Source: Folioceros fuciformis (Eukaryota). Taken from it: DNA of 64,000 nt. The translations under genes were made by a program, and so were the position numbers. This document shows positions 1-64,000 of this stretch, in pieces (positions within the stretch are counted from its first letter, which is position 1; every line of letters starts with the position of its first letter). The stretch lies in the NCBI GenBank assembly GCA_049999805.1, contig JBNGIO010005634.1, positions 1-64,000 of the forward strand, written 5' to 3'. The notes beneath the pieces are model-generated. The model did no database searches. It worked only from the letters and a program-made list of their open reading frames with translations, and was not told the origin of the DNA.

Positions 1-596
1 ATCCAGATATGTTTATGAGAGTGTTCACACAGCGGAACAGAGAAACTGGTTACCGACATCTAGGCTAGTTCGAGAGCCGAAGGACTTCAGGAAGCTTTCC
101 GATTTGGTGCCTGGGCTTGCTGATTTTGGCTGTGCTGGGAGCGTGTAGGGAGCTTGGATTCAGAGGTGCATCTGAGACGTCATCCAATTTGACCTGCGGA
201 ATTTCGCTTGTGGGAAGAATTCTATCCAGTAATGTCCCGCCATATGCATTCCACTTTGCTGCTGGCTAAGTCAGTCGTGATCCGCAGGCGGGGGTCAGGC
301 CAGGAGCCGCCTTTCCATAGCTGGCGGTTGAGCAGGCGTAGGGGCGGAGTCTGGCAGTCCGGTGCCTTTCCTGGCTAAATTCGCACTACCGTGATTGTGG
401 CAGCGGGCCTGCACCTGGAGCGTTGCCGGGTAGAGGAATTGGAAGAGTTCTTTTCTCTGTCTTCAAGCAGGCGGATCGACAATTGGAAATGGATTCGGGT
501 CCTACCCGAGCGTCTGCTCAAGCTCCTCTGCACGGTGCTGTCTGGTAGCGCTAGCTTGCTGGAAACGTGTGTCCAGATTTTGTGAGACTTTTGCTC

Positions 597-3500
597 ATGA
601 GGCAACTACGGTCTCCGGATGGAAATATCTTCGGCCTCTTGGATGGCCGGTCCTTGGACTCCCACGAGGTATGCGCAATTTTGAGGTGGTGATGTTGCAA
701 TCTGGTGTCTTCCTACGGGGTGTTGGATCTGCGGGTGCAGCCGTTCACTTGAAGCAGAGTCCCTTCACTGTTTCCGGATTGTGATCGTGGGAAAATTGCT
801 CTGTTTGCGTGTTCAATGTAGCTGTATCGTATTCGCCTCTGTATGGATTACTTCTGTCTGACCTGGGTAAAAAAGGGCAAGCCTCTGCCGGTGCACGTGC
901 CCGACGGACTGGTGTGCACAAAGTGTCTGAGTTCGATTCTTAGGGGTCTTGTTTAAGGTCTCAGTTCTATGACTAGGGAGTCTCATTACTGTCATCCTGA
1001 GGTATTTGAAAGCCAGGGTGGAATGTGAGTTGAACAGTGGACTAATTCCGAGATTGTGTGTGTTGCAGTTGCCGTTCCCCCTCCTGGAACGCCACCCGAG
1101 GCGTGCTATGCAGACACACTCCTCTCTGGTGCAGCGGCTTGCCCTTGACAAGGTTATGGAGGTATAAGCTCGATATGCACCCACGGGTTGATGCTACCTG
1201 TTGAACCATCAACATAGCTCTTGTTCAGCTCGAAGATAGGGGATGCAATAGGCCAGAGGTTGAATGTTACTGGGGACAGTGCTTCGTGCGAGGGTGCTGT
1301 GAGAGGCTTACATCCCTCTTGCTGCTTCAGGGTCACCAAGGCTGTGTGAATGCTTTATCGTGGAATGCGAAAGGTTCGCTCCTTCTATCAGGCTCGGATG
1401 ACACGGTGGTGAGGATGCCCTGCATTAGCTGGTGTGCGTATGGGTTGGGAAGTTTGGGTTGCTGATCGTTGGACTCATGATGATCAAGTGCAACCTGGTC
1501 CTTGGTTTTGCAGGTGAACGTTTGGGACTATTCAACCAGGAAGCTAGTGCACAGCATACACACTGGCCATACTGCTAACATTTTTTGCACCAAGTTTATG
1601 CCAGAAACAGGGGATAGTGTCATTGTTTCAGGTGCTGGAGACAATGAGGTACAGAGCTGTTAGTGTAGTAGCCTAAATGTTGAACGAGACGGTTCTCAGT
1701 GTTGGACGAAAATTTTGAAAGTGCAAGCCAGAAGTTAAAGGTATTTTCCTTTTGCAGGTTCGTGTTCACAGAATCACTCGTTCCTCTGCACGACCAGGCT
1801 TAGACAACGTTGATCACAAGGATACCGCTTTGTTTCGCTGCCATTCACGGAGAGTTAAAAAACTTGCAGTACGCCTCTATGCCATTGCAATTCTTTCCCT
1901 AAGCTACCTCACATTAATCCACGTGCCTGGCACAACTTTTTGTAATGCCTCTTCTCACGGTTTTTCCTGCAGGTGGAAGACGGAAATCCACATGTGGTCT
2001 GGAGCGCCAGTGAAGATGCTACTCTTCGTCAACATGATTTGAGAGAGTGCAACTCATGTCCAAGTGGCAGTCATGAATGTCGAAATGTTCTCGTATGTAA
2101 TTGACTCTTCAGAGACAGCAAAGTTGATCTCTATGTGGTTTTCATCATGCGTCTGTTCTCCTGTCTGGGTGGCTAGCTTGATCTTCGAAATGGAGCGAAG
2201 AGGACACTTCTGAATGCCCCTAGACATCCGCTCGCTCTCAAAACTTGTGCTGTCAGTCCCACGCGACCTCATCATCTTCTTATTGGAGGCAGGTACTGGT
2301 ATTTTTGGTGCTTCACAGGTTAGGCAATGACGCGCCGCTGGTGATGATACATTATACTAAAGACACTCTGGTGTTATGTTTGTCAGTGATGCGTTTGCTC
2401 GATTGTATGACCGACGAATGCTGCTCCCCCCATCTTCAGATAGGCAAAACGCGAAGACACCTCCATGCGTGTGCTACTTTTGTCCTGCCCACCTTTCTGA
2501 CGATGTAAGTTCCCAGGATTCCTACACTTTCTGCAGGTGTGGAGAACTGTGACGTAGGTTGCAAGGTGAACTCGTTATCTCACGAATAATACCCGTACTG
2601 GGATGTGGGCAGAGTCGATCAAATTTACATTTGACTCATGTTACGTTCAGCCCCAATGGCGAGGAAGTTCTGCTGAGTTACAGTGGGGAGCACGTGTATC
2701 TCATGGCTGCAAATAGTGGTATGTGCTTGTGTAGAAATGTGCGTACTTTAAGACTTGCGTGTGGCATGTTTATGCAGTTGACAATCAATTTGAGTCATTT
2801 TTTGACCAGTCTGTAACCTTCCCCTCTTCTATATCCACTATGTGGCTTCTATGCAGCACAACATGATGCTGTGGTGTATACGGCAAGCGATCTTCCCAAA
2901 AGATCTCTGCTTTCGCCCCTTTCAAATGGCACCGGGGAAGCTGCTGCAGGTGTAGCTGGACTTGGCCGAAGGCGAGACTCTGCCTGGGTATGTTCTTCGG
3001 AGCCTATGTGGTCAACGCTTGACTCTGCATGACTTTAGTTTGGCTGCTTGTCGCTTCCAAGCATCCACAATGTAGACTATCGGGGATAATTGGAATCCTT
3101 TGCAAATTTTGTGGCGAGTATCTCTCGTCAGCATCTGATTTGTTCCACTTGCAGCTCAAGGAGTGCTGGGAGTTGTTTGAAGATGCACGACGAGCTATGC
3201 AAGTGGGGAGGCTTGGTAATTGCCTCTACGTAATAGAGGCTACCAGTGAGGTTATTGATGGTGGGGGCCCAGTTGTGGGTCCTGAGCTAAGACATAATTG
3301 TCTTTGCCTCAGGGCTACCGCGTTTTTGAAGGTTTGGCTTCGTTCTGCTCTGATTTGTGATCGAACCTAACTTGGAATGAGACCTGGCATGAGATTATTT
3401 CAAATGTCATTATGTATGCAGAGGGCTTGGAAGAACGATGTTCATATGACAATAAGAGATTCCGATGAGGCTCGAGCTATTATTCCAGATTCCGTTATAG

Positions 3501-5682
3501 CACATTATAATCTTTCAAAGGCATTTTCCCAGGTTAGTTGGTCCATGGTGTGTTTGTATATCAACAGGTAGTACCATATTTCCTAGAGCTAATACAATGG
3601 TAACGTTTTGTTGGTCCAGCTTCAAAAACCAACTGAGGCGTTGGAGTTCGCTTTACGGGCACATCAGCTAGATCCTTCAGACTCCGGATTAAATGACCTT
3701 GTGGCTCAGCTGCGATCGACAGTGCAAGCAGGTTGGTCGCTTCACTGTCTTGTGGTCATTTTAGCGCGACCCTACCCTGATGCTTTCATCAGACTGTGTG
3801 GTCATGAACTCGTCATTTCGTTGATATAGCCTGCTGATTTATGATGCTATGGCCATCTATGCTCCGGCACGGTGAGTGCTGCAGAGGAGGCTAGAAACGG
3901 GGAGAGTGATGGAAAATCAGACAGGAGGTCAAGCAGATCGCGGCCAAGGAGAGATCGTTACTTTCGACCAATCTCAGGGGACAGTGAAAGGGTCACGGAC
4001 AATACAGAAGAGCTGGATATTGACGAAGAAAGTGATATGGAGATGGAAATGGAAATTGAGATGTCGGTTGATATTGATCAAAATAGGAATCGTAATGGAG
4101 GTCGGGCTGGTCCAAGCGTGAATCTGCGATTGAAGCAAACGAGGAGGGCGCCCACTCCATCATCAGTGACAGATGTATTGGACAACACTTCATTTCCGGT
4201 GTGTGAAACCAAATTAGTTGCCATGGGAGTGTTCTGAAGAGTTAACATCTTGTTCTCATCTTCCAATTGCTGATGTGCATCTCTCTCTATTCACATTTGC
4301 CAGGATGAAGTTGTTGTTGACATGCGGCAGCGATATGTTGGACACTGCAACACGGGCACTGATATAAAGCAGGCAAGCTTCCTCGGTGAACGGGGTAGGT
4401 ATTTGCTTTTTGCTAGTGTCCATTATCTTCAATTGTCTGCAATGACGGATGCTGTACATTTTATGGCAGGAGAATTCATTGGCAGTGGCAGTGATGGCGG
4501 GCGGTGGTTTATTTGGCAGAAACGAACTGGCAGACTGGTAAAGGTGCTTACAGGAGATGAGCATGGTAAGCGGAGCTGACTCACGTTGGAGACCTTAGGA
4601 GGGTGTTGGAACATTTTCAACTTGCAAGTTCTGACGTAATTTTCGCTTGTATGCTATGTGCAGTTGTTAACTGTGTCCAGTCCCATCCTTTGGATTGTGC
4701 AATTGCAACAAGCGGCATTGACAGCACTATAAAGGTGAGTGATGGATCATTCACAAGGTTGGCTGTTCTCCTTGTTGAGTGGGGATGACGTCATGAGCTT
4801 CTCGCTTTGTGTGTGCAGCTTTGGACTCCCTGTGCAGAAGAGGCATCCATGGTAGCAGGTGGTGTTGCAGATCCAGAGATAGCCGATGTGCCCGAGCTTA
4901 TGGCTGAAAATCAGCGGCAAATGAAGCATTCCGGAGAATTGACAATGTTGTAAGTGCACAACAGTGTGAAGTCTTTTCATATTACTTGTTCACTGAGGTC
5001 TTGAGAGCTGGATCCTGCCTTTTTGTTGCGAACGATTGCAAAGTTTGGATAGACTGTCATCCTTGAAGTTCATGGGAAGATCACCCTAAGGTCATCAGAG
5101 ATATGTCGCCAATGAACTGTGGGTATCTGAATTTCTGTCACAATAGGGTTCTTTGATCTAAACCGTCGCCTGTTCAAAGAGAGAATCCTGAAGGTGATGT
5201 TTTCTTCCTGCCAAAGCCATTCCCAATGCTTGACATATCTGGAAAACGCTTTAACACCTTTTGACGAGCGATTGTAACTCCAATCCTGTACCGCTAGGAG
5301 ATGGAATACGCTACTTGTACTATGGTGCTTTTGCGACCTTGCAATTGGCATGGTCTGCAGGTAAAGCATGCATGCTGTGATGGGAAGTATTCCTTTTACT
5401 AAATAGTTTGTCCTTCTGCGAAAAAACTTGTGTCACATGAGGGATGGCTTGTTCACTATGACCTTGAATAGTTAGGGGGTTGAAGAGGGTCCCCTTTGCG
5501 TGCAAGAAATTTAGGTGCTCCTGTCTCAATAACACAGAGCACTGTGTTACTGCAACCGGCAATGCAATTCTGCTGAGATAAATGTTCTCCTATTTTGCAG
5601 GCCGCTGGAACTGCTCCAGCGATTCAGGGTGCAGAATGGTCTTGAAGGAGGGGGGCACCCTTTTGAATGCACTCCAAGCTGA
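597..5682 (+). CDS. ASG2: WD40 + TPR repeat protein, WDTC1/ASG2-like (DDB1-CUL4 associated factor), multi-exon, C-terminal CaaX
   Basis: Spliced GT-AG exons read MRQLRSPDGNIFGLLDGRSLDSHE / ..MQTHSSLVQRLALDKVME / GHQGCVNALSWNAKGSLLLSGSDDT / ..HTGHTANIFCTKFMPE.. / LHLTHVTFSPNGEEVLLSYSGEHVY / TPR region / MRQRYVGHCNTGTDIKQASFLG / VVNCVQSHP / ..HPFECTPS*. These match my recollection of Arabidopsis ASG2 and animal WDTC1. Confidence 0.9.
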
Positions 5683-5940
5683 GAGCACCAGGTGAGAAGG
5701 TAGATTATTCGTGTAAACTTGTACGAGAATTTCTGAAAGACGCGACACCAGCTGAGGTTCTGGTAGCGTAATGACATGTCAATGCTGATACTTTTCATCT
5801 TGTAGCGTTTACTGGAGTTACACTGATGTACAGTAATTGGTACCGGATTTAGACTTGTTTTAGGACTTGCAATCCTTTGTACAATAGACTTTTGGATTTA
5901 TCGATCATGTGGTTCTACCGTGTATTGGCATAGCTTGCAA

Positions 5941-6146
5941 TAGCAGTGCCATGTCACGTGGGCTATGCCAGTGAACTAGCAGTGCCATGTCATGTGGGCT
6001 ACACCAGTGAACTAGCAGTGCCATGTCACGTCTACGCCAGTGAACTAGCAGTGCCATGTCATGTGGGCTACACCAGTGAACTAGCAGTGCCATGTCATGT
6101 GGGCTACACCAGTGAACTAGCAGTGCCATGTCATGTGGGCTACACC
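5941..6146. repeat. 36-bp minisatellite (~5.5 copies; unit GTGAACTAGCAGTGCCATGTCATGTGGGCTACACCA)
   Basis: Directly visible; it produces the periodic ORFs (TSELAVPCHVGY)n and (CSPHDMALLVHW)n. Confidence 0.95.
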
Positions 6147-6297
6147 CAGTGTATGACATGGCACTGCTATTCCCATCCAAAAACGCAGTAAGCTTCTCGG
6201 GGCTTTCGTTAAGACACTCTTGCATGAACAAAATTTTCATCCGAATAACTAGAAGCTCACATATTAGATAACTACAACAGCTTTCGTTTCTCCGCAA

Positions 6298-7030
<733 letters not shown>

Positions 7031-7063
7031 CTAGGGACTATTGGCCAATCACTTCCACATAAG

Positions 7064-7071
7064 AACCCTAA
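7064..7071. promoter_or_regulatory. Telo-box-like motif (AACCCTAA) upstream of RPL23
   Basis: Motif lies ~90 bp upstream of the RPL23 ATG. Telo-boxes are typical of plant ribosomal protein genes, but the motif is short and could be chance. Confidence 0.3.
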
Positions 7072-7224
7072 CAAAAACCACCAACGAGCACCGAGACTAG
7101 CCCTAGGAAAATAATTACGTGAAGGATTCAAACGAGAGAAAATTTGGTAAAAGGAAACTCTCCAGAATTGACGAAAAGTACTCGTCGTCAGTGCTAAGTA
7201 AGTCACGTGCCCATGATAGACCAA

Positions 7225-7990
7225 TATGGAATATCGGACAGGCCTAGACACTTGATGTTTTTTTTTCTAGAATATATATTTTATATACTATATTTTATAC
7301 GGTAGAATCTACCACATTCCCATATTGAACGTAGGGACCAATACTATGATTTTTATTTGGGTTCATGCACCTCATCATAAAAAATCAGGATGAAACATGT
7401 GGATTCGTAGGAGTTAGGGTATAGTAGTGTTTGAGAGATGCACTAATGGACATTGTCGATAGAGCATTCCTCAGAGTAGGAAAGCTCGCACCCCTACTTC
7501 CGCACCCTTTTCGAGTTGGCAGGATGTTGGAACCAAAACACCAAAACTTCGGTCCACATCACCACCCCGCCATCGGTCTTGTTGTGCACCATAGCTTGCA
7601 GTCCCGGATATCACATTATCACACGTAACGGATCGGAACGTGAGGGATAAAATAGTATCACAAAGTAGGTGTCCCGATCGGGACACCTACTTTGTGCCCT
7701 AGATCGGCACACCTACTTTATGCCCTACGACCAAAGCGGGCTGACGTCCAAAAATGTTTGGACCATATACCACCGCAGCAAACGTCCAAAAATGTTTGGA
7801 CCATATACCACCGCAGCAAAGTGGGCACACCTCTGACGTCCAAAAATATTTGGACCATATACCACCGCACTAAAGTTTGTGTGAAAGCCAAGCCTGTTTG
7901 GACCATATACCACCGCAGTAGAGTTTGTGTGAAAGCTACAATAAAGTTAGTGTGAAAGCCAGCCTGTTTGGGCCGTATCGATATTCCATA
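7225..7990. mobile_element. Candidate non-autonomous DNA transposon (MITE-like) with internal palindrome and subterminal repeats
   Basis: Imperfect inverted ends (TATGGAATATCG at 7225 / CGATATTCCATA ending 7990), a 38-bp palindrome at 7659-7696, and 4 copies of TTTGGACCATATACCACCGCA at ~7756-7918. No clear TSD. Confidence 0.4.
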
Positions 7991-8762
7991 GACTAGTCAG
8001 GTAAATTTGTAAGTATCAATTAGGTGATCGACTAAGGCTTGTAGATAACCTCTTTGAGAGGTTGTCATTTTAGTTTGAGCATATGTATATATATTTACAG
8101 TAAATTTAAGATATTAAGTTCGATGAAGACTTATTTGGCTACCTACTCAATAACCAGCAGCTCATTAAGTTTCTCCATCCATAAATGCTTTCTAACATTA
8201 GCTTTAAGCCTCTAATCCTTAAATGTCCTGCAAATTGACCTCAACTAGCTCATTGCTAGCACTGGGATCCTTGTCGTCCACCCATTGTCTAAGAAAAAAG
8301 TCTTCTCAAACTTCAAGTATAGTATGCAGTACCTATATGCGTTTTAAACTCCGCCGCATGCTACCAAATGCGTAAGCGTAAGCCCACGAAGCATTTACTT
8401 TATGGCTAGTCTGTACCCCCTATTTTTGTGTGATGTTCTTGCACCAGGTAAGAGACCCCAAACCCGTCATCCTCAAATCCGTTCCTACGAGCTATCAATT
8501 TGAACCCGATGGCAAGCTGTAAACATCATGGACCACGTGCAGGTTCAACAGGTTCCTTGGACCTCCGAGGTGTTCAGGGACACAAGCTTAAACTATCGAA
8601 ACTTTTAATTCAGCTTGTTTGAAGCATCCGTAGACTAGTAGGTCCCGACGTAAACTGCAGACTAAAGAACATTGTGCCCCCACACGTTAAGGGGAGTGCA
8701 ATTATGAAGCCCCCTTCCAAGCTGGGCCAGCTTCTGTTTCACGTGGCAGCTCAGCAATGCTC

Positions 8763-9815
8763 TTAGAAGATTTCGTCATCAGGTATGACAGGGATGAGAA
8801 ACCTGCGTGGATCCTTCTCAGCATCAGCGTAATCCGGTCTAGGCTTCACTCTCTCCACATTCGGAGCAAGGGGGATGATGGCATCCTTGTCGATGACACC
8901 ATCGATCAATCCATACTCCATGGCCTCCACCGGGGACATGTAACGGTCCCTGTCAATATCTTTCTCCACCTGCTTGTATGGCCGACCTGTGATCTCTGAG
9001 ACGATGCGGATAATATTGCTCTTGTGATACATAATTTCCTTGGCTTGAATCTCCACATCGATGGCCTGGCCACTGGCACCTCCCATGGGCTGGTGCATCA
9101 TGATCCGGGCGTTGGGCATGGCAAAGCGCTTGCCCTTGGACCCGCCTGCCAACACAAGGGCAGCCGTAGATGCAGCCAGCCCGAAGGCGATGGTGGAAAC
9201 TTCAGCCCGACATAATTGGATAGCGTCGTATATCCCCATAGCAGCACTGCACAGCGAGCCACAGCCACAGTGCAAGTTACGTCACAGGGCCCGCCTGGCT
9301 AAACCATTGAATCCACATCCCATCCCGAAATTCTTCCACAATTGCCCGCAAGCACCTCATCCGACCTAACCCTAGGCAAGTTAGCAGTCGCAATACTGAG
9401 GCACGACGACTCGGTACCTGATCGACCCGCCGGGGCAGTTCACGAACAGCCGAATCGGCTTCTTGGGATCCATAGCATCCAGGAGCAAGAGCTGGCTAAC
9501 GATGGCGTCCGCTACAAAGTCGTCCATCTGGTGGCCCAGAAACACAATGCGTTGCTTAAGAAGCAGGCCCATGACGTCCGCCTCAGCCGAGCGCTGCGCC
9601 TGGGCAGGGGCCTGAGTCGCCACTATCCTCGCCGCAACCTGCACTCCAGCCCGCTTGAAACCCTTCCTCCATTGCCCCACCTGCCGGGGAGTCTTGAGCG
9701 GCAGAAATGCAGGAGAGCGCGAAGAGGAAGGCGCGCAGCAGGAAGTGGAGGGCAAGTCCCCTGAGTGAAGGCGACACAGGGCACTGCCTGCTGCCGCCAT
9801 TGCTGATGCTGCCAT
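8763..9815 (-). CDS. CLPP4: Plastid Clp protease proteolytic subunit ClpP4 (transit peptide, 2 exons)
   Basis: [39 protein letters not shown] / [53 protein letters not shown]. Catalytic Ser/His/Asp motifs are present and the C-terminal tail is typical of ClpP4. Confidence 0.9.
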
Positions 9816-10264
9816 TCCCTTACGATCCCCACAGCCTGTGCTCGCGGCTCAGCAGCCAACGCTAGGAACACACATTGGTCTAGCCGTCTTTCAGCTTAAG
9901 CCGGCCGACATATCTTCACGCCTACTCTAGCTTTACATAAGTGTATGTTGAGTAGGCACGTAGTCATCTTGGTACATAATGTACGTATATGAAAGAAAGA
10001 GAAACTCGAGGTAAATTTGCGGAAGAAATGCACGGTGAGAAGAGACAGAAGCACCACGAGCCACACAGGAGACTGCAATGGATTCATGTAAAGGAATACC
10101 TGAAAAGGAATTTGATGTTATTAATTTACATTTTTTTGATAAATCCACGTTCCGGGCGCGACTGCCCATGTCTACAGGATACTTCCGTCTGTCATGGAAT
10201 AGCTTTCTTGTTCCCTCTTCTTACTCCCTTGCCATCAATGGCTCCTTGCCATCTCGACATCTTC

Positions 10265-13120
10265 TCATCGAAACACTTGAGCAAACTTCTCGCTTTGGGG
10301 AGCAAGAAAGCTGTTTCGGCTTTGCACACAGACCTTCGTTGTTTGAGGATGGTTCAAAGTATCTTGCACTGCAAAAGTATGGACCAGCCCATCCATGTCT
10401 GTCCACCAGCTCTGGCCCGGCTGCTTCCGGGCCCCGGCTCGTCTTCTCCTTACCTGCATCTCCTGGGCTTGCTCCCACATCTGGGCACCGGTGTAGATGT
10501 TGGCCATGAGAACATAGGCTGCAGCATCTTGTTCGTCCAGCCTCACTGCTTCATTGAAAGCATGGCGTCCCACCTCCACGTTGCTCCACTTTTGACAAGC
10601 ACCCAACAGAGTGTGCCACACTACTGCATCCTGAGACTGCACGGGCATTGTTCTGGCCACCGCCAGCGCCTCTTGAACTTGGCCTGCACGACCAAGGAGG
10701 TCCACCATGCACGAGTAGTGCTCTGCTGTGGGAGTAATGCCATGCTCCCTGCTCATAACCTCGAATTGCTCTTGCCCTTTAGTCACCAGACCTGTGTGAG
10801 TGCATACGCTTAGTATACTGATGAATGTGATACTGTCTGGCTGTACGCCGTCCTCTCTCATTCTGTCTACCAAGTCGAAGACCACTTCACTGTTCCCTTG
10901 GCGGCTGTATCCTGCAATCAGTGCATTCCAAGGGACAATGTCAGGTTTCCAGGGCAACGCGTGGAACACCTGCTGTGCATCAACCATGCTCCCGCACCTT
11001 GCGTACATGTTTATCAAACTGACGGCTACAAACATGTCCGTTTGCAGCCCTTGTTCAACAATCTCTGTGTGAATATGCCTTCCTGCGTGTAACGCTGCTA
11101 CGTTTGCACATGCCTGCAGGAGGCACAGGAATGTTACAGAGTTGGGTTGAATACTACCATCTTCTCTCATGCCTTTGTAAAGATGGAGGGCTTCCTCAGC
11201 CATCCCCTCCTGGCAATACCCTGCTATCAGAGTGGTCCATGTCACCACATTTTTTTTAGGAACTCTGTCAAACATGCTTCGAGCATGCCGTATGCTGCCG
11301 CATTTTGCATACATGTCTATCAAACTGTTTGCTATAGACACATTATCTTGGAGGCCTTGCACTTCAACCTGAGCATGCAGCTGCTTTCCCACGTCCATAG
11401 CCCCGACACCCACAGCAGCACATGCCTGCAGGGTGCACACAAGCGTCACAGGATCTGGTACGACAACAGCTTCTTGCTGCATTGCAGAATAGAGAAGAAG
11501 GGCTTCCTGGCCCATTCCCTGCTGGGAATACCCAGCTATCATTGAGTTCCAGGTCACAATATCTTTGTGACAAACTCTATCAAAAACAGTGCGACCATGT
11601 TCCAGGCTGCCACACTTTGCGTACATGTTTATCAGATTATTGACTACAGTCACGTCAGATTGAAAGCCCCGTTCTTCAAGATAAGCATGAAGCTTCTTTC
11701 CCCTCTCTAGAGCTTTGATACCCACACTTGCACATGCCTGTAGGAGGCACACGAATGTCACAGCGTTTGGTTCAGCAGTACCTTCCTGTTGCATTAAGGT
11801 AAAGAGATGAAGGGCTTCCTCACCCATGCCCTGTTCGGAATATCCTGCGATCAGAGTTGTCCATGTGACGACATCCTTCTCAGAAAGGCCATCAAACACA
11901 CACTGGGCATCCTCTAACCTGTCACACTTTGAGTACATGTTCACTAGATTATTACCTATAGCTACATCAACTTGAAGGCCCTGTTCCTCTATCTGTGCAT
12001 GAAGCTGCTTTCCCGTCTCCAAAGCCAAGGCACCAACACTCGCACATGCCTGCAGGAGGCACACAAACGTGATAGAATCAGGTGAAGTGATGCCTTCTTC
12101 TTGCATAGCACAGTAGACAAGAAGAGCTTCCTCACCCATGCCCTGCTGGGAATATCCTGCAATCATGGCATTCCACGTCACGACATCCTTTGCACGCAGT
12201 CCATCGAACAGGCTCTTAGCATCATCAACGCTGCCACATTTCACATACATGTTTACCAGGCTGCACCCCACAACCACATCGACTTGCAGTCCCTGTTCTT
12301 CAATCTGTGCATGAAGCTGCTTCCCATTCCCCAAAGCGGAGACACCCACACTCACGCATGCTTGCAGGAGACATACAAATGTTACCACATCGGGTGGATG
12401 AATACCTTGTTTCTGCATATCACTGTGAAGACATAGGGCTTCCTGGCCCATGCCGCATTTAGCATACATGTCCACCAAGCAACTACAAAGAAACAAGTCA
12501 GGCGGAAGCCCACTGGCGAGAACATCAGCATGAACCTGCTGGCCACTTTTCAAGTCTGCTTCGCTTGCACAAGCCTGCAGAGCTGCCACAAACACGTGGC
12601 CATCTGGCTGCACACTTGACCTCCGCATCTGATGATACAATTCTATGGCCCCCTTGGCTCGTCCATGTTGAACATGCGCAGAGATTATGGAAGACCACAT
12701 GAACGCATCTGGTTCGGTCACCACAGTGAACACGTCCATCGCTTCTTCCAACCTCGAATGAGAAGCATACATCCGTAGGATGTGGTTGCACAGGAACGCG
12801 TCCGACTCGTACCCTCTCTTGACAGCGAGAGCATGAACACGGCGACCCAGAATCAGATCCTTCTTCAGCATACACAGCTTTACGACACTGAAGACTAGAG
12901 ACTTGGACATAGCAGAATGCGTCTGTACGAGAACTTCTAGAACCTCTACGGCCCTTGTCAGCTCCCCCTGCTGACATAGCTTGCTCCCTGTTTCAGCAGT
13001 CACGCTCACTTCGTGTCCTGCATATCCCTGAGTACAGAACTGCTGTTGCCACAAGATGCCCTGTCGCCTTCTCTGTGAATGAAGTGCAACGACCAAGGCA
13101 CCCATAGTTCGCCAAATCAT
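10265..13120 (-). CDS. PLS-class PPR protein with E domain and WW-type motif, DYW deaminase truncated (E+-like)
   Basis: Intronless ORF of P-L-S repeats (MYAKCG..DVVTWNAMIAGYSQQG..VTFVCLLQAC), E motifs (HYSCMVDLLGRAG; AYVLMANIY), then KQPGQSWWTDMDGLVHTFAVQD..HPQ and a stop before any HxE/CxxC. First ATG is at 13120; the ORF track extends to 13174. Confidence 0.9.
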   Translation of the reverse strand: MIWRTMGALVVALHSQRRRQGILWQQQFCTQGYAGHEVSVTAETGSKLCQQGELTRAVEVLEVLVQTHSAMSKSLVFSVVKLCMLKKDLILGRRVHALAVKRGYESDAFLCNHILRMYASHSRLEEAMDVFTVVTEPDAFMWSSIISAHVQHGRAKGAIELYHQMRRSSVQPDGHVFVAALQACASEADLKSGQQVHADVLASGLPPDLFLCSCLVDMYAKCGMGQEALCLHSDMQKQGIHPPDVVTFVCLLQACVSVGVSALGNGKQLHAQIEEQGLQVDVVVGCSLVNMYVKCGSVDDAKSLFDGLRAKDVVTWNAMIAGYSQQGMGEEALLVYCAMQEEGITSPDSITFVCLLQACASVGALALETGKQLHAQIEEQGLQVDVAIGNNLVNMYSKCDRLEDAQCVFDGLSEKDVVTWTTLIAGYSEQGMGEEALHLFTLMQQEGTAEPNAVTFVCLLQACASVGIKALERGKKLHAYLEERGFQSDVTVVNNLINMYAKCGSLEHGRTVFDRVCHKDIVTWNSMIAGYSQQGMGQEALLLYSAMQQEAVVVPDPVTLVCTLQACAAVGVGAMDVGKQLHAQVEVQGLQDNVSIANSLIDMYAKCGSIRHARSMFDRVPKKNVVTWTTLIAGYCQEGMAEEALHLYKGMREDGSIQPNSVTFLCLLQACANVAALHAGRHIHTEIVEQGLQTDMFVAVSLINMYARCGSMVDAQQVFHALPWKPDIVPWNALIAGYSRQGNSEVVFDLVDRMREDGVQPDSITFISILSVCTHTGLVTKGQEQFEVMSREHGITPTAEHYSCMVDLLGRAGQVQEALAVARTMPVQSQDAVVWHTLLGACQKWSNVEVGRHAFNEAVRLDEQDAAAYVLMANIYTGAQMWEQAQEMQVRRRRAGARKQPGQSWWTDMDGLVHTFAVQDTLNHPQTTKVCVQSRNSFLAPQSEKFAQVFR

Positions 13121-13460
13121 CAACTTTGATCGACTCTTCAGGTATTCGCCCTGAATCCCGGTAGGCACTGGCAACTGAATTCCGCAAGTCCCTGAAGATC
13201 ATTGCTCAGACATCAACTCCCCGCTATGATGCTTAGGTCTCTCTGCAGAATTGCGTGGAGTGAAAGTGGCAACGTCAGGTTCTGACAAGCATTGTGACTA
13301 CTCTTCACAACAACCCAAGCGATTGCATCTGCATAGGTGTACTGATACCACCACCTTCTCCTCCTGCATCGCATATCATCTCCACATAAGTCCATTCCCG
13401 CGAAGACTTTAACCGGGCCTTTCTGTGAGATCAAGCTGCGGAGGGTGCAGGCAGGGCAAG

Positions 13461-16208
13461 ATGGCGATGCCGCGAGAGCTGCCATTGCTGCCACCGACCC
13501 TGCACCAGCAACCAGGTAAGAAGTCCAGCTCCGCAACTTTCCGAACTGCGCTTGCGGCTGAAGGAATTTCGCACAAGGAACGACAGGAGTGTTTATGGCA
13601 ACAGTTCTTTCAAGAGCCCACCGAGTGGTGTGACAACAGGTTGGACAAGAGGACTGCCCGCTGTCCTGACTTCAGGCACAAGGCGTCGAAGGAGCCCCTG
13701 TGGCTTAACAATCGATCCAAGCCTAGCTGGGTGGACTCGGAGCTGGCCAGGTTGGATGGCCGTATGAGCGAGTCTGCACGACTGGTCAAGATTTTGAGCA
13801 AACGCTGTAAGGACGCACAGGTGGGCGAGGCGGTGGACGCGTTGGAGCTACTGGAGCAGCAAGGATGTCAGGTCACTGACTCTCTCATCTGCCGTGTTCT
13901 GAACAAGTGCGAAGGAGTGGAGGATTTGGAGCTGGTTAGACGCGTTCATGCTGTTGCGGTGAGATGTGGATATGAGTCGAACGCGTTTTTGGCCAACCAT
14001 TTCATTGTCATGTATGCGTCTCTTGGTACGTTGGAGGATGCATTCGAAGTCTTCATCAAAGTGGGTGCACCCAACGTCTACGTGTGGTCTGCCATTGTAT
14101 TGGCGCATGTCCGACATGGGCAGCCCAGGAAGGGCATCGAGATATATCGTCAGCTGCGAGACGCAGGTGTGAAGCCGAATGACCGCGTCTTTGTGGCAGT
14201 GCTGAAGGCCTGCGCCGTGGCAGGGGACCTGAGCGCTGGGAAGGAGGTGCATGCTGATATGCAGGGATGTGATTTGCAAGATGATGTTTTTGTGGGCAAC
14301 AGTCTGGTTAATATGTATGCTAAGTGTGGGGGCTTGGAGGATGCTTGCAGTGTGTTCGACAAAATGGCTACAAAAGATGTGGTGTCATGGAATGCCATGA
14401 TCACAGGATATACTCAACAAGGGCAAGGACGAGAAGCCCTGGCTCTGTACGTTAGGATGCAGCAAGAGGGCATAAATCCAGCGGATCGTGTTTCGTTCGT
14501 GAGCCTTCTTCGTGCTTGTGCCAGTGTGGGAGCCTTGCAGCAAGGGATGCAGCTTCATTCGAAGGTACGTGAACTAGGCCTTGAAGCTGATGTACGAGTT
14601 GGCAGCTGCCTGGTGGACATGTATGCAAAATGCGGGAGTTTGACCGCTGCTCGGAGAGTGTTTGATAGTTTGTCCTCGAGAGATGTGGTAACATGGAATG
14701 CCATGATGACAGGCTATGCGCAGCAGTCCCGTGGTCAAGATGCCTTGGCTCTGTATTCCTTCATGGAGGAGGAGAGCATCATTGTAGCCAATGACGTTAC
14801 GTTTGCATGCCTTCTTCAAGCATGTGCTGGTGTTGGAGCGCTGCAGCAGGGAGAACGGCTCCACTGCAAGATTCGTGAACGTGGCCTAGAAGCTGACGGA
14901 GTAATCGCTAACTGCTTGGTTAATATGTACGTGAAATGCGGGAAGTTGGAGGACGCTCGCAAAGTATTTGATAGTCTGCCCACAAAAGATGCTGTGACAT
15001 GGACTGCCATGATCTCAGGATATTCTCAACACGATCTTGGAGGCGAAGCTCTCGACGTCTATGCCAGTATGCAGAAGGAGGGAATCACGCCAGCTAATAA
15101 TGTTACTTTTGCATGCCTTCTTCAAGCATGTGCGAGTGTGGGAGCGTTGCAGCAGGGCAGGCATCTCCACTCACAGATTCATTACAGGGGCCTTGAAGCC
15201 GATGCAGTCATTGGTAATTGTCTGTTGGACATGTATGCAAAATGCGGGAGCTTGGAAGAAGCTCGGAGCGTTTTTGATCGATTGCCCACAAGAGATACGG
15301 TGGCGTGGAATGCCATGCTGACTGCTTATGCAGATAATGGCAATGGTGAAATGGCAATCAAGTGTTTCAATGAGATGCTTGTCAATGGTTGCCAGCCAGA
15401 TGCAACTACTTTCATTTGTCTTTTGGTGGCATGCAGTCAGGCAGGCCTGGTGTACGAGGGCAGGAAGTACTTCGGGATGATGGGGAAGCACGGGATCCAG
15501 CCCACTGATTATCACCACAGTTGCATGGTGGATCTCCTTGGCAGGGCAGGCCATCTTGTTGAGGCCGAAAGGATACTACTAACTGTGTCATTTGCGAATG
15601 ATGTGGTGGGCTGGACAGCTTTGCTCAGCGCTTGCAAAAGCTTCGGTGATGTGGATCGTGGAACACGATGTTTTGAGCATCTCGTAGGATTGGAACCACA
15701 GGATGCAAGCCCTTATGTGCTTCTGGGTAATATGTATGCCAATGCCGGCAGGTGGGATGATGTAGATAGAATAGAAAGCTTGAGAAAGTCCTCAGGTGCC
15801 AGGAAAAAACGCGCCAAAGCTTTTATTGAACTGAGCTCCGTGGTGCACGAGTTCGCCGTGGGAGACGAGAGGTACGATATTTCAACAAAGCTTAAGAATG
15901 TGAACACGAGGTTGCAAGACGAAGGAGGTCATGTGCCCCAAACCGGGCTGGTGCTGAAGGCAGTGTCCGAGCAGGAAAAGGAGGATTCTTTGTGTGGCCA
16001 TGCAGAGAAGTTGGCATTGGCCTACGGTCTGCTCAACACACCGGATGGCACGACCTTGCTTGTCACAAAAAACCTCCGCATGTGTAGTGACTGCCACAGC
16101 AGCACAAAAATCATGTCCCGTCTGGAGAAACGAGCTGTCATTGTGAGAGATTCCCACCGAGTGCATCGGTTCAAGGATGGCTCTTGCTCATGCGCAGATC
16201 GGATTTGA
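13461..16208 (+). CDS. PLS-class PPR-DYW protein, KP/DRH-type variant (candidate U-to-C organellar RNA editing factor)
   Basis: Intronless PLS array plus E motifs, then KKRAKAFIELSSVVHEFAVG..GGHVP..LCGHAEKLALAYGLLNTPDGTTLLVTKNLRMCSDCH..RDSHRVHRFKDGSCSCADRI*. Confidence 0.92.
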   Translation: MAMPRELPLLPPTLHQQPGKKSSSATFRTALAAEGISHKERQECLWQQFFQEPTEWCDNRLDKRTARCPDFRHKASKEPLWLNNRSKPSWVDSELARLDGRMSESARLVKILSKRCKDAQVGEAVDALELLEQQGCQVTDSLICRVLNKCEGVEDLELVRRVHAVAVRCGYESNAFLANHFIVMYASLGTLEDAFEVFIKVGAPNVYVWSAIVLAHVRHGQPRKGIEIYRQLRDAGVKPNDRVFVAVLKACAVAGDLSAGKEVHADMQGCDLQDDVFVGNSLVNMYAKCGGLEDACSVFDKMATKDVVSWNAMITGYTQQGQGREALALYVRMQQEGINPADRVSFVSLLRACASVGALQQGMQLHSKVRELGLEADVRVGSCLVDMYAKCGSLTAARRVFDSLSSRDVVTWNAMMTGYAQQSRGQDALALYSFMEEESIIVANDVTFACLLQACAGVGALQQGERLHCKIRERGLEADGVIANCLVNMYVKCGKLEDARKVFDSLPTKDAVTWTAMISGYSQHDLGGEALDVYASMQKEGITPANNVTFACLLQACASVGALQQGRHLHSQIHYRGLEADAVIGNCLLDMYAKCGSLEEARSVFDRLPTRDTVAWNAMLTAYADNGNGEMAIKCFNEMLVNGCQPDATTFICLLVACSQAGLVYEGRKYFGMMGKHGIQPTDYHHSCMVDLLGRAGHLVEAERILLTVSFANDVVGWTALLSACKSFGDVDRGTRCFEHLVGLEPQDASPYVLLGNMYANAGRWDDVDRIESLRKSSGARKKRAKAFIELSSVVHEFAVGDERYDISTKLKNVNTRLQDEGGHVPQTGLVLKAVSEQEKEDSLCGHAEKLALAYGLLNTPDGTTLLVTKNLRMCSDCHSSTKIMSRLEKRAVIVRDSHRVHRFKDGSCSCADRI

Positions 16209-16717
16209 CAGCTTCGAGAGATTCATGTCCAAGAATGTTGAAGCAAAGAAGATGCCAACCCACAGCTTCCAGAAGAAGCTCGGCTCTGACATGGATGCGG
16301 ACGCAGGTTGCGGACCAAATCTGGCCCTTCAGGTACGACTTTGATAACACCACACCCTCGGAATCCATCATCATTGAATGCCGCAACTGTGAAGAAACCT
16401 CGTTCTCCCGCTAACCCCATGCAGTTGGCAGGCACTGGCTTCACGATCCTTATCAATCGCGTTCTTCCGTGCCTTCTCCAAGTGACCTAACATCGGGTTT
16501 CTTCGAATCTTATACACTCCCGCCAAGCTTTCATCGTGACTTGGACTTATTTCTTGAAATTACATTCTATCATCATTTCATATATGCACATTATTTACAT
16601 ATATTATCACATATAAAATATATATATTATTATTATGATTATATATATCATTATATAATAATACACATCATTATATATCTACATCCTCATCTATACACCC
16701 TCATTTGGTTGGGTTAA

Positions 16718-16965
16718 ACAAGAGTGGTGGGCACCATACATATGTTTGCCTGATCCGCCCCAAGAGTGGTGGGCACCATCCATATGTTTGCCTGATCCCG
16801 CCCCCAAGAGTGGTGGACACCATCCATATGTTTGCCTGATCCCACCCCCAAGAGTGGTGGACACCATCCATATGTTTGCCTGATCCGCCCCCAAGAGTGG
16901 TGGGCTCCATCCATATGTTTGCCTGATCCGCCCCCAAGAGTGGTGGGCACCATCCATATGCCTGA
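16718..16965. repeat. ~42-bp minisatellite (~6 copies; CAAGAGTGGTGGGCACCATCCATATGTTTGCCTGATCCGCCC)
   Basis: Directly visible, downstream of an AT-rich low-complexity tract (16560-16690). Confidence 0.95.
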
Positions 16966-17029
16966 CTCGCTGACAATATCAATTGAAGTAGTGGGCATAA
17001 TCCATACTTCATCCTTCTCCAATAAGCAG

Positions 17030-17850
17030 CGCAAATGAAGACTAGTGTTGTGACCAATAAGACCTCCACAAGGATTGGTCGCTATTGAAGCCATGTCTTG
17101 ACTCACATAAGGAGTGCAAATGAAGATTAGCGTTGTGACCAATAAGAACTCCACAAGGATTGGTTGTTGAATAAGCCATGTCTTGACTCACACATCAAAT
17201 TCTCTCAGCTTCAGCTACAACTCCTTGTCTGGTTCTAACATCAATTTCCCTTAGCTTCAGCTACATCTGGCACCATGACTCACACATCAAATTCTCTCAG
17301 CTTCAGCTACACCTCCTTGTCTGGTTCCAACATCAATTTCCCTTAGCTTCAACTACATCTACATCTGGCACCACACGACTTTCTGGTCTGGTTGTTTAGA
17401 GTTGAAGTTCTAGCCCTAATCTGGCTATTTGCAATTGAAGCTCAAGCCCTTTCCGATTGCTTGCAGTTGAAGCTTGAGCCCGAACCTACATGGTTGTTGC
17501 TTAGTTCGTTGCTTAGTTCGTTGGAGCTCAAACCCAAGTCTACAAGGTTATTTCCCTTATCATCAATTGCATCTAGCACCATGCAACTTTCGGTCATTTT
17601 TAGTTGGAGCTCAAGCCCACAAAGTTATTTCCCTTGCTTTAGCTGCACCTAGCACCATGCAATCAGGGTCAAGCCCATGATAACAAATGTGAGCTTGAGT
17701 GAATGAGTATAAGAATAAGTGTGAGTCTGAATGTGAGAACAATTGTGAGATAGCAAGCACAAACAAAGCCCATATGAGCTTGAGTGAATGAGTGTAAGAA
17801 TAAGTGTGAGTTAGAATGTGAGAACAATTGTGAGACAGCAAGCACAAACA
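17030..17850. repeat. Cluster of short tandem duplications (~90-bp and ~76-bp units)
   Basis: Duplicated blocks ..TGACCAATAAG..CCACAAGGATTGGT.. (17030-17190), GACTCACACATCAAATTCTCTCAGC.. (17186-17370) and TGAGCTTGAGTGAATGAGT..GCAAGCACAAACAA (17690-17850). Confidence 0.8.
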
Positions 17851-18241
17851 ATCAAGCGATTTTTTTTGCTATGAGAGTGTGAGAACAGAGAAGTGGTGTG
17901 TGTGTGAGAATCATGGATTGTTTTGCTAATGTTGGTCAATAATTGCTTTTCCCATGTTCTCTATCCTAAAACTATAGATTATATTTTATTTATAACTAAA
18001 ATTGTTATATAATAAAAGTTTATACCTCACTTATACTTCCATCAAATAAAGACAAACATAATATCCTGGTATGATATAAAAGACATACATACATATATAC
18101 AAACATGCACAGGCCTTGTGTGAAAAGAGGAAACAGGCATGCGAGTGGATTGGTGTAACTAGGTAAGTTAAAAGTGGGGGTTACTGCGGCCAATCTTCTA
18201 GTGTATGTGGACCTTCGGAAGTTGGCTGTGTGAAGCAGAAG

Positions 18242-20638
18242 ATGGTGCCCGCAGCAATGGCGCCAGCAATGGCGGCAGCACGCACTCTCTCTTGGACTGA
18301 ACTGGGCTCTCCCCCGTCGTCCTCGTCGCCTTCCTCTTCGCTGTCTTGTGCTGCGTCTCTTCCAACCCGGTCCCCACGGCAGCTGGCCCGGTGGAGAAAG
18401 GGTTTTATGAAGGCCGGATTCCAGCTGGCGGCAAGGAACTCGGATCTCGCCTCCTTCTCGCTGACCAGGAGCGAAATCGATGGATTCTGTACCTTTTCTG
18501 CTTCTGCCGCATTGCCGCCACAGGCAGGATATGGAGCTCGGGGCTTGTCGCCCGGGGGGACGTCGAGAGCTGTTGTCCGAGGAGGGGCTGCATCCGGGGT
18601 AGTGAGGTGCAGGGCAATCAACGAAATTGGCAGTGTGAACGGTTCTTTGGAGACCTTTCCTGCAGAGGCCTCTGCACCCGTGGAAGACATTGATTCCCAG
18701 GTTGCTGGTTTTCAGACCTTGACTGCGGAGATCACGCCGGACAGGGATGAATTTTTTTCCAGTGAAACAGATGGTGATCCTGATCGGCCGTCGCCTGGAT
18801 TCGCCTCGGTTGCTGAGGGGGTGGAGGCTATTCAGCAGGGAAAGGTGGGGAGGATGCCTAGGCTTTTCAATGGTTCTTTGTTCTGTTTGGATTTTTGTGC
18901 CAGAAGAATTTTGGAAGTGCTTGTTTGATCTGAACAGGTGGTTTTTACAGTTTGTCATTGCGGTGGATGACGAAGACAGGGAAAATGAAGGAGATTTGAT
19001 TCTGGCAGCATCCCTCGTCACACCTGAGGCTGTTGCCTTTATGGTAAAGCATTGCACTGGAATAATATGTGTGGGAATGACGTCTGAGCAGCTGGACCGT
19101 CTGAATCTGCCTCTGATGGTCAGAGACAAGGAGAACGAGGAGGCTCTTCGCACAGCATTCACAGTCACTGTGGTCAGTACTTTGGTCCTGGGCCGTGGGG
19201 TGACTTCGGAAAGCTAAGCTGTTTTCAAGGGATGTTGCTCATAAGTTTTAACCGTCATCCTCTCCCTTGTAGACTGATTTGGAGCTATGTGCCGCTTTCC
19301 GTCATTGGTAGGATGCTAGGACGGGAACAACAACCGGGGTGTCGGCCTCTGATAGAGCGCAAACTATCCTGGCTCTGGCTTCCCCTGATACCAAGCCTGA
19401 CGACCTTCGTCGTCCAGGCCATATTTTCCCGTTGCAGTATCGGGAGGGTGGGGTGCTGAAGCGGGCAGGGCATACGGAAGCAGCTGTGGACCTAGCCACT
19501 CTGGCAGGTCTGCCACCAGTGGGTGTCTTGTGTGAGCTTGTGGATCCAGAGGACGGCTCCATGATGCGATTACCCAAGCTTCGAGAGTTTGCCCATGAGC
19601 ACGATGCACTGCTAATATCGATTGCAGACCTTGTAAGGTAGGCAGGCCCGGGCTCATCTATCTTATTATGCAAATAGTGCTGGCCTCCTCTTCTGAAACC
19701 CGGGTCTTTGCCATGCCATATGTAGTGGTGAAGGTTCTATTGACAAGACTGTTTGGCGGCTTATGCAGGTACAGGAGAAAGCGTGAAAAGCTGGTGATTC
19801 AGACAGCCGTTGCTCGATTGCCAACAAAATGGGGAGTGTTCAAAGTGTATAGCTACGAATCGAAGCTGGATGGTATGGAGCATGTGGCAATGGTGAAGGT
19901 CAGTGTCTCTCAGGGCACCGTGCAACTGTCGAAAGCATCGTGGCTCTGACTCCAGCGAGCGTGTGAACCTCATTGCAGGGAGACATCGGCGATGGCCTGG
20001 AAGTCTTGGTCAGGGTGCACTCGGAATGTCTGACAGGAGACATCTTCGGTTCTGCGAGATGCGACTGTGGAAACCAACTTGCTGTTGCCATGGCAGAGAT
20101 AGAAGAGGCGGGCAGGGGTGTTCTTGTGTACCTGCGAGGGCATGAAGGCAGAGGCATAGGCCTCGGCCACAAACTTCGCGCCTACAACCTCCAAGACGCT
20201 GGCCGTGACACTGTCGAGGCCAATGTGGAACTGGGCCTCCCTGTGGATTCCCGGGAATACGGCATCGGAGCTCAGGTACGCCTAGATTAACCCGTCCTCA
20301 TCCGATACGATATGTTCCACTCGGCCTTCGCAACGCCTGCTGTTAACACGTTTTGGGAATGTGTGCTGCAGATTCTGCGAGACGTGGGAGTGCGTACCAT
20401 GAAGCTCATGACCAACAACCCCTCCAAGTTCGTTGGTCTGAAGGGATATGGCCTCGCCGTCACAGGCCGAGTGCCGGTCATCTCCCCCATCACCTTGGAG
20501 AACCAAAGGTACCTCGAAACCAAGCGGTCCAAGATGGGACATGTCTACGGATCCGACCTCCCAGGCTCGTTTGCAGGCATTCTCGTCGCCGACTCCCCGA
20601 ACACAATCACTGGCGCCGAGACAGAGTCAGCTGGCTAG
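18242..20638 (+). CDS. RIBA: Bifunctional DHBP synthase / GTP cyclohydrolase II (riboflavin biosynthesis), plastid-targeted, 6 exons
   Basis: [93 protein letters not shown]. Confidence 0.95.
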
Positions 20639-21426
20639 GCTCAAGTCCGCTCGCTGGCAGGCTTGGCAAGTTGGGGATTAAGAGACACCAGCGGCGTGTG
20701 GTGCCTTATTATGTGAGGTGCCTGAAGTTTTATTGCTTCACCATGGCATTCCTCCCAACAGGCACTAAGTCTGTTTGGGAACGTGTGGCTGCTCATAGCC
20801 CACCACCCTGGTCTGTGTCACTTTTCGAAGTGGCCGGCTTGAGCTTTTGCCTGGCTATCTTTCTTAGGAGCTTTTGCTGGAACACAACGTTGTTTCCATA
20901 TGTTGTCTTGAACCGCATTGGATAAGTGGCTCACGAGTTAGATTTGCGGATTGGATTTTTGCACACAATGTCTTTCAGGTATCTATGTTGAGACCATTTG
21001 TGCCTGCAAAGAGAAAGAGGACTTGTGCCTGCAAAGAGAAAGAGGACATTGGACAGGAAGTACAGTAGTATCCTGGTGCAGAAGGTAGCGTGGCCAGAGG
21101 GAGATTGAAGATTTCCTTGTAGAAGGTAGTGTGGCTTTAGGAGTTTTTGCCTGGCCAAATGTTGTTTCCAAATGTAGCAAGAAACATACTTGCATCAAGA
21201 CAGCTATAGATTTAGTTTTCATTTTTTTACTTTTAATTTTTATCTTATTTCACTTGTGCCATTTGTTCAATGGCACCTATATGGCGTAGCAGGACTGTGA
21301 TGGTGTGACCATTCGCCTACAACCAAGTTCAAATTCGTTCCGTACGGAAGTCGCTAGCTTCCGGGGTCGTAGGCGTATTTGAGTGAGAGACATACATCGG
21401 TACTTTGCAGCACTGCACCATAACCA

Positions 21427-21505
21427 GACAGCACCGGCATCGCTCTTCATTCTCGCCACCAGGCAGCACCGGCATCGCTCTTCGTTCTCGCCACCAGGCA
21501 GCACC
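21427..21505. repeat. 35-bp tandem repeat (~2.3 copies; CAGCACCGGCATCGCTCTTCATTCTCGCCACCAGG)
   Basis: Directly visible upstream of the xylosyltransferase gene. Confidence 0.75.
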
Positions 21506-21684
21506 TGCATTGCCCTTCACTCTTCTCCTCGCGTTCGCCTCCGGGGTTCACGAGCCGCAATCACATACTTTGCTTTTCTAGGAAAGGGCGCTGCGCGTCG
21601 CTGCCGACTGGAAGTGGCGTCGGTAGGAGCCTGAGATAAGTAGCGTCGGGAGGGGTCTGAGAGAAGTAGCGTCGGCAGGAACGT

Positions 21685-23745
21685 ATGAGGCGGGATTGCG
21701 TAGCACAGCTTGTGTTTGTTGTGATGCTGTTCAATGTTATCCATATCTTCCTCGCGTCCAGGTCGGCTTCGCGTGGAGAGCTGGTGAAGCATGCAGTGGT
21801 CAACAAGGCTCCGTACATTTCCAAGCCTTGGCCCGAACTTCCTTCGCACAGGGACTGGCTTCCGACGCCTGGCTTGGGGAAGGAGGCGTGCGAATATTAT
21901 TTCGGGAATGGCTTCACCGTGCCGTACGACATGCTCTCACGACTTAGAGGCGAGCGGACGCTTGCAGGCCCTGCCAACTCCGGGCTGGATTTGGCAGGGT
22001 CGGAGTCGGTGGAGGAGAGCTGGCTGCGGAAAGAGCAAAAGAGCGATGCGGCCGGTGTGAGTGTGGACGGGGATTCTGAGGTGCAGGAGCAGCTTGGAGG
22101 AGGTCCTGGTAATGCGCGGTGGCGCAAGATGATGCCGGAGTTGAGGAGCGGGGAGCTGGAACTGCCAAGTGACCGGCTGCTCATGCCGGATGGATCCCTC
22201 ACTTGTGTTTACAGCGCGACCTTGCGGACGTCTGTTTGTGAAGGTACTGCCGTTGTCATGAAAGTGGACAAGTTGGAGATGTCCAGAGGTGGAGAGGCTG
22301 TGGAAGCTGTTCTCGGGAGGTCTGATGAGGAGGAGCTTCCCGTTTTTAATGATGGTGCTTTTTCGGTTGTTACCGACCGTACGCCTGCGGACAGGCGAGT
22401 GATGAATAGTCAGGTTCTTGATGACGTCATGCCACGGGGCCACATCAATTTCCACACCATGAGGGCGTTGTTTGAGTCCATGCGATCACTTGATCCATCC
22501 GGAGTGCGCTGCACCGAGGTGAAGTGTCGTTGCCTGGACCGTCATGCTGGTGTGTGAGGATAGACGGCACTGTGAAGGACCTGGAGACGACGTCTTGCGG
22601 GAGCTGATTGATTGTGGTTTTTGTGGACCTGCCGTGGATGCAGAGAGTGCAAGAGCCAACTCTTTTCGTTACGCGTTTTGAATATGCTAATCTCTTTCAC
22701 ACTGTAACGGATTGGTATAGTGCGTATGTGGCATCGAGGGTAGCACGTCTCCAGCAGCGTCCTAGGGTGATACTGTTGGATGGGCATTGCAAGGTAGGGC
22801 CATGTTGCTCTGCAGGTTTTAATGTGTTAGGGCTATTACCTTTTTACCTTTTGGCACGCGCCAGGTATTGTGAGCAGCTTACTAGTTGAAGAGGATTCTG
22901 ATTTTGTTCTGGTTGTGCGTGATTTTCAGTCACCCTTTGATGACGGATGGGAGGCAATGTTCAGCAATGTCTCATATGCCATGCACCACCGTGGCACGCT
23001 TTGCTTTGACAAGGCCATTTTTGTGCCTTTAGGATACGATACTGCTCTCTTCAAGGGTTTGGAGAACGGCCTCCGTTGCCGGGGATGCTCACTTCAAGAG
23101 TGTCAGTCAAAACCTGACCCTGAGGGTTTCACCAATAGACTGCGTGAGTTCGGGGAGTTTTTTGTCACTGCGATGAATGCTAGGTATGAAAGTGCACGAG
23201 GGAATGCTGGCGAGGGGAAGAAGAATGTCCGAGTTCTTTTTATAAGGCGCGAGGCGTACCTTGCCCACCCCAGACACAGTGGGAAACCGGAGTCCAGAGT
23301 GAGCAATGAGGAAGAACTGTATGATGCTTTGGTGGAGTGGGCTTCTGCGAGGTCTGCACTTGTGCGGACAGGAGCTGCTGCTGCACACACATTCGGGCGG
23401 ACAGAGAGTAGGAAAATTGAAGAAGCTTTAGCCCAAAATGTGAGCATCATGAATGGTTTTTTTGCTCACATGAGCTTACGAGATCAATTGCAGCAGGTGC
23501 AAAGTGCTGATATCATACTCGGAGCCCACGGGGCTGGTATGGCACACATTATATTTGCTAGGCCCGGGACTGTCATTCTCGAGCTTCTGAGTCCTCTCTT
23601 TTCACGGCCTCATTACGCTTATATTGCAGGATGGATGGGATTACCGTATGAACCCATTGTCGGGCAAGGGAACTTGGCAGACACATCCAATGTGGTGACC
23701 ACTCTGGACATGCTCCTGAGCCAACTCAACAGAATCCCAGGCTGA
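21685..23745 (+). CDS. XYLT: N-glycan beta-1,2-xylosyltransferase (GT61), 3 exons
   Basis: N-terminal signal anchor; KPWPELPS..CEYYFGNGFT; MSRGGEAVEAVLGRSDEEELP; EPTLFVTRFEYANLFHTVTDWYSAY; DGHCK; RREAYLAHPRHSGKPESRVSNEEE; GAHGAGMAH. Confidence 0.92.
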
Positions 23746-24660
23746 TATCCCCCATTTTTTTACATGTGCACACGGATTGCAGAAACCGTGTAACTTAGAG
23801 ACGTGGGGGAGCCTGTGCACGAATGTTGCACCAGGAAGGACTGCGGATTACTGTTGGCCCCCGAAACTCATGAAGGGCCAACTTGAGACTGAGTTACTCA
23901 CAAGCAGCAGCCGTAGATCAAGCCCAGCGTATATTGGAAGAGCAGCTGGTTGCACTATCTGTCACAACACCAAAGGTAGGATGTTACAGATGAAAATTGA
24001 TGTTCGTCCGCTTCCTGTACACTGGTGGAATCTACTGTTAATGCCCACAACCGAAGTGAAAATTTGCTGTAACGGTTGCAGGAGCGGGAAATGGGATACG
24101 GATGTGAAGCAAATCTCAATCTCACATAGATGGTGATGTCCACTGGCCGGTGATGCTTGGCATACGGGGCAATGCGTGTAGAGCAAGCTAAGTCAAAAAG
24201 TTGGGAGTGGCATCAGAGCACCTAGGGAAAGGGTCACGCCGGAGGCAGTAGCGTGCATGTTGGTGCACGGTACTACTGGCCACTAGGTACACAGGTTCAC
24301 TCCTAGCATCCTGACCACATCCTGACCACTGTGTACTGTGTAGCTCCAAGATGCTGCTCCCAATTTTGCCACGTGTGTAGGGCTGAAATTTATTATACTG
24401 AAGAAATGATTTCTCGTGCCAGGTTCCTCCGAATTTCACGGATACTTGTTATGCATACGTGTCGCACTGACGCATTCTGAAATGAATGATGATATATGAA
24501 CGACGTCATTTGCAGTCATGGGTAGTCACAGAGAGCCCAAAGTGGCAAGGTTTGTTCCGAGCCACACAGCGACACCGGGAGCTGGTTTCCCTCCTCGTGA
24601 GCTCCAAAGAGAAGAACCCCAGGGTAAATAATCTGAAAGAAAACCCGTGAACAGAGGAAC

Positions 24661-25984
24661 TTAAGCGCGACTCATATAAGTTCCTGTCCGTGTATCCACC
24701 ATGATAACGTCGCCAGTATTTACGAACAGCGGCACTGTAACAACTGCTCCTGTATCGACAGTAGCAGGTTTTGATCCTCCTGTGGACATGGGCACCCGAT
24801 TAGTGACTGGCTCTGCAGAACAGTAAACCTATTCTGCCAAAAATACCTGCCATAACTTTACCTTGGGCTGTGTCTCCCTTCAGGCCTGGATCGGTTTGAG
24901 TTACAGTCAATTTGACTGTGATAGGAAGCTCCACGTCTATTACCTGGAAGCGGGCAACACGGGGTTAATGAAGGGAAAATTGCTACTCGAAGCAGTTAAC
25001 AGCAACTAAGCGCTTTACATACTCGGCCGTTCCAGGAAAGGACTGCACATTCCATTCCCTCCTTCAAAAATTTGGTTTTGTCGGCAAGATCAGAGAGACT
25101 GAGCCTGGCCTCTTCATAGGAAGTCTGCGGAATTCACCATCCATCAGTTTCACAACGGGAATATGCCTGTTTCCAGCGGTGGAACTGAAAGATACTGTAT
25201 CAAAGAGTTCAAAGACCTTGCCAGGCAGCTCACCATGTCCATGAAGACATACTGATCGCCATCCACGTAGGTGAATTGCTTGAACTCTTTGACGACGTTG
25301 GCTTCGTCGACCTGGGGACAAATGGACAAATTGTAGCCTACAATGGAGCGGCAAAGAACAAGGCATCTCCAAGGCGGGCGGAGAAAGGACCAGACCATAC
25401 CGATTCCCCAGCTCTAAAGGTTCTCTCCACCGTGTTTCCCGTGATGTAGTTCCGCAGTTTGGTCCGCACAAAAGCGGCACCCTTTCCAGGCTTGACATGG
25501 AGAAATTCTGCCACATTATCACAATCTCAACGCACTAGCAAGAGGAAGCAGAAGGTGAAGCGAAGCGGCCGAACAGCTGGCAGAAACGGACCTTGCACGC
25601 GCCACGGAGCGTTGTCCAACTCAATATTAGTCCCAGGCCTGAAATCGTTGCTGGATATGGCAAAGATCTCTGCATGTCAAGCTGCATTTCCATCAGAAGT
25701 GACAACGCCATTCCGTCCCTCCACTGTTCAAACTTGCGACGATCAATGTGCATCAGGCAAACTTTCAGGTCTGGATAGCAAAAAACTTTGTTCTTACCGA
25801 AACTGGAGGGCGTGTAGCAGGGTCGGATATCTGCCGCGATCCTCAGCCTTGTGCCGCTGAATCCAGTTCTCAGAAGACAAGGAGGAGCGCAGGACGATGC
25901 AGAGGCTGAGGCCGATGACGCCGAGGCCAGGACTGTGCTGCAGCTGGCCACAGGCCTCCCGCACGGAGCCACTGTGCACGCCAT
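24661..25984 (-). CDS. EFP: Organellar (plastid-type) translation elongation factor P, multi-exon
   Basis: Ser/Ala-rich transit peptide; exons [22 protein letters not shown] / [35 protein letters not shown] / [16 protein letters not shown] / FLKEGME / [25 protein letters not shown] / [38 protein letters not shown]. Confidence 0.93.
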
Positions 25985-27298
25985 AGCTTCCCTTACTGTA
26001 GGGCTTTGCAGAGGTTTTGTGACTCGGTACAGATTGTCTACTTCAAGATCTCTTAGAAAGCCCTAAAAGGCAAGCTTAGTTCTCCGGGATAGAAGGAAAC
26101 GAGCTTCTTACTCCCTCCTGTGATCGCCTCGCTGTTGGCTGCCAGGGCCAGGGTCAAGACTTAGAGGAAGGTATCAAGGTGTTGCACAGGCGGTGCCGGA
26201 TGCCATGGTATCGCACTCGCATACCTCAGTCAGCTCCGCGTCAAGGTTCTCCAAGTTTTGGTTGTGCCGTGGGAAGTCCACAAAACAGCGTGGTGTGTCA
26301 CAAGGTACATCATCTATCAACGTTTGAATCATGGATGTGAGACACCGCTTGGAGATGCATCATCCCCCGTGGCCTTCTGCTGGGACTGTGTCTGCGTGGC
26401 TTGCGACTCAGCCACAATTCCAGAGTGGCTCCAGGTCTGCGGAACAGTAAGGAGAACCCAGTAGTTGCGCTATGGCCGTTGTCGGGCAGACGGCACGGAT
26501 TCTTCGTGGCCAGCAGAGGGTGCGTATCACCATGGCAATACTGCCAAGGCAGCGTCGGAGGTGAAGCCGTAAAGCAAGAGCAATAGAAACTGGCAAGGCT
26601 GTAGCCTGCCATGGCAGGCTACAGCCAGGAGCCACACAGGGACTACCTCTGCCACAATCACCTTCCTCCTCTGTTTTGCCGGTTTGCTTTGCGCATCTGT
26701 CTGTTGCGAACATACTCTGGCGCTTCCTTTTTCGAGATGTAACAGAAACCAATTGCCTGCAAGGCGATTACTGAACCCTTGAAGCTCCATTTTCTATTTG
26801 CATGCATCTGGTGCGGAATTTGTCGAATCCGGCACTGGCAAAGGATGCCGTAAGGAGGGGAAGGGAAGGATGATACTGAACAGGGGCAACTGTCCAGCTG
26901 CTACCGGTTGAACTAAATGGCGAGAACCAGAGGTCAGTGGACGATGACCAACAGGAAGGAGGCCTCGTCACAGCGATGGATAACGGATGAAAAAGGGACT
27001 TGATTTTTGAACTCTCCCCTCCAACTACAGTAGTACCAGACCGGAAACTGCCTGACCTCCTTGGAAGTGCTGCTCGAATTAATTATGTTACTCGTTTATT
27101 GTTCTGAAATAATTGGTTTCGTTTGTTTTTAAACCTGTCGGTCGGCCTCGAAAGGGCTTGGCTTGGCTCGTCGGTCACCCCTAAGAAATGTTTGATGGCG
27201 CTAAAATAAAGCCTTAAATCTTTAGTCGCCCTGACGAAAGGAATTTGGATGTGCGGCCTCACCATTTGTGGGACGCACTACACGCGATTTGTGGCAAC

Positions 27299-30172
27299 AT
27301 GCTGCAGAACAAGTCTTTCACGAGGAAGACCCGGAGAGGCAAGGTGCTGAAAGTAGTCCGGGAGCATTATCTGAGAGATGACATATGGTGCGGAGCTGTC
27401 TTTTGTGAGGACTGCGACACGACTTCTGCTTGTTTGCGGAAGTCGCCGGAGCAGATAGTGGTGATTGATACCAACGTTGCTCTCCATCAGATCGACCTGC
27501 TGGAGAATCCTGGGATAGGTAACGTGGTGGTACTGTCGGTGGTTTTGGAGGAGGTGAAGAACAAGAATATCAGTGTCTACAATCGACTGAGGGCTATTTG
27601 CAGCAACCCGGAGCGGCGGTTTTTTGTGTTTGCAAATGAGCATCATAGGGATACCTTTGTCACGGGGAGGGATGGGGAGAGCCCGAACGATCGGAATGAC
27701 AGGGCAATTCGCGTTGCAAGTGCGTGGTATCAGGCGCACTTAGAGGGGGCTAGGGTTTTGCTAGTCACTAACGATGCAGAGAATCGGAGGAGAGCGAGTG
27801 AGGAGGGAGTGCGTGCGGAGACTGTACAGTCGTTTGTGCAGTCGCTTGGGCAGCCTGAGCTCCTGGATTTGGTGGCTCAAGCGAAAAATGAGGATGTGGA
27901 CGATGTGGAAGATGCTCGAGCGTTCAAGAGGACGAGGATATATGCAGACCACAAGCCTATGTCTGAGATCACGGCAGGTCTGCATACTGGTCTCTATCAC
28001 CAGGGTAAACTGAGAGTTAATAGGTATAACTCGTACTCGGCTTCAGTGACGGTGGACTCTGTTGGTGCTGATGTTCTTGTGAATGGGCGAGTGGACATGA
28101 ATCGGGCATTCGATGGTGACGTAGTGGCTGTGGAGTTGCTGCCTGAGAGTCAGTGGAGTGATGGCATCTCGAACAAGATCATGGAAGAGGAGGAGGAAGG
28201 GGCAGAAGATGCTGTCAGTTTGGTCCCGGCTACTGCAGAAGATGCACCTGAGGCTGCTGAAATATTAGCTGAGCCTGTGCCAAAGGATGGTTCTGGCCCC
28301 GGCAAACCCTGTGGTCGTGTTGTAGGTATTATCAAGCGTAATTGGCGAAGTTATTGCGGATCATTGCAAGCACCCCGGGCTGGTGAGGGTGGGGGATCCA
28401 CAAGTGCGTTGTTCATTGCCACGGATAAGAGGATACCCAAGATCCGGATACAGACAAGGCAGCTTTCTAATCTGATATCGAAGCGGTTAATGGTGTCTGT
28501 GGACTTTTGGGAGCCAACATCTCTCTATCCTTCGGGTCACTACATCAAGACGCTCGGGGACATTGGAGATCGTGCTACTGAAAGTGACATATTGCTGATA
28601 GAAAATGACATCAATACCAGGCCATTTTCAGCACAGGTGATGGCTTGTGTTCCGAAGTCTCCCTGGGTCATGCCGCAAGAGGAGCTTAGAAATGTACATC
28701 GTGAGGATTTTCGCCAGCGTCGGATTTTCAGTGTCGACCCCCCCGGATGTACAGATATAGATGATGCCTTGAGTTGCACCCTTCTTCCGTCTGGAAATTA
28801 TGAGGTTGGTGTCCACATTGCAGATGTCACGACGTTTGTCCATCCTGGCACCCCGCTAGATGATGAGGCAGCAGAACGTGGCACTTCTACTTACTTGGTG
28901 GAGCGGCGTATAAACATGCTTCCGAAGGAGCTGACAGAAGACGCTTGCTCCCTTAGAGCAGACGTGGAGCGGCTGGCATTTTCTGTGTTGTGGGAAATGA
29001 CTCCTGATGCAGATGTGATTTCTACCCGTTTCACCAAAAGCATAATCAAGTCTTGTGCAGCCTTCACATATGCTGAAGCGCAGGCACGTATAGATGACAC
29101 CCAGATGGAAGACCCATTGACAACTGATCTTCGCCACATGAATGGGCTTGCAAAGGTCATGAGAGCCAGGAGAATAGAGCGTGGAGCCTTGACTCTGGCA
29201 TCGCCGGAGGTGAAGTTTGATATTGACACAGAGACTCATAATCCTTTGGATGTAGCAATGTACCAAGTGAGGGAAACCAACCAGATGGTCGAAGAGTTCA
29301 TGCTTGCTGCGAACGTATCAGTAGCTCAGAAGATTCTGAAGCATTTCCCCTTCTGTTCTTTACTGAGGCGGCATCAGATCCCAACTCCCAAGATGCTGGA
29401 ACCTTTAGTGCGAACAGCAGCAGCCGTGGGTGTGGAGTTGGACATCACCTCTTCCAGGTCTCTTGCTGATTCTCTGGACAGAGCCGTAGGAGTTGATCCA
29501 TACTTCAACAAACTGATCAGGATTCTGGCAACACGCTGCATGACCCAGGCGTTGTATTTCAGCAGCGGGAATGTCTCTGAACCCGAGTTCCACCACTATG
29601 GCCTGGCTGCCCCTCTTTACACCCATTTCACTTCCCCCATCAGGAGATATGCGGATGTTATCGTCCATAGGTTACTTGCAGCTGCCTTGGGATTGTGCAG
29701 CCTTCCTGCTTCTTTGCAGGACAAAAAATCCCTTACAGACATCTGCGACATCCTCAATTACCGGCACCGAAATGCCCAAGTGGCAGGTCGAGCTTCCGTC
29801 GAGCTCCATACTCTCATCTTCTTCAAAGAAAGGCCCACAGACACGGAGGCAAGGATTGTGAAAATCCAGTCCAACGGCCTCATTGTGTTCGTGCCTAAAT
29901 ATGGCATTGAGGGCCCAGTCCACTTCGAGGGCAAAGAGGAAAACTCAAGCAGAATCACCTCTGCCAAAACCAAGGTACGAGACCTTCCTCCTCAGAACAA
30001 AGAGCCCTCGCTCGGTTGGGTTGTGAACGAGAAGACCCAGACTGTGTCGTCCACTGGGAGCTCGGTTCTGTACAGAATATTGGATAAAGTATTCGTCCAC
30101 ATCGAAGTCGTAGAACCCCAACCTAGCCGAAGAAAACTACAGCTCACACTTATTCCTGAGTTGCCCTCTTAG
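27299..30172 (+). CDS. RRP44A: Exosome complex exonuclease RRP44/DIS3 (PIN + CSD + RNB + S1), single exon
   Basis: MLQNKSFTRKTRRGKVLKVVREHYLRDDIWCG; PIN motifs VIDTNV and ESPNDRNDRAIR; RNB catalytic SVDPPGCTDIDDAL; HYGLAAPLYTHFTSPIRRYAD. Confidence 0.96.
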   Translation: MLQNKSFTRKTRRGKVLKVVREHYLRDDIWCGAVFCEDCDTTSACLRKSPEQIVVIDTNVALHQIDLLENPGIGNVVVLSVVLEEVKNKNISVYNRLRAICSNPERRFFVFANEHHRDTFVTGRDGESPNDRNDRAIRVASAWYQAHLEGARVLLVTNDAENRRRASEEGVRAETVQSFVQSLGQPELLDLVAQAKNEDVDDVEDARAFKRTRIYADHKPMSEITAGLHTGLYHQGKLRVNRYNSYSASVTVDSVGADVLVNGRVDMNRAFDGDVVAVELLPESQWSDGISNKIMEEEEEGAEDAVSLVPATAEDAPEAAEILAEPVPKDGSGPGKPCGRVVGIIKRNWRSYCGSLQAPRAGEGGGSTSALFIATDKRIPKIRIQTRQLSNLISKRLMVSVDFWEPTSLYPSGHYIKTLGDIGDRATESDILLIENDINTRPFSAQVMACVPKSPWVMPQEELRNVHREDFRQRRIFSVDPPGCTDIDDALSCTLLPSGNYEVGVHIADVTTFVHPGTPLDDEAAERGTSTYLVERRINMLPKELTEDACSLRADVERLAFSVLWEMTPDADVISTRFTKSIIKSCAAFTYAEAQARIDDTQMEDPLTTDLRHMNGLAKVMRARRIERGALTLASPEVKFDIDTETHNPLDVAMYQVRETNQMVEEFMLAANVSVAQKILKHFPFCSLLRRHQIPTPKMLEPLVRTAAAVGVELDITSSRSLADSLDRAVGVDPYFNKLIRILATRCMTQALYFSSGNVSEPEFHHYGLAAPLYTHFTSPIRRYADVIVHRLLAAALGLCSLPASLQDKKSLTDICDILNYRHRNAQVAGRASVELHTLIFFKERPTDTEARIVKIQSNGLIVFVPKYGIEGPVHFEGKEENSSRITSAKTKVRDLPPQNKEPSLGWVVNEKTQTVSSTGSSVLYRILDKVFVHIEVVEPQPSRRKLQLTLIPELPS

Positions 30173-30523
30173 CCTTGAAACACTGCCCCTGTTCAGTTTT
30201 TGTCATAACATCTACTTTGAATAAACTCTAAGCCTCTCTCTAATGTGTACGCGTGTGTCCGGCATTAGGTGAACTAGGTTGTTGGGAACAGTTATTGTTG
30301 CAGGACCTTCCACACCGACAAAAGACCAGACGGTGAAGCACTAGGCTCCGTCGCGTCTTCATCACTGCCCTGTGCACAATACGGAAGGTGCATTCACCGC
30401 CTTCAGGAAGGGACCTTCACCGTTTTCATCAATGCCCTATAAATGGCTGCTCTGTGCCGAGAGTAGGAGCGTTCCAATGAATCACCCAAAACCGCAGATG
30501 GCCCCACCACTCGGGCAACCTCC

Positions 30524-30604
30524 ACCGGGCTGTTTCGTATGCGACCGGGCTGTTTCGTATGCGACCGGGCTGTTTCGTATGCGACCGGGCTGTTTCGTAT
30601 GCGA
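30524..30604. repeat. 20-bp tandem repeat x4 (ACCGGGCTGTTTCGTATGCG)
   Basis: Directly visible. Confidence 0.9.
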
Positions 30605-31084
30605 TCGGTGTGTTGTATCCGTATGTGGAGAATGCCATCGAAGCTTGCAAATGGATACCCGATGGCCATTAAGGCCGGCACGTGTGTCCGCACGGCCCTC
30701 CACGGCCGCTAGATGTACCTCTATGTTCTTGCCCATGACCATTGCATGGTCAGTCATGCAGCATCGAACTTCGAACTTGTGGTCACAAGTGTTCTCAACG
30801 CCTGTGCTCGTGCCCCACAGACCAAAAAAAACTCTGGAGTTCCTATCCGTTTACACCGGTCGTTGTTATCCGTTTACACGCTACTAAAAATATTTGTTTA
30901 AGGTTACCAGTGCACCTTCAGGCCCGTCCCGGACAAAAGCCGTGCGGTAGGCCAGAGGAGGCGCAAGCGGGTAGAAGTCACAGTGAGCCTGTTAGGCCCG
31001 TTTCACAAGCCTGGTATAAATCCTTACACACCTCATGTGATTGGAGGGTCAATTTGTACCCGGTTCACAAGGACTAAATAACCC

Positions 31085-31184
31085 NNNNNNNNNNNNNNNN
31101 NNNNNNNNNNNNNNNNNNNNNNNNNNNNNNNNNNNNNNNNNNNNNNNNNNNNNNNNNNNNNNNNNNNNNNNNNNNNNNNNNNNN
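31085..31184. other. Assembly gap (100 N), probably zero-length
   Basis: ACAAGGACTAAATAACCC occurs immediately before and immediately after the gap. Confidence 0.85.
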
Positions 31185-31431
31185 ACAAGGACTAAATAAC
31201 CCACCCCCGGCCCTTACGTGGATGCCACGGCAGGGTGTTTTTCGATGTCAGAAAACACCGGCCAAGTTCGCCAGTGTTTTCTGACATTTATTATGTACCT
31301 TGCATGGACCAATGGCATAAAAGGTCAATGCTTATTTTTATGAGTTTTTTTACTGTAATGTTATCCAACTTGTAAGAAAGGGTGCTTACAAAACTAGCAG
31401 CCCAAGGTATGTGAAGGCCGCTCTCGAGAGC

Positions 31432-31705
31432 GGATAGGAGGAGAGTGCCCGCTTCGACAGGAGGAGAGTGTCTGCCTGACAGGAGGAGAGTGTCTGCCTG
31501 ACAGGAGGAGAGTGTCTGCCTGGACAGGAGGAGAGTGCCCCCTTCGACAGGAGGAGAGTGTCTACCTGGACAGGAGGAGAGTGCCCCCTTCGACAGGAGG
31601 AGAGTGTCTGCCTGGACAGGAGGAGAGTGTCCGCCTGGACAGGAGGAGAGTGCCCGCCTTTGAGCCGCAGAGGAGAGTGCCCGCCATTCAGCTGTGGAGG
31701 AGAAT
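31432..31705. repeat. ~22-24-bp minisatellite (GACAGGAGGAGAGTGTCTGCCTG variants) inside the Harbinger element
   Basis: Directly visible, ~11 copies of the GGAGGAGAGTG core. Confidence 0.9.
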
Positions 31706-31765
31706 TTCTCCTTATGCGTGCCATCTGCATGATTGTGTAGGTAATCAACTACGATTTGCTAGCTG

Positions 31766-32644
31766 ATACAGCAGGGTATATTCATCGCGTAGGTCGGACA
31801 TGGAGAGCAAGACAAAGTGGTGTTGCTATCACGCTGGTGAGTGCCTGCATTGGAGCTTCAGTGCTGCTCTCAATGCTTGTCATGCAAAACTTCCTCACAG
31901 CATATGATGAATTTGGTAGGTTGGACCCAAAGATGAAGAGTTGTGGAATGAGATCCAATCAGCATTGAAAGGTGTGGAGGAGGTCGGCAATGAAGGGAAG
32001 CCTATCTTGGAGTATCCCCTGCTGACAAACGCTGTCGTTGCATCTTTGAGATATAGGGCTGAGGTGAAAATCATAACCGTTTTTGTTGTGGCTAGTGACA
32101 TTATTGGCCTTTCTCACGGAGTTGCATATGTCATTCTGATGTAGCTCTTGCATTTCCACGATGTTGCTTGGAAGATCACTACGTTTGTTATGAAAGAAGC
32201 ACGAGTGAAGGAATTATTCATCGAGATCCTGAATTCAGAGAGGTAGGTTGCGAAACTTTCTACAGTGCTGCCGTTCCTTCTCAAATCAACCAGTGCAGTA
32301 GAATTGATGTTGTGTTATGTGCAGGTTGAAGGCTCATTTTGAGGACAATCCTAAGGATATGGGTGAGTCTCGGCAGGAAGCTAAGCTTGTGTTGGACTAG
32401 GAAAGCATGGGCTAATAAGATTACTTGCAAGGGTCTTGCAGAACTGTTACAGCACGACAAGGTGCTGAGTAAGGAAGCACCCGCTCAGCATCTTTCAACT
32501 ATGCAGGAGTATCTACAAGACCTAGTGGTCGAGGCTGCTAGTAGATCTCTGAAGCTGGCTGATGAAGCTATCGGTCAAGCCAAACAGCGCTACACCGCCG
32601 TTGAGCCGCGCAGAAGAGTGCCCACCGAAGAGCCGAGTCCTTGA
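31766..32644 (+). pseudogene. 3' fragment of DEAD-box RNA helicase DDX56/Dbp9/RH16-like, introns retained
   Basis: Exons GYIHRVGRTWRARQSGVAITL / ..YPLLTNAVVASLRYRAE / DVAWKITTFVMKEARVKELFIEILNSE / RLKAHFEDNPKD / LLQHDKVLSKEAPAQHL..EYL. Motif VI is mutated (G>W), one acceptor is CAC, and the N-terminal DEAD domain is absent. Confidence 0.8.
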
Positions 32645-32849
32645 CTTCGTGCGTGCTGTGGTTAGGGATCTGCCCATCGTCGCCACGTGCTTGCAGCCTT
32701 GCTGTGAGGTAATTCCAAGGTATTCAGTGGTAATGGAATTTTTGGATGGCATAACGAGCTCTCTAAAGTTTCTGGCTGACCTTGGCTTGACATAACAAGC
32801 TCTCTATCTCAACACGTTTGGCAGGTTTCTAGGCTTTTAGGTTTGGCTA

Positions 32850-33918
32850 TGGCTGGGCAACAAGGTCATGGGGATGAGTCTTCACTACAAAGACGGCCTT
32901 CCCAAACTTTTTCAAGTTCTCCATTTGGCTTAGGAGGGGAGTCGACAATTCAAAGCTACAGATTTGAACAGTCCTCTGAGACATGGAGCCAACCTCCAAG
33001 TCAACAAATATCACAAGGATGCTCCCCTCATGAGCAGCAAGCATTCTCAATGCCTCTGCTTGGAAGTGTCATGCTAGGCTCTGGTTTCAAACGGCCTACA
33101 CCAAGCAATGTCATTGACCTAGAAACTGGTCATGAGGTTCCAATTTCACAGGACACTGGCACAGGGTCAAAGAAGCGTAGGGGGAAAAGCAAAAAACACT
33201 TGGAACTTGAAGGGGAGGATCAAGTTCGAAGGACAAGTGGTGGAAGGGGTCCACAATGGACTAAATACAATACCATCCACTTGATCCACCGTAGAGGTTC
33301 TATGGAGGAGGATTTCAATAAAGCACCCAAGCAAGGTATCGACGTGTGGAACAAGCTCTATACGAGATTGTGTGCGGTCTGCCCGGATTTCAACAAGGAT
33401 TCTGAGGCATGTCGTTAGAAGCACAAGAGCCTTATGAAGGATTACAGGAAGGACAAAGCCGAGAACGAGGCAAGTGGGCATGGAAGGTTTGATAAATGTA
33501 AGTTTTTTTATCTCATGGATGAATACCATGGTAAACGTCTTATGGTCAATTGCCATGCACATGCCAGCTCCCTTCCTAGGACATTTGCTATGCCCGAGAG
33601 GCTCTATGGACTCTACTATGGGCTCTACTTTTTTGGATGTCACAGATGGTTTGGAGAGTGAACCTAAGCCACCACCAGATGATGAGCCCATACACCAGGA
33701 ATCAAATGGTCAAGCCCCGTTAACAGGTGGCCAAAAAAAGAACAAGGCAAGAAAGAGAGACCCAAGTCTGGCAACTATGGAGTAGATGGCTAAGCACACA
33801 GAATGTTTATTACAAGAGTACAAGGCAATTGAAGCGCAGAAGTTGACTTTACTCTAATCCATGAACGACGCACTTGGCAACTTGGCAACATACTTGATGC
33901 ACAAACAGAACACATGAG
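32850..33918 (+). pseudogene. Harbinger Myb/SANT-like (trihelix) accessory protein, disrupted
   Basis: GPQWTKYNTIHLIHRRG..VWNKLYTRLCAVCPDFNKDSEACR*KHKSLMKDYRKDK..CKFFYLMDE; in-frame stops and a frameshift. Confidence 0.7.
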
Positions 33919-34338
33919 CTAGTTTTGGTAGAATTTGCATTTCTAGTTTCTATTGTTCACCTTCGGTCTTAGACTTTGAGCCAAGGGCTGGTTTTGGAAA
34001 TTTAAGTGTTTTAGTTTTTATTGTTCACCTTCATTCTCCGTCTTAGACTCTAGACCCAAAACCTCGTTTGCCCGTCATTTCAAGCGCAATTCATACAAGC
34101 TTTTGGCTAAAGCCCTCCAACGTGCTACACCTTGTCTATAACCAGCCCTTGCATATGGGTTTTGGTCTCCACCGTCGGCATGGTCTTTCACATTCACCAT
34201 ATTTCGTCTTTGCCCATGCTTATCATATGCATTGTTGATTTCATACAATGACTCTACAGCTGCCCTTAAAGCTTCTCGTTGCAGTGGAGTCCGCCATTGA
34301 TGATTGCTGGAAGCGGATCTTTGAAGTTCAAGAGTAGC

Positions 34339-35400
34339 TTAATTGAACCATTCATCCTTAAATCCATCATTATGCTCCACACACATGTTATGCAATACTA
34401 AGCATGCACTAACAACAGAAGGCACATTTTTCAACTTCATATCATTTCTCTTTAGCAAAATACGAAACCTATATTTCAACATGCCGTATGTCCTTTCCAC
34501 CACCATTTGAGTACTAGATTGAATAAAATTCCAATTGGCTTCCTCCGGTGTAAATCCATCTTCATGCCTACAGAATGGAGTTAATAGATGTCCTTGAGGC
34601 CAATAACCTGCATCTCCCACTAAGGCAAACTCATCTAGTATACCTGTTGCACATCTCTTTCCAATTTCCGACCGCTCCCACAAGTTCCAATCATTCATGC
34701 TACCTGCCCAACCGAAATCATAATCCCAAACCATTCCTTTTGCATTCACTACTAATTGAAGCAAGCAACTATGAAACCCCTTCCTACAATAATACTCAGC
34801 ATGGTACTCTTTTGGTGCTATGATGGGAATATGGCTACCATCTACTGCTCCTATAACATAAGGAATTCCTCTCAATGCCTCAAACTTAGTTGCATACATC
34901 TCCATCTTATTTTTAGATGGCCATTAGATATACACATCATGCAAGATAGCCCTAGGAGCATTGCAAAATTGTAATACGATACCTTGAACAGTAGATGTAC
35001 CATACCCATACAGGTCAGCAGGTCAGCAATAGTGGACAACCTATCCCCACCAGCCAAGCGCATTAAACTAATGGATACTCGAGCATCCACTAGGACTGCA
35101 TCTCTAGTAATTATATGTTGTTTTTGAAGTATAGGTGCCAACTTCATACAAATAAAGTCAAAGGTAGGTCTACTTAAACACATCCTGTTCTTGAACAACT
35201 CTACAGTGTATGTCCCCATAAGGCTATTGTGGAAGAACGTTTGAAATGCCTACCTCATTGTATTGCAGCATATGAACGGTAGTAGAAATACTAGCTTGTA
35301 AATTCAAAAGCAAAGAATGTGAAGTAGCTTCTAACGCCATATACAACATGATGCCCATTAGAAAAACACACCACAAGTTTTGTTCATGGCGATCCATGAT
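34339..35400 (-). pseudogene. PIF/Harbinger DDE transposase (HARBI1-like), frameshifted
   Basis: FKNRMCLSRPTFDFIC; VIGAVDGSHIPIIAP..YYCRKGFHSCLLQLVV..GWAGSMNDWNLW..LVGDAGY..NFIQSSTQMVVERTYGMLKYRFRIL..ACLVLHNMC. Confidence 0.88.
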
Positions 35401-35821
35401 AAACCCTAAGTGAAGCCCTCCACTCAAAATCCCAGCTCCAACCTCCAAGCTGCACACCTATGAGAAAAAGAAGCAAATGAAACGCCTTTGGCCGCATAAG
35501 CTAGAGCCTTATGTATACCCCTATGGGTAAAATGGTGGGTCCATGTGAAAGAGTGTGGGACCACATGTGAAAAAATATACCGGTCTTGTGAAACGAGGAA
35601 CGAGGTAAACCCCCACCGTGGCCATGCCAAGGGTGGTATGCATTGCCCACCGTGGCGGTGACACGCGCCACATGTCACTGACATGCGCTAAAAATGTATC
35701 GGGCTTATGAAACGGGCCTTAGTTTCTTTCGTACTCCTCATGATGTATACGGAATATACAGCAAGCATATATATGAAAATATATTTGTATATACCCATGG
35801 AGTCCTTGTACGTATGCATCT

Positions 35822-35976
35822 TCATTCAAAACCAAAAGCACGGGTCGAGAGTCTTTGTTCACTTCAAACCCAAAAGCATGGGTCGAGAGTCACCGCTCAC
35901 TTCAAACCCAAAAGCATGGGTCGAGAGTCACCGCTCACTTCAAACCCAAAAGCACGGGTCGAGAGTCTCAGTTCAC
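35822..35976. repeat. 38-bp tandem repeat x4 (TTCAAACCCAAAAGCATGGGTCGAGAGTCACCGCTCAC)
   Basis: Directly visible, subterminal in the putative Mutator-like element. Confidence 0.9.
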
Positions 35977-36239
35977 TGCAAACGCCTATTGCATACGAAG
36001 AGAGACAAATGCGATGAAATTGCAGTGCCTTGTGTCCTTCTCAACTTCGAATTGCGATGTCGTTGACCACATAAGTAAACCGAAATTTCCGGTTTCAAGC
36101 ATATTGGAAGGATAATGCTATTACTGGAAACACCAAATAAGAACGGCAAGTACAACATGCTTTTACAAAAGCAAACACAATTCTAGATGTAGACTGCTTT
36201 GTCTTTGTTTGAAATTGTGGTGTAGGCTATTGCGTCTTG

Positions 36240-36392
36240 CGTCTTTAACCACTCCAACCTCCGACTTCTTAATCGCTTCTTGGTCAAAGAAGCTCTTGGC
36301 AATGCTTTCAAGTGACTATGATATGCCTCTTTATTTGAATTACAATTTTGTCTAGAATGTGGCACAGTTTGCACCGCTACCAACCACATGTC
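36240..36392 (-). pseudogene. Mutator/SWIM-type transposase fragment (region with third catalytic residue)
   Basis: MWLVAVQTVPHSRQNCNSNKEAYHSHLK..KKRLRSRRLEWL resembles the MW..R..PHA.Q.TN..IE.YH..LK..RR.DWL block. Confidence 0.6.
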
Positions 36393-36555
36393 AATTATAG
36401 GATCCTATTGCTTTCGAAAATAATTCATGAATGTCAGTGCAATGGCCTGAAACTCCATGTACAAATAGGTTACAGCAGCTCGTCCTTCTTGTATGCTGCT
36501 ATTAGCATACATAATATTTGAGAAAGCCTTATACATTCGTTTCCTCCCTTTTGCA

Positions 36556-36777
36556 TCACGTACCTTTTGCAAAAGATGTCTGTGCCATGCATACTACTCG
36601 GAAGGCCTGACTGTCTGTAACTTTGAAAAAGCCTTCCATAATTTTTTCGAGGTCTTCTGATGAGAGCTCGTTGTCCCATGCTTCACTATAGTTTCCCCAG
36701 GGCAGATCAAGGATGAGCAATTTGTATAAGCGATTGCTCAAATACCCAGCCATTTCTTGCAAATCACCAATAATCAC
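36556..36777 (-). pseudogene. N4C/N6A DNA methyltransferase-like fragment (motif III-IV region)
   Basis: IIGDLQEMAGYLSNRLYKLLILDLPWG..AWD resembles beta-class 'hhhGD..E.h..h....hDLhhTDPPYG...WD'. Confidence 0.55.
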
Positions 36778-37390
36778 CTAATACTCCACTTTTTGCTTAC
36801 TACTCGGCACTTAGAATGTGGATACTTTTTCATCGTTGTCTTCCTCCGCAAGTTCGCGTTGCAGGTCTTCGACTCATTTCTAGTTCCTTGCTGCATTTAT
36901 ATGCTCTTTGAAGCTATCGGGGATAATTTTTTCTTTGTACTCCTAAATTTTTCTTTGTACTTAGTGTATACAAACAAACAAACAAACTGGTCAAACCACA
37001 ATGGTTATGGCAACTAGCGCAAACTTGTGTGCACCAGGGGTGGAGATCAACAAGTTGAAGATAGCATTTCTTACAATGTGATAAAAAAGCTGGCTAAATT
37101 TGGTGATATCCTCTGGTGTCAAATGCTTGGGGTACTCTTCCTCCACTTTTGCAAATGAGGCGCATTGCAACCCAAAAAAAAAGTGGTTTGAATAATATTT
37201 AACTTCTTCGCTTTTATTATCCAAGTTTTCATCCCGCTGATCATGAGTTCACCTTGGATGACTTTCTCCAAAGCCGACATCATGATACAATCCCCTGCTT
37301 CTCCAGGTGGCATGCCGTGGAAAACTCTCCATGCAGTCGCATGCATAGGTCTAATGATGAGAAAATGAAGAGAATCTCTTCATTTTGGAT

Positions 37391-37638
37391 AAACAACTTT
37401 TTTCTATCTTAGTTTTTGATGATTATTTCAATGGAATTCTCATTGCTAGGGTACTCACAGACTCAGACTCGGGAGCTAGTGAAGTGGTTAATTACATGCA
37501 CTTCAAATCCACATGTTATCGAAGCATCCTACGTGGACTCCTTCCTCCTTTCTTGTTGATGATTGCCGAGCTGAAATAAATGCTATTCGAATAGCCTTTG
37601 CCGAGAGTATGCCCGTGTATTTATGTTTGTGGCATGTT
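37391..37638 (+). pseudogene. MULE transposase core fragment (frameshifted)
   Basis: LFSILVFDDYFNGILIARVLT.. then, in another frame, WTPSSFLVDDCRAEINAIRIAFAESMPVYLCLWHV*, with the second catalytic Asp and the CxxH signature of Mutator DDE domains. Confidence 0.75.
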
Positions 37639-37639
37639 T

Positions 37640-37830
37640 GATCCTTACCAAAAGCCACTTGGATTGATGGTACTCCTATTCGGGCTCTTTAGCGACATAG
37701 GGGAGTGGGTGATAGATGGGTGTTCTGGTAGCAGTAGCGGAGTCTTGGCCACACTATTGGAAGGTCACAATTGTATCGCCATCAACATGGAACAGCGGCA
37801 TACAATCTTTATCGAACAGAGAATAACTGG
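37640..37830 (+). pseudogene. N4C/N6A DNA methyltransferase-like fragment (motifs X-I-II, SAM binding)
   Basis: DPYQKPLGLMVLLFGLFSDIGEWVIDGCSGSSSGVLATLLEGHNCIAINMEQRH resembles 'HPxQKP..Lh..hh..hS..GD.VLDPF.GSGT..hAA...GR.hhGhE'. Confidence 0.7.
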
Positions 37831-38159
37831 ACATGAAGTGTTTTCATCGGACAAAGAAGAGTTGATGACAAAGCCGCATAGTCAGGGGCACTCATTATTC
37901 TTTGCCCGTGAGGTTACAAGTGGGAGTTCTGTTAGACAACGAGCTCAAACACTGCAAATGGTGCATGGGAACACTGCACATTTGGATCTCTTAATCTCAA
38001 GGCCACGCAAAGAAGAAGACTAAGGGGAAAGGCAAGGAGAGAGCAAACACGGAAGCGGAGGAGAGCGCAAAGGAACTTGAGCAACATCCCAGTGTTGAGC
38101 AATGGGAGCCTGATCATTTTGAGACATTCTCGAACACAGCTTCACCGGTAAGAAATGCA

Positions 38160-41100
38160 TGTTAATGTATGTATCTAACCCTAGTGTAGATACAGGTCCA
38201 GGTCGTAGGTTAGACTAACAACTCTAGCGGTTAGTAACCGCTCGTCGCATGCTCATGTCACCGGCGTGTACTACATTCTTAATGCTAATCCTCCTACGCC
38301 TACCGGCCTTCCGCGCGTGCTGATACATGTCATGGTATCAGAGCTACAATCATCTCGATTCCCGGTCTGATTTAATCAATCACGATTATGCAACATGGCG
38401 CTGGAATTCTCTCCAACCCCTGGTGAATTTTTCCAGTCACGTTGTGTTGTGCTTGCATCTCGGACCTGGTTCCACGCAATGGCCACTTTTCTAGTGGCAG
38501 GCTTGCACGGCGCCTTTTCTTCGCCAACCTGAGCGTTGCTACCTCGGTTGTGCTGCTGTTACAAATGCATCTGGGGATTCATCTCTGGAGAATGTCGACG
38601 GCAGCAAGCGAGGGTTGGTGACAATGCCTGGTTTGCAAAAACAATAGCGCCTAGCAAGGAGAGCCAGTATCCAGCAAGCACTGCGAGACTGGGAACGCAG
38701 GCAGGAGGAGGCTTACATGTGTCCTCTTGCACCCACGCGATGGCAACAGGTTTGGGTACAAATATGCATCATTTGTGAACTAATGGCCACGAACATTGTA
38801 CAAGGTTATCCAGCCCTCGATGGATATGACTGGGGTAAGATAGATGTGTTGGATTTACTTTGAACGCCATCCTGCTCCCTGAAGGCAGAGTGGTTGAGCC
38901 TGAAGTCCTAAGGGGCAGTCGAAGATCATGGCCCAGCAGCAGACTCCTCAACTCCATGCAATCAATATACCAAAGGAGGACAAGTTCGATGGTACTAATT
39001 ATCATGTATGGCAGAAAAGTATGGAGGAGATTCTCAAATCGAGAAAACTTTGGGCACATGTTTACGGTGTGGGTACACCTCCCGTACCCACACCCAAGCC
39101 AGGTGCTGGAGCCACACCAGAACAAGTAGCTAGTTGGGAGGAAGCTGACCAGTTGGCACGCACCTTACTGCACTTCAGCGTCAAGAGTAGCCATACTGGA
39201 GTATTCCAAGGCGCTGAAGAGAATGCAGCCGCCTGGTGGAAACAGATTAAAGCATTGTACGATTCGAGGGATCTCATGCTGCAAACCTTTGTACTCAAGC
39301 AGTTCATGGGTCTGAAAATGAAGGAGTCAGACTCTGTTGATCAGCATGTCCTCGAGTTTCGTAACTCTCGAGCACGAGTGGCATCTGTAGGCTTTAACAT
39401 TGAGGAGGAGCTCCTGGCTGTCATTCTCCTCACCACATTGCCCGAGACTTGGTCAAGTGTGGTTCAGGGCCTGCAAGGAATTCAAGCCATCTCAGTAAAT
39501 CGGGTGATAGCAGCCATGCTTACAGAAGAATCTCGAAGGAAGATTGCAAGTTCGTCTCTCTCAGGAGGAGAAGACAAGGCCCTATGGACGGGCAGACCTG
39601 GAAGAGGTCGAGGACGTGGACGTCCCTTTGTAAGAGGCAGGGGCAGAGGCCGAAGCATGCCCCCTAGGTCTCCAGGTTTTGGCAGCAGCAAAGGCAAGCC
39701 ACCATGTGGGTTCTGCGGGATGACCAACCATACTTAGGAAGTGTGTCGAAAGAGGCTGGCTGGAGAAGGTGGACACTCGGGGCACCTAGCTGTGACCATG
39801 CACAAGTACAGTCGAGCTTTCTGTACTAGTGTCATTTCCGACACTAAAGTGACCTCACCTCGAGATCACATGTGCAACGTGGCCACCTGTTTTGCAAGTC
39901 AACTTGACCACACATGGTACATTGACCGCGGAGCCTCGCAGCATATGACTCCTCATGCTGCATACTTTACTGAATTGACTGAGTGTGAGACTGCCAAGTT
40001 TGTGTGTTTGGGAGATAACTCACATCATGCCATTGTAGGCCAGGGCACCATTCGGCTAGACTTGAAGCATGACCAACACTTGGAAATACCTAATGTCCTC
40101 TATGTGCCAGGACTTGCCAAGAATCTTGTTTCAGTTCGCAAAATCGACGAGTCGGGCTGCTTTGTGTGCTTTGGAGGCAGCAAGTGCGTAGTAGAAACCA
40201 AGGAAGGCACCCTCTTGGCCACTGGCCACCTACAGGAAGACGATCTCTATCACCTCGACCTTCAGGATGCAAAGGCATACTCAGCAGGAGGCAGCTCACA
40301 TTACGCCAAACCATCACTTACGTATCTGTGGCATCTTCATCTAGGTCACGTTAACTTTCGCAAGCTCGTCACCATGTGCAAGACAAACTGGTGGATGGCA
40401 TTACTTTGGATAGTTTGCAAGACTTTGGAGTCTGTGCGGCGTGTGTTTTGGGCAAACACAAGCGGTCACCTTTTCCTGTTGACACGGCCACCCGAGCAAT
40501 GGAGCTTTTAGGCCTTGTGCTTAGCGATGTCTGTGGCAAACTTCCAGTTTCTTTAGGAGGGCATGAATACTTTACCACATTCATTGATGACCTCTCCCGA
40601 TTTTGCGTGGTTTACTTCCTAAAGCACAAGTCCAAGACCTTCACATGTTTTGTTGAGTACAAGGCCTAGGCTGAGACACAGACTGGACATCGTTTGAAAG
40701 TGTTGAGGTCTGATAATGGCGGGGAGTACATCTCTCGTGAGTTTGATGCCTTTTGCAAGGAGCCTGGAATCGGCAGGCAACTGACCAATCCCTACACCCC
40801 GCAACAAAATGGGGTTTCTGAAAACAAGAACCGGTCTTTAGAGACATCAGCCACAAGCATGCTGCAGTATGCAAATTTGCCTAAAGCCTACTGGGCAGAA
40901 GCCGTGGCTTATGCAGCTTATATTCAGAACAGAATAGCACACAAGGCAGTGAAGGGCAAAACTCCTTACGAACTCTGGACAGGCAGGAAGCCAAACCTCT
41001 CCCATTTACGTGTGTTTGGCTCATCCGTGTATACACAGATACACAAGGACCTGCGCAGAAAATTCGAGCCTAAGTCTAATCATTGCATCTTCATCGGCTT

Positions 41101-43590
41101 TACTGAAGGCATAAAAGGCTTCAAAGTGCTCAATAGACGAACCCGAGCCGTCACTCACTCTCGGGACGTGGTGTTTGTCGAAGGTGTGGAGTCTCAACAG
41201 CCAGTGGGAGCACCCTTGCCTACGTCTTCTAGCTCGGATGACGATTCTGCACATGAAGAGGAGGAGGAGCTGATGGTTGGAAACATACCAGTACCTCTTC
41301 CTGCAGCACCGGTAGCACCTGTGGTACCTGCTGGACCAACAGTACCGCAGTCACCACAAATGCATACACCATTAAGGACACCTGGACGCATTGTCAGTAG
41401 TAGAAACCCACATGACATACCTTCGGCCGAGTCATTGCATTTTGAAGAGGCGGAGACAATAATCCCGTCAGCTCCGCCAGTTGGACAGAACAGAAAGAAG
41501 GATAAGCATCCTCATTTCGAGACGAGGCAATCACAGAGGACGCGCAGACTCTCCGACTTCTATGTGCCAGAAGACTTTCGGTACTCAAAATCACATTTGA
41601 CCTACTGCCTAGCTGCCAATACTGTGCTGTATGAACCTCCTACTTATGAAGAAGCACTCCGCTGCCCTGATGCTGAGCACTGGCACAAAGCTATTCAGTC
41701 TGAATTAGCCTCCCTGTACGAGAACCAAACATGGACAATTGCCAGTCTCCCTGCAGATAGGAAGCAAGTGGGCAGTAAGTGGGTTTTCAAAATCAAACTA
41801 AAAGCTGACGGAAGTATTTCGAGGTACAAAGCAAGGCTAGTCGCAAAAGGGTATTCGCAAATACCCGGGGTGGACTATGATGATACATTTAGTCCTGTAG
41901 TTAAGCTAAATACCTTGCGGATGTTTGTTGCCCTTGCTGCGGTCAACAATCTCGAGCTGGAGCAGCTCGACGTCACCACAGCATTCCTGTATGGGAACTT
42001 GCAAGAGGAGATTTATATGCAAATCCCTGCAGGAGTATTAGTACCAGCGAACGTGCCTCGTCCAGTATGCAAGCTTAGGAAGACATTGTATGGGCTTAAG
42101 CAAAGCCCCCGAGCATGGTATGAACGCATTCATACGTACCTGACAGAGCTTGGATATGCAAACTTGCATGCTGATAGCAATGTGTACGTTAAGCAAGAAG
42201 GAGGAGATTTTCTGGCACTCGCCATCTATGTGGATGACATCATAATACTTAGCAATTCCCATAGAATGATTTTCGAGCTTAAGGATCACCTGAGAAGAGC
42301 GTTTAAGATCACTGAGGCTGGTGCACTGGTGTACTGCCTTGGTATGCAGTTACAGCGAAACCGAGGTGCAGGGACTATCTTCCTGCATCAACATTCATAT
42401 GCGCTGCAGATTTTAGTTAGGTACGGCATGCTAGGATGCAAACCCATTGCAACTCCAATTGAGCAGAACGTTAAGTATGTACAACAAGTTGGAGAGATAC
42501 CCTCTGAGGATGCTGAGTATGTCGAACTCTACCCGTCGAAGAATGGGAGCCTGATGCATCTCATGATTGGGAGCAGACCTGACTTAGCATTCACCTCCGG
42601 CTTAGCATCAAGGTTCGTGTCGAACCCCAACAGAACACATGTAGACCTGATGACAAGGATCTACAGATATGTATCTGGAACAGCAGACTGGGGAATTCTC
42701 TACAGTGCAAAAGCGAAAGAAGCCCTGCACCTGACTGCGTACAGTGATGCTAACTGGGGTGGCGACCCAGACAGCCGCAAAAGTATCTCCAGCTATGTGA
42801 TGATCCTGGCTGGAGGTGCAATCTCATGGAGTAGCTGTAAGCAGACCACAATCGCACTCTCCTCTACGGAAGCAGAATACAAAAGCCTGACAGAAGCGTG
42901 CAAGGAAATTACATGGTCAGTGGGAGCGTTGAGGGAGCTTGGCATACCACAGGAGCTTCCAATTGAGCTGCTATGCGACAACCAAAGTGCGATAGCTCTG
43001 TCCTTGAATCCGCGCTTCCACGCCAGGACGAAGCATATCGGCATTGAACATCAATATATCCGAGAAACCATTGCTCAAGGTCTGGTAACGATCTCTTACT
43101 GCCCCACTGAAGCCATGATCGCAGATATTCTCACGAAGGCACTTGGACGCGTCAAGCATTACGAGCATGCAAGCAACATGGGGCTGAGGTCTGCCGGCAA
43201 ACCGTTGAGATGGAGTGTAACTGCTGATCAGAGAGTGCGCCTAGAAGCGAAGACTGAAGTCTGAAGAGTGTTGACAGTTGTTAGGGCTGACGAGTTTCTT
43301 TCAATAATGTCAAGTTTCTATAGATTAGGTTAGCGCTTCTCAGCTAAAAACTATACAAAACAACTATAAACTATATATATATATAAACATATCCTAACTC
43401 TAGACCTGAGTGGGAGTGTTAATCTATGTATCTAACCCTAGTGTAGATACAGGTCCAGGTCGTAGGTTAGACTAAAAACTCTAGCGGTTAGTAACCGCTC
43501 GTCGCGTGCTCATGTCACCGGCGTGTACTACATTCTTAATGCTAATCCTCCTACGCCTACCGGCCTTCCGCGCGTGCTCGATACATGTCA
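38160..43590 (+). mobile_element. Full-length Ty1/Copia LTR retrotransposon (coding region disrupted)
   Basis: TG..CA LTRs at 38160-38332 and 43417-43590; TSD ATGCA on both sides; PBS TGGTATCAGAGC at 38333-38344; purine tract before the 3' LTR; gag-PR-IN-RT-RH order. Confidence 0.97.
38928..43264 (+). pseudogene. Copia gag-pol polyprotein with two premature TAG stops and a frameshift
   Basis: Gag KFDGTNYHVW and zinc knuckle CGFCGMTNH; protease WYIDRGASQHM; integrase LRSDNGGEY and TPQQNGVSE; RT YKARLVAKGY, QLDVTTAFL, LYGLKQSPRAW, IYVDD; RNase H YSDANW and ADILTK. Stops at ~39737 and ~40669, frameshift near 40380. Confidence 0.93.
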
Positions 43591-44049
43591 ATGCAAACGA
43601 GCTAGAAGAGTCAAATATGGGCAGAGAGAATGAGGAGAGAGAGGATGAAGTTATTGTCCCCATGACGAAACGACCATAATCTCCACAAATTCAAAGTTAG
43701 GATTCACCGATAGGTAGGATGCAAAGTTGCAATCCGCAGAGGCACGGACTTAGGCACCCTAGGAACCTACTGTGCTCTTTTATGTGTGTAAATTTGGTAA
43801 AACCTTAATGGACATTGTGTGCTTGCCATAACGAGATCCTTCTGACAAGAGTTGTTTCGAATACGCGGACGGCATGCAGTTTAGGGTTACTAACACTAGA
43901 TGTGCAATATGACATGTTTTTGGGATGGAAAGGGATGAAATTTGGTAGGTAGGAAAGACTAAATGCGGCTTTCTGGAGGAAGCCAATTTATTTCAGACAC
44001 CATTAGAACACCAAAGTTAACAAGCTTCTATAATGTGACTCTAAACTTA

Positions 44050-45000
44050 GATATCACATGCCAGGTACTCACTTTCCATTTGTTGGTCCCAAAGGTTGCA
44101 TACATAGACAATACATTATTTGTCCCCCATTTGACAAGCATCTCCTCTTGGAAAGGTGTTTGTATCCCTAAGGAAAACATAGAATGTTCTCCCGAGAAGT
44201 GAAACACAATGTCCTTGTGCATAGCTATCCACAAATGGACATTATCCTCATCACGAGCAGCCAAGGCAAAGAAGTGAGCACATGCTTCTCTTGCAATATT
44301 GTCAACATCCTTTCCAATAAGACAATTATCTCGTGAAGGCGTGAGAGTAGCTAATCTGCTGCCCATGAACTGAATACTCATTATCTCTTCATAGTCTGTA
44401 AGAATTTGGGCTCTTGGCACCTTGAAAAACACCCTGTGCTTCACCCAATTCCGAATATCCTTCGATAAGTGAGGAGACAAGTGAGTTGGGGTCTCACATG
44501 GTTGACCGTGACAAAATTGGCCATTACTATCCACATTGGAGCCCACAAAAACCTTAATCTGAGCAACATCAGGCCACACCAAGAGCTGTCGTACCTCAAA
44601 ATTATATTGGCACCCCCTTTTGATGTTGTCCCCATGTTTCACCTTTAACCGTCTGTTGCCCATGCCAGCCTTTAGTTTGTTGGTGAGCTCTGTAAACACT
44701 TGTGTCCCTGTTAAACGCTTGTTTTCGGGGCCCATATGCACAAAAATGTTTATACAATCTTACATAATAGCAATGAAGTGTGCATTGGGCACGACAAAAT
44801 AGAGCTGCTCTGTTCATAGGGGTGTGAGGAGTGTGACATTAAATGTGTAAATTTGTTGGAAAGCCTTCCAAGGTTTCCTCCCCTTTCACAAAATCAGTAA
44901 CTCTCTCAAAAGGAATGAAAGAGACTCGCACATTCCTACAACAACTACCATATCTCTACTGCTCATGCATCCATTTGAGTTCTTGTTGTGTGAAGAGGCC
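44050..45000 (-). pseudogene. Mutator/SWIM-type transposase N-terminal part
   Basis: FIPFERVTDFVKGEE..FPT; KRGCQYNFEVRQL; HLSPHLSKDIRNWV; RDNCLIGKDVDNI; FSLGIQTPFQEEMLVKWGTNNVLSMYATFGTNKWK (first catalytic D appears mutated to Y). Confidence 0.7.
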
Positions 45001-45061
45001 CAACTGACGTTGTGAGAGGGCCTAGATGGTAGGCCAAGGAATTATTTGAGAGGATGCCTCA

Positions 45062-45552
45062 TTAGAACTGTAGAACATAGGAACATGCAATGCAAGTGAA
45101 TGACATGCAAGGGTCAAAGATGAGTGCGAGGACACGGGGAGGGGGAGAATTCATGGATTGTAGTCGCACCTTGAATTCTTTGCCATTCTTAGGAAGTGGA
45201 ATTTGATGCAAAATTCCACTGCAAACAAATCAACTATTATTCAAGTACTTTTCATGGGCACTCTTTCCATCTTCAGCACACACCTGCTCTTTAAATAGCT
45301 CTCATGCCACATTAGAATTGCAAAACACGGGAACATGTAATACAAGTGAATCGCATGCAAGGGTCAAAGATGAGTGTGAGGAAATGTTGGGGGGGAGAAT
45401 TCATGGATTGCAAGTGCACCTTGAACTCTCTGCCATTCTCAGGAAGTAGAATTTCATGCAGAATTCCACGGCAAACAGATCAACACCTATTCAGGTGCTT
45501 TTCATGGGCACACTTTCTATCTTCAATACACACCTGCTCTTTGAATAGCTCT
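45062..45552. repeat. Diverged ~250-bp tandem duplication
   Basis: Two related copies of GAACATG..CAAGTGAAT..CATGCAAGGGTCAAAGATGAGTG..CACACCTGCTCTTT..ATAGCTCTC. Confidence 0.8.
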
Positions 45553-46471
45553 CTAATGAGTCTCCATCCCATGCATCCTTATTCAGTGTCCACTGCAATT
45601 TCATTGTCTGCTCTCGTTTGTAAATGCTCCACGCATTCCTCAATATCCATTCAGTAAGTACATTGTCATCCGTTGCGAGAAAATGTTCAGCAGCTCACGA
45701 TCACGTTCAATTAACTGAGGGCAGGGTTTCAGTCTGTATGCTATAACCTTAGGGCACATTTCTGTATTCCATATACGTCATAACAAATCGGTGACCTGTA
45801 TGAGAGAAACTAACAAGTTCCCGGTGACTTGTATCCATTTGCACCTCCTCTAGCTTGCTGCACAGCTTTTGTCACCTCATTAAAACTTCGAAGTATTTAG
45901 GAGACGGGTATTTAGGAGATGGGACCCTCAGGTGCATGCGTTTAGGATTCCGTCATTCCCATACTGCTAGGTACGAGTTAGAGCGGCATGTGCACTTCTT
46001 GTTTTGAAGGGTTCTTGTGTTGTTATTAGGGATATGGATGTTGGTTAAAGATTGAGATCAAGGTTAGGATTATGATTAGGATTTTGTCATTAGGGATAGG
46101 GGTTTAGGGTCGAATGAGAACAATATGGATTTGAATTCTTGTGGTAACTTGGAAGTGTTACTAACTAACACACCTTTTTCAGTGTAGCTTCTTAAGTTAG
46201 GGTTATTTAACCATACTGACCTAAGATGGGTTTCTTCTCAATATGACATTCTAGGGCACTAGGACAGCAAAAACATGTGAGGGTTGCTCACATACTCTTT
46301 ATGCATAAGCATCAATAGGCATACAGTCTAGAAGTTGAGCAACAACAAATAAGTCTAAACATGGTCTACGTTCTAACCGAAGTTAGAACAAAATAAATCT
46401 ACGTCCTAATTGAAGTTGTTCATACTTTGAGAACAAAATAGGTTTGCCCCTTCAAATTGTTGAGTCCAGTT

Positions 46472-46827
46472 GGTCCCTATAATTGTATCCTTTACAAGCC
46501 TATGAAGACAATATTGAAGATAGATCCCTATAGTTGTGCCTTTACAAGCCTAGGAAGGCAATATTGAAGATAAGTCCCTATAGTTGTGTCCCTTACAAGC
46601 CTAGGAAGGCAATATTGAAGATAGGTCCCTATAGTTGTATCTTTTACAAGCCTATGAAGACAATATTGAAGATAGGTCCCTATAGTTGTGTCATTTACAA
46701 GCTTATGAAGGCAATATTGAAGATAGGTCCTTATAGTTGTGTCCTTTACAAGCCTATGAAGGTAATATTGAAGATAGGTCCCTATAGTTGTGTCCTTTAC
46801 AAGCCTATGAAGGCAATATTGAAGATA
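46472..46827. repeat. 51-bp minisatellite (~7 copies; GGTCCCTATAGTTGTGTCCTTTACAAGCCTATGAAGGCAATATTGAAGATA)
   Basis: Directly visible; 17-aa periodic ORFs on both strands. Confidence 0.95.
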
Positions 46828-46983
46828 GCCCTCCTGCAAAGTGGGGACAGTTTCAACTAACGTAGGGAACCATGCAATTAGAGGAAGAATTTAAACCTTT
46901 AGCAATTTCATAACTTCAAACATTCTGAGAATCCAACTCCTCCTTGTATGTGTTTTCTGAAGTGCCACTTTGTGAGGTTTACG

Positions 46984-47675
46984 ATATCGCTGGTCACTCC
47001 ATACCTACCACCCCTACATGCCACAAACACTAAAAGTAGCATGCAACACACACATCTTACCACTTATTGATATGATTTTCGTTAAGCTAGATAGTTGTCT
47101 TATTCACGAAGAACTAAAGCGAATTTGGAATCTTCAAGCACCCTAGACAATTGAACTCGCTCCTTGGAACTTGTGAAGTGGCATGCTATGATATTTTCCA
47201 TCTGTGATGTCGTTGGTCACTCAATACTCATCACACCTGCATGCCACATACACCTAAAGTAGCATGCAACACACGCATCTTACCACCTATTGATATAATT
47301 TTCGTTAAGCTAGATTGTTGTCTCATTCATGAAGAACTGAAGCGAATTTGGAATCTTTAAGCACCCTAGACAATTGAACTCACTCTTTGGAACTTGTGAA
47401 GTGGCATGCTATGATATTTTTCTTCTACGAAGACCTCATTTGACCGATGTTATGTAGGTCATTCCTTGATGCTTGCATGAAATACAAAAGCTCACTTGGC
47501 CTCTCATAAGGAGTGAGGGAAGTCATTGAGAAAACGGTTTGTAATGAGAACTACATATTAGATTGTTGCAAGTTGAAATTGGGTCCACATTTCTACTGTG
47601 AAGTGCATCTATCCTAAGAACTACATACTAGATTGTTGCAAGTTGAAATTGGGTTCATATTTCTACTGTGAAGTA
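46984..47675. repeat. Tandem duplications (~220-bp pair at 46984-47420; ~70-bp pair at 47547-47675)
   Basis: Duplicated blocks ..GGTCACTC..AAAGTAGCATGCAACAC..GAAGTGGCATGCTATGATATTTT and AGAACTACATA.TAGATTGTTGCAAGTTGAAATTGGGT.. Confidence 0.8.
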
Positions 47676-48494
47676 CATGTGGATAGACATCCCGTCTGGG
47701 CATTTGATTAGGCATCAATGTCTGCATCTACGTAGGCATGCCATCCATGCATTTGCTTCATCGTCCTATCTGCACATATGCTTATCCTTCCCGTCTACAT
47801 ATATACTCAAACATCATGTCTGTGCATATGCTTAGGCAATTGATGGTTGAAGGCCTATAAGCAAGTAGCTCCTATTACTGGAATATAAGTAGATTAGTGT
47901 TGAGTAGTGCTACAAGTGAACGATTGAGATAAATTGCATGTCTACATTTACTATAGTTCTAAGCATGACAAACTTTGCACGCAGAAACACACAACAACAC
48001 AAAAGGGCAAAAAAGCACAAGTGAGAAATAATGTGAAGCGCAATCGCCAAATACAGGAAAAGCTTGTTGTCCATTTATGCTCTTACTGTGTGGTGAGAGT
48101 GTATGTGCATGATTGCATGCATGCACTATAACAATCTCTATATAATAGAATAATTTACAATACTGAATTTAGGAAATTTGGAAGCATCCATAGTAGCAAG
48201 TTGTCAAGAGAACCAGCATGAATTTTGGTGCTTAGAAATTCTCTCAAATGAATATGCATAATGAACTAGAGAGTTAATAAAGTCTTTGTAGGGCTATAAA
48301 GTCTAAACATGGAATAGGGATATTTATGAGAAAATAGGTACATTACGCACAACATAGTGCTAGTGTGTAGTGCCTTGTACCATTTTTACACTATACATGC
48401 AATCACATACGTGATATATAAAACAGGATGAAGTGAGAGAGTCCATGATAGAACTTTGCGGCTAGTGCAAAAGATGTGATAGGTATCATTCCCC

Positions 48495-48594
48495 NNNNNN
48501 NNNNNNNNNNNNNNNNNNNNNNNNNNNNNNNNNNNNNNNNNNNNNNNNNNNNNNNNNNNNNNNNNNNNNNNNNNNNNNNNNNNNNNNNNNNNNN
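48495..48594. other. Assembly gap (100 N) next to a 39-bp tandem repeat
   Basis: N run followed by CAAGTACAAGTGCTTGCGAA..TACAAATCACCCC x2. Confidence 0.95.
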
Positions 48595-51500
48595 CTCACA
48601 AGTACAAGTGCTTGCGAAACAAATGTGTTACAAATCACCCCAAGTACAAGTGCTTGCGAAGCAAATGTATTACAAATCACCCCTTTTCGTTACACTAAAC
48701 TATAACATGGATGCCCTACATGTACTAGAGACATGACTCTCCATGCCACACCTTTTGCTCCATGTCTACTCACTTACATATCAACCATAATTAGCGATAG
48801 CTTGTGTTTGAAGCTTTGGATTCAACCTTCACACTTACTCATTTCCTCTGAGGTGCAAGAACAAGCCCAAGGTCATATAATCACAACCTCATGATCGTAT
48901 TCTTGCAAAATCAAGTTCTTGTTCTTGCAGATCATGATCATTCATCCATTTCTATGATAAGATCAGATCTTGATCATACTCACTCAAGATGGTGATTTTC
49001 CTAGATCAAAATCATGGAAGAGATTTGTTTTTTTCCATGGCCATGACTCTTAAGAAGAATGGACGAAGCCTAAATAGAACTAATGACTCGTATTCTGGCT
49101 TTGTGCGCATCCTTTGTCACAATCCCACAGTAGTTAGCTCTTGTTCATTGGTTCTCTCTAAAGAACCCACTCCAATAATAGAGGTTTGGGATGTGGAAGC
49201 TGCAACTTAATTGCTAGTGGTTGGAATGACTTTCCTTTATTATTTGCTCACATGACACCTTGACCTGTGAATTTACATAAAACCTTGAACTTTAGGGTCA
49301 CTTACAAAGAGTGACAATTGTCACTCTCTGTTGCAGCTATCCTGGCACTCTCTATTGCGTCCTCTATAGCCATTGTCTTCTCTTACTTCTTGAAGGAGTG
49401 AGTGATATGAGCTCCTTCGTTTAGTAGTCCCTCTTAAACTCCCTTAGAGTCTTCCAAATTTGGAACGTTTTCTTCCTTTAGGGACTCTAAAGGCTTTAAA
49501 ATTTTTGAAGAATAAAAAGTGAAGTTTGTATCGACCTATTAAAGATCTTCCCTTATCATTCTTCAAAGTCCTTTGTATTCAAGCATTTCCTCTAGATCTT
49601 CCTTTGGGAAGTTTACATGCCTAGCCACTGGTGCTTGCATTGTTCATTAGTGATCCTTTAGTTTAACCACATCCAAAGTAATAACTTTCATTGTGTTGAT
49701 CTTTAATTTTGCAATCTTCTTTAGCTGCCTCCCTAGCGTGGTTATTTGTGCTTGAAGCTATTGAATGCCCTTCAGCATGTGATGCCTCCCTCAAGGCTGG
49801 GTTCCCTACCTTGATCTTCTTCAATATATTTCTTAGCTCTGACATCTACATGGCTATCTTCAAGGTTAATTCTTGCTTCTTGTGGCTTAATGGCTAAAAC
49901 CTCAATGTGTTGATCTGGAACCGAGTCTATTGAGCAAAGATATCCTTGTCTCTCTTGTTTTTAGCTCATTGCATAGCTTGATGACTCCCTTTGGCTTGGG
50001 CAAAAATGTAGTTCTAAGTGATTCCTATTGCTCCAAGGCCTACTTGATGTGTCCAATTGCATCCTTTGTCGTCTTGCTGAGATGCTCTAATTCCACTAGT
50101 CTAGCTTGCACCACCTCTAGGGCCTAAATGCTCTTTTCCATGACAATAGCCCGGTCCAAAGCTGCCTTAGCTATGACTTCCACCACCCTAGCCCGTCCCA
50201 TGGTAGTGCAAATCTTCTTCTTGGCCTTTTGTGTCTTCGTTTGTTCTATTGCGAGATGGGTTCTTATTGATGTTGTAAAGGGGTAGACAACAAGAGGCGC
50301 TTGGGTGTAAGGGAAAGAGGAGGAGCTATTAGGGTGACTCAAAGGAAGAGGGTATGGTAGGAGGCCGAGGCATGACAAAGGTGGAAGATAGGGAGAAGGA
50401 GGAGGAAACGTCTCTTCTTGAGAAATCATTTGAGTGATAGCCAATTATTTAGGCTATCTCCCATGCCATACCTCAATTAACAAAGGTTATGTCGAAGTCG
50501 TCACATGAAACAAATAGCAAAACAATTGCAACACCATGATTCATGCAAACTATCCACTAGTGCACGGAAGACCCCCCCTCCCAGAATGTGGTATAACACC
50601 TCGTGTAGTTCCCCTCCTATATCAAGTTAATAGCAAATAAGGTGTGAGCGTCCATCTCTTTGTTTTCCTCAAACAAGAAAACTTATCTCATTGTTCTTAG
50701 TGCAGTTTGATGACCCTACTATTTTGGGTTTAGATTGACCTGAATTTAAATTTTAAACTAACTTTCTAAGTAACTTTCTAAGAAATTGGTATCTACCCAT
50801 CTCCATGTGAGGACTCATAGGACTTTTGTCCTCCATGTGCAAATCTTGTATAGTCATGGTTGTCAATACCCATATCTGCTTGTAAGTAATGTGAACATGA
50901 ACTTACAGAAATAAGTGAAATTATTTACATATGCTTCAAGGTACATAAACATATATAAAAAATATAATAGAAATTTTTTGAGGGCAGTATGAGAATCCTT
51001 TTTCCCTGCCACGACCCAAGAATATCTTGGTTATGGCTTTAGTTGTGTCCCACGACTCCGGAGTTTTGTTCTCCGGCTGTCCCACATCACCGGGGATACA
51101 CATTGACAAAAAAAGACGAGGAAACGGGAAAAGAAAGCACTCGGAAGCTGCACGGGAAGCTTCGCCAGGCTGTAAGGTCGCAATGTTGCAACGATAATGG
51201 GCGCTCTGGTTGGCTGTCGGGAAAGCAGCCTCCTCCCCTGATGAAGGTTTTATCGCCTTTGACTGGGGTCCGCACGGGCCTTTGCTCATATATTAGTAAA
51301 TGGGCACACCGCCGCCGTTTGAAGAAAGAGAGAAGACAGAGGCTGGAGGCGAAATCATTCGGTATGCATACTGCACTCTCCTGTCCTTCAGGTGCAACCG
51401 AAGGCGGAAGTGTCTGTCCATACCGACATCTCAGTCTCTGATGTCTCAATCGCGCGTTGCAGTTGGAGACGCGAATCCATGACTGGTGTAGCCGAACCTT

Positions 51501-51803
51501 CCGTTTGGTCTTCGGTGTGCCAACGTCTCAGCGGCCTGGTAGTTTGACTTATTTGATCCAGTGCTTGCTCGGAACTTCATTGTTGTTCGTATGGAGGTGT
51601 GGATTCATTCCTTGCCGTAGCTGCGACAGCTTGTTTCATTTGTGTGCGGCGCAGGAGTGTGTAATGTGGTGTGCGCAGTCGTCAGAAGGCAATTCTGCAT
51701 CAGATTCGGAGGCCTGTTGGTTTGATTGGCGCTGAGATTTGATCTGTGGCTTGCACGCAGTGTTTAATGACTTGATACGAGCTGTGGATTCGGAAGGTGG
51801 AAA

Positions 51804-54800
51804 ATGGCGGACAGGCGAGGGGAGGTTGCGCCGGGAGGTCCTCGCCGGAGCGTGGGTACGAGAGATGGGGAGGTTCCCAGGCTGGAGAGAGGAGGGAGCA
51901 GGGGGGAAGGCGGGCTGCCTCAACGCCCTGGTGTAGATCCTGTGCTAGGACGCGCCAGGTCTGCCAGCTCGAATCCGTTTGTGGACGACCCGGCCATGGC
52001 CGGTAGGACTGAGCCGCTTCCACCAAATGCTCCTCCTCCTGCGGACGAGCTTTTATGGAATCCACTTCTCAGTCGGAGCGGGGCTCGCTCCAGGGGATCC
52101 AATTCGGGCAGGCGGTCACAGGCAGAGGACTCTGCTCGGTGGAATCCGCTGCTGTCCCGGGCCGGATCGCGCCACAGTCAGCCACTGGGGGATGATGCTT
52201 GGAATCCCGTTCTCAGTCGAGCGAGGTCGGGGAGCTCCAACATAGGGATGGACTACGTGCGTGGAGCCTCTACCAACGATGGCTCTGTTATGGCAGCCGC
52301 CACTGCGTTTGACCCATCTGTCTTGTTGCAGGAGGGTCTCGGGGAATGGAAGGATCGTAATTTCAATCTTGCCTACATCAAGAAGGTGCAGAGTTTCAAA
52401 GGAAGGAATGTTGAGGAGCTGATGAGAAGTGCGAGCCGAGGTGCTGAGGAGAAGGGGCAGGGGGAGACTGTGGAGGAGCCTGTCAGGATGGACTACTCTT
52501 TGGACCTTCCCAAGGACTTCTACGATGTTCTGGCAGCTGCACCGCACGCTGCTTTGATACATCTTGTCATCCTCTACCATCAGGCGCTTTGGAAGAAAGG
52601 TTTTCTCTCCGAAGCAGATAAGATTGCAAGGACCTTGTCGGAGCTCCGCATTCCAGACCAGATATCTCAGACGGAGCTGAGGGGCATGGATCTTCTGCTC
52701 AAAGATGGGCTGTTGCAGTACATGCAGCGTGTCAGCCCACATTTGCCAGTTATTCCCACCCAGGTTGGTGCTGTGTCCTTCTCTTCTGCTATGGTGACCG
52801 CATGGGCCATGTCTTTATTTTGCAAGCGAGGTTGTTATCTGAAGGGGAACTGTTTGGCTTTCAGATTGTCAAGTTCAAAAGTCTCTCTTACAGTCGGGAA
52901 GTGGTCAGACCGGATATTCCGTATGAGACCATGTACACCAAGGTGAGCAGGAGTGGTACATGTCACCGTAGTGAATCCCCCCAACATCGTGACATCTCAC
53001 GGAGTGGGTTCTTACGCTTGCTGACAGGTGATGGGTTGTATTGCTGGGCCCTTGAAGAAAAAACCTGTCCCTGAGACGGTTCACTTTCTCAAAGATGTCA
53101 CAGGCTACTTGATGCCGGGCACGCTCACTCTGATTGTAGGTAATGGTGGAGCGAACCCATGTGTCGTCATCGTCCAACTCCGACTTCGTAGTACGTAGCA
53201 TTTTTTGTTCTTAGATTTGTCCATGAAGGCTTAACCTTCTCCGCACGCTCTCTGGTACAGGTCCTCCTGGTTGTGGTATGAGTATTCTGCTGAAGTTGTC
53301 TGCTGGTCGTCATCCTCTGCCGGGTGCCCACGTTGAGGGCAGTGTCACCTACAACAATAAGGAAGTCAGTGGTCTCCTGTACCAACGCCTTGCTGGTGTT
53401 ATTGAAAATCGGGACGTCCATCTCGCTAACTTGACTGTGCGGGAAACTTTGGAGTTCGCCAGAGATGTGTCACTGGCTTGGAGTCCTAAGATGTATGGGC
53501 CAGAATTGCTGCGAATGTTATCCGAGGCTCTCGAAGCTGGACAAGATCCGAAACTGGAGCTTACCCTCAGCATGTTGGGTTTGAAAAGGGTTGCTGACCG
53601 CCCTGTGGGGGCACAACTGACGGAAGATGAAAGACACCGCTTGACAGCAGCGGAGGTGGTGGCAGGGGCCTATGCTGTTTATCTTTTCGATCAACTGAAT
53701 GCTGGCCTGGATGATTCGGTAACGTATGACCTCGTGAACAGCCTTCGGATCTTCACCCGTGTCCGCCATTTCACTGTGATGGCTTCACTGTTTCAGCCAT
53801 CGGCTGAAGTGTACGACCTTTTCGACAGAGTCATCGTTCTGGACAAAGGGCAGGTGGTGTTCCAGGGTCCTCGCGAAGATGTGTTACCATATTTTGAAAA
53901 ACTTGGGTAAACTCCATGCGAAGGGTTGCTTTCTGAAGGTTTCTACTCTGCTGCGGGTCTGCTTGATCAATGCATTTACAGTGGCGACTGCACTGTTGTG
54001 TTGGCAGATATTTTAAGCCAATTCATCTGGGAATTGGTGAATTTTTGGGTGAAGTCACCACTGAGGAGGGTAGACAGTACCTTCGGAATGGCTTTCCGCC
54101 ACTCAGCTTGGATGATTTCGTAACTGCCTTTCGTGCATCCGATGCCTATGCACACATTTGTCAAGTTGTAGACAGTCCAGTCCTGACGCAGCAGGTCTGG
54201 GTGCAGGTAAATTGCTGCGTTTTGCATGGTTTCAAGTTTGTTGTAATGTCAAGATTCAGCACTTCAAAACACAGCTGTGTCTGCAAGCGAAGAAAGAAGC
54301 AAAAATTTTTGGAAGTTTCTTCTGAGTCTCATCGGGCTCCTCATGGCAGGGTTCTCAGCCTATCGGGTTAGACCTTGTAGATCGTCAGGACACGCTCGGC
54401 GCCACGGAGCTTCCTTCAACAGTGGTTGCAGGGCTATCTGCTACTAGCAGTCTTCAGACTACATCAATGGATCAAACCTTAGAGGTCCAGCCTGGTGACG
54501 AAGTTGTTGCGTTTGGAGGGCCTTCAGAAACTTTGCACTACTTGAAGGCAGAAAACCTGTCAGCAACTGAAGTAAGAAGGGCCATCGATCAGATTCAGGG
54601 CCCCGTGCGTTTGCAACTTCAGAGAACTGTGAAGGAGGTGTGTGCTTCGTGTCATGGTTCTGTTGGTTTGACTGTAACCCTTCACCTGCCTAGTCTCTGG
54701 TGTAATGCTGCTGATCCTACAAATGGTGGAGGTGTAATTGATTGTTATGACCTGGCGAGCAGGTAGATAACGACACAATCAACCGACAATTCACGGAGGA

Positions 54801-57800
54801 TTACATTCTGAGTCCTGGTAGTGAATTCAGGAGACTTTTACAACGGGAGGTGACAGTCGCCTGGAGGAATAAGTTTTCTCTGGGTCTACGCCTATTTCAG
54901 GTCTGTTCTCCCAAGTTTTGACTGCCCGCATGATTTTCATAGCTGCAGCATTACTTTGCATAACCGTTGTACATTTCTAAGCTCGTGTTACTGTTGTGCA
55001 GATACTTTTGATGAGCTTGTTCACAGGTTTCATCTTCTTCCGTGTGCGAAATAAACCGAAGCAAAATAATATGAATTTGTTACGGGGCTCATATTTTGTC
55101 TCACTTCTGAACATGACGTTGTTCAATCTGGGACAAATCCCTGTTTTGATGGAGGAGAGGGCAATTTACTACAAGCAGCAAGGCCAACACTTCTATCGTC
55201 CCTCAACTTTCCTGTTTGCAAAGATTTTTGGAAGCATGCCAGTTTCGTTGGCTGAGGTACAGCTCTTATTCTGATTCTTGCTGTCACTTTGGTACGTTAG
55301 TCCCTCTAGGTCTTCTAATTGCTTCCCTTGGTCTTCCAGGCAACAGTGTGGACCTTGATAGTGTATTACACGACGGGCCAAACTTTGTCGGNNNNNNNNN
55401 NNNNNNNNNNNNNNNNNNNNNNNNNNNNNNNNNNNNNNNNNNNNNNNNNNNNNNNNNNNNNNNNNNNNNNNNNNNNNNNNNNNNNNNNNNNNNNNNNNNN
55501 NNNNNNNNNNNNNNNNNNNNNNNNNNNNNNNNNNNNNNNNNNNNNNNNNNNNNNNNNNNNNNNNNNNNNNNNNNNNNNNNNNNNNNNNNNNNNNNNNNNN
55601 NNNNNNNNNNNNNNNNNNNNNNNNNNNNNNNNNNNNNNNNNNNNNNNNNNNNNNNNNNNNNNNNNNNNNNNNNNNNNNNNNNNNNNNNNNNNNNNNNNNN
55701 NNNNNNNNNNNNNNNNNNNNNNNNNNNNNNNNNNNNNNNNNNNNNNNNNNNNNNNNNNNNNNNNNNNNNNNNNNNNNNNNNNNNNNNNNNNCCACAGCCT
55801 TGGTCATAAACGAATTCAACTCTGGTAGCTTCAGCATGCTCTGTGGGGACATACCCAATATCTTAAATCTGCCTCAGTGTAATGGCCGACCCGAGAACAC
55901 CATTGGTCATGCATACTTGGCGAGAGGTCAATTCTACACCGGATACCATTGGATCGGTATCGCAGTGGCTTGCATCCTTGGCTGGATAGTCCTTTTCAAC
56001 ACATTGGCGTATCTCGCACTCGCCAAAATCAGGCATGTTGAACCACCTCGGGTACCCGACAATCGCCAGGCAAGTGTTTTGTGGATGCCAATGCTGGAAA
56101 TTTCCAAGTCGTCAATGTGGGGAGTGTGCTGTTGGTCTCACTGTGGTTGGTTTTCTGTTCGTTCTTCTCAGCATAAGCATAACAGCTCCATGCAAGTTGC
56201 AGCGGAAGATGTGGAATGGGCAGAAGCTGCAAGGCAGAAGCTTACCCATACAGCTGTACCTGTGACTCTGTCCTGGCATGAACTCAGCTTCGATATTTTC
56301 ATACCCCAAATCCAAGAAACTCGATCCATTTTGAAGTATGTATCTGGTTGGGCAGAACCCGGTGACATGCTCGGCATATTGGGTTGTACAGGTTCAGGGA
56401 AGACAACTCTGCTCAACTGCCTTGCAGGTTCTCCACCTTTCTGGTAGCTTGGGTGTGTCGTTTGTCTTTCTCCAGGGCTCTGGACTTCACACTTCTGTAT
56501 CTGTTGCTGTGCAGGACGCAAAGTGGACTTGTCCAGGGTAGGAGGGCAAATATTAGTCAACGGGTTCCCTCGAAATCAGAAAACTTTCTCAAACGCTGTC
56601 GGATATGTTGATGTTTTCGAGGCCTACCCACCTTACATGACTGTAAAAGAAGCAGTTGCTTTCAGTGCAACTATGAGCCTTGGCAGGCACTCGACAGCTC
56701 AGAGCCGTAGAGAGTTTGTTGAAGAGGTAGTCCAATCATATCAGCCCACCCTTATCGCTTGTAAGTGCCAATGCTCTTGTCTTGGATAGAATGTTGACGA
56801 CCTATGGGTTCCCTGGTTAGATATTGAGCCTCGTGGAAATCAAGCACTTCGAAGACGCATTGGTGCTCTCCTTGGGCGAGAATGTGTTGGCGAAAGACCG
56901 GGCTGTGCGAATGGCTATAGCGTCAGAACTGGCGTCTAATCCAAGTGTCATTTTCCTTGACGAACCCACAAAGGGACTGGATACCCAGGCTGCGGTACAC
57001 GTGATCGATTCTCTTCGGGTACGTGTGGAGTATAACGTGCTGAATGAAGCAAGCTTGTTGGAAGTTCAGTGTGTGACCTTTGACTGGATGCTCCGCAGCA
57101 TATCGCAGCAACAGGAAGGACCATAATTAGTACTTTGCAACATCCAAGTCAGAGACTGCTCTCAGCATTCACGAACGTCACGGTTTTGAAGAAGGGTGGA
57201 TCAATTGTTTATTTTGGTTCAGTTGGCAAGAATGGCAACTATCTGCGGGTATGTCGTTGAGCTTATGCGAGCATTCCTCATGTTCATGCGAAGTATTTCT
57301 GACAAATTGCCGGGCACCATGACCTTTGATCGTTGCGCTGCAGGAGTATTTTGAAGCCATCCCAGGCACACCTCTGTGCCCTCCAAACAAGAATGCTTCC
57401 ACCTTTGCTATCGATGTGATAGGAGATGGTGTGGCCAATCTGGTCGCCGTCAAGGACTATGCGTTCGAGTACCGAGTGAGTGATCTGGCTCTAAACAACC
57501 ATGTGAACCTGCAGAGATTGCGACGGGATAAGACTGGTCCTGAACTCATGGGAACGGGTTACCGTGCATCGCAAGGACAAATGTTGGCGGAGGTTGTGAT
57601 TAGGATGCAGAAAATGTATTGGAGAAACGTGAACTACAGCTGGGCGCGGATGATGTTTGTGACGGTCATGGGTTTATTACTCGGCTCCGTCTACTTTGAT
57701 GCAAAGTACCTTACAACGCCGAAAATGAATAAAAGGGCCTTCAGTATCTTCATATCGTGTGTGCTTATGGGCATCACCAATGCTCAGAACGTGATACCAC

Positions 57801-58680
57801 AGCTTCTGTCACACAAATTAGTATACCTACGAGAAGCAGCGGCCAACCACTACAGTCCTCTGCTGTACAACATTTCCTGGGGTTTAGCGGAGGTAATATT
57901 CTTTGCAGCCCAGAACAAGGGGTTGGCACTTCGCGGCTTCTGTTGGTTTGAGCTTTCATCTGAAAGTATGTATGACTACATGACGAGCCTCACTGTGCAT
58001 GCAGATTGTTTACCTTACGGTGGCCACGATGATATTCTGTGGCATCTTCCTTGGCATGTCTCAAATCGCAGTCGGCGATGCGAAAGACTTCTTCCAGTAC
58101 TGGTTCATCCTTTTGGAATTTACGCTCGCCATTACATTTTTTGGCATGTTTTTGGCAGTTGTCTCTCCTGTTCCACAGGTAAGCATTTATCTTTTCTGTT
58201 CGGTCGTTATCCTACAGAGTTCTGTTACGGTTCTGTTCGGTGCTAACTCAATGTTTGGTTGTGCAGATTGCGGCTGTGTTGGTGCCAATTGTCATCAGCA
58301 TGTGGGTGTCAACTGGCGGTGCAGTTATTACGCACAGGCTGCTGCTGAAGCCTTTTGAATGGATGTTTTGGACAAATCCACTGCAGTACGCTCTGAACAG
58401 CTTGACATCCATTGCCTTCTTCTGCGACACTTTCAAGCCGGAGTGTCTGGATGGTGGAGCGAATATGGCCTGTTTAAACGACGCAAGCAAATGTCCGCTA
58501 TGTGACTGTCCACGCCTGGTTGATGCGAATAACATATTCGTGTGGACGCAACTCAAGTTCAACCGGTCGTTGAACCACGGCCGTCTTGGCATCGACATGG
58601 CAGCGTTGGCCGCTTTGTGTATTTTTTTCAGATTTCTAGCTTACCTAGTGCTCTCGTATCGCAAGAAAAAGAATTGGTAG
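51804..58680 (+). CDS. Atypical full-size ABCG (PDR-type) transporter, NBD1-(PDZ-like)-TMD1-NBD2-TMD2, multi-exon; part lies in an assembly gap
   Basis: LKDVTGYLMPGTLTLIVGPPGCGMS; HLANLTVRETLEFA; SLFQPSAEVYDLFDRVIVL; EERAIYYKQ; LKYVSGWAEPGDMLGILGCTGSGKTTLLNCLAG; ELASNPSVIFLDEPTKGLD; YWRNVNYSWARM; YLREAAANHYSP; WMFWTNPLQY. Confidence 0.88.
55392..55791. other. Assembly gap (400 N) inside TMD1 of the ABCG gene
   Basis: N run between exons TVWTLIVYYTTG.. and ..LVINEF. Confidence 0.95.
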
Positions 58681-59023
58681 AATGGCACGAATGTTTTGAC
58701 CCTTGTAAATTGTTCTCACCTGATTGACGTGGCACCTTTACTCACTTTTTGTATAGTCTTCAGATTTCTAGCAATCTTGTACCGCAAGGGCGAGATTTGG
58801 TAAGACAGCATCGATGCCTAGATTCTTGTAAATTGATATTACCTTATTACTACCGCACAGGTCATTCTTTAGTGGCTTCTTACCGTTTGCCATTACGAGA
58901 GCAAAGAGACTCTACATTTTTGTTTCCTTACCAAAGAAAAAGGAAAATGAGCAAGATTTCTGCACAAATTTCTTCTTTTTTAAGAATACTGTAATCCTTC
59001 CAATTACGGACCTGATAATTATG

Positions 59024-62000
59024 TTACACCCACACTGCAGACGGATATGTCTCCATCTCGGTTGCCAATTCCGACGTCAGCTTCTCTGTTTCGTCATCAC
59101 AACCGCCTGCAAAGTTGTACACGCGATAAGATAGCTGAAAAGCTCCCCACAGCATCTGCAGGCAGATCTTCATCCTGTTCAGCTCGTACGATGGGTTTCC
59201 CCCGTTGCCTTGTGTTGTCAGGGATTTCACTCTTTTACTCTCCTGCGCCAGAGAACATTGGTCTCACCTCACTGAAAAACTGAAAATTCTGACAAAGCAA
59301 GACGCTGTAGAGGACCATTGTTTTCAGGAGTGACTATTGTGACATGTTACTTACTTCGAGTGCCATGATTACAGAACGGGAGGCCAGTCCAACCATGCCT
59401 TCTTTGATACGGACGACAATGCTGAAATCAAACTGAATCTTGTGCCCTGAGAAACGCTTCATGTCATCCTCTTTGTTCCTCTCCACAGCTTCAACCTCTT
59501 TCTTCACCTACATTAATTTGCAGAACGTAAAAATGTAAGAAGGAGAAGCAACGATGAGAGGAGCCTCTTCAATCATAGCACCAGCGGGACTGGTGGAGCG
59601 AGATACTTTGTTAGGCAAATACTGCTCCTGATCCTAACCTTTTCAAAATACAGATTGACTCTATCAAGTTGCTCTGAAGCAGGGGGATCAACTCTCCATT
59701 TCTCCACATGCTGTGCCATGGCAAGCAGTTTTGAGTACAAAGCTGCTGCCAGACGTATAGTTTCGAGCTTCTTACTAGGGAACCCCTCAAACCGTGCCAG
59801 CACCTGGAGATTGCAGCTCAATTTAGTGTGATAGAGCCCAGGACCACCAAGGCACATTACGAAAACAAAGAATCCTGAAACTACGCATCGTGCAGGACCA
59901 CATACACATGCTGCTTCCCACTCACCTGTGTCTCATCTGTCAAGTCTTCAAGCTGGATCTCAACGCTTTCATGGAAGCGCAACAGTTGATCCATGTTAGA
60001 GGTTTGAAACGATTCCACCGCCACCTTAGTTTCTAGTATACATTCAGCATGCCGTTGAACGTCATCTTCAATTTTTTGAAAATAGGCTGATCTGCAAGCA
60101 TCGCAGAAAAATTCGGCCACTAAAATTAAGATGAGGCACAGGAAGCAAGACAACAAGGTCAGAAAATCAAAGGTTTACACATGATGGCAAAATGTCTGAT
60201 GCAAGAAGTCCTTTTGAGGATCGTGTGACCTACTTTTTTGTGATCTCGGCAAGTGCGTCAGCCATGCCCCCTTGAGCGTTTGCACTAGCTGAAGGTTTTG
60301 GCAGGGGTGCACTTATACCAGAGCTGGTCTTCTGGCTTGTATATCGCCCCTCCAGTTTACCTTTCATAGCTCTATACAAAACCCCCATCTTCGAGGACCT
60401 CCGGAGCCTCGAAGTCTTTTTCATCCTTAGTGGGCCTTTGCCTGGTTTTTTTTTTGGTGGAGGTGGGGGACGATTGGACCCAGTTATACCTGAAGGATGA
60501 GGAGGGGGAGGAGGGGGAGGAGGGGGAGGAACAAGAGGAATAAACATGGACGGAGTCTCCCTACTCTTGACCTCAGCGTCTTGCAAAGGATGTCTGTTGT
60601 CTGAAACATCCTGCTTGCGAGAGACCGGTGTAGGGGCGTCTGGTAGTACATTCTGAGCTGGCTCCTTTCTCTCATGGGCACCGAATAGGTCAACGGGTTT
60701 CAGGTCAAAAACTGGGCTGAACATGTTCGGAGTAAAGTTCACAAAAAGGGGAGACTCAATAGTTGGCTTACTACTCCTTCTGGGAGAGACTGGCATGGGA
60801 TTGAAACCCATCAACATGGACGGCTCAGGCGAAAAACCTTGTCCCACACATTGGGGCACTGCATCAATATCCACTGGGTTATCGCCCTTCTCCAGGCGAA
60901 CCTGATTCGGCTGTGCTTCCTTCTCAAATATTAAGGCAGAGGGAGGCCACAGCAATGGTACAGCTCCAATGTGCATATGATAAGACTGCAGAGCATCTGG
61001 GGTGGGAGGAAGAACTGATGTGGGAGTGCATGATCCTTTAGTAGAAGAGCAAGAATCAGACTCTTGATCCTGTTGGCCACTTAGATCTGATTTCTCTGCT
61101 CCTTCATCTGCAAGGATTTGCACCGATGCATCGCCAGATTGCAATATATTATTGAGATCCTGTGAAGCAGAACTTCCCTGATCCTCAGATATTTGCACAG
61201 CAGATTTAGCATGCTTGTTTATTTCTTCAAGCATAAAAAATATCTTGTGGCCTACGTGTTCACAATGCCACAAACGAGTTAGCACATGGTTACTCCGGAC
61301 CACAAGGAAACCATAATCAACACGTACAACTGAATCAATCCACTTACTCAGCTGTTCCAGAGCAAAGGATTCATCCAGGGTATGACTCTTCAGCTTTGTG
61401 ATTTTGTTTTTACTATTTCTGAACTTGCTCCTTGTACTCCGTTGCAAGTAGTGTGAGTGCTGAGTAGGAGTTGAGGGCGAGCTCGCCTTCACCTGACGAG
61501 GGGAGTCCCGGTTTCTGTCCCAGAAGCTTCTCTTCCCCTGCAACTCTGCATTGTCAAACCATTTGCACATTGAACTCCAACAACAAGCGGCTTCAAGTGA
61601 ATCAAGTAATGTAAGTGTGTTCATCACGATTAGCTAGATACCTTGAAGGTGCACCTTCGCAGCCTTCTCGGTGTTCTCAACAGCAATGGGAACTTTTTCC
61701 TCATCCTGAAGTCATAGGGCAGACTCGATATTACCATTTCTACAAGGTGAGCAGAGCACTTTCTCCAGACATCAGTTAAAGCATCACACTACTAGGGTTG
61801 AGGTTATCATACACTGGATTCACCATCACTGCCACTGTACATGGAACCATGAAGATTGCTCTGCGCATCAAACAATCAAATATAAAGGCTTCTTGTACAA
61901 CACACACGTACTGCTTTCCTCAGCAAAGCCCTGTAAATGGATATGAATGGATACAAAACACGCCATTGTCTGGGCAAGGTTTTCCGGTGCTACCTTCTGT

Positions 62001-63322
62001 GCAAACGTCTCAATCCATGTGTTCTCCATAGCACGAAGAGTCTGGTAGAAACGCTTCAAACGCTGCGTACCGAGGATGCAAATTAATTCCAACTCTACCA
62101 TTGCAAAAGTTCTGCAGCTACACATCAATCCTATTGCATACAAAGCTTCTTGCGCCAAATAAAGTTAGCAGAGTGCACAACATAAGCACAGACGTACTTG
62201 AAAGATGGGCTTCTGTTCTCCAGCTCTATGGTCTCCACTAGCCAGCTTGAAGGAAGACACTGGGGAAACTTTGCCAGGATAAAGAGCAGTGAGGGCTTCC
62301 ATTGTATTCATCAGAACCTGCAGAGATATTCAGGTCTTTTAGAGCAGCATTCCTCTGCAAAGTGTGTATGACTCTACCCTTCAGGGAAAGATGTATAGTT
62401 ACCTCATCCAGGTCAGCCGAGGTGTTACAAGGGGGCAGCTTCAATGTATCCCGCAGTACAATCAACCTGCGGCGGAGCTCTACCATAACAACAAGACCTC
62501 CAACCCAGCCATATCCACCGACCCTTGCACTGTCGAGCTCATGAAGACGTGCCATATTGTTATTTAGTCTGATCTGCAGTGGCAGATCCCTTGGAGCAAT
62601 AGCCTGAACACCCCTCCCACATATTTTAGCATGGTCTTAAAATATAAACACACTTGTGCAGGCTTGCCGTCACCACATAAGCCAAGTTCTCACAGCAGAG
62701 CCAAGAGCTCAAAAAACTAGTCTTCACCTTGACATCATAGGGGCCTAGTAACTCCTTCAATCTTGCTTCAGAATTTGAAACGCTTTCCTCCATTGCTGTG
62801 CGCCGTCGCACAGCTTCCTCCAAAGCCTGGTCCACAGACAATAAGACCAGTTATAAGTGGTTAACTTAAAATTGACAAAGATCCTAGCAGGACAGATATA
62901 CGTAGTGCCGGTGGAGGAGTGTGCGTTGGAAGGTCTACCTTGTCATAAGCCTTGTCCACTGCAACAGCAATGACTTGCCTCAATTCTTCAAGTCTCACGG
63001 TCTTGTCTTCACCGACTTCCTGTAACATTCCCTCCAATCATCAAACGTGCATTTGCCAAGGTTGAAACCGAGACATAGCCGGTGGTGTGGGCCCAGACCC
63101 CAACTGTACGACGAAGATAGCAAATCATGACCTCCTCTCACTCCATACACGGCCATAGTTTCGGCTCACCTCCCATATGACTTGAAGTTCAGCCTGGCGG
63201 TCCCCGCGTCGTAGGGACAGCTCATCGGAATGCTTGTGTGCGTTGAACAGGGACTTGAGGCGGGGCACCTTAGGACCGCATTGGCCAATTCCAGCCTCAC
63301 ACTTGCACCAACAGTTACTCAT
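59024..63322 (-). CDS. CHUP1-like protein (At4g04980-type N-terminal domain, polyproline tract, CHUP1-type C-terminal domain), multi-exon
   Basis: Phase-0 exons from MSNCWCKC..; MVELRRRLIVLRDTLKLPPC; PPPPPPPPPPP; GMADALAEITKK/SAYFQKIEDDV..LTDETQ/VLARFEGFPSKKLETIR; MLWGAFQLSYRVYNFAGGCDD. The start exon is less certain. Confidence 0.82.
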
Positions 63323-64000
63323 CTCTCACCGACTAATTGAGTTTGCATCAACTTCAGTTGATAGTTGACGAGGTTCACTACAAGCTCGCTAGCATCACAG
63401 AACACAATCCCCTAACATGACTTTTCGGCAGGTTGAAAAGCTGCACTGCGGGACAAGAAACGCGATCTCTCATCCTCCAAGGCACATTCAAAGTCGAGCA
63501 ACTCAGGCGAGCCCGTCGCAAAACATATGCGCAGAAAATCCGGCCGGCAATTTGCTCCATGCCTGACGACCTGATTCCCCGCCTGCAGCTCTTCCCGCCG
63601 ATCCGTCACCTCAGCTCAGCTCACCTCACCATAACTCCTCCGTCAAACAAAACTCGAGGCAAATCAGCGCCTTTCGGCCCTGCACCGAACCGAAACCTGA
63701 CCAGATCCTACCGGAAGGTCGTCAGCCACTTCTCCTGCCCCGCCTTCCCGAGCAAGGTGAAGAAGGCGATCGAGCACCTTCCAGGCCTTACAACCCGCCA
63801 CACCCCTGTGGAGCATCCCGGACACGAATTCTCAGCTTTGCGCAGATGCAGGAGGCGTAATTGGCCCCGCCCGGCGGAGACCGGCTCCGGAAGCCGGAAT
63901 TCCACAACAACGCTCCAAAGGATCGGCGCGGCAGAGATCCAGGCCACAGGCACCGCATTCCATCCAGTCCAGGGCCAGCTGGAGCGGGTCCCGGCGGGGC

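Follow-up and report, generated by a model that had tools for sequence, protein, structure and literature searches.

The locus at positions 13461–16208 (forward strand) of a Folioceros fuciformis contig raises the question of whether it encodes a natural enzyme of "reverse" (U-to-C) RNA editing. An initial annotation had read it as a native, full-length U-to-C factor; this reading is supported in part, namely for a native and full-length gene, which is complete, probably transcribed, and contained in a single ORF. The window analyzed here comprises 64,000 nucleotides of this contig. The reading we prefer, with a probability of roughly 0.6, is that a nuclear, intronless, and probably transcribed gene encodes a PLS-PPR protein with a catalytically complete, DRH-like DYW:KP domain, which would carry out U-to-C editing by the mechanism proposed below.

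Integrity and Organization of the Gene

The ORF scan of 13461–16208 (+) revealed 2748 nucleotides with neither stops nor frameshifts, that is, a complete intronless coding sequence for 915 amino acids plus the stop codon. Pfam retrieved the PPR, PPR_1, PPR_2, PPR_3, E_motif, and DYW_deaminase families from the protein, in which a PDF motif is followed by a PLS-PPR array, E1, E2, and a DYW:KP domain. The translation of 15795–16208 (+) yields 137 residues followed by a stop, GARKKRAKAFIELSS...CSCADRI*, and corresponds to the C-terminus of the 915-residue ORF; in the corresponding register of the opposite strand, internal stops occur. All the features listed in the following lie on the forward strand unless otherwise stated.

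Residues 1–39 (13461–13577), among which S, T, A, P, L, K, and R abound and acidic residues are few, may represent an organelle-targeting presequence, and the protein would be imported into either the plastid or the mitochondrion. The PDF motif, which is of the OSB kind according to profile matches to OSB3, OSB2, and OSB4, covers residues 40–98 (13578–13754). The 18 PLS-class PPR motifs (residues 105–714; 13773–15602) were segmented by hand, whereas a script checked lengths and contiguity and extracted the 5th and last residues. The array begins with a degenerate P-L-S triplet and continues with four P1-L1-S1 triplets and one P2-L2-S2; the lengths of the contiguous motifs (35–36 residues for P, 35 for L, and 31–32 for S, followed by E1 and E2) fit the PLS class. 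The PPR-like motifs E1 (residues 715–748) and E2 (residues 749–782) occupy 15603–15806, a placement based on segmentation and on the Pfam E_motif (PF20431, residues 729–783, E 1.2e-13). The DYW:KP domain consists of 133 residues, K783–I915 (15807–16205). In the numbering of the KP literature, the domain starts at K783 (nucleotide 15807), 12 nucleotides after position 15795, from which it had been counted initially. According to its sequence, 13461–16208 can be regarded as an intact PPR gene of the plant organelle RNA-editing type linked to "reverse" U-to-C editing.

A second PLS-PPR gene, separate from the KP gene, lies head-to-head with it (10265–13120, reverse strand). Its ORF codes for 951 amino acids of the E+ type (Pfam PPR and E_motif); besides the E motifs, it contains a DYW domain of PG/WW type of which only the initial portion is present (KQPGQSWW...NHP), with no Pfam DYW_deaminase match. 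A DYW core hidden behind a frameshift or an intron was considered and discarded, neither HxE nor CxxC being found in the three frames of about 660 nucleotides downstream. Furthermore, probing the window by tblastn with the KP domain matched 15795–16205 alone and did not retrieve a second DYW domain.

Motifs, Residues, and Fold of the DYW Domain

The Pfam DYW_deaminase profile (PF14432) matched residues 823–913 with an E-value of 4.5e-35, over profile positions 1–91 of 93 and with the HxE and CxxC zinc ligands present; with the cut-off at 24, the score of 119.8 bits is far beyond chance. The AlphaFold model of the domain has a pLDDT of 88.4, and Foldseek gave TMq values of 0.89 to the synthetic PPR-DYW protein 9kfx, 0.78 to 7o4f (OTP86), and 0.75 to 7w86 (DYW1). 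The sequence matches of the domain in the PDB range from E 3.8e-37 to 2.2e-32.

The fold is shared with the PG-type domains of OTP86 (7o4e/7o4f), DYW1, and 9kfx (TMq 0.75–0.89, 36–48% identity), as are the HxE...CxxC zinc site, the conserved lysine, and the C-terminal CxC. In these domains, the box is PG, the xHP gating segment is longer by about four residues, HSE and RFHHF are found, and the C-terminus is DYW; moreover, they catalyze C-to-U editing and occupy another part of the tree. The motifs on which the assignment to the KP class had originally been based are all readable in the translation: the PG box is lacking, the domain starts with KKRAKAFIE, and HAEKLA, CSDCH, HRF..CSC, and a terminal DRI are present in 15795–16208. 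Likewise, the gating region described as shortened (GDERYDIS, without HP) corresponds to a gap of four residues with respect to the SHPQ segment of 9kfx, the whole segment comprising 12 residues in the Folioceros protein vs. 16 in the PG rows.

The zinc-binding histidine and the catalytic glutamate of HxE are found in H847-A848-E849 (15999–16007). The signature thus takes the HAE form characteristic of KP domains (A in 44 out of 46 relatives), compared with the HSE form of 212 out of 290 extracted DYW domains. K870 (16068–16070), mapped by alignment, corresponds to Lys88 in the KP-domain numbering; this numbering was derived by matching L6, E64, K88, L113, I119, and F133 of KP6 to the fern-type relatives, D116 being unmatched. 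The CxxC zinc ligands and the next histidine are C875-S-D-C878-H879 (16083–16097). The last segment (16164–16205), H902-R-F...C909-S-C911-A-D-R-I915, embeds the H..CxC motif (H902...C909-S-C911), which we take to be a second zinc site, and the DRI end that replaces DYW.

The comparison with 46 other short KP domains revealed that, among the 50 columns with at least 85% conservation, only one deviates (I111V). H65, E67, K88, C93, C96, and H97 are kept and are identical in all 46 relatives; K68 is also kept (K in 45 out of 46). The KP box, in turn, has an arginine in place of the name-giving proline, so that KKRAKAFIE aligns with the KKPAKACIE of the relatives; this second box position is P in 37 of them and another residue in nine, and P0217 likewise has KKRA. 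The C-terminal triplet DRI has diverged from D-Y-W and is not DRH, the last residue among the 46 relatives being H (18), P (8), F (3), or various others. The suggestion that KR and DRI might be informative for the amination chemistry was not borne out: both fall at naturally variable positions (P in 37/46, H in 18/46), whereas the catalytic positions are invariant (46/46), and they are therefore weak handles on this chemistry.

Phylogenetic Position of the Domain

The position of the domain was analyzed in two trees, whose reference rows were assigned to DYW classes, and labeled, according to their motifs and not by the published DYW:PG/WW/KP HMMs. In the quick tree of 291 DYW domains (FastTree), the Folioceros domain falls into two starred sets, one of 32 and one of 42 rows, all of KP type, with a support of 97 for the 42-row KP-only set. 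The IQ-TREE analysis of 91 rows included all 51 KP-type rows, 12 of the 31 rows classed as "KP-box but long HSE/HCE", and 28 of the 196 PG rows, picked at random; with a bootstrap not fully settled (correlation 0.965), it placed the domain in KP-only sets of 30 (97/80), 32 (99/90), and 42 rows (100/93). Both motifs and phylogeny thus bear out the proposed DYW:KP class, and in the trees the domain stands apart from the PG/WW rows, clustering with which had been named as an outcome contrary to it.

Regarding the subgroups, the quick tree unites the four GRP rows in a clade of their own (support 98) that does not include the Folioceros domain, and it sets the fern-type rows apart in a six-row clade. 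The domain groups with rows mostly ending in DRH, the forks within this group being unresolved in the quick tree and in IQ-TREE. The best 28 of 51 matches share 50–75% identity over the last 146 amino acids and combine HAE (27) or HVE (1) with a box of the KP type and a short gating segment. The C-terminus of most of them is DRH or GRP, which the accessible part of PMC9478123 gives as the two KP variants of hornworts. The nearest named matches are ferns (49% identity), and the closer records end in DRH or GRP. The protein searches did not retrieve a close orthologue, the best identities being 75% and 73%. These similarities suggest, as far as sequence comparison goes, that the domain belongs to the DRH-like (non-GRP) subgroup of DYW:KP.

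In the accessible sections of PMC9478123 and PMC13386178, DYW:KP domains are known only from hornworts, lycophytes, and ferns, i.e., plants with U-to-C editing, in agreement with the taxonomic restriction that had been claimed for this clade. The hornwort DRH-type DYW:KP PPR proteins (Gerke et al. 2020 and Gutmann et al. 2020, as described in the accessible part of PMC9478123) share with the Folioceros protein the PLS-E1-E2 organization, a domain of 133 residues without xHP, the KKxAKAxIE box, HAE, NLRMCxDCH, RDxHRVHRF, and CSC. The differences concern arginine for proline, DRI for DRH, F6 and S116 (C and A, respectively, in most relatives), and the N-terminal PDF motif of the Folioceros protein.

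Probable Transcription and Maintenance of the Gene

Contigs of run X3 are colinear with the gene, with no differences, over 13607–14404, 14711–15255, and 15230–16332. X3 and another run, X6, are labeled as RNA by guess only, and RNA libraries can carry DNA. However, one X3 contig skips 9247–9417, a segment with ends CT..AC (GT..AG on the minus strand), and since this joint is present in X3 and absent from both DNA runs, X3 contains spliced RNA. The exact X3 matches over the gene, in a run with spliced sequence, therefore imply that the gene is probably transcribed.

Within its very large family, the gene is an ordinary one, with nothing special in its catalytic core. The domain search retrieved 2555 cluster representatives at E ≤ 1e-3, the contigs of the same organism matching the PPR parts with at least 85% likeness are counted in thousands (5011 from run X1), and in one hornwort PPR genes represent about 7.9% of the gene set (PMC7027989, as far as accessible). 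In such a huge and fast-duplicating family, an intact-looking gene might be a redundant or decaying paralogue with no site left to edit, and the atypical residues that replace the KP proline and end the protein would fit this picture. We consider this improbable: a decaying copy is at odds with 2748 nucleotides free of stops and frameshifts, with a single deviating column among the 50 conserved ones of the domain, which puts it on a par with most relatives, and with the coverage of the gene by contigs of the spliced-RNA run. Moreover, a counterpart from organism B, a related species (X6 record 26), aligns with 15429–16262 with 82 differences and no gaps and has remained gap-free over about 780 coding nucleotides at about 10% divergence.

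As for the surrounding sequence, X4 record 17 (organism B) spans the 5' ends of both the KP gene and its head-to-head neighbor, and two segments (16619–17019 and 17421–17821) without X3 cover are both covered by X1.

Proposed Catalysis and Direction of Editing

The accessible sections of the KP literature (PMC9478123 and PMC11845758) report assays on synthetic consensus proteins, and no native KP protein, nor any of DRH type, is described there as proven active. In PMC9478123, in its accessible part, only KP2, KP3 (GRP type), and KP6 (fern type) out of seven designer KP proteins edited U to C, so that the activity ascribed in general terms to engineered KP domains applies to three of seven designers. 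The three that edited in E. coli do not include KP1, the DRH-consensus designer, and C-to-U activity was observed with none of the seven in this host (same source). In human cells, KP6 has C-to-U activity as well, and few substitutions switch its direction (PMC11845758); the direction is therefore not fixed by the family. Lys88 is essential for U-to-C editing in synthetic KP enzymes (PMC11845758 and PMC11713852, accessible sections).

The Folioceros protein belongs to the same domain family as KP2, KP3, and KP6 and harbors HAE, CxxC, and Lys88, all required for their activity; the difference is that the designers are consensus designs from other subclades, whereas the Folioceros protein is a natural one. 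Lys88 (K870) is, on the other hand, likewise conserved in PG domains. A U-to-C activity of the Folioceros protein is suggested by family membership. According to the proposed mechanism, each of the 18 PLS motifs would bind one nucleotide, so that the array would cover about 18 nucleotides of a single organellar transcript. The code of the 5th and last residues predicts the target 5'-Y A n U U n G Y n U A n U U n G-3' at positions −19 to −4, a prediction that decodes the P and S motifs only, and not L, E1, and E2; the first motif of the array is degenerate. Editing takes place four nucleotides downstream of the base with which S2 aligns (accessible sections of PMC9478123, PMC11845758, PMC11713852, and PMC12733224); E1, E2, and the DYW:KP domain would place the base to be edited into the zinc site formed by H847, E849, C875, and C878. 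Here, uridine would be converted into cytidine. For synthetic KP proteins, the published model has this conversion proceed through attack by an active-site lysine, which would be K870 in the Folioceros protein.

The six positions that switch the direction of KP6 were also inspected. V119 corresponds to the U-to-C state, G64 and V113 correspond to C-to-U states, and F6, S116, and I133 match neither state; this mixed pattern is uninformative as to the direction. An editing factor acting as a C-to-U deaminase, or bidirectionally, instead of a dedicated U-to-C enzyme, would be compatible with G64 and V113, with the lack of C6 and A116 (which favor U-to-C), with the absence of U-to-C editing by the DRH-based KP1, with the behavior of KP6 in human cells (bidirectional and switchable by few substitutions; PMC11845758, accessible part), and with the integrity of every deaminase residue. 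Nevertheless, G64 and V113 represent the majority states in the hornwort-like KP clade (40/46 and 41/46, respectively), and the Folioceros gene is therefore not singled out by them. Furthermore, HAE and the short gating region mark a clade confined to U-to-C plants, K88, which restrains C-to-U editing in KP6, is present, and zero of the seven designers edited C to U in E. coli; on balance, a C-to-U or bidirectional factor appears unlikely.

A U-to-C enzyme is the likelier reading, and the one we retain, for this gene. Being natural, intact, probably transcribed, and DRH-like, in a class whose activity has so far come from consensus designs only, it is a reasonable object for a test, although hornwort genomes contain very many equally good candidates.

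The N-Terminal PDF Motif

The least expected feature of the Folioceros protein is the PDF motif, the stretch ..LWQQFF..P..WCDNR..K....PDFRHK...E.LWL...KP.WV within residues 40–98. No Pfam model matched this stretch; the sole Pfam match of residues 1–120, CTK3_C (E 0.25), is at chance level and was rejected as an identity for this region. The comparison of the N-terminal part with the ESM Atlas did not yield a usable match. A PDF profile built from the Folioceros stretch and the corresponding ones of P0009 and P0015 matched OSB3 (E 3.1e-34), OSB2 (2.8e-16), and OSB4 (6.7e-15), as well as other PPR proteins.

OSB proteins consist of an OB-like fold and one to three C-terminal PDF motifs, and the PDF motif of AtOSB1 binds ssDNA by itself (PMC6963530, accessible part). 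The motif of about 50 residues is common to OSBs and the Folioceros protein; the latter differs in having a single PDF motif, located N-terminally to the PPR array, and Pfam detected no OB fold either in the whole protein or in its N-terminal part. The rest of the protein being a PPR array, the Folioceros protein shares a motif with the OSBs and is not itself an OSB.

The binding of ssDNA by the isolated AtOSB1 motif, together with the inactivity of the DRH-type designer, could also be taken to mean that the Folioceros protein, with its PPR array and PDF motif, is mainly an RNA- or nucleoid-binding protein, acting, for instance, in transcript stabilization, with a DYW:KP domain not used for catalysis. 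This is very unlikely, as the zinc ligands, the glutamate, and the lysine are kept here and in all 46 relatives, and such complete conservation argues for selection on catalysis. A tentative and rather improbable idea is that the PDF motif might work as a second nucleic-acid-binding module in a subset of PPR editing factors, either tethering them to nucleoids or nascent transcripts or widening their footprint. If so, this would represent an undescribed architecture, and the absence of the native PDF context could explain the inactive DRH-type PPR-plus-DYW consensus designs.

Full-text literature searches did not retrieve any description of a fusion between a PDF motif and PPRs, and this fusion is the one feature of the gene that may add something new. 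Two of the 51 long relatives have an N-terminal PDF motif, namely the unnamed KP-type proteins P0009, which ends in DRH, and P0015, which ends in GRP. Elsewhere, a DYW protein of PG type from a moss and a PPR protein from a fern contain the motif, and a PPR protein of 1374 amino acids has three copies of it.

Structure of the KP gene

The translation of 15795-16208 (+) reads GARKKRAKAFIELSS...HAEKLA...CSDCH...HRFKDGSCSCADRI, followed by a stop codon, while the opposite strand in the same register contains internal stops; all the domain features listed in the initial annotation, which had proposed a candidate U-to-C editing enzyme here, are present in it. This segment represents the C-terminal end of a single ORF of 915 aa (13461..16208, +; hereafter the KP gene), in which Pfam retrieved PPR, PPR_1, PPR_2, PPR_3, E_motif (residues 729-783) and DYW_deaminase (residues 823-913, E 4.5e-35); probing the window with tblastn did not retrieve any second DYW domain. 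The protein was segmented by hand, the lengths and contiguity of the motifs being checked by script. It comprises a possible presequence (residues 1-39), a conserved N-terminal motif (residues 40-98, 13578-13754, +), 18 contiguous PLS motifs (residues 105-714; one degenerate P-L-S, four P1-L1-S1 triplets, and P2-L2-S2), E1 (residues 715-748), E2 (residues 749-782) and a DYW domain of 133 aa (K783-I915).

Numbered as in the KP literature, with K783 taken as K1, H65/A66/E67 correspond to H847/A848/E849, K88 to K870, and C93/C96/H97 to C875/C878/H879. This numbering was derived by matching residues L6, E64, K88, L113, I119, and F133 of the fern-type designer protein KP6 (PMC11845758) to fern-type relatives in the alignment, D116 being left unmatched.

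Classification of the DYW domain

When the domain is aligned with 9kfx, the structure of a PG-type synthetic PPR-DYW protein, a gap of four residues falls exactly at the xHP segment of PG domains. With the last 146 residues as the query, a word-indexed search considered 362 candidates, 51 of which matched at E <= 1e-3. The first 28 share 50-75% identity with the query, a short gating segment, a KKPAKAxIE-type box and either HAE (27) or HVE (1). Most of them terminate in DRH or GRP, which PMC9478123 describes as the two variants of DYW:KP in hornworts. The closest named proteins are fern KP-like domains (49% identity), and angiosperm PG domains show 37-46% identity. An exhaustive phmmer search yielded 2555 cluster representatives at E <= 1e-3, 43 of them at E <= 1e-30.

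The 290 DYW domains taken from all fetched proteins were classed by motifs. In the FastTree phylogeny (291 rows) the domain falls within two starred sets (32 and 42 rows) made up solely of KP-type domains. In the quick tree, four GRP rows form a separate clade (98), as do six fern-type short rows; the long KP-box rows from ferns fall outside, and PG rows lie on the opposite side. An IQ-TREE analysis (LG+C20+F+G4) was carried out on 91 rows, namely all 51 HAE/HVE rows and random samples of those with a KP box but long HSE/HCE (12 out of 31) and of PG rows (28 out of 196), with two long-branch rows left out; it placed the domain in KP-only sets of 30 (97/80), 32 (99/90), and 42 rows (100/93), the bootstrap being not fully settled (correlation 0.965). 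On motifs and placement in the tree, the domain is thus classed as KP type, as originally assigned, and is probably DRH-like rather than GRP. That the gene is intact and also belongs to the KP clade appears almost certain.

Catalytic core and proposed function

Across 46 other short KP domains, 50 alignment columns reach a conservation of 85% or more, and the KP gene differs at just one (I111V), its column conservation equalling or exceeding that of most relatives; H65, E67, K88, C93, C96, and H97 are the same in all 46 and in the KP gene. An AlphaFold model of the domain from a 32-row alignment (mean pLDDT 88.4) superposes on 9kfx, OTP86, and DYW1 with TMq values of 0.89, 0.78, and 0.75, respectively. 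The KR and terminal DRI variants had been proposed as handles on the amination chemistry. Of the 46 relatives, 37 carry P at position 2, and KKRA recurs in one (P0217); R occupies position 132 in 24, and at the C-terminal end 18 relatives have H, 8 have P, 3 have F, and 17 have some other residue. Since these positions vary naturally, whereas the catalytic core never does, the two variants do not look promising for that use.

U-to-C editing has been obtained with KP2, KP3, and KP6, three of seven designer (consensus) proteins, and requires HAE and CxxC (PMC9478123); Lys88 is essential for this activity, probably by forming a covalent intermediate (PMC11845758, PMC11713852). According to the published PPR code (T/S+N = A, T/S+D = G, N+D = U, N+S = C), in which the edited base lies 4 nt 3' of the base aligned with S2 (PMC12733224), the P and S motifs of the array predict the target Y A n U U n G Y n U A n U U n G at positions -19 to -4. 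From the KP literature and the code of the array, the best explanation, to which we assign a probability of about 0.6, is that the protein would act as a site-specific organellar U-to-C editing factor. Three points from the literature count against it: editing was seen with three of the seven designers, and KP1, the one based on the DRH type, is not one of them (PMC9478123); the KP proteins for which we found published assays are all synthetic; and KP6 can edit C to U as well. A further weakness is that the six KP6 "switch" positions are mixed in the KP gene: V119 corresponds to the U-to-C state, G64 and V113 to C-to-U states, and F6, S116, and I133 match neither.

Transcription and counterpart in a related organism

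The RNA label of X3, a sequencing run of the source organism, is only a guess. A gene at 9000-9845 (-) contains a 171-nt GT..AG intron (9247-9417) that is removed in contigs of X3 and of X6, the resulting joint being absent from both DNA runs; by this both runs are recognized as RNA, and X3 therefore contains spliced RNA. X3 contigs align to the KP gene without gaps or a single difference over 13607-14404, 14711-15255, and 15230-16332; the gene is therefore probably transcribed, and it has no intron in the covered parts. A counterpart also exists in a related organism, where X6 record 26 aligns over 15429-16262 with 82 differences and without gaps.

Upstream, a neighbor at 10265..13120 (-) lies head to head with the KP gene, 340 bp from its start codon, and codes for a PLS-PPR protein of 951 aa with E motifs. 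Its DYW start, with a PG/WW-type box and HP (KQPGQSWW...NHP), is cut short and lacks the catalytic core; by these motifs it is assigned to the E+ type, which is enriched in hornworts (PMC13386178). The related organism shares this head-to-head pair, since one of its DNA contigs (X4 record 17) spans both 5' ends. The PPR parts of both genes are matched by thousands of contigs from the source organism, and in one hornwort about 7.9% of genes are PPR genes (PMC7027989); the KP gene is one unremarkable representative of a very large family that has already been described.

An N-terminal PDF motif

Residues 40-98 contain a motif, ..LWQQFF..P..WCDNR..K....PDFRHK...E.LWL...KP.WV, common to the KP gene and two relatives, P0009 (ending in DRH) and P0015 (ending in GRP), and covered by no Pfam model. 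A profile of these three sequences matches proteins named OSB3, OSB2, and OSB4 (E 3.1e-34 to 6.7e-15), and on this profile match the region is identified as an OSB-type PDF motif; the PDF motif of AtOSB1 alone suffices for ssDNA binding (PMC6963530). The same profile also retrieved a PPR protein of 1374 aa with three copies (P0315), a Ceratodon DYW protein ending in GDFW (P0324), an Adiantum PPR protein (P0327), and a PPR fragment of 324 aa; the motif is N-terminal in P0009, P0015, P0319, P0324, and P0327. Full-text literature searches retrieved no paper in which PPR or DYW proteins are associated with the PDF motif, which does not prove that the fusion is undescribed; in the one paper containing both terms, PPR denotes RNA polymerases. 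A catalogue of editing-factor domain fusions (PMC13386178) mentions neither PDF nor OSB.

Other features of the window

Just downstream of the KP gene, tandem repeats (16719-16960, 17022-17360, and 17690-17851) consist of a 44-bp unit repeated 5.6 times (95% matches), then 85-, 92-, and 85-bp units repeated about twice, and account for repetitive minus-strand ORFs. A spliced gene follows at 18200-21000 (+), whose exon 18747-19217 codes for part of DHBP synthase (riboflavin pathway, PF00926); a single contig of X3 aligns in two places, 18221-18842 and 20369-21000. The ORF at 22957-23745 (+) has a glycosyltransferase family 61 domain (E 1.1e-11), and the preceding ORF (21685-22557), with no Pfam match, may be the N-terminal part of the same gene. 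A single ORF of 957 aa (27299-30172, +), apparently intronless, codes for a Dis3/Rrp44-like exoribonuclease with PIN_4, CSD1, CSD2, RNB (E 3.9e-100), and S1. Lastly, a copia-type LTR retrotransposon comprises a gag ORF (38928-39737, +; Retrotran_gag_2) and an 801-aa ORF with RVT_2 (40859-43264, +); the gap between the two suggests a disrupted or frameshifted polyprotein.

Follow-up and report, generated by a model that had tools for sequence, protein, structure and literature searches.

We favor, with somewhat better than even confidence, a joint reading in which this locus is a Pack-MULE-like capture of methyltransferase (MTase) gene fragments into a wrecked Mutator-like (MULE) transposon, the transposase gene of one MULE having been broken by about 1.7 kb copied from an MTase-like gene. 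The MTase fragments are most likely captured gene pieces and not a working gene carried by the transposon, and as no part of the locus is able to encode an enzyme, they are inert. They lie in a 64-kb stretch of DNA, here called the window (Table 1). By itself the locus, a dead chimera, changes little; it adds one more example of gene-fragment pickup by a DNA transposon, in a plant lineage that is non-seed or early-diverging. The more useful by-product is a eukaryotic family of beta-class amino-methyltransferase-like proteins, apparently undescribed and with intact members, to which the fragments led us.

Table 1. Positions of the features discussed in the text.
Feature	Position	Strand	Basis
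Claimed left terminus	35740–35756		15/17 inverted match to 45765–45781
T3 (candidate), transposase continuation past the MULE domain	36186–36593	-	Inferred
M1, N-terminal (catalytic) part of MTase-like gene	36556–36804	-	Family profile, positions 44–107, E = 5.3e-12
M0, linker domain	37072–37286	-	Profile of the P0026/P0035/P0048 linker
Segment inverted relative to at least one other copy in the species	37379–44005		Opposite-strand joint in contigs
T2, C-terminal part of MULE transposase domain, ending YLCLWHV and a stop	37394–37641	+	Pfam MULE PF10551
M2, C-terminal (AdoMet-binding) part and C-terminus of MTase-like gene	37640–37957	+	Family profile, positions 205–308, E = 2.3e-25
Nested Ty1/copia LTR retrotransposon	38160–43590	+	LTRs, target-site duplication, Pfam domains
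T1, N-terminal part of transposase up to ATFGTNKWK	44031–44759	-	BLASTP to P0070
Claimed right terminus	45765–45781		15/17 inverted match to 35740–35756

Methyltransferase pieces in the window

Both peptides singled out by the initial annotation are present where it had placed them: the ORF at 36556–36777 on the minus strand reads VIIGDLQEMAGYLSNRLYKLLILDLPWG...AWD..., and the ORF at 37595–38023 on the plus strand contains DPYQKPLGLMVLLFGLFSDIGEWVIDGCSGSSSGVLATLLEGHNCIAINME. We made a family profile from 8 full-length relatives and compared it with every ORF in the six frames of the window; it finds exactly the M1 and M2 ORFs, the next best ORF having an E-value of 2.2. The scores of M1 and M2 are therefore far above chance and identify the two as halves of one family, which supports the earlier assignment of the peptides to a beta-class amino-MTase family (permuted, with motif IV followed by X and then I). 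M2 is 48% identical to the family representative P0002 (E = 1.5e-12 in a phmmer search of 1.8 billion proteins), while M1 is matched by tblastn with residues 60–131 of P0002 and also with P0021 and P0045. When the peptides were compared directly with Pfam, M2 gave a weak N6_N4_Mtase match (E = 0.017, 15.5 bits against a cut-off of 26.7) and M1 gave no MTase match; the best sequence match of M2 in the PDB, a putative modification methylase, had an E-value of 1.2. These non-significant direct scores are what could be said for a chance similarity in junk ORFs, a possibility to which we give virtually no credence, given the profile and phmmer E-values and the mapping of M1 and M2 to complementary halves of the same proteins; together with the tblastn results, the profile and phmmer searches refute it.

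A third MTase piece, M0, was found beyond the two peptides of the initial annotation. It corresponds to a linker domain that sits upstream of the MTase domain in the long family members, and, as in those proteins, it is collinear with M1 and just upstream of it on the same strand, although split by a frameshift. Its support comes from the two top matches of the linker profile among all window ORFs, 37379–37122 (minus; profile 20–56, E = 0.022) and 37248–36994 (minus; profile 59–91, E = 3.1), which are adjacent and in order.

The pieces are incomplete and decayed. The motif IV equivalent of M1, DLPWG at 36694–36708, keeps the Asp, the second Pro and the aromatic residue of (D/S/N)PP(Y/F/W) and has lost the first Pro, and an in-frame stop at 36778–36780 falls within the M1 homology. 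M2 has motif X (YQKP, near 37646–37657) and a motif I (DGCSGSS, near 37715–37735) in which C-S-G-S-S stands against C-S-G-S-G in the relatives, so that the second glycine of (F/C)xGxG is replaced, which is consistent with decay. The family-profile search found neither the middle third of the enzyme (profile positions 107–205) anywhere in the 64-kb window nor any MTase homology in it outside the transposon parts. The two halves are on opposite strands, and with the inversion undone motifs X and I precede motif IV: the layout is rotated, in that the C-terminal half comes first and is followed, beyond a spacer of about 0.7 kb, by the linker domain and, about 1.2 kb from the C-terminal half, by the N-terminal half. 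This copy is dead and scrambled, as the initial annotation had described it.

Transposase remains, rearrangements and proposed origin of the chimera

The MTase pieces lie physically inside the remains of a Mutator-type transposase, as had been claimed from the sequence. T1 matches P0070 by BLASTP (E = 2e-20, 27% over 219 residues), and the ORF at 44028–44759 on the minus strand matches the multi-copy transposase-like cluster of P0070 with E = 2.4e-10. This cluster consists of six near-identical proteins on separate contigs of another data set, an arrangement that is transposon-like. Five of the six stop just past the ATFGTNKWK motif, P0077 being truncated earlier, and four of those five continue into unrelated residues; T1 itself ends at a donor-like site, AAA/GTGAGT, with the exon end at 44073. 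The Atlas feature leads for T1 are ZSWIM1-3_RNaseH-like/MULE/FAR1 clusters, and Pfam gave no match for either T1 or P0070. T2, which contains one frameshift, was recognized through the ORF at 37492–37641 (plus), which covers positions 59–96 of the 99 of PF10551 with E = 0.0024 and 18.7 bits, below the cut-off of 27.6. Of the Mutator/SWIM-type pieces that had been proposed, the MULE part would rest on this sub-threshold match and on the match to P0070, and the SWIM part was not confirmed: four ORFs between 35973 and 36404 were scanned and match no Pfam family at all, a SWIM zinc finger included. Cys-rich remnants are visible there by eye only, and we do not count them as evidence for SWIM.

The junction between T2 and M2 is sharp. 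The last position of the MULE match is 37638, and at 37640 the MTase profile match sets in, in a different reading frame, so that coding sequence abuts coding sequence with no space for a gene boundary. On the other side of the MTase pieces, the candidate T3, interrupted by one in-frame TAG, has a motif pattern that we take to be that of MULE-derived proteins; it has neither a Pfam nor an Atlas match. In one contig 36474 is connected to 44304 through 32 other letters (the strand relation not being stated), which supports assigning the DNA to the left of 36474 to the repeat that contains T1. As T3 is without support from these tools, the proposed interruption of the transposase ORF is carried by the T2 side and by the 36474/44304 joint.

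The 17-bp inverted termini that had been reported did not hold up. They match at 15 of 17 positions with a score of 11, which is inside the range of best scores from 30 shuffles (9–14), and no target-site duplication flanks either these termini or a slightly larger inverted match, the flanks being different. A second collinear match of 14/16 lies just outside them (35719–34 with 45798–813), an adjacency that is mildly suggestive, and the best gapped inverted alignment, with a score of 34, is located elsewhere and was equalled in 2 of 100 shuffles. Neither the terminal inverted repeats (TIRs) nor the 9–11 bp target-site duplication (TSD) of MULEs was found at the locus, and the limits of the element and its Mutator identity therefore rest on weak domain matches.

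The locus has been rearranged further. The copia element has LTRs at 38160–38332 and 43417–43590 (repeat D3, 98%; 11 differences in 191 alignment columns), is flanked by the duplication ATGCA at 38155–38159 and 43591–43595, and encodes Retrotran_gag_2, Pol_BBD, rve and RVT_2 domains. A Harbinger element at 34339–35249 and the copia element make the neighbourhood a transposon dump. The empty site also occurs in the species, in a copia-free contig that joins 38153 to 43594 with 4 differing letters and hence is not identical in sequence. An uninverted form is seen as well, two contigs of X1 and one of X2 joining 37378 to 44005 on opposite strands, while a contig identical to the window (36154–37563) crosses the left inversion breakpoint. 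The contig with the 36474/44304 joint looks like an internally deleted derivative without any of the MTase pieces, and T1, together with the region upstream of it (44138–45849), is covered by other contigs with about 87% identity. Summed depth over the element is 25–59 against about 12 for window-identical contigs. The diverged contigs, the deleted form and the raised depth agree with the repeated, variable copies in a genome that are a feature of MULEs. The uninverted and empty-site contigs could, however, represent the other allele instead of paralogous copies, and if so, a spread of the chimera is without support.

With the copia insertion and the inversion undone, the order on the minus strand is T1, T2, M2, a spacer of about 0.7 kb, M0–M1 and the T3 candidate. 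As the MTase pieces are rotated and the middle third is missing, the simplest source would be a tandem gene pair, with the 3′ half of one MTase gene running into the 5′ half of the next. This DNA, we infer, would have entered as a filler copy, or through template switching, while a gap in the transposon was repaired, which is the mechanism proposed for gene-fragment capture of the Pack-MULE type; the copia insertion, with its 5-bp duplication, and the inversion of 37379–44005 are later events in the window copy. Alternatively, an MTase-like host gene, single or in a tandem pair, could have resided here and been hit by a MULE and then shuffled. M0 and M1 do keep their native order and spacing, and the surroundings, full of transposons and with several rearrangement joints, would suit such a history. 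We nevertheless consider it rather unlikely, as the window holds no MTase homology beyond the transposon parts, the MTase pieces lie between T2 and, left of 36474, DNA of the repeat family, and a simple insertion would put transposon ends, not coding sequence, against the gene.

The methyltransferase-like family

An exhaustive HMMER search with the plus-strand ORF returned 48 proteins at E ≤ 1e-3, three of which were low-complexity false positives. Intact relatives of the window pieces are 288–446 aa long, and named members come from Chara (a charophyte), Riccia (a liverwort), Adiantum (a fern), Ginkgo (a gymnosperm), a sea cucumber and a sea star. PF01555 (N6_N4_Mtase) was above its cut-off in all 16 relatives scanned (29.8–128 bits), and the intact relatives have the IV-X-I motif order. 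Their motif IV reads DLPRG, DIPYG, DIPHG, DAPYG, DFPYG or DVPYG, with no SPPY at this position in any of the relatives compared or in the DLPWG of the window; some prokaryotic relatives named as adenine-specific methylases likewise have DIPYG or DLPYG. In our tree the family members fall into a separate clade of eukaryotic proteins (split support 97/96), and the branch of M2 is long (1.09; median 0.27), as it would be for a decaying fragment. With charophyte, liverwort, fern, gymnosperm and echinoderm members in a clade of their own, the label "prokaryote-type" is not borne out in the sense of a fresh transfer.

The AlphaFold model of P0002, which represents the family and not the window fragments (pLDDT 72.9, pTM 0.75), was compared with the PDB by Foldseek. 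The matches listed, down to rank 37 (E = 2.6e-12 to 2.3e-08), consist entirely of beta-class DNA MTases for N6A or N4C and a putative DNA modification methylase (TTHA0409), and P0002 is accordingly predicted to have the beta-class methyltransferase fold. The long eukaryotic members P0022, P0023, P0026 and P0035 have in addition a ParB-like N-terminal region (a weak DUF6551 match). The family is distinct from DN4MT1 and N4CMT and apparently undescribed: our literature search found no paper describing it, and the supplementary material of papers may list such genes.

These relatives bear on the suggestion of the initial annotation that a MULE family carries its own amino-MTase as a genuine passenger gene, the window copy having been scrambled later. 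Transposon parts do flank the MTase pieces on both sides, and at least one further copy or allele has the MTase flank and transposon sequence spanning these joints. In Adiantum there are several family copies, with some degeneration (three proteins, one without motif IV), and the patchy range of the family in streptophytes and two echinoderms suits a mobile gene. On the other hand, neither the 16 relatives scanned with Pfam nor the 21 for which domains were precomputed contain the MULE domain PF10551, and a single element is not delimited by any TIR or TSD. The block is wedged into the transposase coding region, with a T2/M2 junction that lies inside both coding regions, and, reasoning from the block order, to get from two intact genes to the uninverted T1-T2/M2...M0-M1/T3 would take at least two inversions and a deletion. 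With the middle third absent and the order rotated as well, the idea of a transposon carrying its own MTase is not supported, and we regard it as distinctly improbable.

While we prefer the capture of gene fragments for this locus, the patchy range of the family in streptophytes and echinoderms raises the question of its route of spread, and could likewise be accounted for by a gene that as a rule moves with mobile elements. The boldest reading is that a ParB-linked family with the motifs D[ILV]P[YHRW]G and [NS]PYQKP, present in a charophyte, a liverwort, a fern, a gymnosperm, this plant and two echinoderms, habitually rides DNA transposons or viruses between distant eukaryotes and that the locus is the relic of one carrier; we think this very doubtful, but if true, the carrier would be a vehicle bringing amino-MTases into plant genomes.

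Comparison with known systems

With the beta-class MTases CcrM (6pbd), M.MboIIA (1g60), M1.HpyAVI (5hfj), M.RsrI (1eg2) and M.PvuII (1boo) the family has in common the order of motifs IV, X and I and, for the P0002 model, the predicted fold (Foldseek E = 2.6e-12 to 2.6e-09). It differs from them in motif IV, D[ILFAV]P[YHR]G (DLPWG in the window) against (D/S)PPY, and in motif X, [NS]PYQKP against HPTQKP, and, unlike these enzymes, it forms a separate eukaryote clade, some members having a ParB-like N-terminus and the linker domain. The nearest prokaryotic relatives are phage and bacterial ParB-N6_N4 fusions ("DNA modification methylase"), PF02195 and PF01555 occurring together in 9 of 21 proteins. 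They share the ParB-like N-terminus with the long eukaryotic members, whereas alignment with these members revealed no ParB-like piece in the window, and they keep DPPYG and HPTQKP, unlike the family described here.

DN4MT1 and N4CMT are likewise eukaryotic and have the same Pfam family and beta-class topology. MpDN4MT1a/b of Marchantia are described as having the TSPPY motif typical of N4C enzymes (bioRxiv 10.1101/2021.02.12.428880); our family lacks TSPPY and is set apart from DN4MT1 by this described motif. The bdelloid N4CMT (structure 8s9o), which is rank 7 among the fold matches of the predicted P0002 model, carries a chromodomain and is presented as without eukaryotic homologues, and the same paper states that base specificity cannot be read from the MTase domain (PMC8885841). 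According to a review, there are few N6A-MTases in land plants, and DIRS1-type retrotransposons contain an amino-MTase-like domain that is thought to be inactive (PMC4738411). The latter is, on this account, a precedent for such a domain embedded in a eukaryotic transposon, but it belongs to a PCIF1-like group, is not permuted, and is part of the element polyprotein in every copy and not a fragment. If members of the present family are active, they would be candidate 6mA or 4mC writers in plants and echinoderms.

Autonomous Mutator elements with a second gene include maize MuDR, with mudrA and mudrB, and the Kaonashi-type MULEs, with a ULP1-like protease, and these are the model that the initial idea of a MULE with a passenger ORF resembles. 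Their passengers are whole, separate ORFs between TIRs, whereas the MTase of the locus consists of three fragments, rotated and fused to a broken transposase. The original rice Pack-MULE work reportedly concerned captured gene fragments of this kind. Pack-type transposons, Pack-MULEs among them, are described as DNA transposons that capture gene fragments (PMC6379663). Pack-MULEs are short, lack a transposase and are defined by long TIRs and 9–11 bp TSDs; unlike them, the locus has transposase remains, holds its block inside the transposase coding region, and yielded no TIR or TSD. Like them, it contains non-functional host-gene fragments in arbitrary order and orientation within Mutator-related DNA, and the chimera is present in the genome in at least one other form. 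What the locus resembles is the capture process, and not the Pack-MULE element type as defined.

Methyltransferase family behind the two peptides

The two peptides that the initial annotation had read as halves of a beta-class amino-methyltransferase (MTase) are present in the window exactly as it wrote them: M1 on the minus strand, an N-half with motif IV, and M2 on the plus strand, a C-half with motifs X and I. Pfam recovers this resemblance weakly for the plus peptide, the N6_N4_Mtase match of ORF 37595-38023 staying below the cut-off (E = 0.017; 15.5 bits, cut-off 26.7), and gave nothing relevant for the minus-strand ORF 36556-36777. Among PDB sequences the plus ORF comes closest to a putative modification methylase from Thermus (E = 1.2); the PDB matches of M1 were designed helical repeat proteins only and are spurious. 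An exhaustive HMMER search with the plus ORF against 1.84 billion representatives returned 48 proteins at E ≤ 1e-3. Three of these (P0001, P0007 and P0009) are false, being low-complexity proteins matched by the ORF tail and without an MTase domain, while PF01555 was found above cut-off in all 16 of the remaining proteins that were scanned with Pfam, in P0045 over profile positions 3-218 of 221. In the full-length relatives P0002 (323 aa), P0003 (288 aa) and P0004 (446 aa) the minus peptide aligns to the N-half and the plus peptide to the C-half.

All six-frame ORFs of the window were searched with a profile of eight full-length-type relatives. Because the profile picks just two ORFs, that of M2 (E = 2.3e-25, profile 205-308) and that of M1 (E = 5.3e-12, profile 44-107), the next-best ORF reaching E = 2.2, we consider the proposed resemblance real and the two pieces to be complementary parts of one gene family. 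Profile positions 107-205, the middle of the MTase, are absent from the six-frame ORFs of the window. A minus-strand stretch at 37260-37286, matching the middle region of the relative P0021 at 8 of 9 positions, was rejected as the missing third, as it aligns better within the linker piece M0 and has no family-profile match. A splice acceptor before M1 was also rejected, since homology continues through the upstream stop codon; after M1, GTACGT looks like a donor site and is no more than suggestive.

The MTase domain of long family members is preceded by a shared linker domain. Searched with a profile built from this linker in P0026, P0035 and P0048, the window ORFs give their two best matches at 37379-37122 (minus; profile 20-56, E = 0.022) and 37248-36994 (minus; profile 59-91, E = 3.1). 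Each score is weak alone, and it is because the two ORFs are adjacent and collinear, with a frameshift between them, that we identify them as a third piece, M0. M0 and M1 thus lie in native order on the minus strand. A profile of the ParB-like domain found nothing above noise in the window.

The family has D[ILFAV]P[YHR]G as motif IV, where the window has DLPWG, [NS]PYQKP as motif X and D-x-C/F-S/A-G-S/T-G as motif I. The second glycine of motif I is gone in the window copy; prokaryotic relatives retain DPPYG or DIPYG, plus HPTQKP. Family members of the DLPRG type may be inactive. In long eukaryotic members the linker domain occurs together with an N-terminal region resembling ParB (a weak DUF6551 match in P0022, and alignment). 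A word-indexed profile search returned 21 proteins, 9 of them fusions of ParB (PF02195) with an N6_N4 methylase, of bacterial or phage type. Scans of viral contigs (P0021) and metagenome contigs (P0014, P0008) confirmed no locus encoding a relative. Organism names were found for nine clusters among the 29 family proteins looked up, the others being Logan, ENA or JGI records without one. The named members are from Ginkgo biloba (Gb_37443), Adiantum nelumboides (MCO5611298.1, MCO5604154.1 and MCO5559057.1), Chara braunii (GBG75370.1 and GBG77312.1), Riccia sorocarpa (KAL3685543.1), Holothuria leucospilota (KAJ8049666.1) and Patiria miniata (XP_038062583.1). We point out that two echinoderms, one sea cucumber and one sea star (P0071, P0017), have members of a plant-type family, the sea-cucumber protein with the ParB-like N-terminal region and linker. 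This unusual distribution among taxa hints at transfer or at carriage by mobile elements.

The tree of a 78-column C-terminal block (52 rows, leaving out the three false positives, near-duplicates, transposase proteins and rows without motifs X and I) splits 33 eukaryote-type from 19 prokaryote-type rows with support 97/96. M2 has a long branch (1.09) and groups with P0002, P0004 and P0010 (89/81, a branch that is not starred). The AlphaFold model of P0002 (18-row alignment; pLDDT 72.9, pTM 0.75) has Foldseek matches to CcrM, M.MboIIA, M1.HpyAVI, bdelloid N4CMT, M.BceJIV, M.RsrI, M.PvuII and the putative methylase TTHA0409 (E = 2.6e-12 to 2.3e-08), and its predicted fold matches that of beta-class DNA amino-MTases. 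NCBIfam gives sub-threshold matches only, to CcrM-type adenine methylases, and the specificity of the putative enzymes may be for 6mA or for 4mC.

Anatomy of the locus and its other copies

The window comes from the nuclear genome of a plant-like eukaryote (GC about 0.4-0.5) and holds several transposons and two DYW-type PPR genes, of which the one scanned with Pfam has PPR repeats and DYW_deaminase. The Harbinger remains directly left of the MTase/MULE locus are a separate element, and another repeated element, perhaps transcribed, also lies to its left. The tandem repeats around the transposon remains may belong to the element, as subterminal repeats, or be satellites with no relation to it. 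No RNA run carrying a stretch of the locus is listed among the public runs, which has no bearing on expression. Over 35500-46000 the contigs of run X3 differ from the window nearly always by C>T (573) or G>A (539), a pattern like bisulfite or enzymatic conversion, and the run could serve for reading 5mC across the locus. The locus is free of assembly gaps.

Features of the window by position
Feature	Position	Strand	Remarks
PPR gene	10265-13198	-	long, intronless; head to head with the next
PPR gene	13413-16208	+	long, intronless; E motif and DYW deaminase
Assembly gap	31085-31184		100 N
PIF/Harbinger-type transposase remains	34339-35249	-	DDE_Tnp_4 E 5e-29; Plant_tran
Repeated element	35500-35693		~88% match to a 7.2-kb contig of possible RNA run X4, depth 45
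Tandem repeat	35825-35976		38-bp units x4
T3, candidate post-MULE part	36186-36593	-
M1, MTase N-half	36556-36804	-	motif IV
M0, linker piece	37072-37286	-
T2, MULE-domain end	37394-37641	+
M2, MTase C-half (ORF)	37595-38023	+	motifs X and I
Ty1/copia element	38160-43590	+	LTRs 173 bp; TSD ATGCA (perfect 5-bp)
T1, transposase N-part	44031-44759	-
Tandem repeat	45054-45553		250-bp units x2 (85% alike)
Tandem repeat	46490-46879		51-bp units x6 or more
Assembly gap	48495-48594		100 N
Assembly gap	55392-55791		400 N

The neighbouring transposase pieces had been called Mutator/SWIM-type. For the MULE part of that label Pfam gives a match below the cut-off (E = 0.0024), between the last part of the MULE domain and ORF 37492-37641 (plus), which terminates in ...YLCLWHV and a stop; for the SWIM part it gives none, no SWIM finger being detected in the ORFs scanned around T3 and T1. 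ORF 44028-44759 (minus) matches the database protein P0070 up to ...ATFGTNKWK (E = 2.4e-10 database-wide; BLASTP 2e-20, 27% over 219 residues). A conserved intron is suggested at this end of T1, because five of the six members of the P0070 cluster end just past the motif (four of the five continuing into unrelated residues) and the window reads AAA/GTGAGT there. A word-indexed protein search with T1 found no longer protein, and one cluster only among proteins of near length; among PDB sequences neither T1 nor T3 had a meaningful match. T3, from its looks, may be the post-MULE part of such a transposase. Pfam on its read-through, with X at the stop, was empty, Atlas on the plain ORF gave no usable match, and ten further ORFs around T3 and T1 had nothing relevant in Pfam; for T1, Atlas features lead towards ZSWIM1-3_RNaseH-like, MULE and FAR1 clusters, as leads only.

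T2 and M2 meet in a coding-to-coding junction: the MULE match runs up to 37638, and that of the MTase profile starts at 37640 in another frame. The copia element looks young. Its LTRs have 11 differences over 191 aligned columns, flanks included, and it holds gag, a protease-like barrel, integrase and RVT_2 in long open gag and pol frames, with TGGTATCAGAGC, presumably a tRNA-Met-type primer site, directly after the 5′ LTR. The family is abundant, since related contigs have a summed depth of up to ~240 versus ~12.

Other copies were traced in public contigs under the same species label, with joints from two DNA runs. Window-identical contigs are present, one across 36154-37563. Position 37378 is joined to 44005 on opposite strands, the uninverted form, in two contigs of run X1 and one of run X2. 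A joint of 38153 to 43594, with four other letters between, is the site without copia, in a copy or allele that is not identical to the window, and a joint of 36474 to 44304, with 32 other letters between and a strand relation not stated in the contig table, we read as an internally deleted derivative. The stretch 44138-45849 is covered by contigs ~87% identical, and 44795 is joined to 45860 on opposite strands in contigs of three runs, so either the window copy or the others have inverted the ~1 kb upstream of the transposase start. The contigs without the 37379-44005 inversion, and those without copia, may represent the other allele. With copia and the inversion of 37379-44005 undone, the minus strand reads T1, a short intron remnant, T2 abutting M2, a spacer of ~0.7 kb, M0-M1 abutting candidate T3, and the 38-bp tandem repeats; in the MTase block, of ~1.7 kb, the gene order M0-M1-(middle)-M2 is rotated.

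Origin of the chimera and its termini

We consider it somewhat better than an even bet that the MTase pieces arrived by gene-fragment capture. Template switching in gap repair has been proposed as the mechanism of Pack-type capture. Such a switch would yield a rotated, incomplete block flanked by transposase coding sequence if it copied the 3′ half of one MTase gene, a spacer and then the 5′ half of its neighbour in a tandem pair. Part of PMC6379663 deals with this capture mechanism. A resident MTase gene struck by a transposon is unlikely, as this does not account for the absence of MTase homology outside the transposon parts; on the same ground we reject a tandem duplicate of an MTase gene with an inserted MULE as the source of the present order. 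The initial annotation, termini apart, was largely right in what it observed, and partly right in how it read this: derivation from an MTase family holds, as the profile matches tell, but its view of the MTase as a passenger gene of the MULE is quite improbable, needing more events and being unsupported by the domain content of any relative. The locus itself is an ordinary dead chimera.

The 17-bp inverted termini that had been proposed for the element do not hold: the pair agrees at 15 of 17 positions, a score that shuffled sequence reaches as well, no TSD stands at the claimed ends, and the best gapped inverted alignment is located elsewhere. A second inverted match (14/16) lies just outside the 17-mer, an adjacency that is mildly suggestive (p ~0.02 by rough estimate for two of the five best matches adjoining).

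Relation to known amino-methyltransferases

The literature searched held no paper on this MTase family, nor on a MULE with an amino-MTase. Part of PMC4738411 describes few N6A-MTases in land plants, DIRS1 retrotransposons with inactive MTase domains and, in Trichomonas, genes of Dam type close to transposons. PMC8885841 describes N4CMT as having no eukaryotic homologues and N6_N4 domains as having switched repeatedly between 6mA and 4mC, and an excerpt of PMC12344493 mentions acquisitions in Marchantia and Adineta only. The gene family uncovered via this locus is the part worth following. It differs from DN4MT1, for which a section of the DN4MT1 preprint gives a TSPPY motif, as the members described here are without TSPPY.

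Follow-up and report, generated by a model that had tools for sequence, protein, structure and literature searches.

The cytosolic NBD1-TMD1 linker of a full-size ABCG transporter encoded in the window (the whole stretch of 64,000 nucleotides from Folioceros fuciformis contig JBNGIO010005634.1) contains an additional domain. It is specified by a genuine, spliced-in coding exon, exon 6, and marks, as a conserved feature, a single old lineage of streptophyte ABCGs, represented by P. patens, moss-like metagenome contigs and Mesotaenium. In our view, the best overall explanation (probability about 0.7) is a PDZ-like domain, for which peptide docking is a more tentative role.

Host gene and splicing of exon 6

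The host gene spans positions 51804-58680 on the + strand and is a full-size PDR-type ABCG gene of a land plant with about 17 exons and a product of about 1,730 aa, in which an N-terminal extension, NBD1, the inserted domain, TMD1, NBD2 and TMD2 follow one another. Along the entire gene it is collinear with its P. patens orthologue, annotated as 'ABC transporter G family member 31 / 51-like' (XP_024367765.1 and isoforms, UniRef100_A0A2K1IA42; P0049/P0050 in the following). The gene is made up of these parts:

51804..52763, + strand: exon 1, from the first in-frame ATG, N-terminal extension of ~320 aa; joint from 52763 to 52865 in 4/4 runs
52865..52942, + strand: exon 2, 26 codons; transcript joint
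53028..53139, + strand: exon 3, start of NBD1 (..FLKDVTGYLMPGTLTLIVG); joints and alignment to P0049
53261..53906, + strand: exon 4, core of NBD1; Pfam ABC_tran E=4.4e-07, 56% identity to P0049
54008..54206, + strand: exon 5, post-NBD1 helical linker; joints from 53906 to 54008 and from 54206 to 54350
54350..54637, + strand: exon 6 (model residues 666-761), which covers the PDZ-like domain, P-I-G-L loop through βF (VRLQLQR)
54763..54900, + strand: exon 7, pre-TM1 segment (..EFRRLLQREVTVAWRNKFSLGLRLFQ), elbow-helix region; transcript joints
55002..55256, + strand: exon 8, first part of TMD1; Pfam ABC2_membrane E=5e-14, joints
55340..55391, + strand: start of exon 9, which enters a 400-N assembly gap (55392-55791)
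55792..56069, + strand: end of TMD1 and PDR_assoc motif; splice sites, Pfam PDR_assoc
56172-56427, 56515-56726, 56821-57018 and 57099-57248, + strand: four exons for NBD2; joints, Pfam ABC_tran
57344-57892, 58005-58178 and 58267-58680, + strand: three exons for TMD2; joints, Pfam ABC2_membrane

The boundaries given for exon 2 are the sole GT/AG pair that leaves the frame open. The assembly gap is filled with about 231 nt by transcript contig X1, which also lacks the 102 nt of a GC..AG intron at 56070-56171. TMD2 ends with ..SYRKKKNW and the stop codon at 58678-58680. Exon 5 is homologous to the stretch 'LLEELWVEGNQPLGLGF' of P0026/P0027, while exon 7 aligns to residues 780-818 of P0049 and these in turn to the start of TMD1 in Pdr5.

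Pfam, the spliced contigs and the 1749-aa P. patens ABCG agree that an NBD and a TMD of the ABC2_membrane type occur twice in one polypeptide. TMD1 is followed by a PDR_assoc motif (PF08370) at 55794-56069 that scores 33.8 bits at a cut-off of 24.9. The window gene thus resembles yeast Pdr5 (7p03), Candida Cdr1 (9s2c/9iuk) and plant PDRs in its NBD-TMD-NBD-TMD order, its ABC2_membrane TMDs and its PDR_assoc motif. It differs from them in three respects. It possesses an N-terminal extension of ~320-340 aa that belongs to no known family (in Pfam, no family was reported for it at E<=0.01) and that shares 30-49% identity with residues 50-322 of P0049, it carries an extra domain of ~90-100 aa in the NBD1-TMD1 linker, and the signature motif of its NBD1 is degenerate as well. 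When P0049 is aligned to Pdr5, NBD1 (residues 362-620) corresponds to residues 172-425 and TMD1 (769-1011) to residues 483-721, leaving a linker of 148 aa in the moss protein as opposed to 57 aa in Pdr5, i.e. ~90 residues more. In angiosperm PDRs, both NBDs exhibit canonical Walker A, Walker B and signature motifs. The window gene departs from this pattern because the translated NBD1 reads GPPGCGMS for Walker A (without Lys), FDQ for Walker B and LTEDERHRL for the signature; NBD2 features a canonical Walker A (GCTGSGKTT) and Walker B (LDE) next to an atypical signature. Judged by the alignment with Pdr5, a degenerate NBD1 is common to the window gene and fungal PDRs.

Exon 6 comprises 288 nt at 54350-54637 (+), that is 96 codons free of stops with the translation GSQPIGLDLVD...VRLQLQRTVKE, and is bounded by AG and GT (CAG precedes it and GTGTGT follows). 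As exon 5 ends with ...VWVQ in phase 0 and exon 7 begins with VDND... in phase 0, the exon is symmetric (0-0). Both of its joints, 54206 to 54350 and 54637 to 54763, are of the GT..AG type and are found in one contig from each of four runs out of four, which stem from four organisms and four studies. The library type of these runs is recorded as 'RNA?'; we regard the contigs as derived from RNA because the introns of the window are missing from them. They also carry other intron joints of the gene, and 13 of the 15 joints listed (of 19) are GT..AG. Contig X1 is identical to the window, and X2, X3 and X7 differ by ~7%. Within exon 6 these three relatives show 22, 20 and 19 differences in 290 nt (6.6-7.6%) and not a single indel, compared with 40, 43 and 44 differences of 647 in the NBD1 exon and 93, 106 and 111 of 969 in the N-terminal exon. 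The divergence of exon 6 hence equals that of the NBD1 exon and lies below that of the N-terminal exon. A preliminary description of the locus, made from the DNA alone, had proposed a phase 0-0 exon of 288 nt with this very peptide, placed it between NBD1 and TMD1 and suggested its inclusion in transcripts as a check. All three points hold: translation and flanking phases agree exactly, the exon lies between Pfam ABC_tran (53227-53910) and ABC2_membrane (54981-55274) as in the collinear P. patens orthologue, and it is joined to both neighbours in contigs of all four runs.

We consider it highly improbable that exon 6 is a regulated cassette with coexisting isoforms that contain or lack the domain. 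Joining exon 5 directly to exon 7 would keep the frame (phase 0-0), and since assembled contigs lose rare variants and so cannot reveal minor isoforms, occasional skipping is still conceivable. However, inclusion is the sole form observed in all four runs, and none of the three RefSeq isoforms from P. patens lacks the domain.

Predicted fold of the exon 6 domain

When the exon 6 peptide was modelled by AF2 with a 31-row family alignment, a structure of intermediate confidence was obtained (pLDDT 70.7, pTM 0.59) with the element order E7-12, E24-29, E51-56, E62-64, H72-80 and E87-91. The model thus presents βB, βC, βD, βE, αB and βF in the canonical sequence of PDZ domains; αA is not predicted and βA falls outside the exon. 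A second model, computed for a moss-like family member including the putative βA, reached a pLDDT of 57.3 and was too weak for a fold search. In a Foldseek search of the PDB with the first model, all 43 rows listed among ranks 1-50 (with gaps) are PDZ domains, the best with a probability of 0.98 and a TM score of 0.56, and no row occurs at E<=0.001 (E>=0.14 throughout). A second comparison by VIA aligned 81 of 96 residues at 3.9 Å rmsd and gave a Z of 7.5. When 48,161 chains were searched by VIA without bias, the best 50 rows consisted of PDZ domains throughout, with Z values from 7.4 (4.2 Å rmsd, 83 residues aligned) down to 5.7 and 63-83 of 96 residues covered; on VIA's own scale, Z values of 7.4-7.5 are middling. 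The best structural matches comprise MAST1 (3ps4), InaD (1ihj), Par-6 (1x8s) and MAST4 (2w7r). At the moderate confidence of the model, a sandwich of five to six β-strands plus αB in canonical order is therefore predicted.

The sequences speak less clearly. Pfam detects neither a PDZ domain nor any other family in the window peptide, even at E<=10, and only one of the 31 family members matches PDZ_6 (E=0.005). In the Mesotaenium orthologue, PDZ_6 (25 bits as compared with a gathering cut-off of 27, E=1.6e-05) and PF00595 PDZ (E=0.018) are the sole non-ABC families reported at E<=0.02, and neither this protein nor the window peptide attains the gathering score of the Pfam PDZ clan (PF00595, PF13180, PF17820). 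A profile search of the PDB placed the PDZ domain of PDLIM2 in the top three positions (1vb7/3pdv/2pa1) in correct register with E=0.0018-0.031. A further profile search returned the same protein with E=0.0075-0.1, and matches became weaker with a cleaner alignment of 12 rows (E=0.032-0.11). PDLIM2 is the only protein matched by sequence in the PDB, and these matches depend largely on its RLQLDR strand. The nearest language-model neighbours of the domain include PDZ clusters with scores of 0.92 and 0.86-0.87, which we take as leads only.

Conservation within the family is concentrated in the P-Φ-G-Φ loop, the GD..VA.GG strand and the VRLQLER strand. P4 is invariant in the 15 sequences and G6 in the 25 sequences that cover the respective position, the Φ between them is L, M or I, and position 7 is L or V. 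The carboxylate-binding loop X-Φ-G-Φ accordingly stands directly before βB, in the window as P-I-G-L. T43, D50, A54, R87, Q89 and L90 are invariant in all 31 aligned sequences, and R92 is present in 30 of them. The window copy deviates from the family consensus in the βC/αA region (SATSSLQT instead of EKGGSLAE) and has L in place of F at position 9. The PDZ-like motifs listed in the preliminary description are real and coincide with the most conserved columns of the 31-sequence alignment. Its PDZ interpretation is partly supported: PDZ domains are the closest match to the fold predicted for the exon, and the sequence remains below the Pfam thresholds for PDZ.

Canonical eukaryotic PDZ domains and the exon 6 domain share a length of ~90-100 aa, a non-permuted order of strands and helix, the X-Φ-G-Φ loop before βB, a βD of the type 'GD..V.A.(N/G)G' and an alternating hydrophobic βF that ends in R. 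The exon 6 domain is distinguished by a long, poorly predicted loop with a conserved S-M-x-H-T (residues 30-50) that replaces αA, by a further, variable loop that separates βE from αB, by its sequence lying under the Pfam thresholds and by being embedded in a transporter rather than a scaffold protein. Considering everything, the domain very probably adopts a canonical, non-permuted PDZ-type fold, an identity that derives mainly from predicted structure, as sequence support is marginal. In the best-supported order, βA (ahead of exon 6) is followed by the P-Φ-G-Φ loop, βB, βC, a long loop that stands in for αA, βD (GDEVVA.GG), βE, αB and βF (VRLQLER), with the last codons of exon 5 (..QQVWVQ) probably forming βA.

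Two other readings of the domain deserve consideration. It could be a lineage-specific, β-rich linker domain that is drawn to PDZ by short motifs such as GD..V and RLQL.R, which would agree with all sequence-based tests staying under curated thresholds, with the moderate AF2 confidence for either model (pLDDT 70.7 and 57.3), with a Z below 8 and with Foldseek E values at or above 0.14. We deem this unlikely, as a number of weak signals all point to a single fold family: PDZ domains fill all of the best 50 rows from 48,161 chains over 63-83 of 96 residues, the conserved loop and strands appear in correct order and spacing, and PDZ_6 and PDZ stand alone beside the ABC families at E<=0.02 in the Mesotaenium protein. 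The domain could also have the PDZ fold and no external ligand, forming an intramolecular structural or regulatory block; its βA/βF face (R-L-Q-L-E-R), for example, could pack on the dead NBD1, the N-terminal extension or the elbow helix and so tune the coupling of NBD1 and TMD1. Several observations are in line with this reading. βF is the strictest conserved stretch and its outward polar residues (R87 and Q89 invariant, R92 in 30/31) are maintained to a degree unusual for a strand that merely fills the core, the domain is found together with two further traits of the lineage, namely the conserved N-terminal extension and the degenerate NBD1, and the window copy has drifted from the consensus in the βC/αA region. 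On the other hand, P and G do not vary among the sequences covering the P-Φ-G-Φ loop, for which retained peptide binding is the simplest reading, and we hold a purely intramolecular role to be possible but rather doubtful. A complex prediction for residues 225-667 and 668-778 of the P. patens protein scored 0.01, with alignments unused and the fold of the partner uncertain, and so counts neither in favour of binding nor against it.

Distribution and origin of the insertion

A phmmer search against 1.84e9 representatives resulted in nine matches at E<=1e-3, seven of which are family members, among them the 1213-aa ABCG of Mesotaenium. The remaining two, P0003 and P0005, are bacterial-type repeat proteins with low-complexity similarity that were judged spurious and excluded from all alignments. 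Among longer proteins, a homologue search with the single peptide had found nothing at E<=1; the profile search later gave two, the P. patens "ABCG31/51-like" protein at E=1.4e-49 and, at E=2.6e-37, a model from Mesotaenium. It also gave 28 near-length matches that are short fragments from metagenomes or runs.

The orthologue in Mesotaenium endlicherianum is gene model ME000174S02104 (P0009). In moss and alga the domain resides in the same position as in the window gene, with 42% and 33% identity, respectively, to the window domain. The loop of the P. patens domain is a textbook L-G-L-G-F as compared with I-G-L-D-L in the window, and the moss NBD1 retains the Walker A Lys (GSGKRT) that the window gene lacks. 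The Mesotaenium model, which is truncated, repeats the domain segment exactly within the protein, and this duplication is probably an artefact of gene modelling or assembly. All six P. patens cluster sequences that span the linker region keep the domain. Five of the seven metagenome loci returned are true, and in all five the domain lies inside an ABCG collinear with P0050. The other two, L006 and L007, do not match the ABCG and were dropped as chance pattern matches; one of them falls in a long prokaryote-type ORF with the motif AGDEVVAFGG, and a high-GC contig carries the other.

Across the protein, metagenome and run sequences searched, the domain family was found solely inside this one ABCG lineage, with nothing better than about E=1e-3 outside it. 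The preliminary description, which knew of no plant PDR with such an architecture, is superseded by its presence in P. patens, M. endlicherianum and five metagenome loci, and the arrangement is therefore an old trait of the lineage and not a peculiarity of this genome. A literature search yielded no paper on a PDZ-like domain within an ABCG. Early-diverged full-size ABCGs of the 'V1-Type' have been described from Chara, Klebsormidium, Physcomitrella, Sphagnum, Selaginella and Amborella (Cho et al., 2020; PMC8359288), and the motifs of the domain family do not appear in two supplementary text files of that article.

The insertion is ancient, being older than the divergence of land plants from Zygnematophyceae. 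For its origin, exon shuffling had been put forward, by which a PDZ-coding exon would have moved into a linker intron of a PDR gene and created a transporter-scaffold hybrid. Several features fit: exon 6 has phase 0 on either side and encodes almost the entire domain, the 5' intron of the window occupies the same codon position (directly before G-x-x-P-Φ-G) as those of L001 and L005, the three representing as many lineages, each locus read has an intron after the domain, and the linker of Pdr5 is short at the insertion site. Nevertheless, a donor PDZ gene was not found, with nothing outside the ABCG lineage scoring better than about E=1e-3, strand βA (...VWVQ, directly before the G that opens exon 6) is probably encoded by the upstream exon, and L002-L004, three near-identical loci of one lineage, do not contain the 5' intron. 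Intron positions are weak witnesses because the event is older than the Zygnematophyceae/land-plant split, and shuffling is, to our mind, a rather improbable route.

Possible peptide binding and biological significance

PDZ-mediated control of the position or activity of ABC transporters is an established principle, with CFTR-NHERF1 and MRP-PDZK1 as examples of ABC transporters serving as PDZ ligands. There, a motif at the C-terminus of the transporter is recognised by a PDZ protein distinct from it, whereas in the window ABCG the PDZ-like module is located inside the transporter and the C-terminus is devoid of a PDZ motif. The transporter's own tail is an unlikely ligand, since the C-terminus is not conserved between the window gene (..SYRKKKNW) and P. 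patens (..MANKAHH) and contains no class I/II PDZ motif. Based on the invariant P and G of the carboxylate-binding loop and the conserved αB helix, the domain may still have the capacity to bind peptides. Tentatively, and at somewhat less than even odds, we propose that the βB/αB groove would accommodate a short peptide, either the C-terminus or an internal strand of a partner. A docking site would in this way be built into the pump, which may position it or couple partner binding to movements of NBD1/TMD1. As NBD1 looks catalytically dead, the half that contains it would plausibly be the regulatory one. A more far-reaching proposal is that a canonical-type PDZ domain has been a working peptide receptor in a streptophyte ABCG since before the colonisation of land, that binding in its groove positions or gates a pump with a dead first ATPase site and that flowering plants later lost the hybrid; we regard this as conceivable, with the balance clearly against it.

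Pfam misses the domain in the window and in the moss protein, and it is unannotated in the RefSeq and UniProt entries for P. patens. Together with the lack of any paper found on it, this indicates that the annotation of these ABCG genes is incomplete. To our knowledge, PDZ modules are otherwise almost confined to animal scaffolds and proteases. If our reading is true, the protein would be a rarity on two counts, as a plant membrane protein with a canonical PDZ-type fold and as an ABC transporter with a PDZ domain of its own instead of being bound by one. On the more far-reaching proposal, it would be a ligand- or partner-regulated ABC transporter, a 'transporter-scaffold hybrid'. ABCG/PDR pumps, whose expansion is linked to the plants' transition to land, serve in the export of cuticle lipids, hormones and defence compounds. 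A linker domain of peptide-binding type that is conserved in an alga, a moss and the plant studied here would offer a concrete regulatory handle for such pumps.

The host transporter gene and its surroundings

Most of the PDZ-like domain is encoded by a single exon of a full-size ABCG gene, which was modelled from contig joints and splice sites that keep the frame.

Exons of the ABCG gene (all on the + strand)
51804-52763: exon 1, N-terminal extension
52865-52942: exon 2, 26 codons
53028-53139: exon 3, start of NBD1
53261-53906: exon 4, NBD1 core
54008-54206: exon 5, post-NBD1 linker
54350-54637: exon 6, PDZ-like domain
54763-54900: exon 7, pre-TM1 segment
55002-55256: exon 8, TMD1
55340-55391..: exon 9, entering a 400-N gap
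..55792-56069: exon 10, end of TMD1, followed by a GC donor
56172-56427, 56515-56726, 56821-57018, 57099-57248: exons 11-14, NBD2
57344-57892, 58005-58178, 58267-58680: exons 15-17, TMD2

The predicted protein of ~1,730 aa features two ABC_tran and two ABC2_membrane matches as well as PDR_assoc (33.8 bits, cut-off 24.9) in Pfam. Exon 6 makes up residues 666-761, with NBD1 to its N-terminal and TMD1 to its C-terminal side, and Pfam matches and gene model thus agree with the originally proposed placement between NBD1 and TMD1 of a full-size ABCG/PDR transporter. When the Physcomitrium patens orthologue P0049 is compared with yeast Pdr5, NBD1 (362-620) corresponds to residues 172-425 and TMD1 (769-1011) to residues 483-721, leaving 148 residues in between in P0049 versus 57 in Pdr5. 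The insertion therefore amounts to ~90 residues, the size of the PDZ-like domain. Judged by its motifs, NBD1 (53028-53906) is degenerate, with all three catalytic motifs lost: Walker A reads GPPGCGMS and lacks the lysine, Walker B is FDQ instead of DE, and the signature is LTEDERHRL instead of SGG. NBD1 from P. patens, in contrast, still has the Walker A lysine (GSGKRT). NBD2 (56172-57248) features canonical Walker A and B motifs and an odd signature, VLAKDRAVR.

The assembly gap at 55392-55791 lies inside TMD1. The otherwise identical contig X1 has ~231 nt there, which match ~95 residues of P0049 (904-998) without a counterpart in the window. Intron 56070-56171 has a GC donor (CAG/GCAAG..CAG/), and its flanks differ in three related species ('skips 106, AT..TC, 4 letters between'). 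The N-terminal extension (51804-52942) places ~340 aa ahead of NBD1, matches no Pfam family and is 30-54% identical to P. patens, with 42% identity to Mesotaenium over its last 100 residues. It represents the second addition specific to the lineage and co-travels with the PDZ-like domain.

Other genes in the window
10265-13198 (-) and 13413-16208 (+): long, intron-less, divergent pentatricopeptide-repeat genes
22831-23745 (+): open frame encoding a glycosyltransferase family 61 domain
27218-30172 (+): Dis3/Rrp44-like exoribonuclease, a single 984-codon open frame with PIN_4, CSD1, CSD2, RNB and S1
38904-43264 (+): LTR retroelement of the Ty1/copia type, whose gag, Pol beta-barrel, integrase remnant and RVT_2 are distributed over three adjacent frames
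60230-61633 (-): open frame of 467 codons that is convergent to the ABCG gene and contains a PPPPPPPPPPPP run (FH1-like)

The two PPR-E/DYW genes, the GT61 glycosyltransferase and the copia element identify a land plant as the source. One member of the PPR pair carries an E motif, the other combines an E motif with a DYW deaminase domain, and both are of organelle RNA-editing factor types. The Dis3/Rrp44-like gene is apparently intron-less, in contrast to the ABCG gene. No Pfam match was obtained for the 467-codon frame. As contig X1 reaches ~3.8 kb past the 3' end of the ABCG gene, transcripts of the two convergent genes may overlap.

Splicing and conservation of exon 6

Translation of 54350-54637 gives 96 residues without a stop, identical to the peptide initially quoted. 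The exon is bordered by CAG/ and /GTGTGT. Exon 5 closes (..QQVWVQ) and exon 7 opens (VDND..) with a whole codon, such that exon 6 is symmetric, of phase 0-0 as described before, and the frame survives its skipping. The introns on either side measure 143 and 125 nt, similar to those elsewhere in the gene (80-121 nt). Four of 22 candidate sequencing runs, none of which is recorded as RNA, were compared with positions 51500-58900; their contigs (X1, X2, X3 and X7) stem from four organisms and four studies. Joints 54206/54350 and 54637/54763 are present within one contig in each of the four runs (after stated cut shifts), which confirms that exon 6 is spliced into the transcript. The remaining listed intron joints were likewise recovered in all four; the list comprises 15 joints, of which 13 are GT..AG, and leaves out another four. 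X1 matches the window perfectly over every listed piece and yet lacks its introns, the pattern expected of spliced mRNA. The other three diverge by ~7%. A minor isoform skipping exon 6 would be compatible with these contigs.

Differences from the window in X2 / X3 / X7
Exon 6 (290 nt): 22 / 20 / 19, no gaps
Preceding exon (196 nt): 13 / 17 / 17, no gap count given
NBD1 exon (647 nt): 40 / 43 / 44, no gap count given
N-terminal exon (969 nt): 93 / 106 / 111, 12-nt indel

By these counts, exon 6 changes in the manner of the catalytic core, unlike an intron or a disordered tail. The 12-nt difference is an in-frame insertion at 51971 in the three related species relative to the window.

Fold, distribution and origin of the domain

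Sequence evidence for a PDZ identity is marginal. The exon 6 peptide has no Pfam match at E<=10, and PDZ_6 is matched by only one of 31 family members (E=0.005). The full Mesotaenium protein reaches E=1.6e-05 for PDZ_6 (25 bits, cut-off 27) and E=0.018 for PDZ. Family profiles searched against all PDB sequences have the PDZ domains of PDLIM2 as top matches, with E-values of 0.0018-0.031, 0.0075-0.1 and 0.032-0.11 for the successive alignments A1, A2 and A5, and in correct register (GD..VA.. on βD, RLQLER on βF). An AlphaFold2 model based on 31 aligned sequences (pLDDT 70.7, pTM 0.59) contains strands 7-12, 24-29, 51-56, 62-64 and 87-91 and helices 65-68 and 72-80, which in the prediction follow the canonical order βB, βC, βD, βE, αB, βF. 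All 43 PDB matches that Foldseek listed (within ranks 1-50, some ranks missing) are PDZ domains, the best of those listed having a probability of 0.98, TM 0.56 and E 0.14. A second look by structural alignment with VIA gave Z 7.5 and an rmsd of 3.9 Å over 81 residues, and a VIA search of 48,161 representative chains, independent of Foldseek, returned PDZ domains in all of its best 50 matches (Z 7.4-5.7). As Z below 8 counts as middling, the argument for the fold derives from the uniformity of this list and from coverage of 63-83 of the 96 residues. A model of a moss-like member including upstream residues was poor (pLDDT 57.3). PDZ clusters also occur among the language-model neighbours of the domain and are taken as leads only.

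P4 occurs in 15 of 15 sequences and G6 in 25 of 25, while L, M or I occupies position 5 and L or V position 7, with P-L-G-L-G-F in most relatives; positions 4-7 thus read as a putative X-Φ-G-Φ carboxylate-binding loop. T43, D50, A54, R87, Q89 and L90 are invariant (31/31). We consider a PDZ-type fold probable (about 0.8). The PDZ pattern proposed in the preliminary description is borne out by predicted fold, loop and conserved columns but does not reach Pfam thresholds, and the domain is best termed PDZ-like.

The earlier assertion that no plant PDR with this architecture was known does not hold, and a bryophyte and an algal example were indeed found. Nine sequences among 1.84 billion representatives matched the 96 residues at E<=1e-3 in phmmer, seven of them true relatives, including a 1213-aa ABCG from Mesotaenium endlicherianum (jgi/Mesen1) that has the segment in the corresponding position; the other two, repeat proteins, were judged spurious and removed. 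Profile searches matched 28 near-length proteins, called at exon size from metagenome and run data; three of them reach upstream into the homologue of exon 5. Among proteins of 390-2000 aa, two were matched: a 1749-aa protein from P. patens (E=1.4e-49, 42% identity) and, at E=2.6e-37, the Mesotaenium protein. In RefSeq, members of the P. patens cluster go by names such as 'ABC transporter G family member 31 isoform X1-X3 / 51-like', and the domain is kept in all six of its sequences spanning the region. P0049 is collinear with the whole gene (NBD1 56%, domain 42%, TMD1 60% identity), and with NBD1 identities of 56% versus 45% the moss is nearer than Mesotaenium. A metagenome scan yielded seven loci; in five the domain sits within an ABCG collinear with the P. 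patens orthologue P0050, and two were chance matches. Outside this ABCG lineage the domain was not found in word-limited or clustered searches, which is weak evidence of absence. In the Mesotaenium model, the domain and the next segment are duplicated exactly (residues ~404-600, ARQPLGLAFG...SRFIT), which probably reflects an error of assembly or gene modelling and not a tandem PDZ.

The insertion must be older than the split between Mesotaenium and land plants. Exon shuffling, suggested at the outset, is a possible origin: the exon is symmetric, and the 5' intron of the window shares its codon position with that of metagenome loci L001 and L005. On the other hand, loci L002-L004 lack this intron and have linker and domain in one exon, and no donor PDZ gene close enough was found outside the family in phmmer and PDB profile searches. 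Furthermore, the residues ahead of exon 6 (..QVWVQ/G in the window, ..EHWVQG in moss, ..ELWVEG in the moss-like member, ..EIFIKA in the alga) look like strand βA when aligned, so the domain is probably not wholly contained in exon 6. The 3' intron follows the domain in every locus read.

Possible role in the transporter

Family proteins are already present in public databases, named only as generic ABCG, and the Mesotaenium model bears a precomputed PDZ_6 tag. We found no paper on a PDZ domain within an ABCG transporter in full-text searches for Physcomitrium or Mesotaenium, and looser searches listed no title or abstract describing the combination. Cho et al. (2020; PMC8359288) describe a clade of full-size ABCGs, named 'V1-Type', that diverged early, occurs in charophytes, mosses, Selaginella and Amborella and was lost in other angiosperms; full-text search implies that the word PDZ is absent from that paper. 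The ABCG studied here may belong to this clade.

The domain is a folded, selectively maintained module of ~100 residues on the cytosolic side, between the degenerate NBD1 and the segment leading into TM1. The pump's own C-terminus is unlikely to be its ligand, because the tails differ (..SYRKKKNW in the window, ..MANKAHH in P. patens) and lack a PDZ motif. The main rival to a peptide-binding role, an intramolecular structural function exerted via the invariant polar face of βF, seems only somewhat less likely than that role. The invariant peptide-binding loop suggests that the module most likely still binds peptide. The insertion is real, conserved and unannotated while its functional role is putative; tentatively, the module may have retained peptide binding and would then accommodate a peptide supplied by a partner protein or by an internal segment, giving the transporter a docking or regulatory site of its own.
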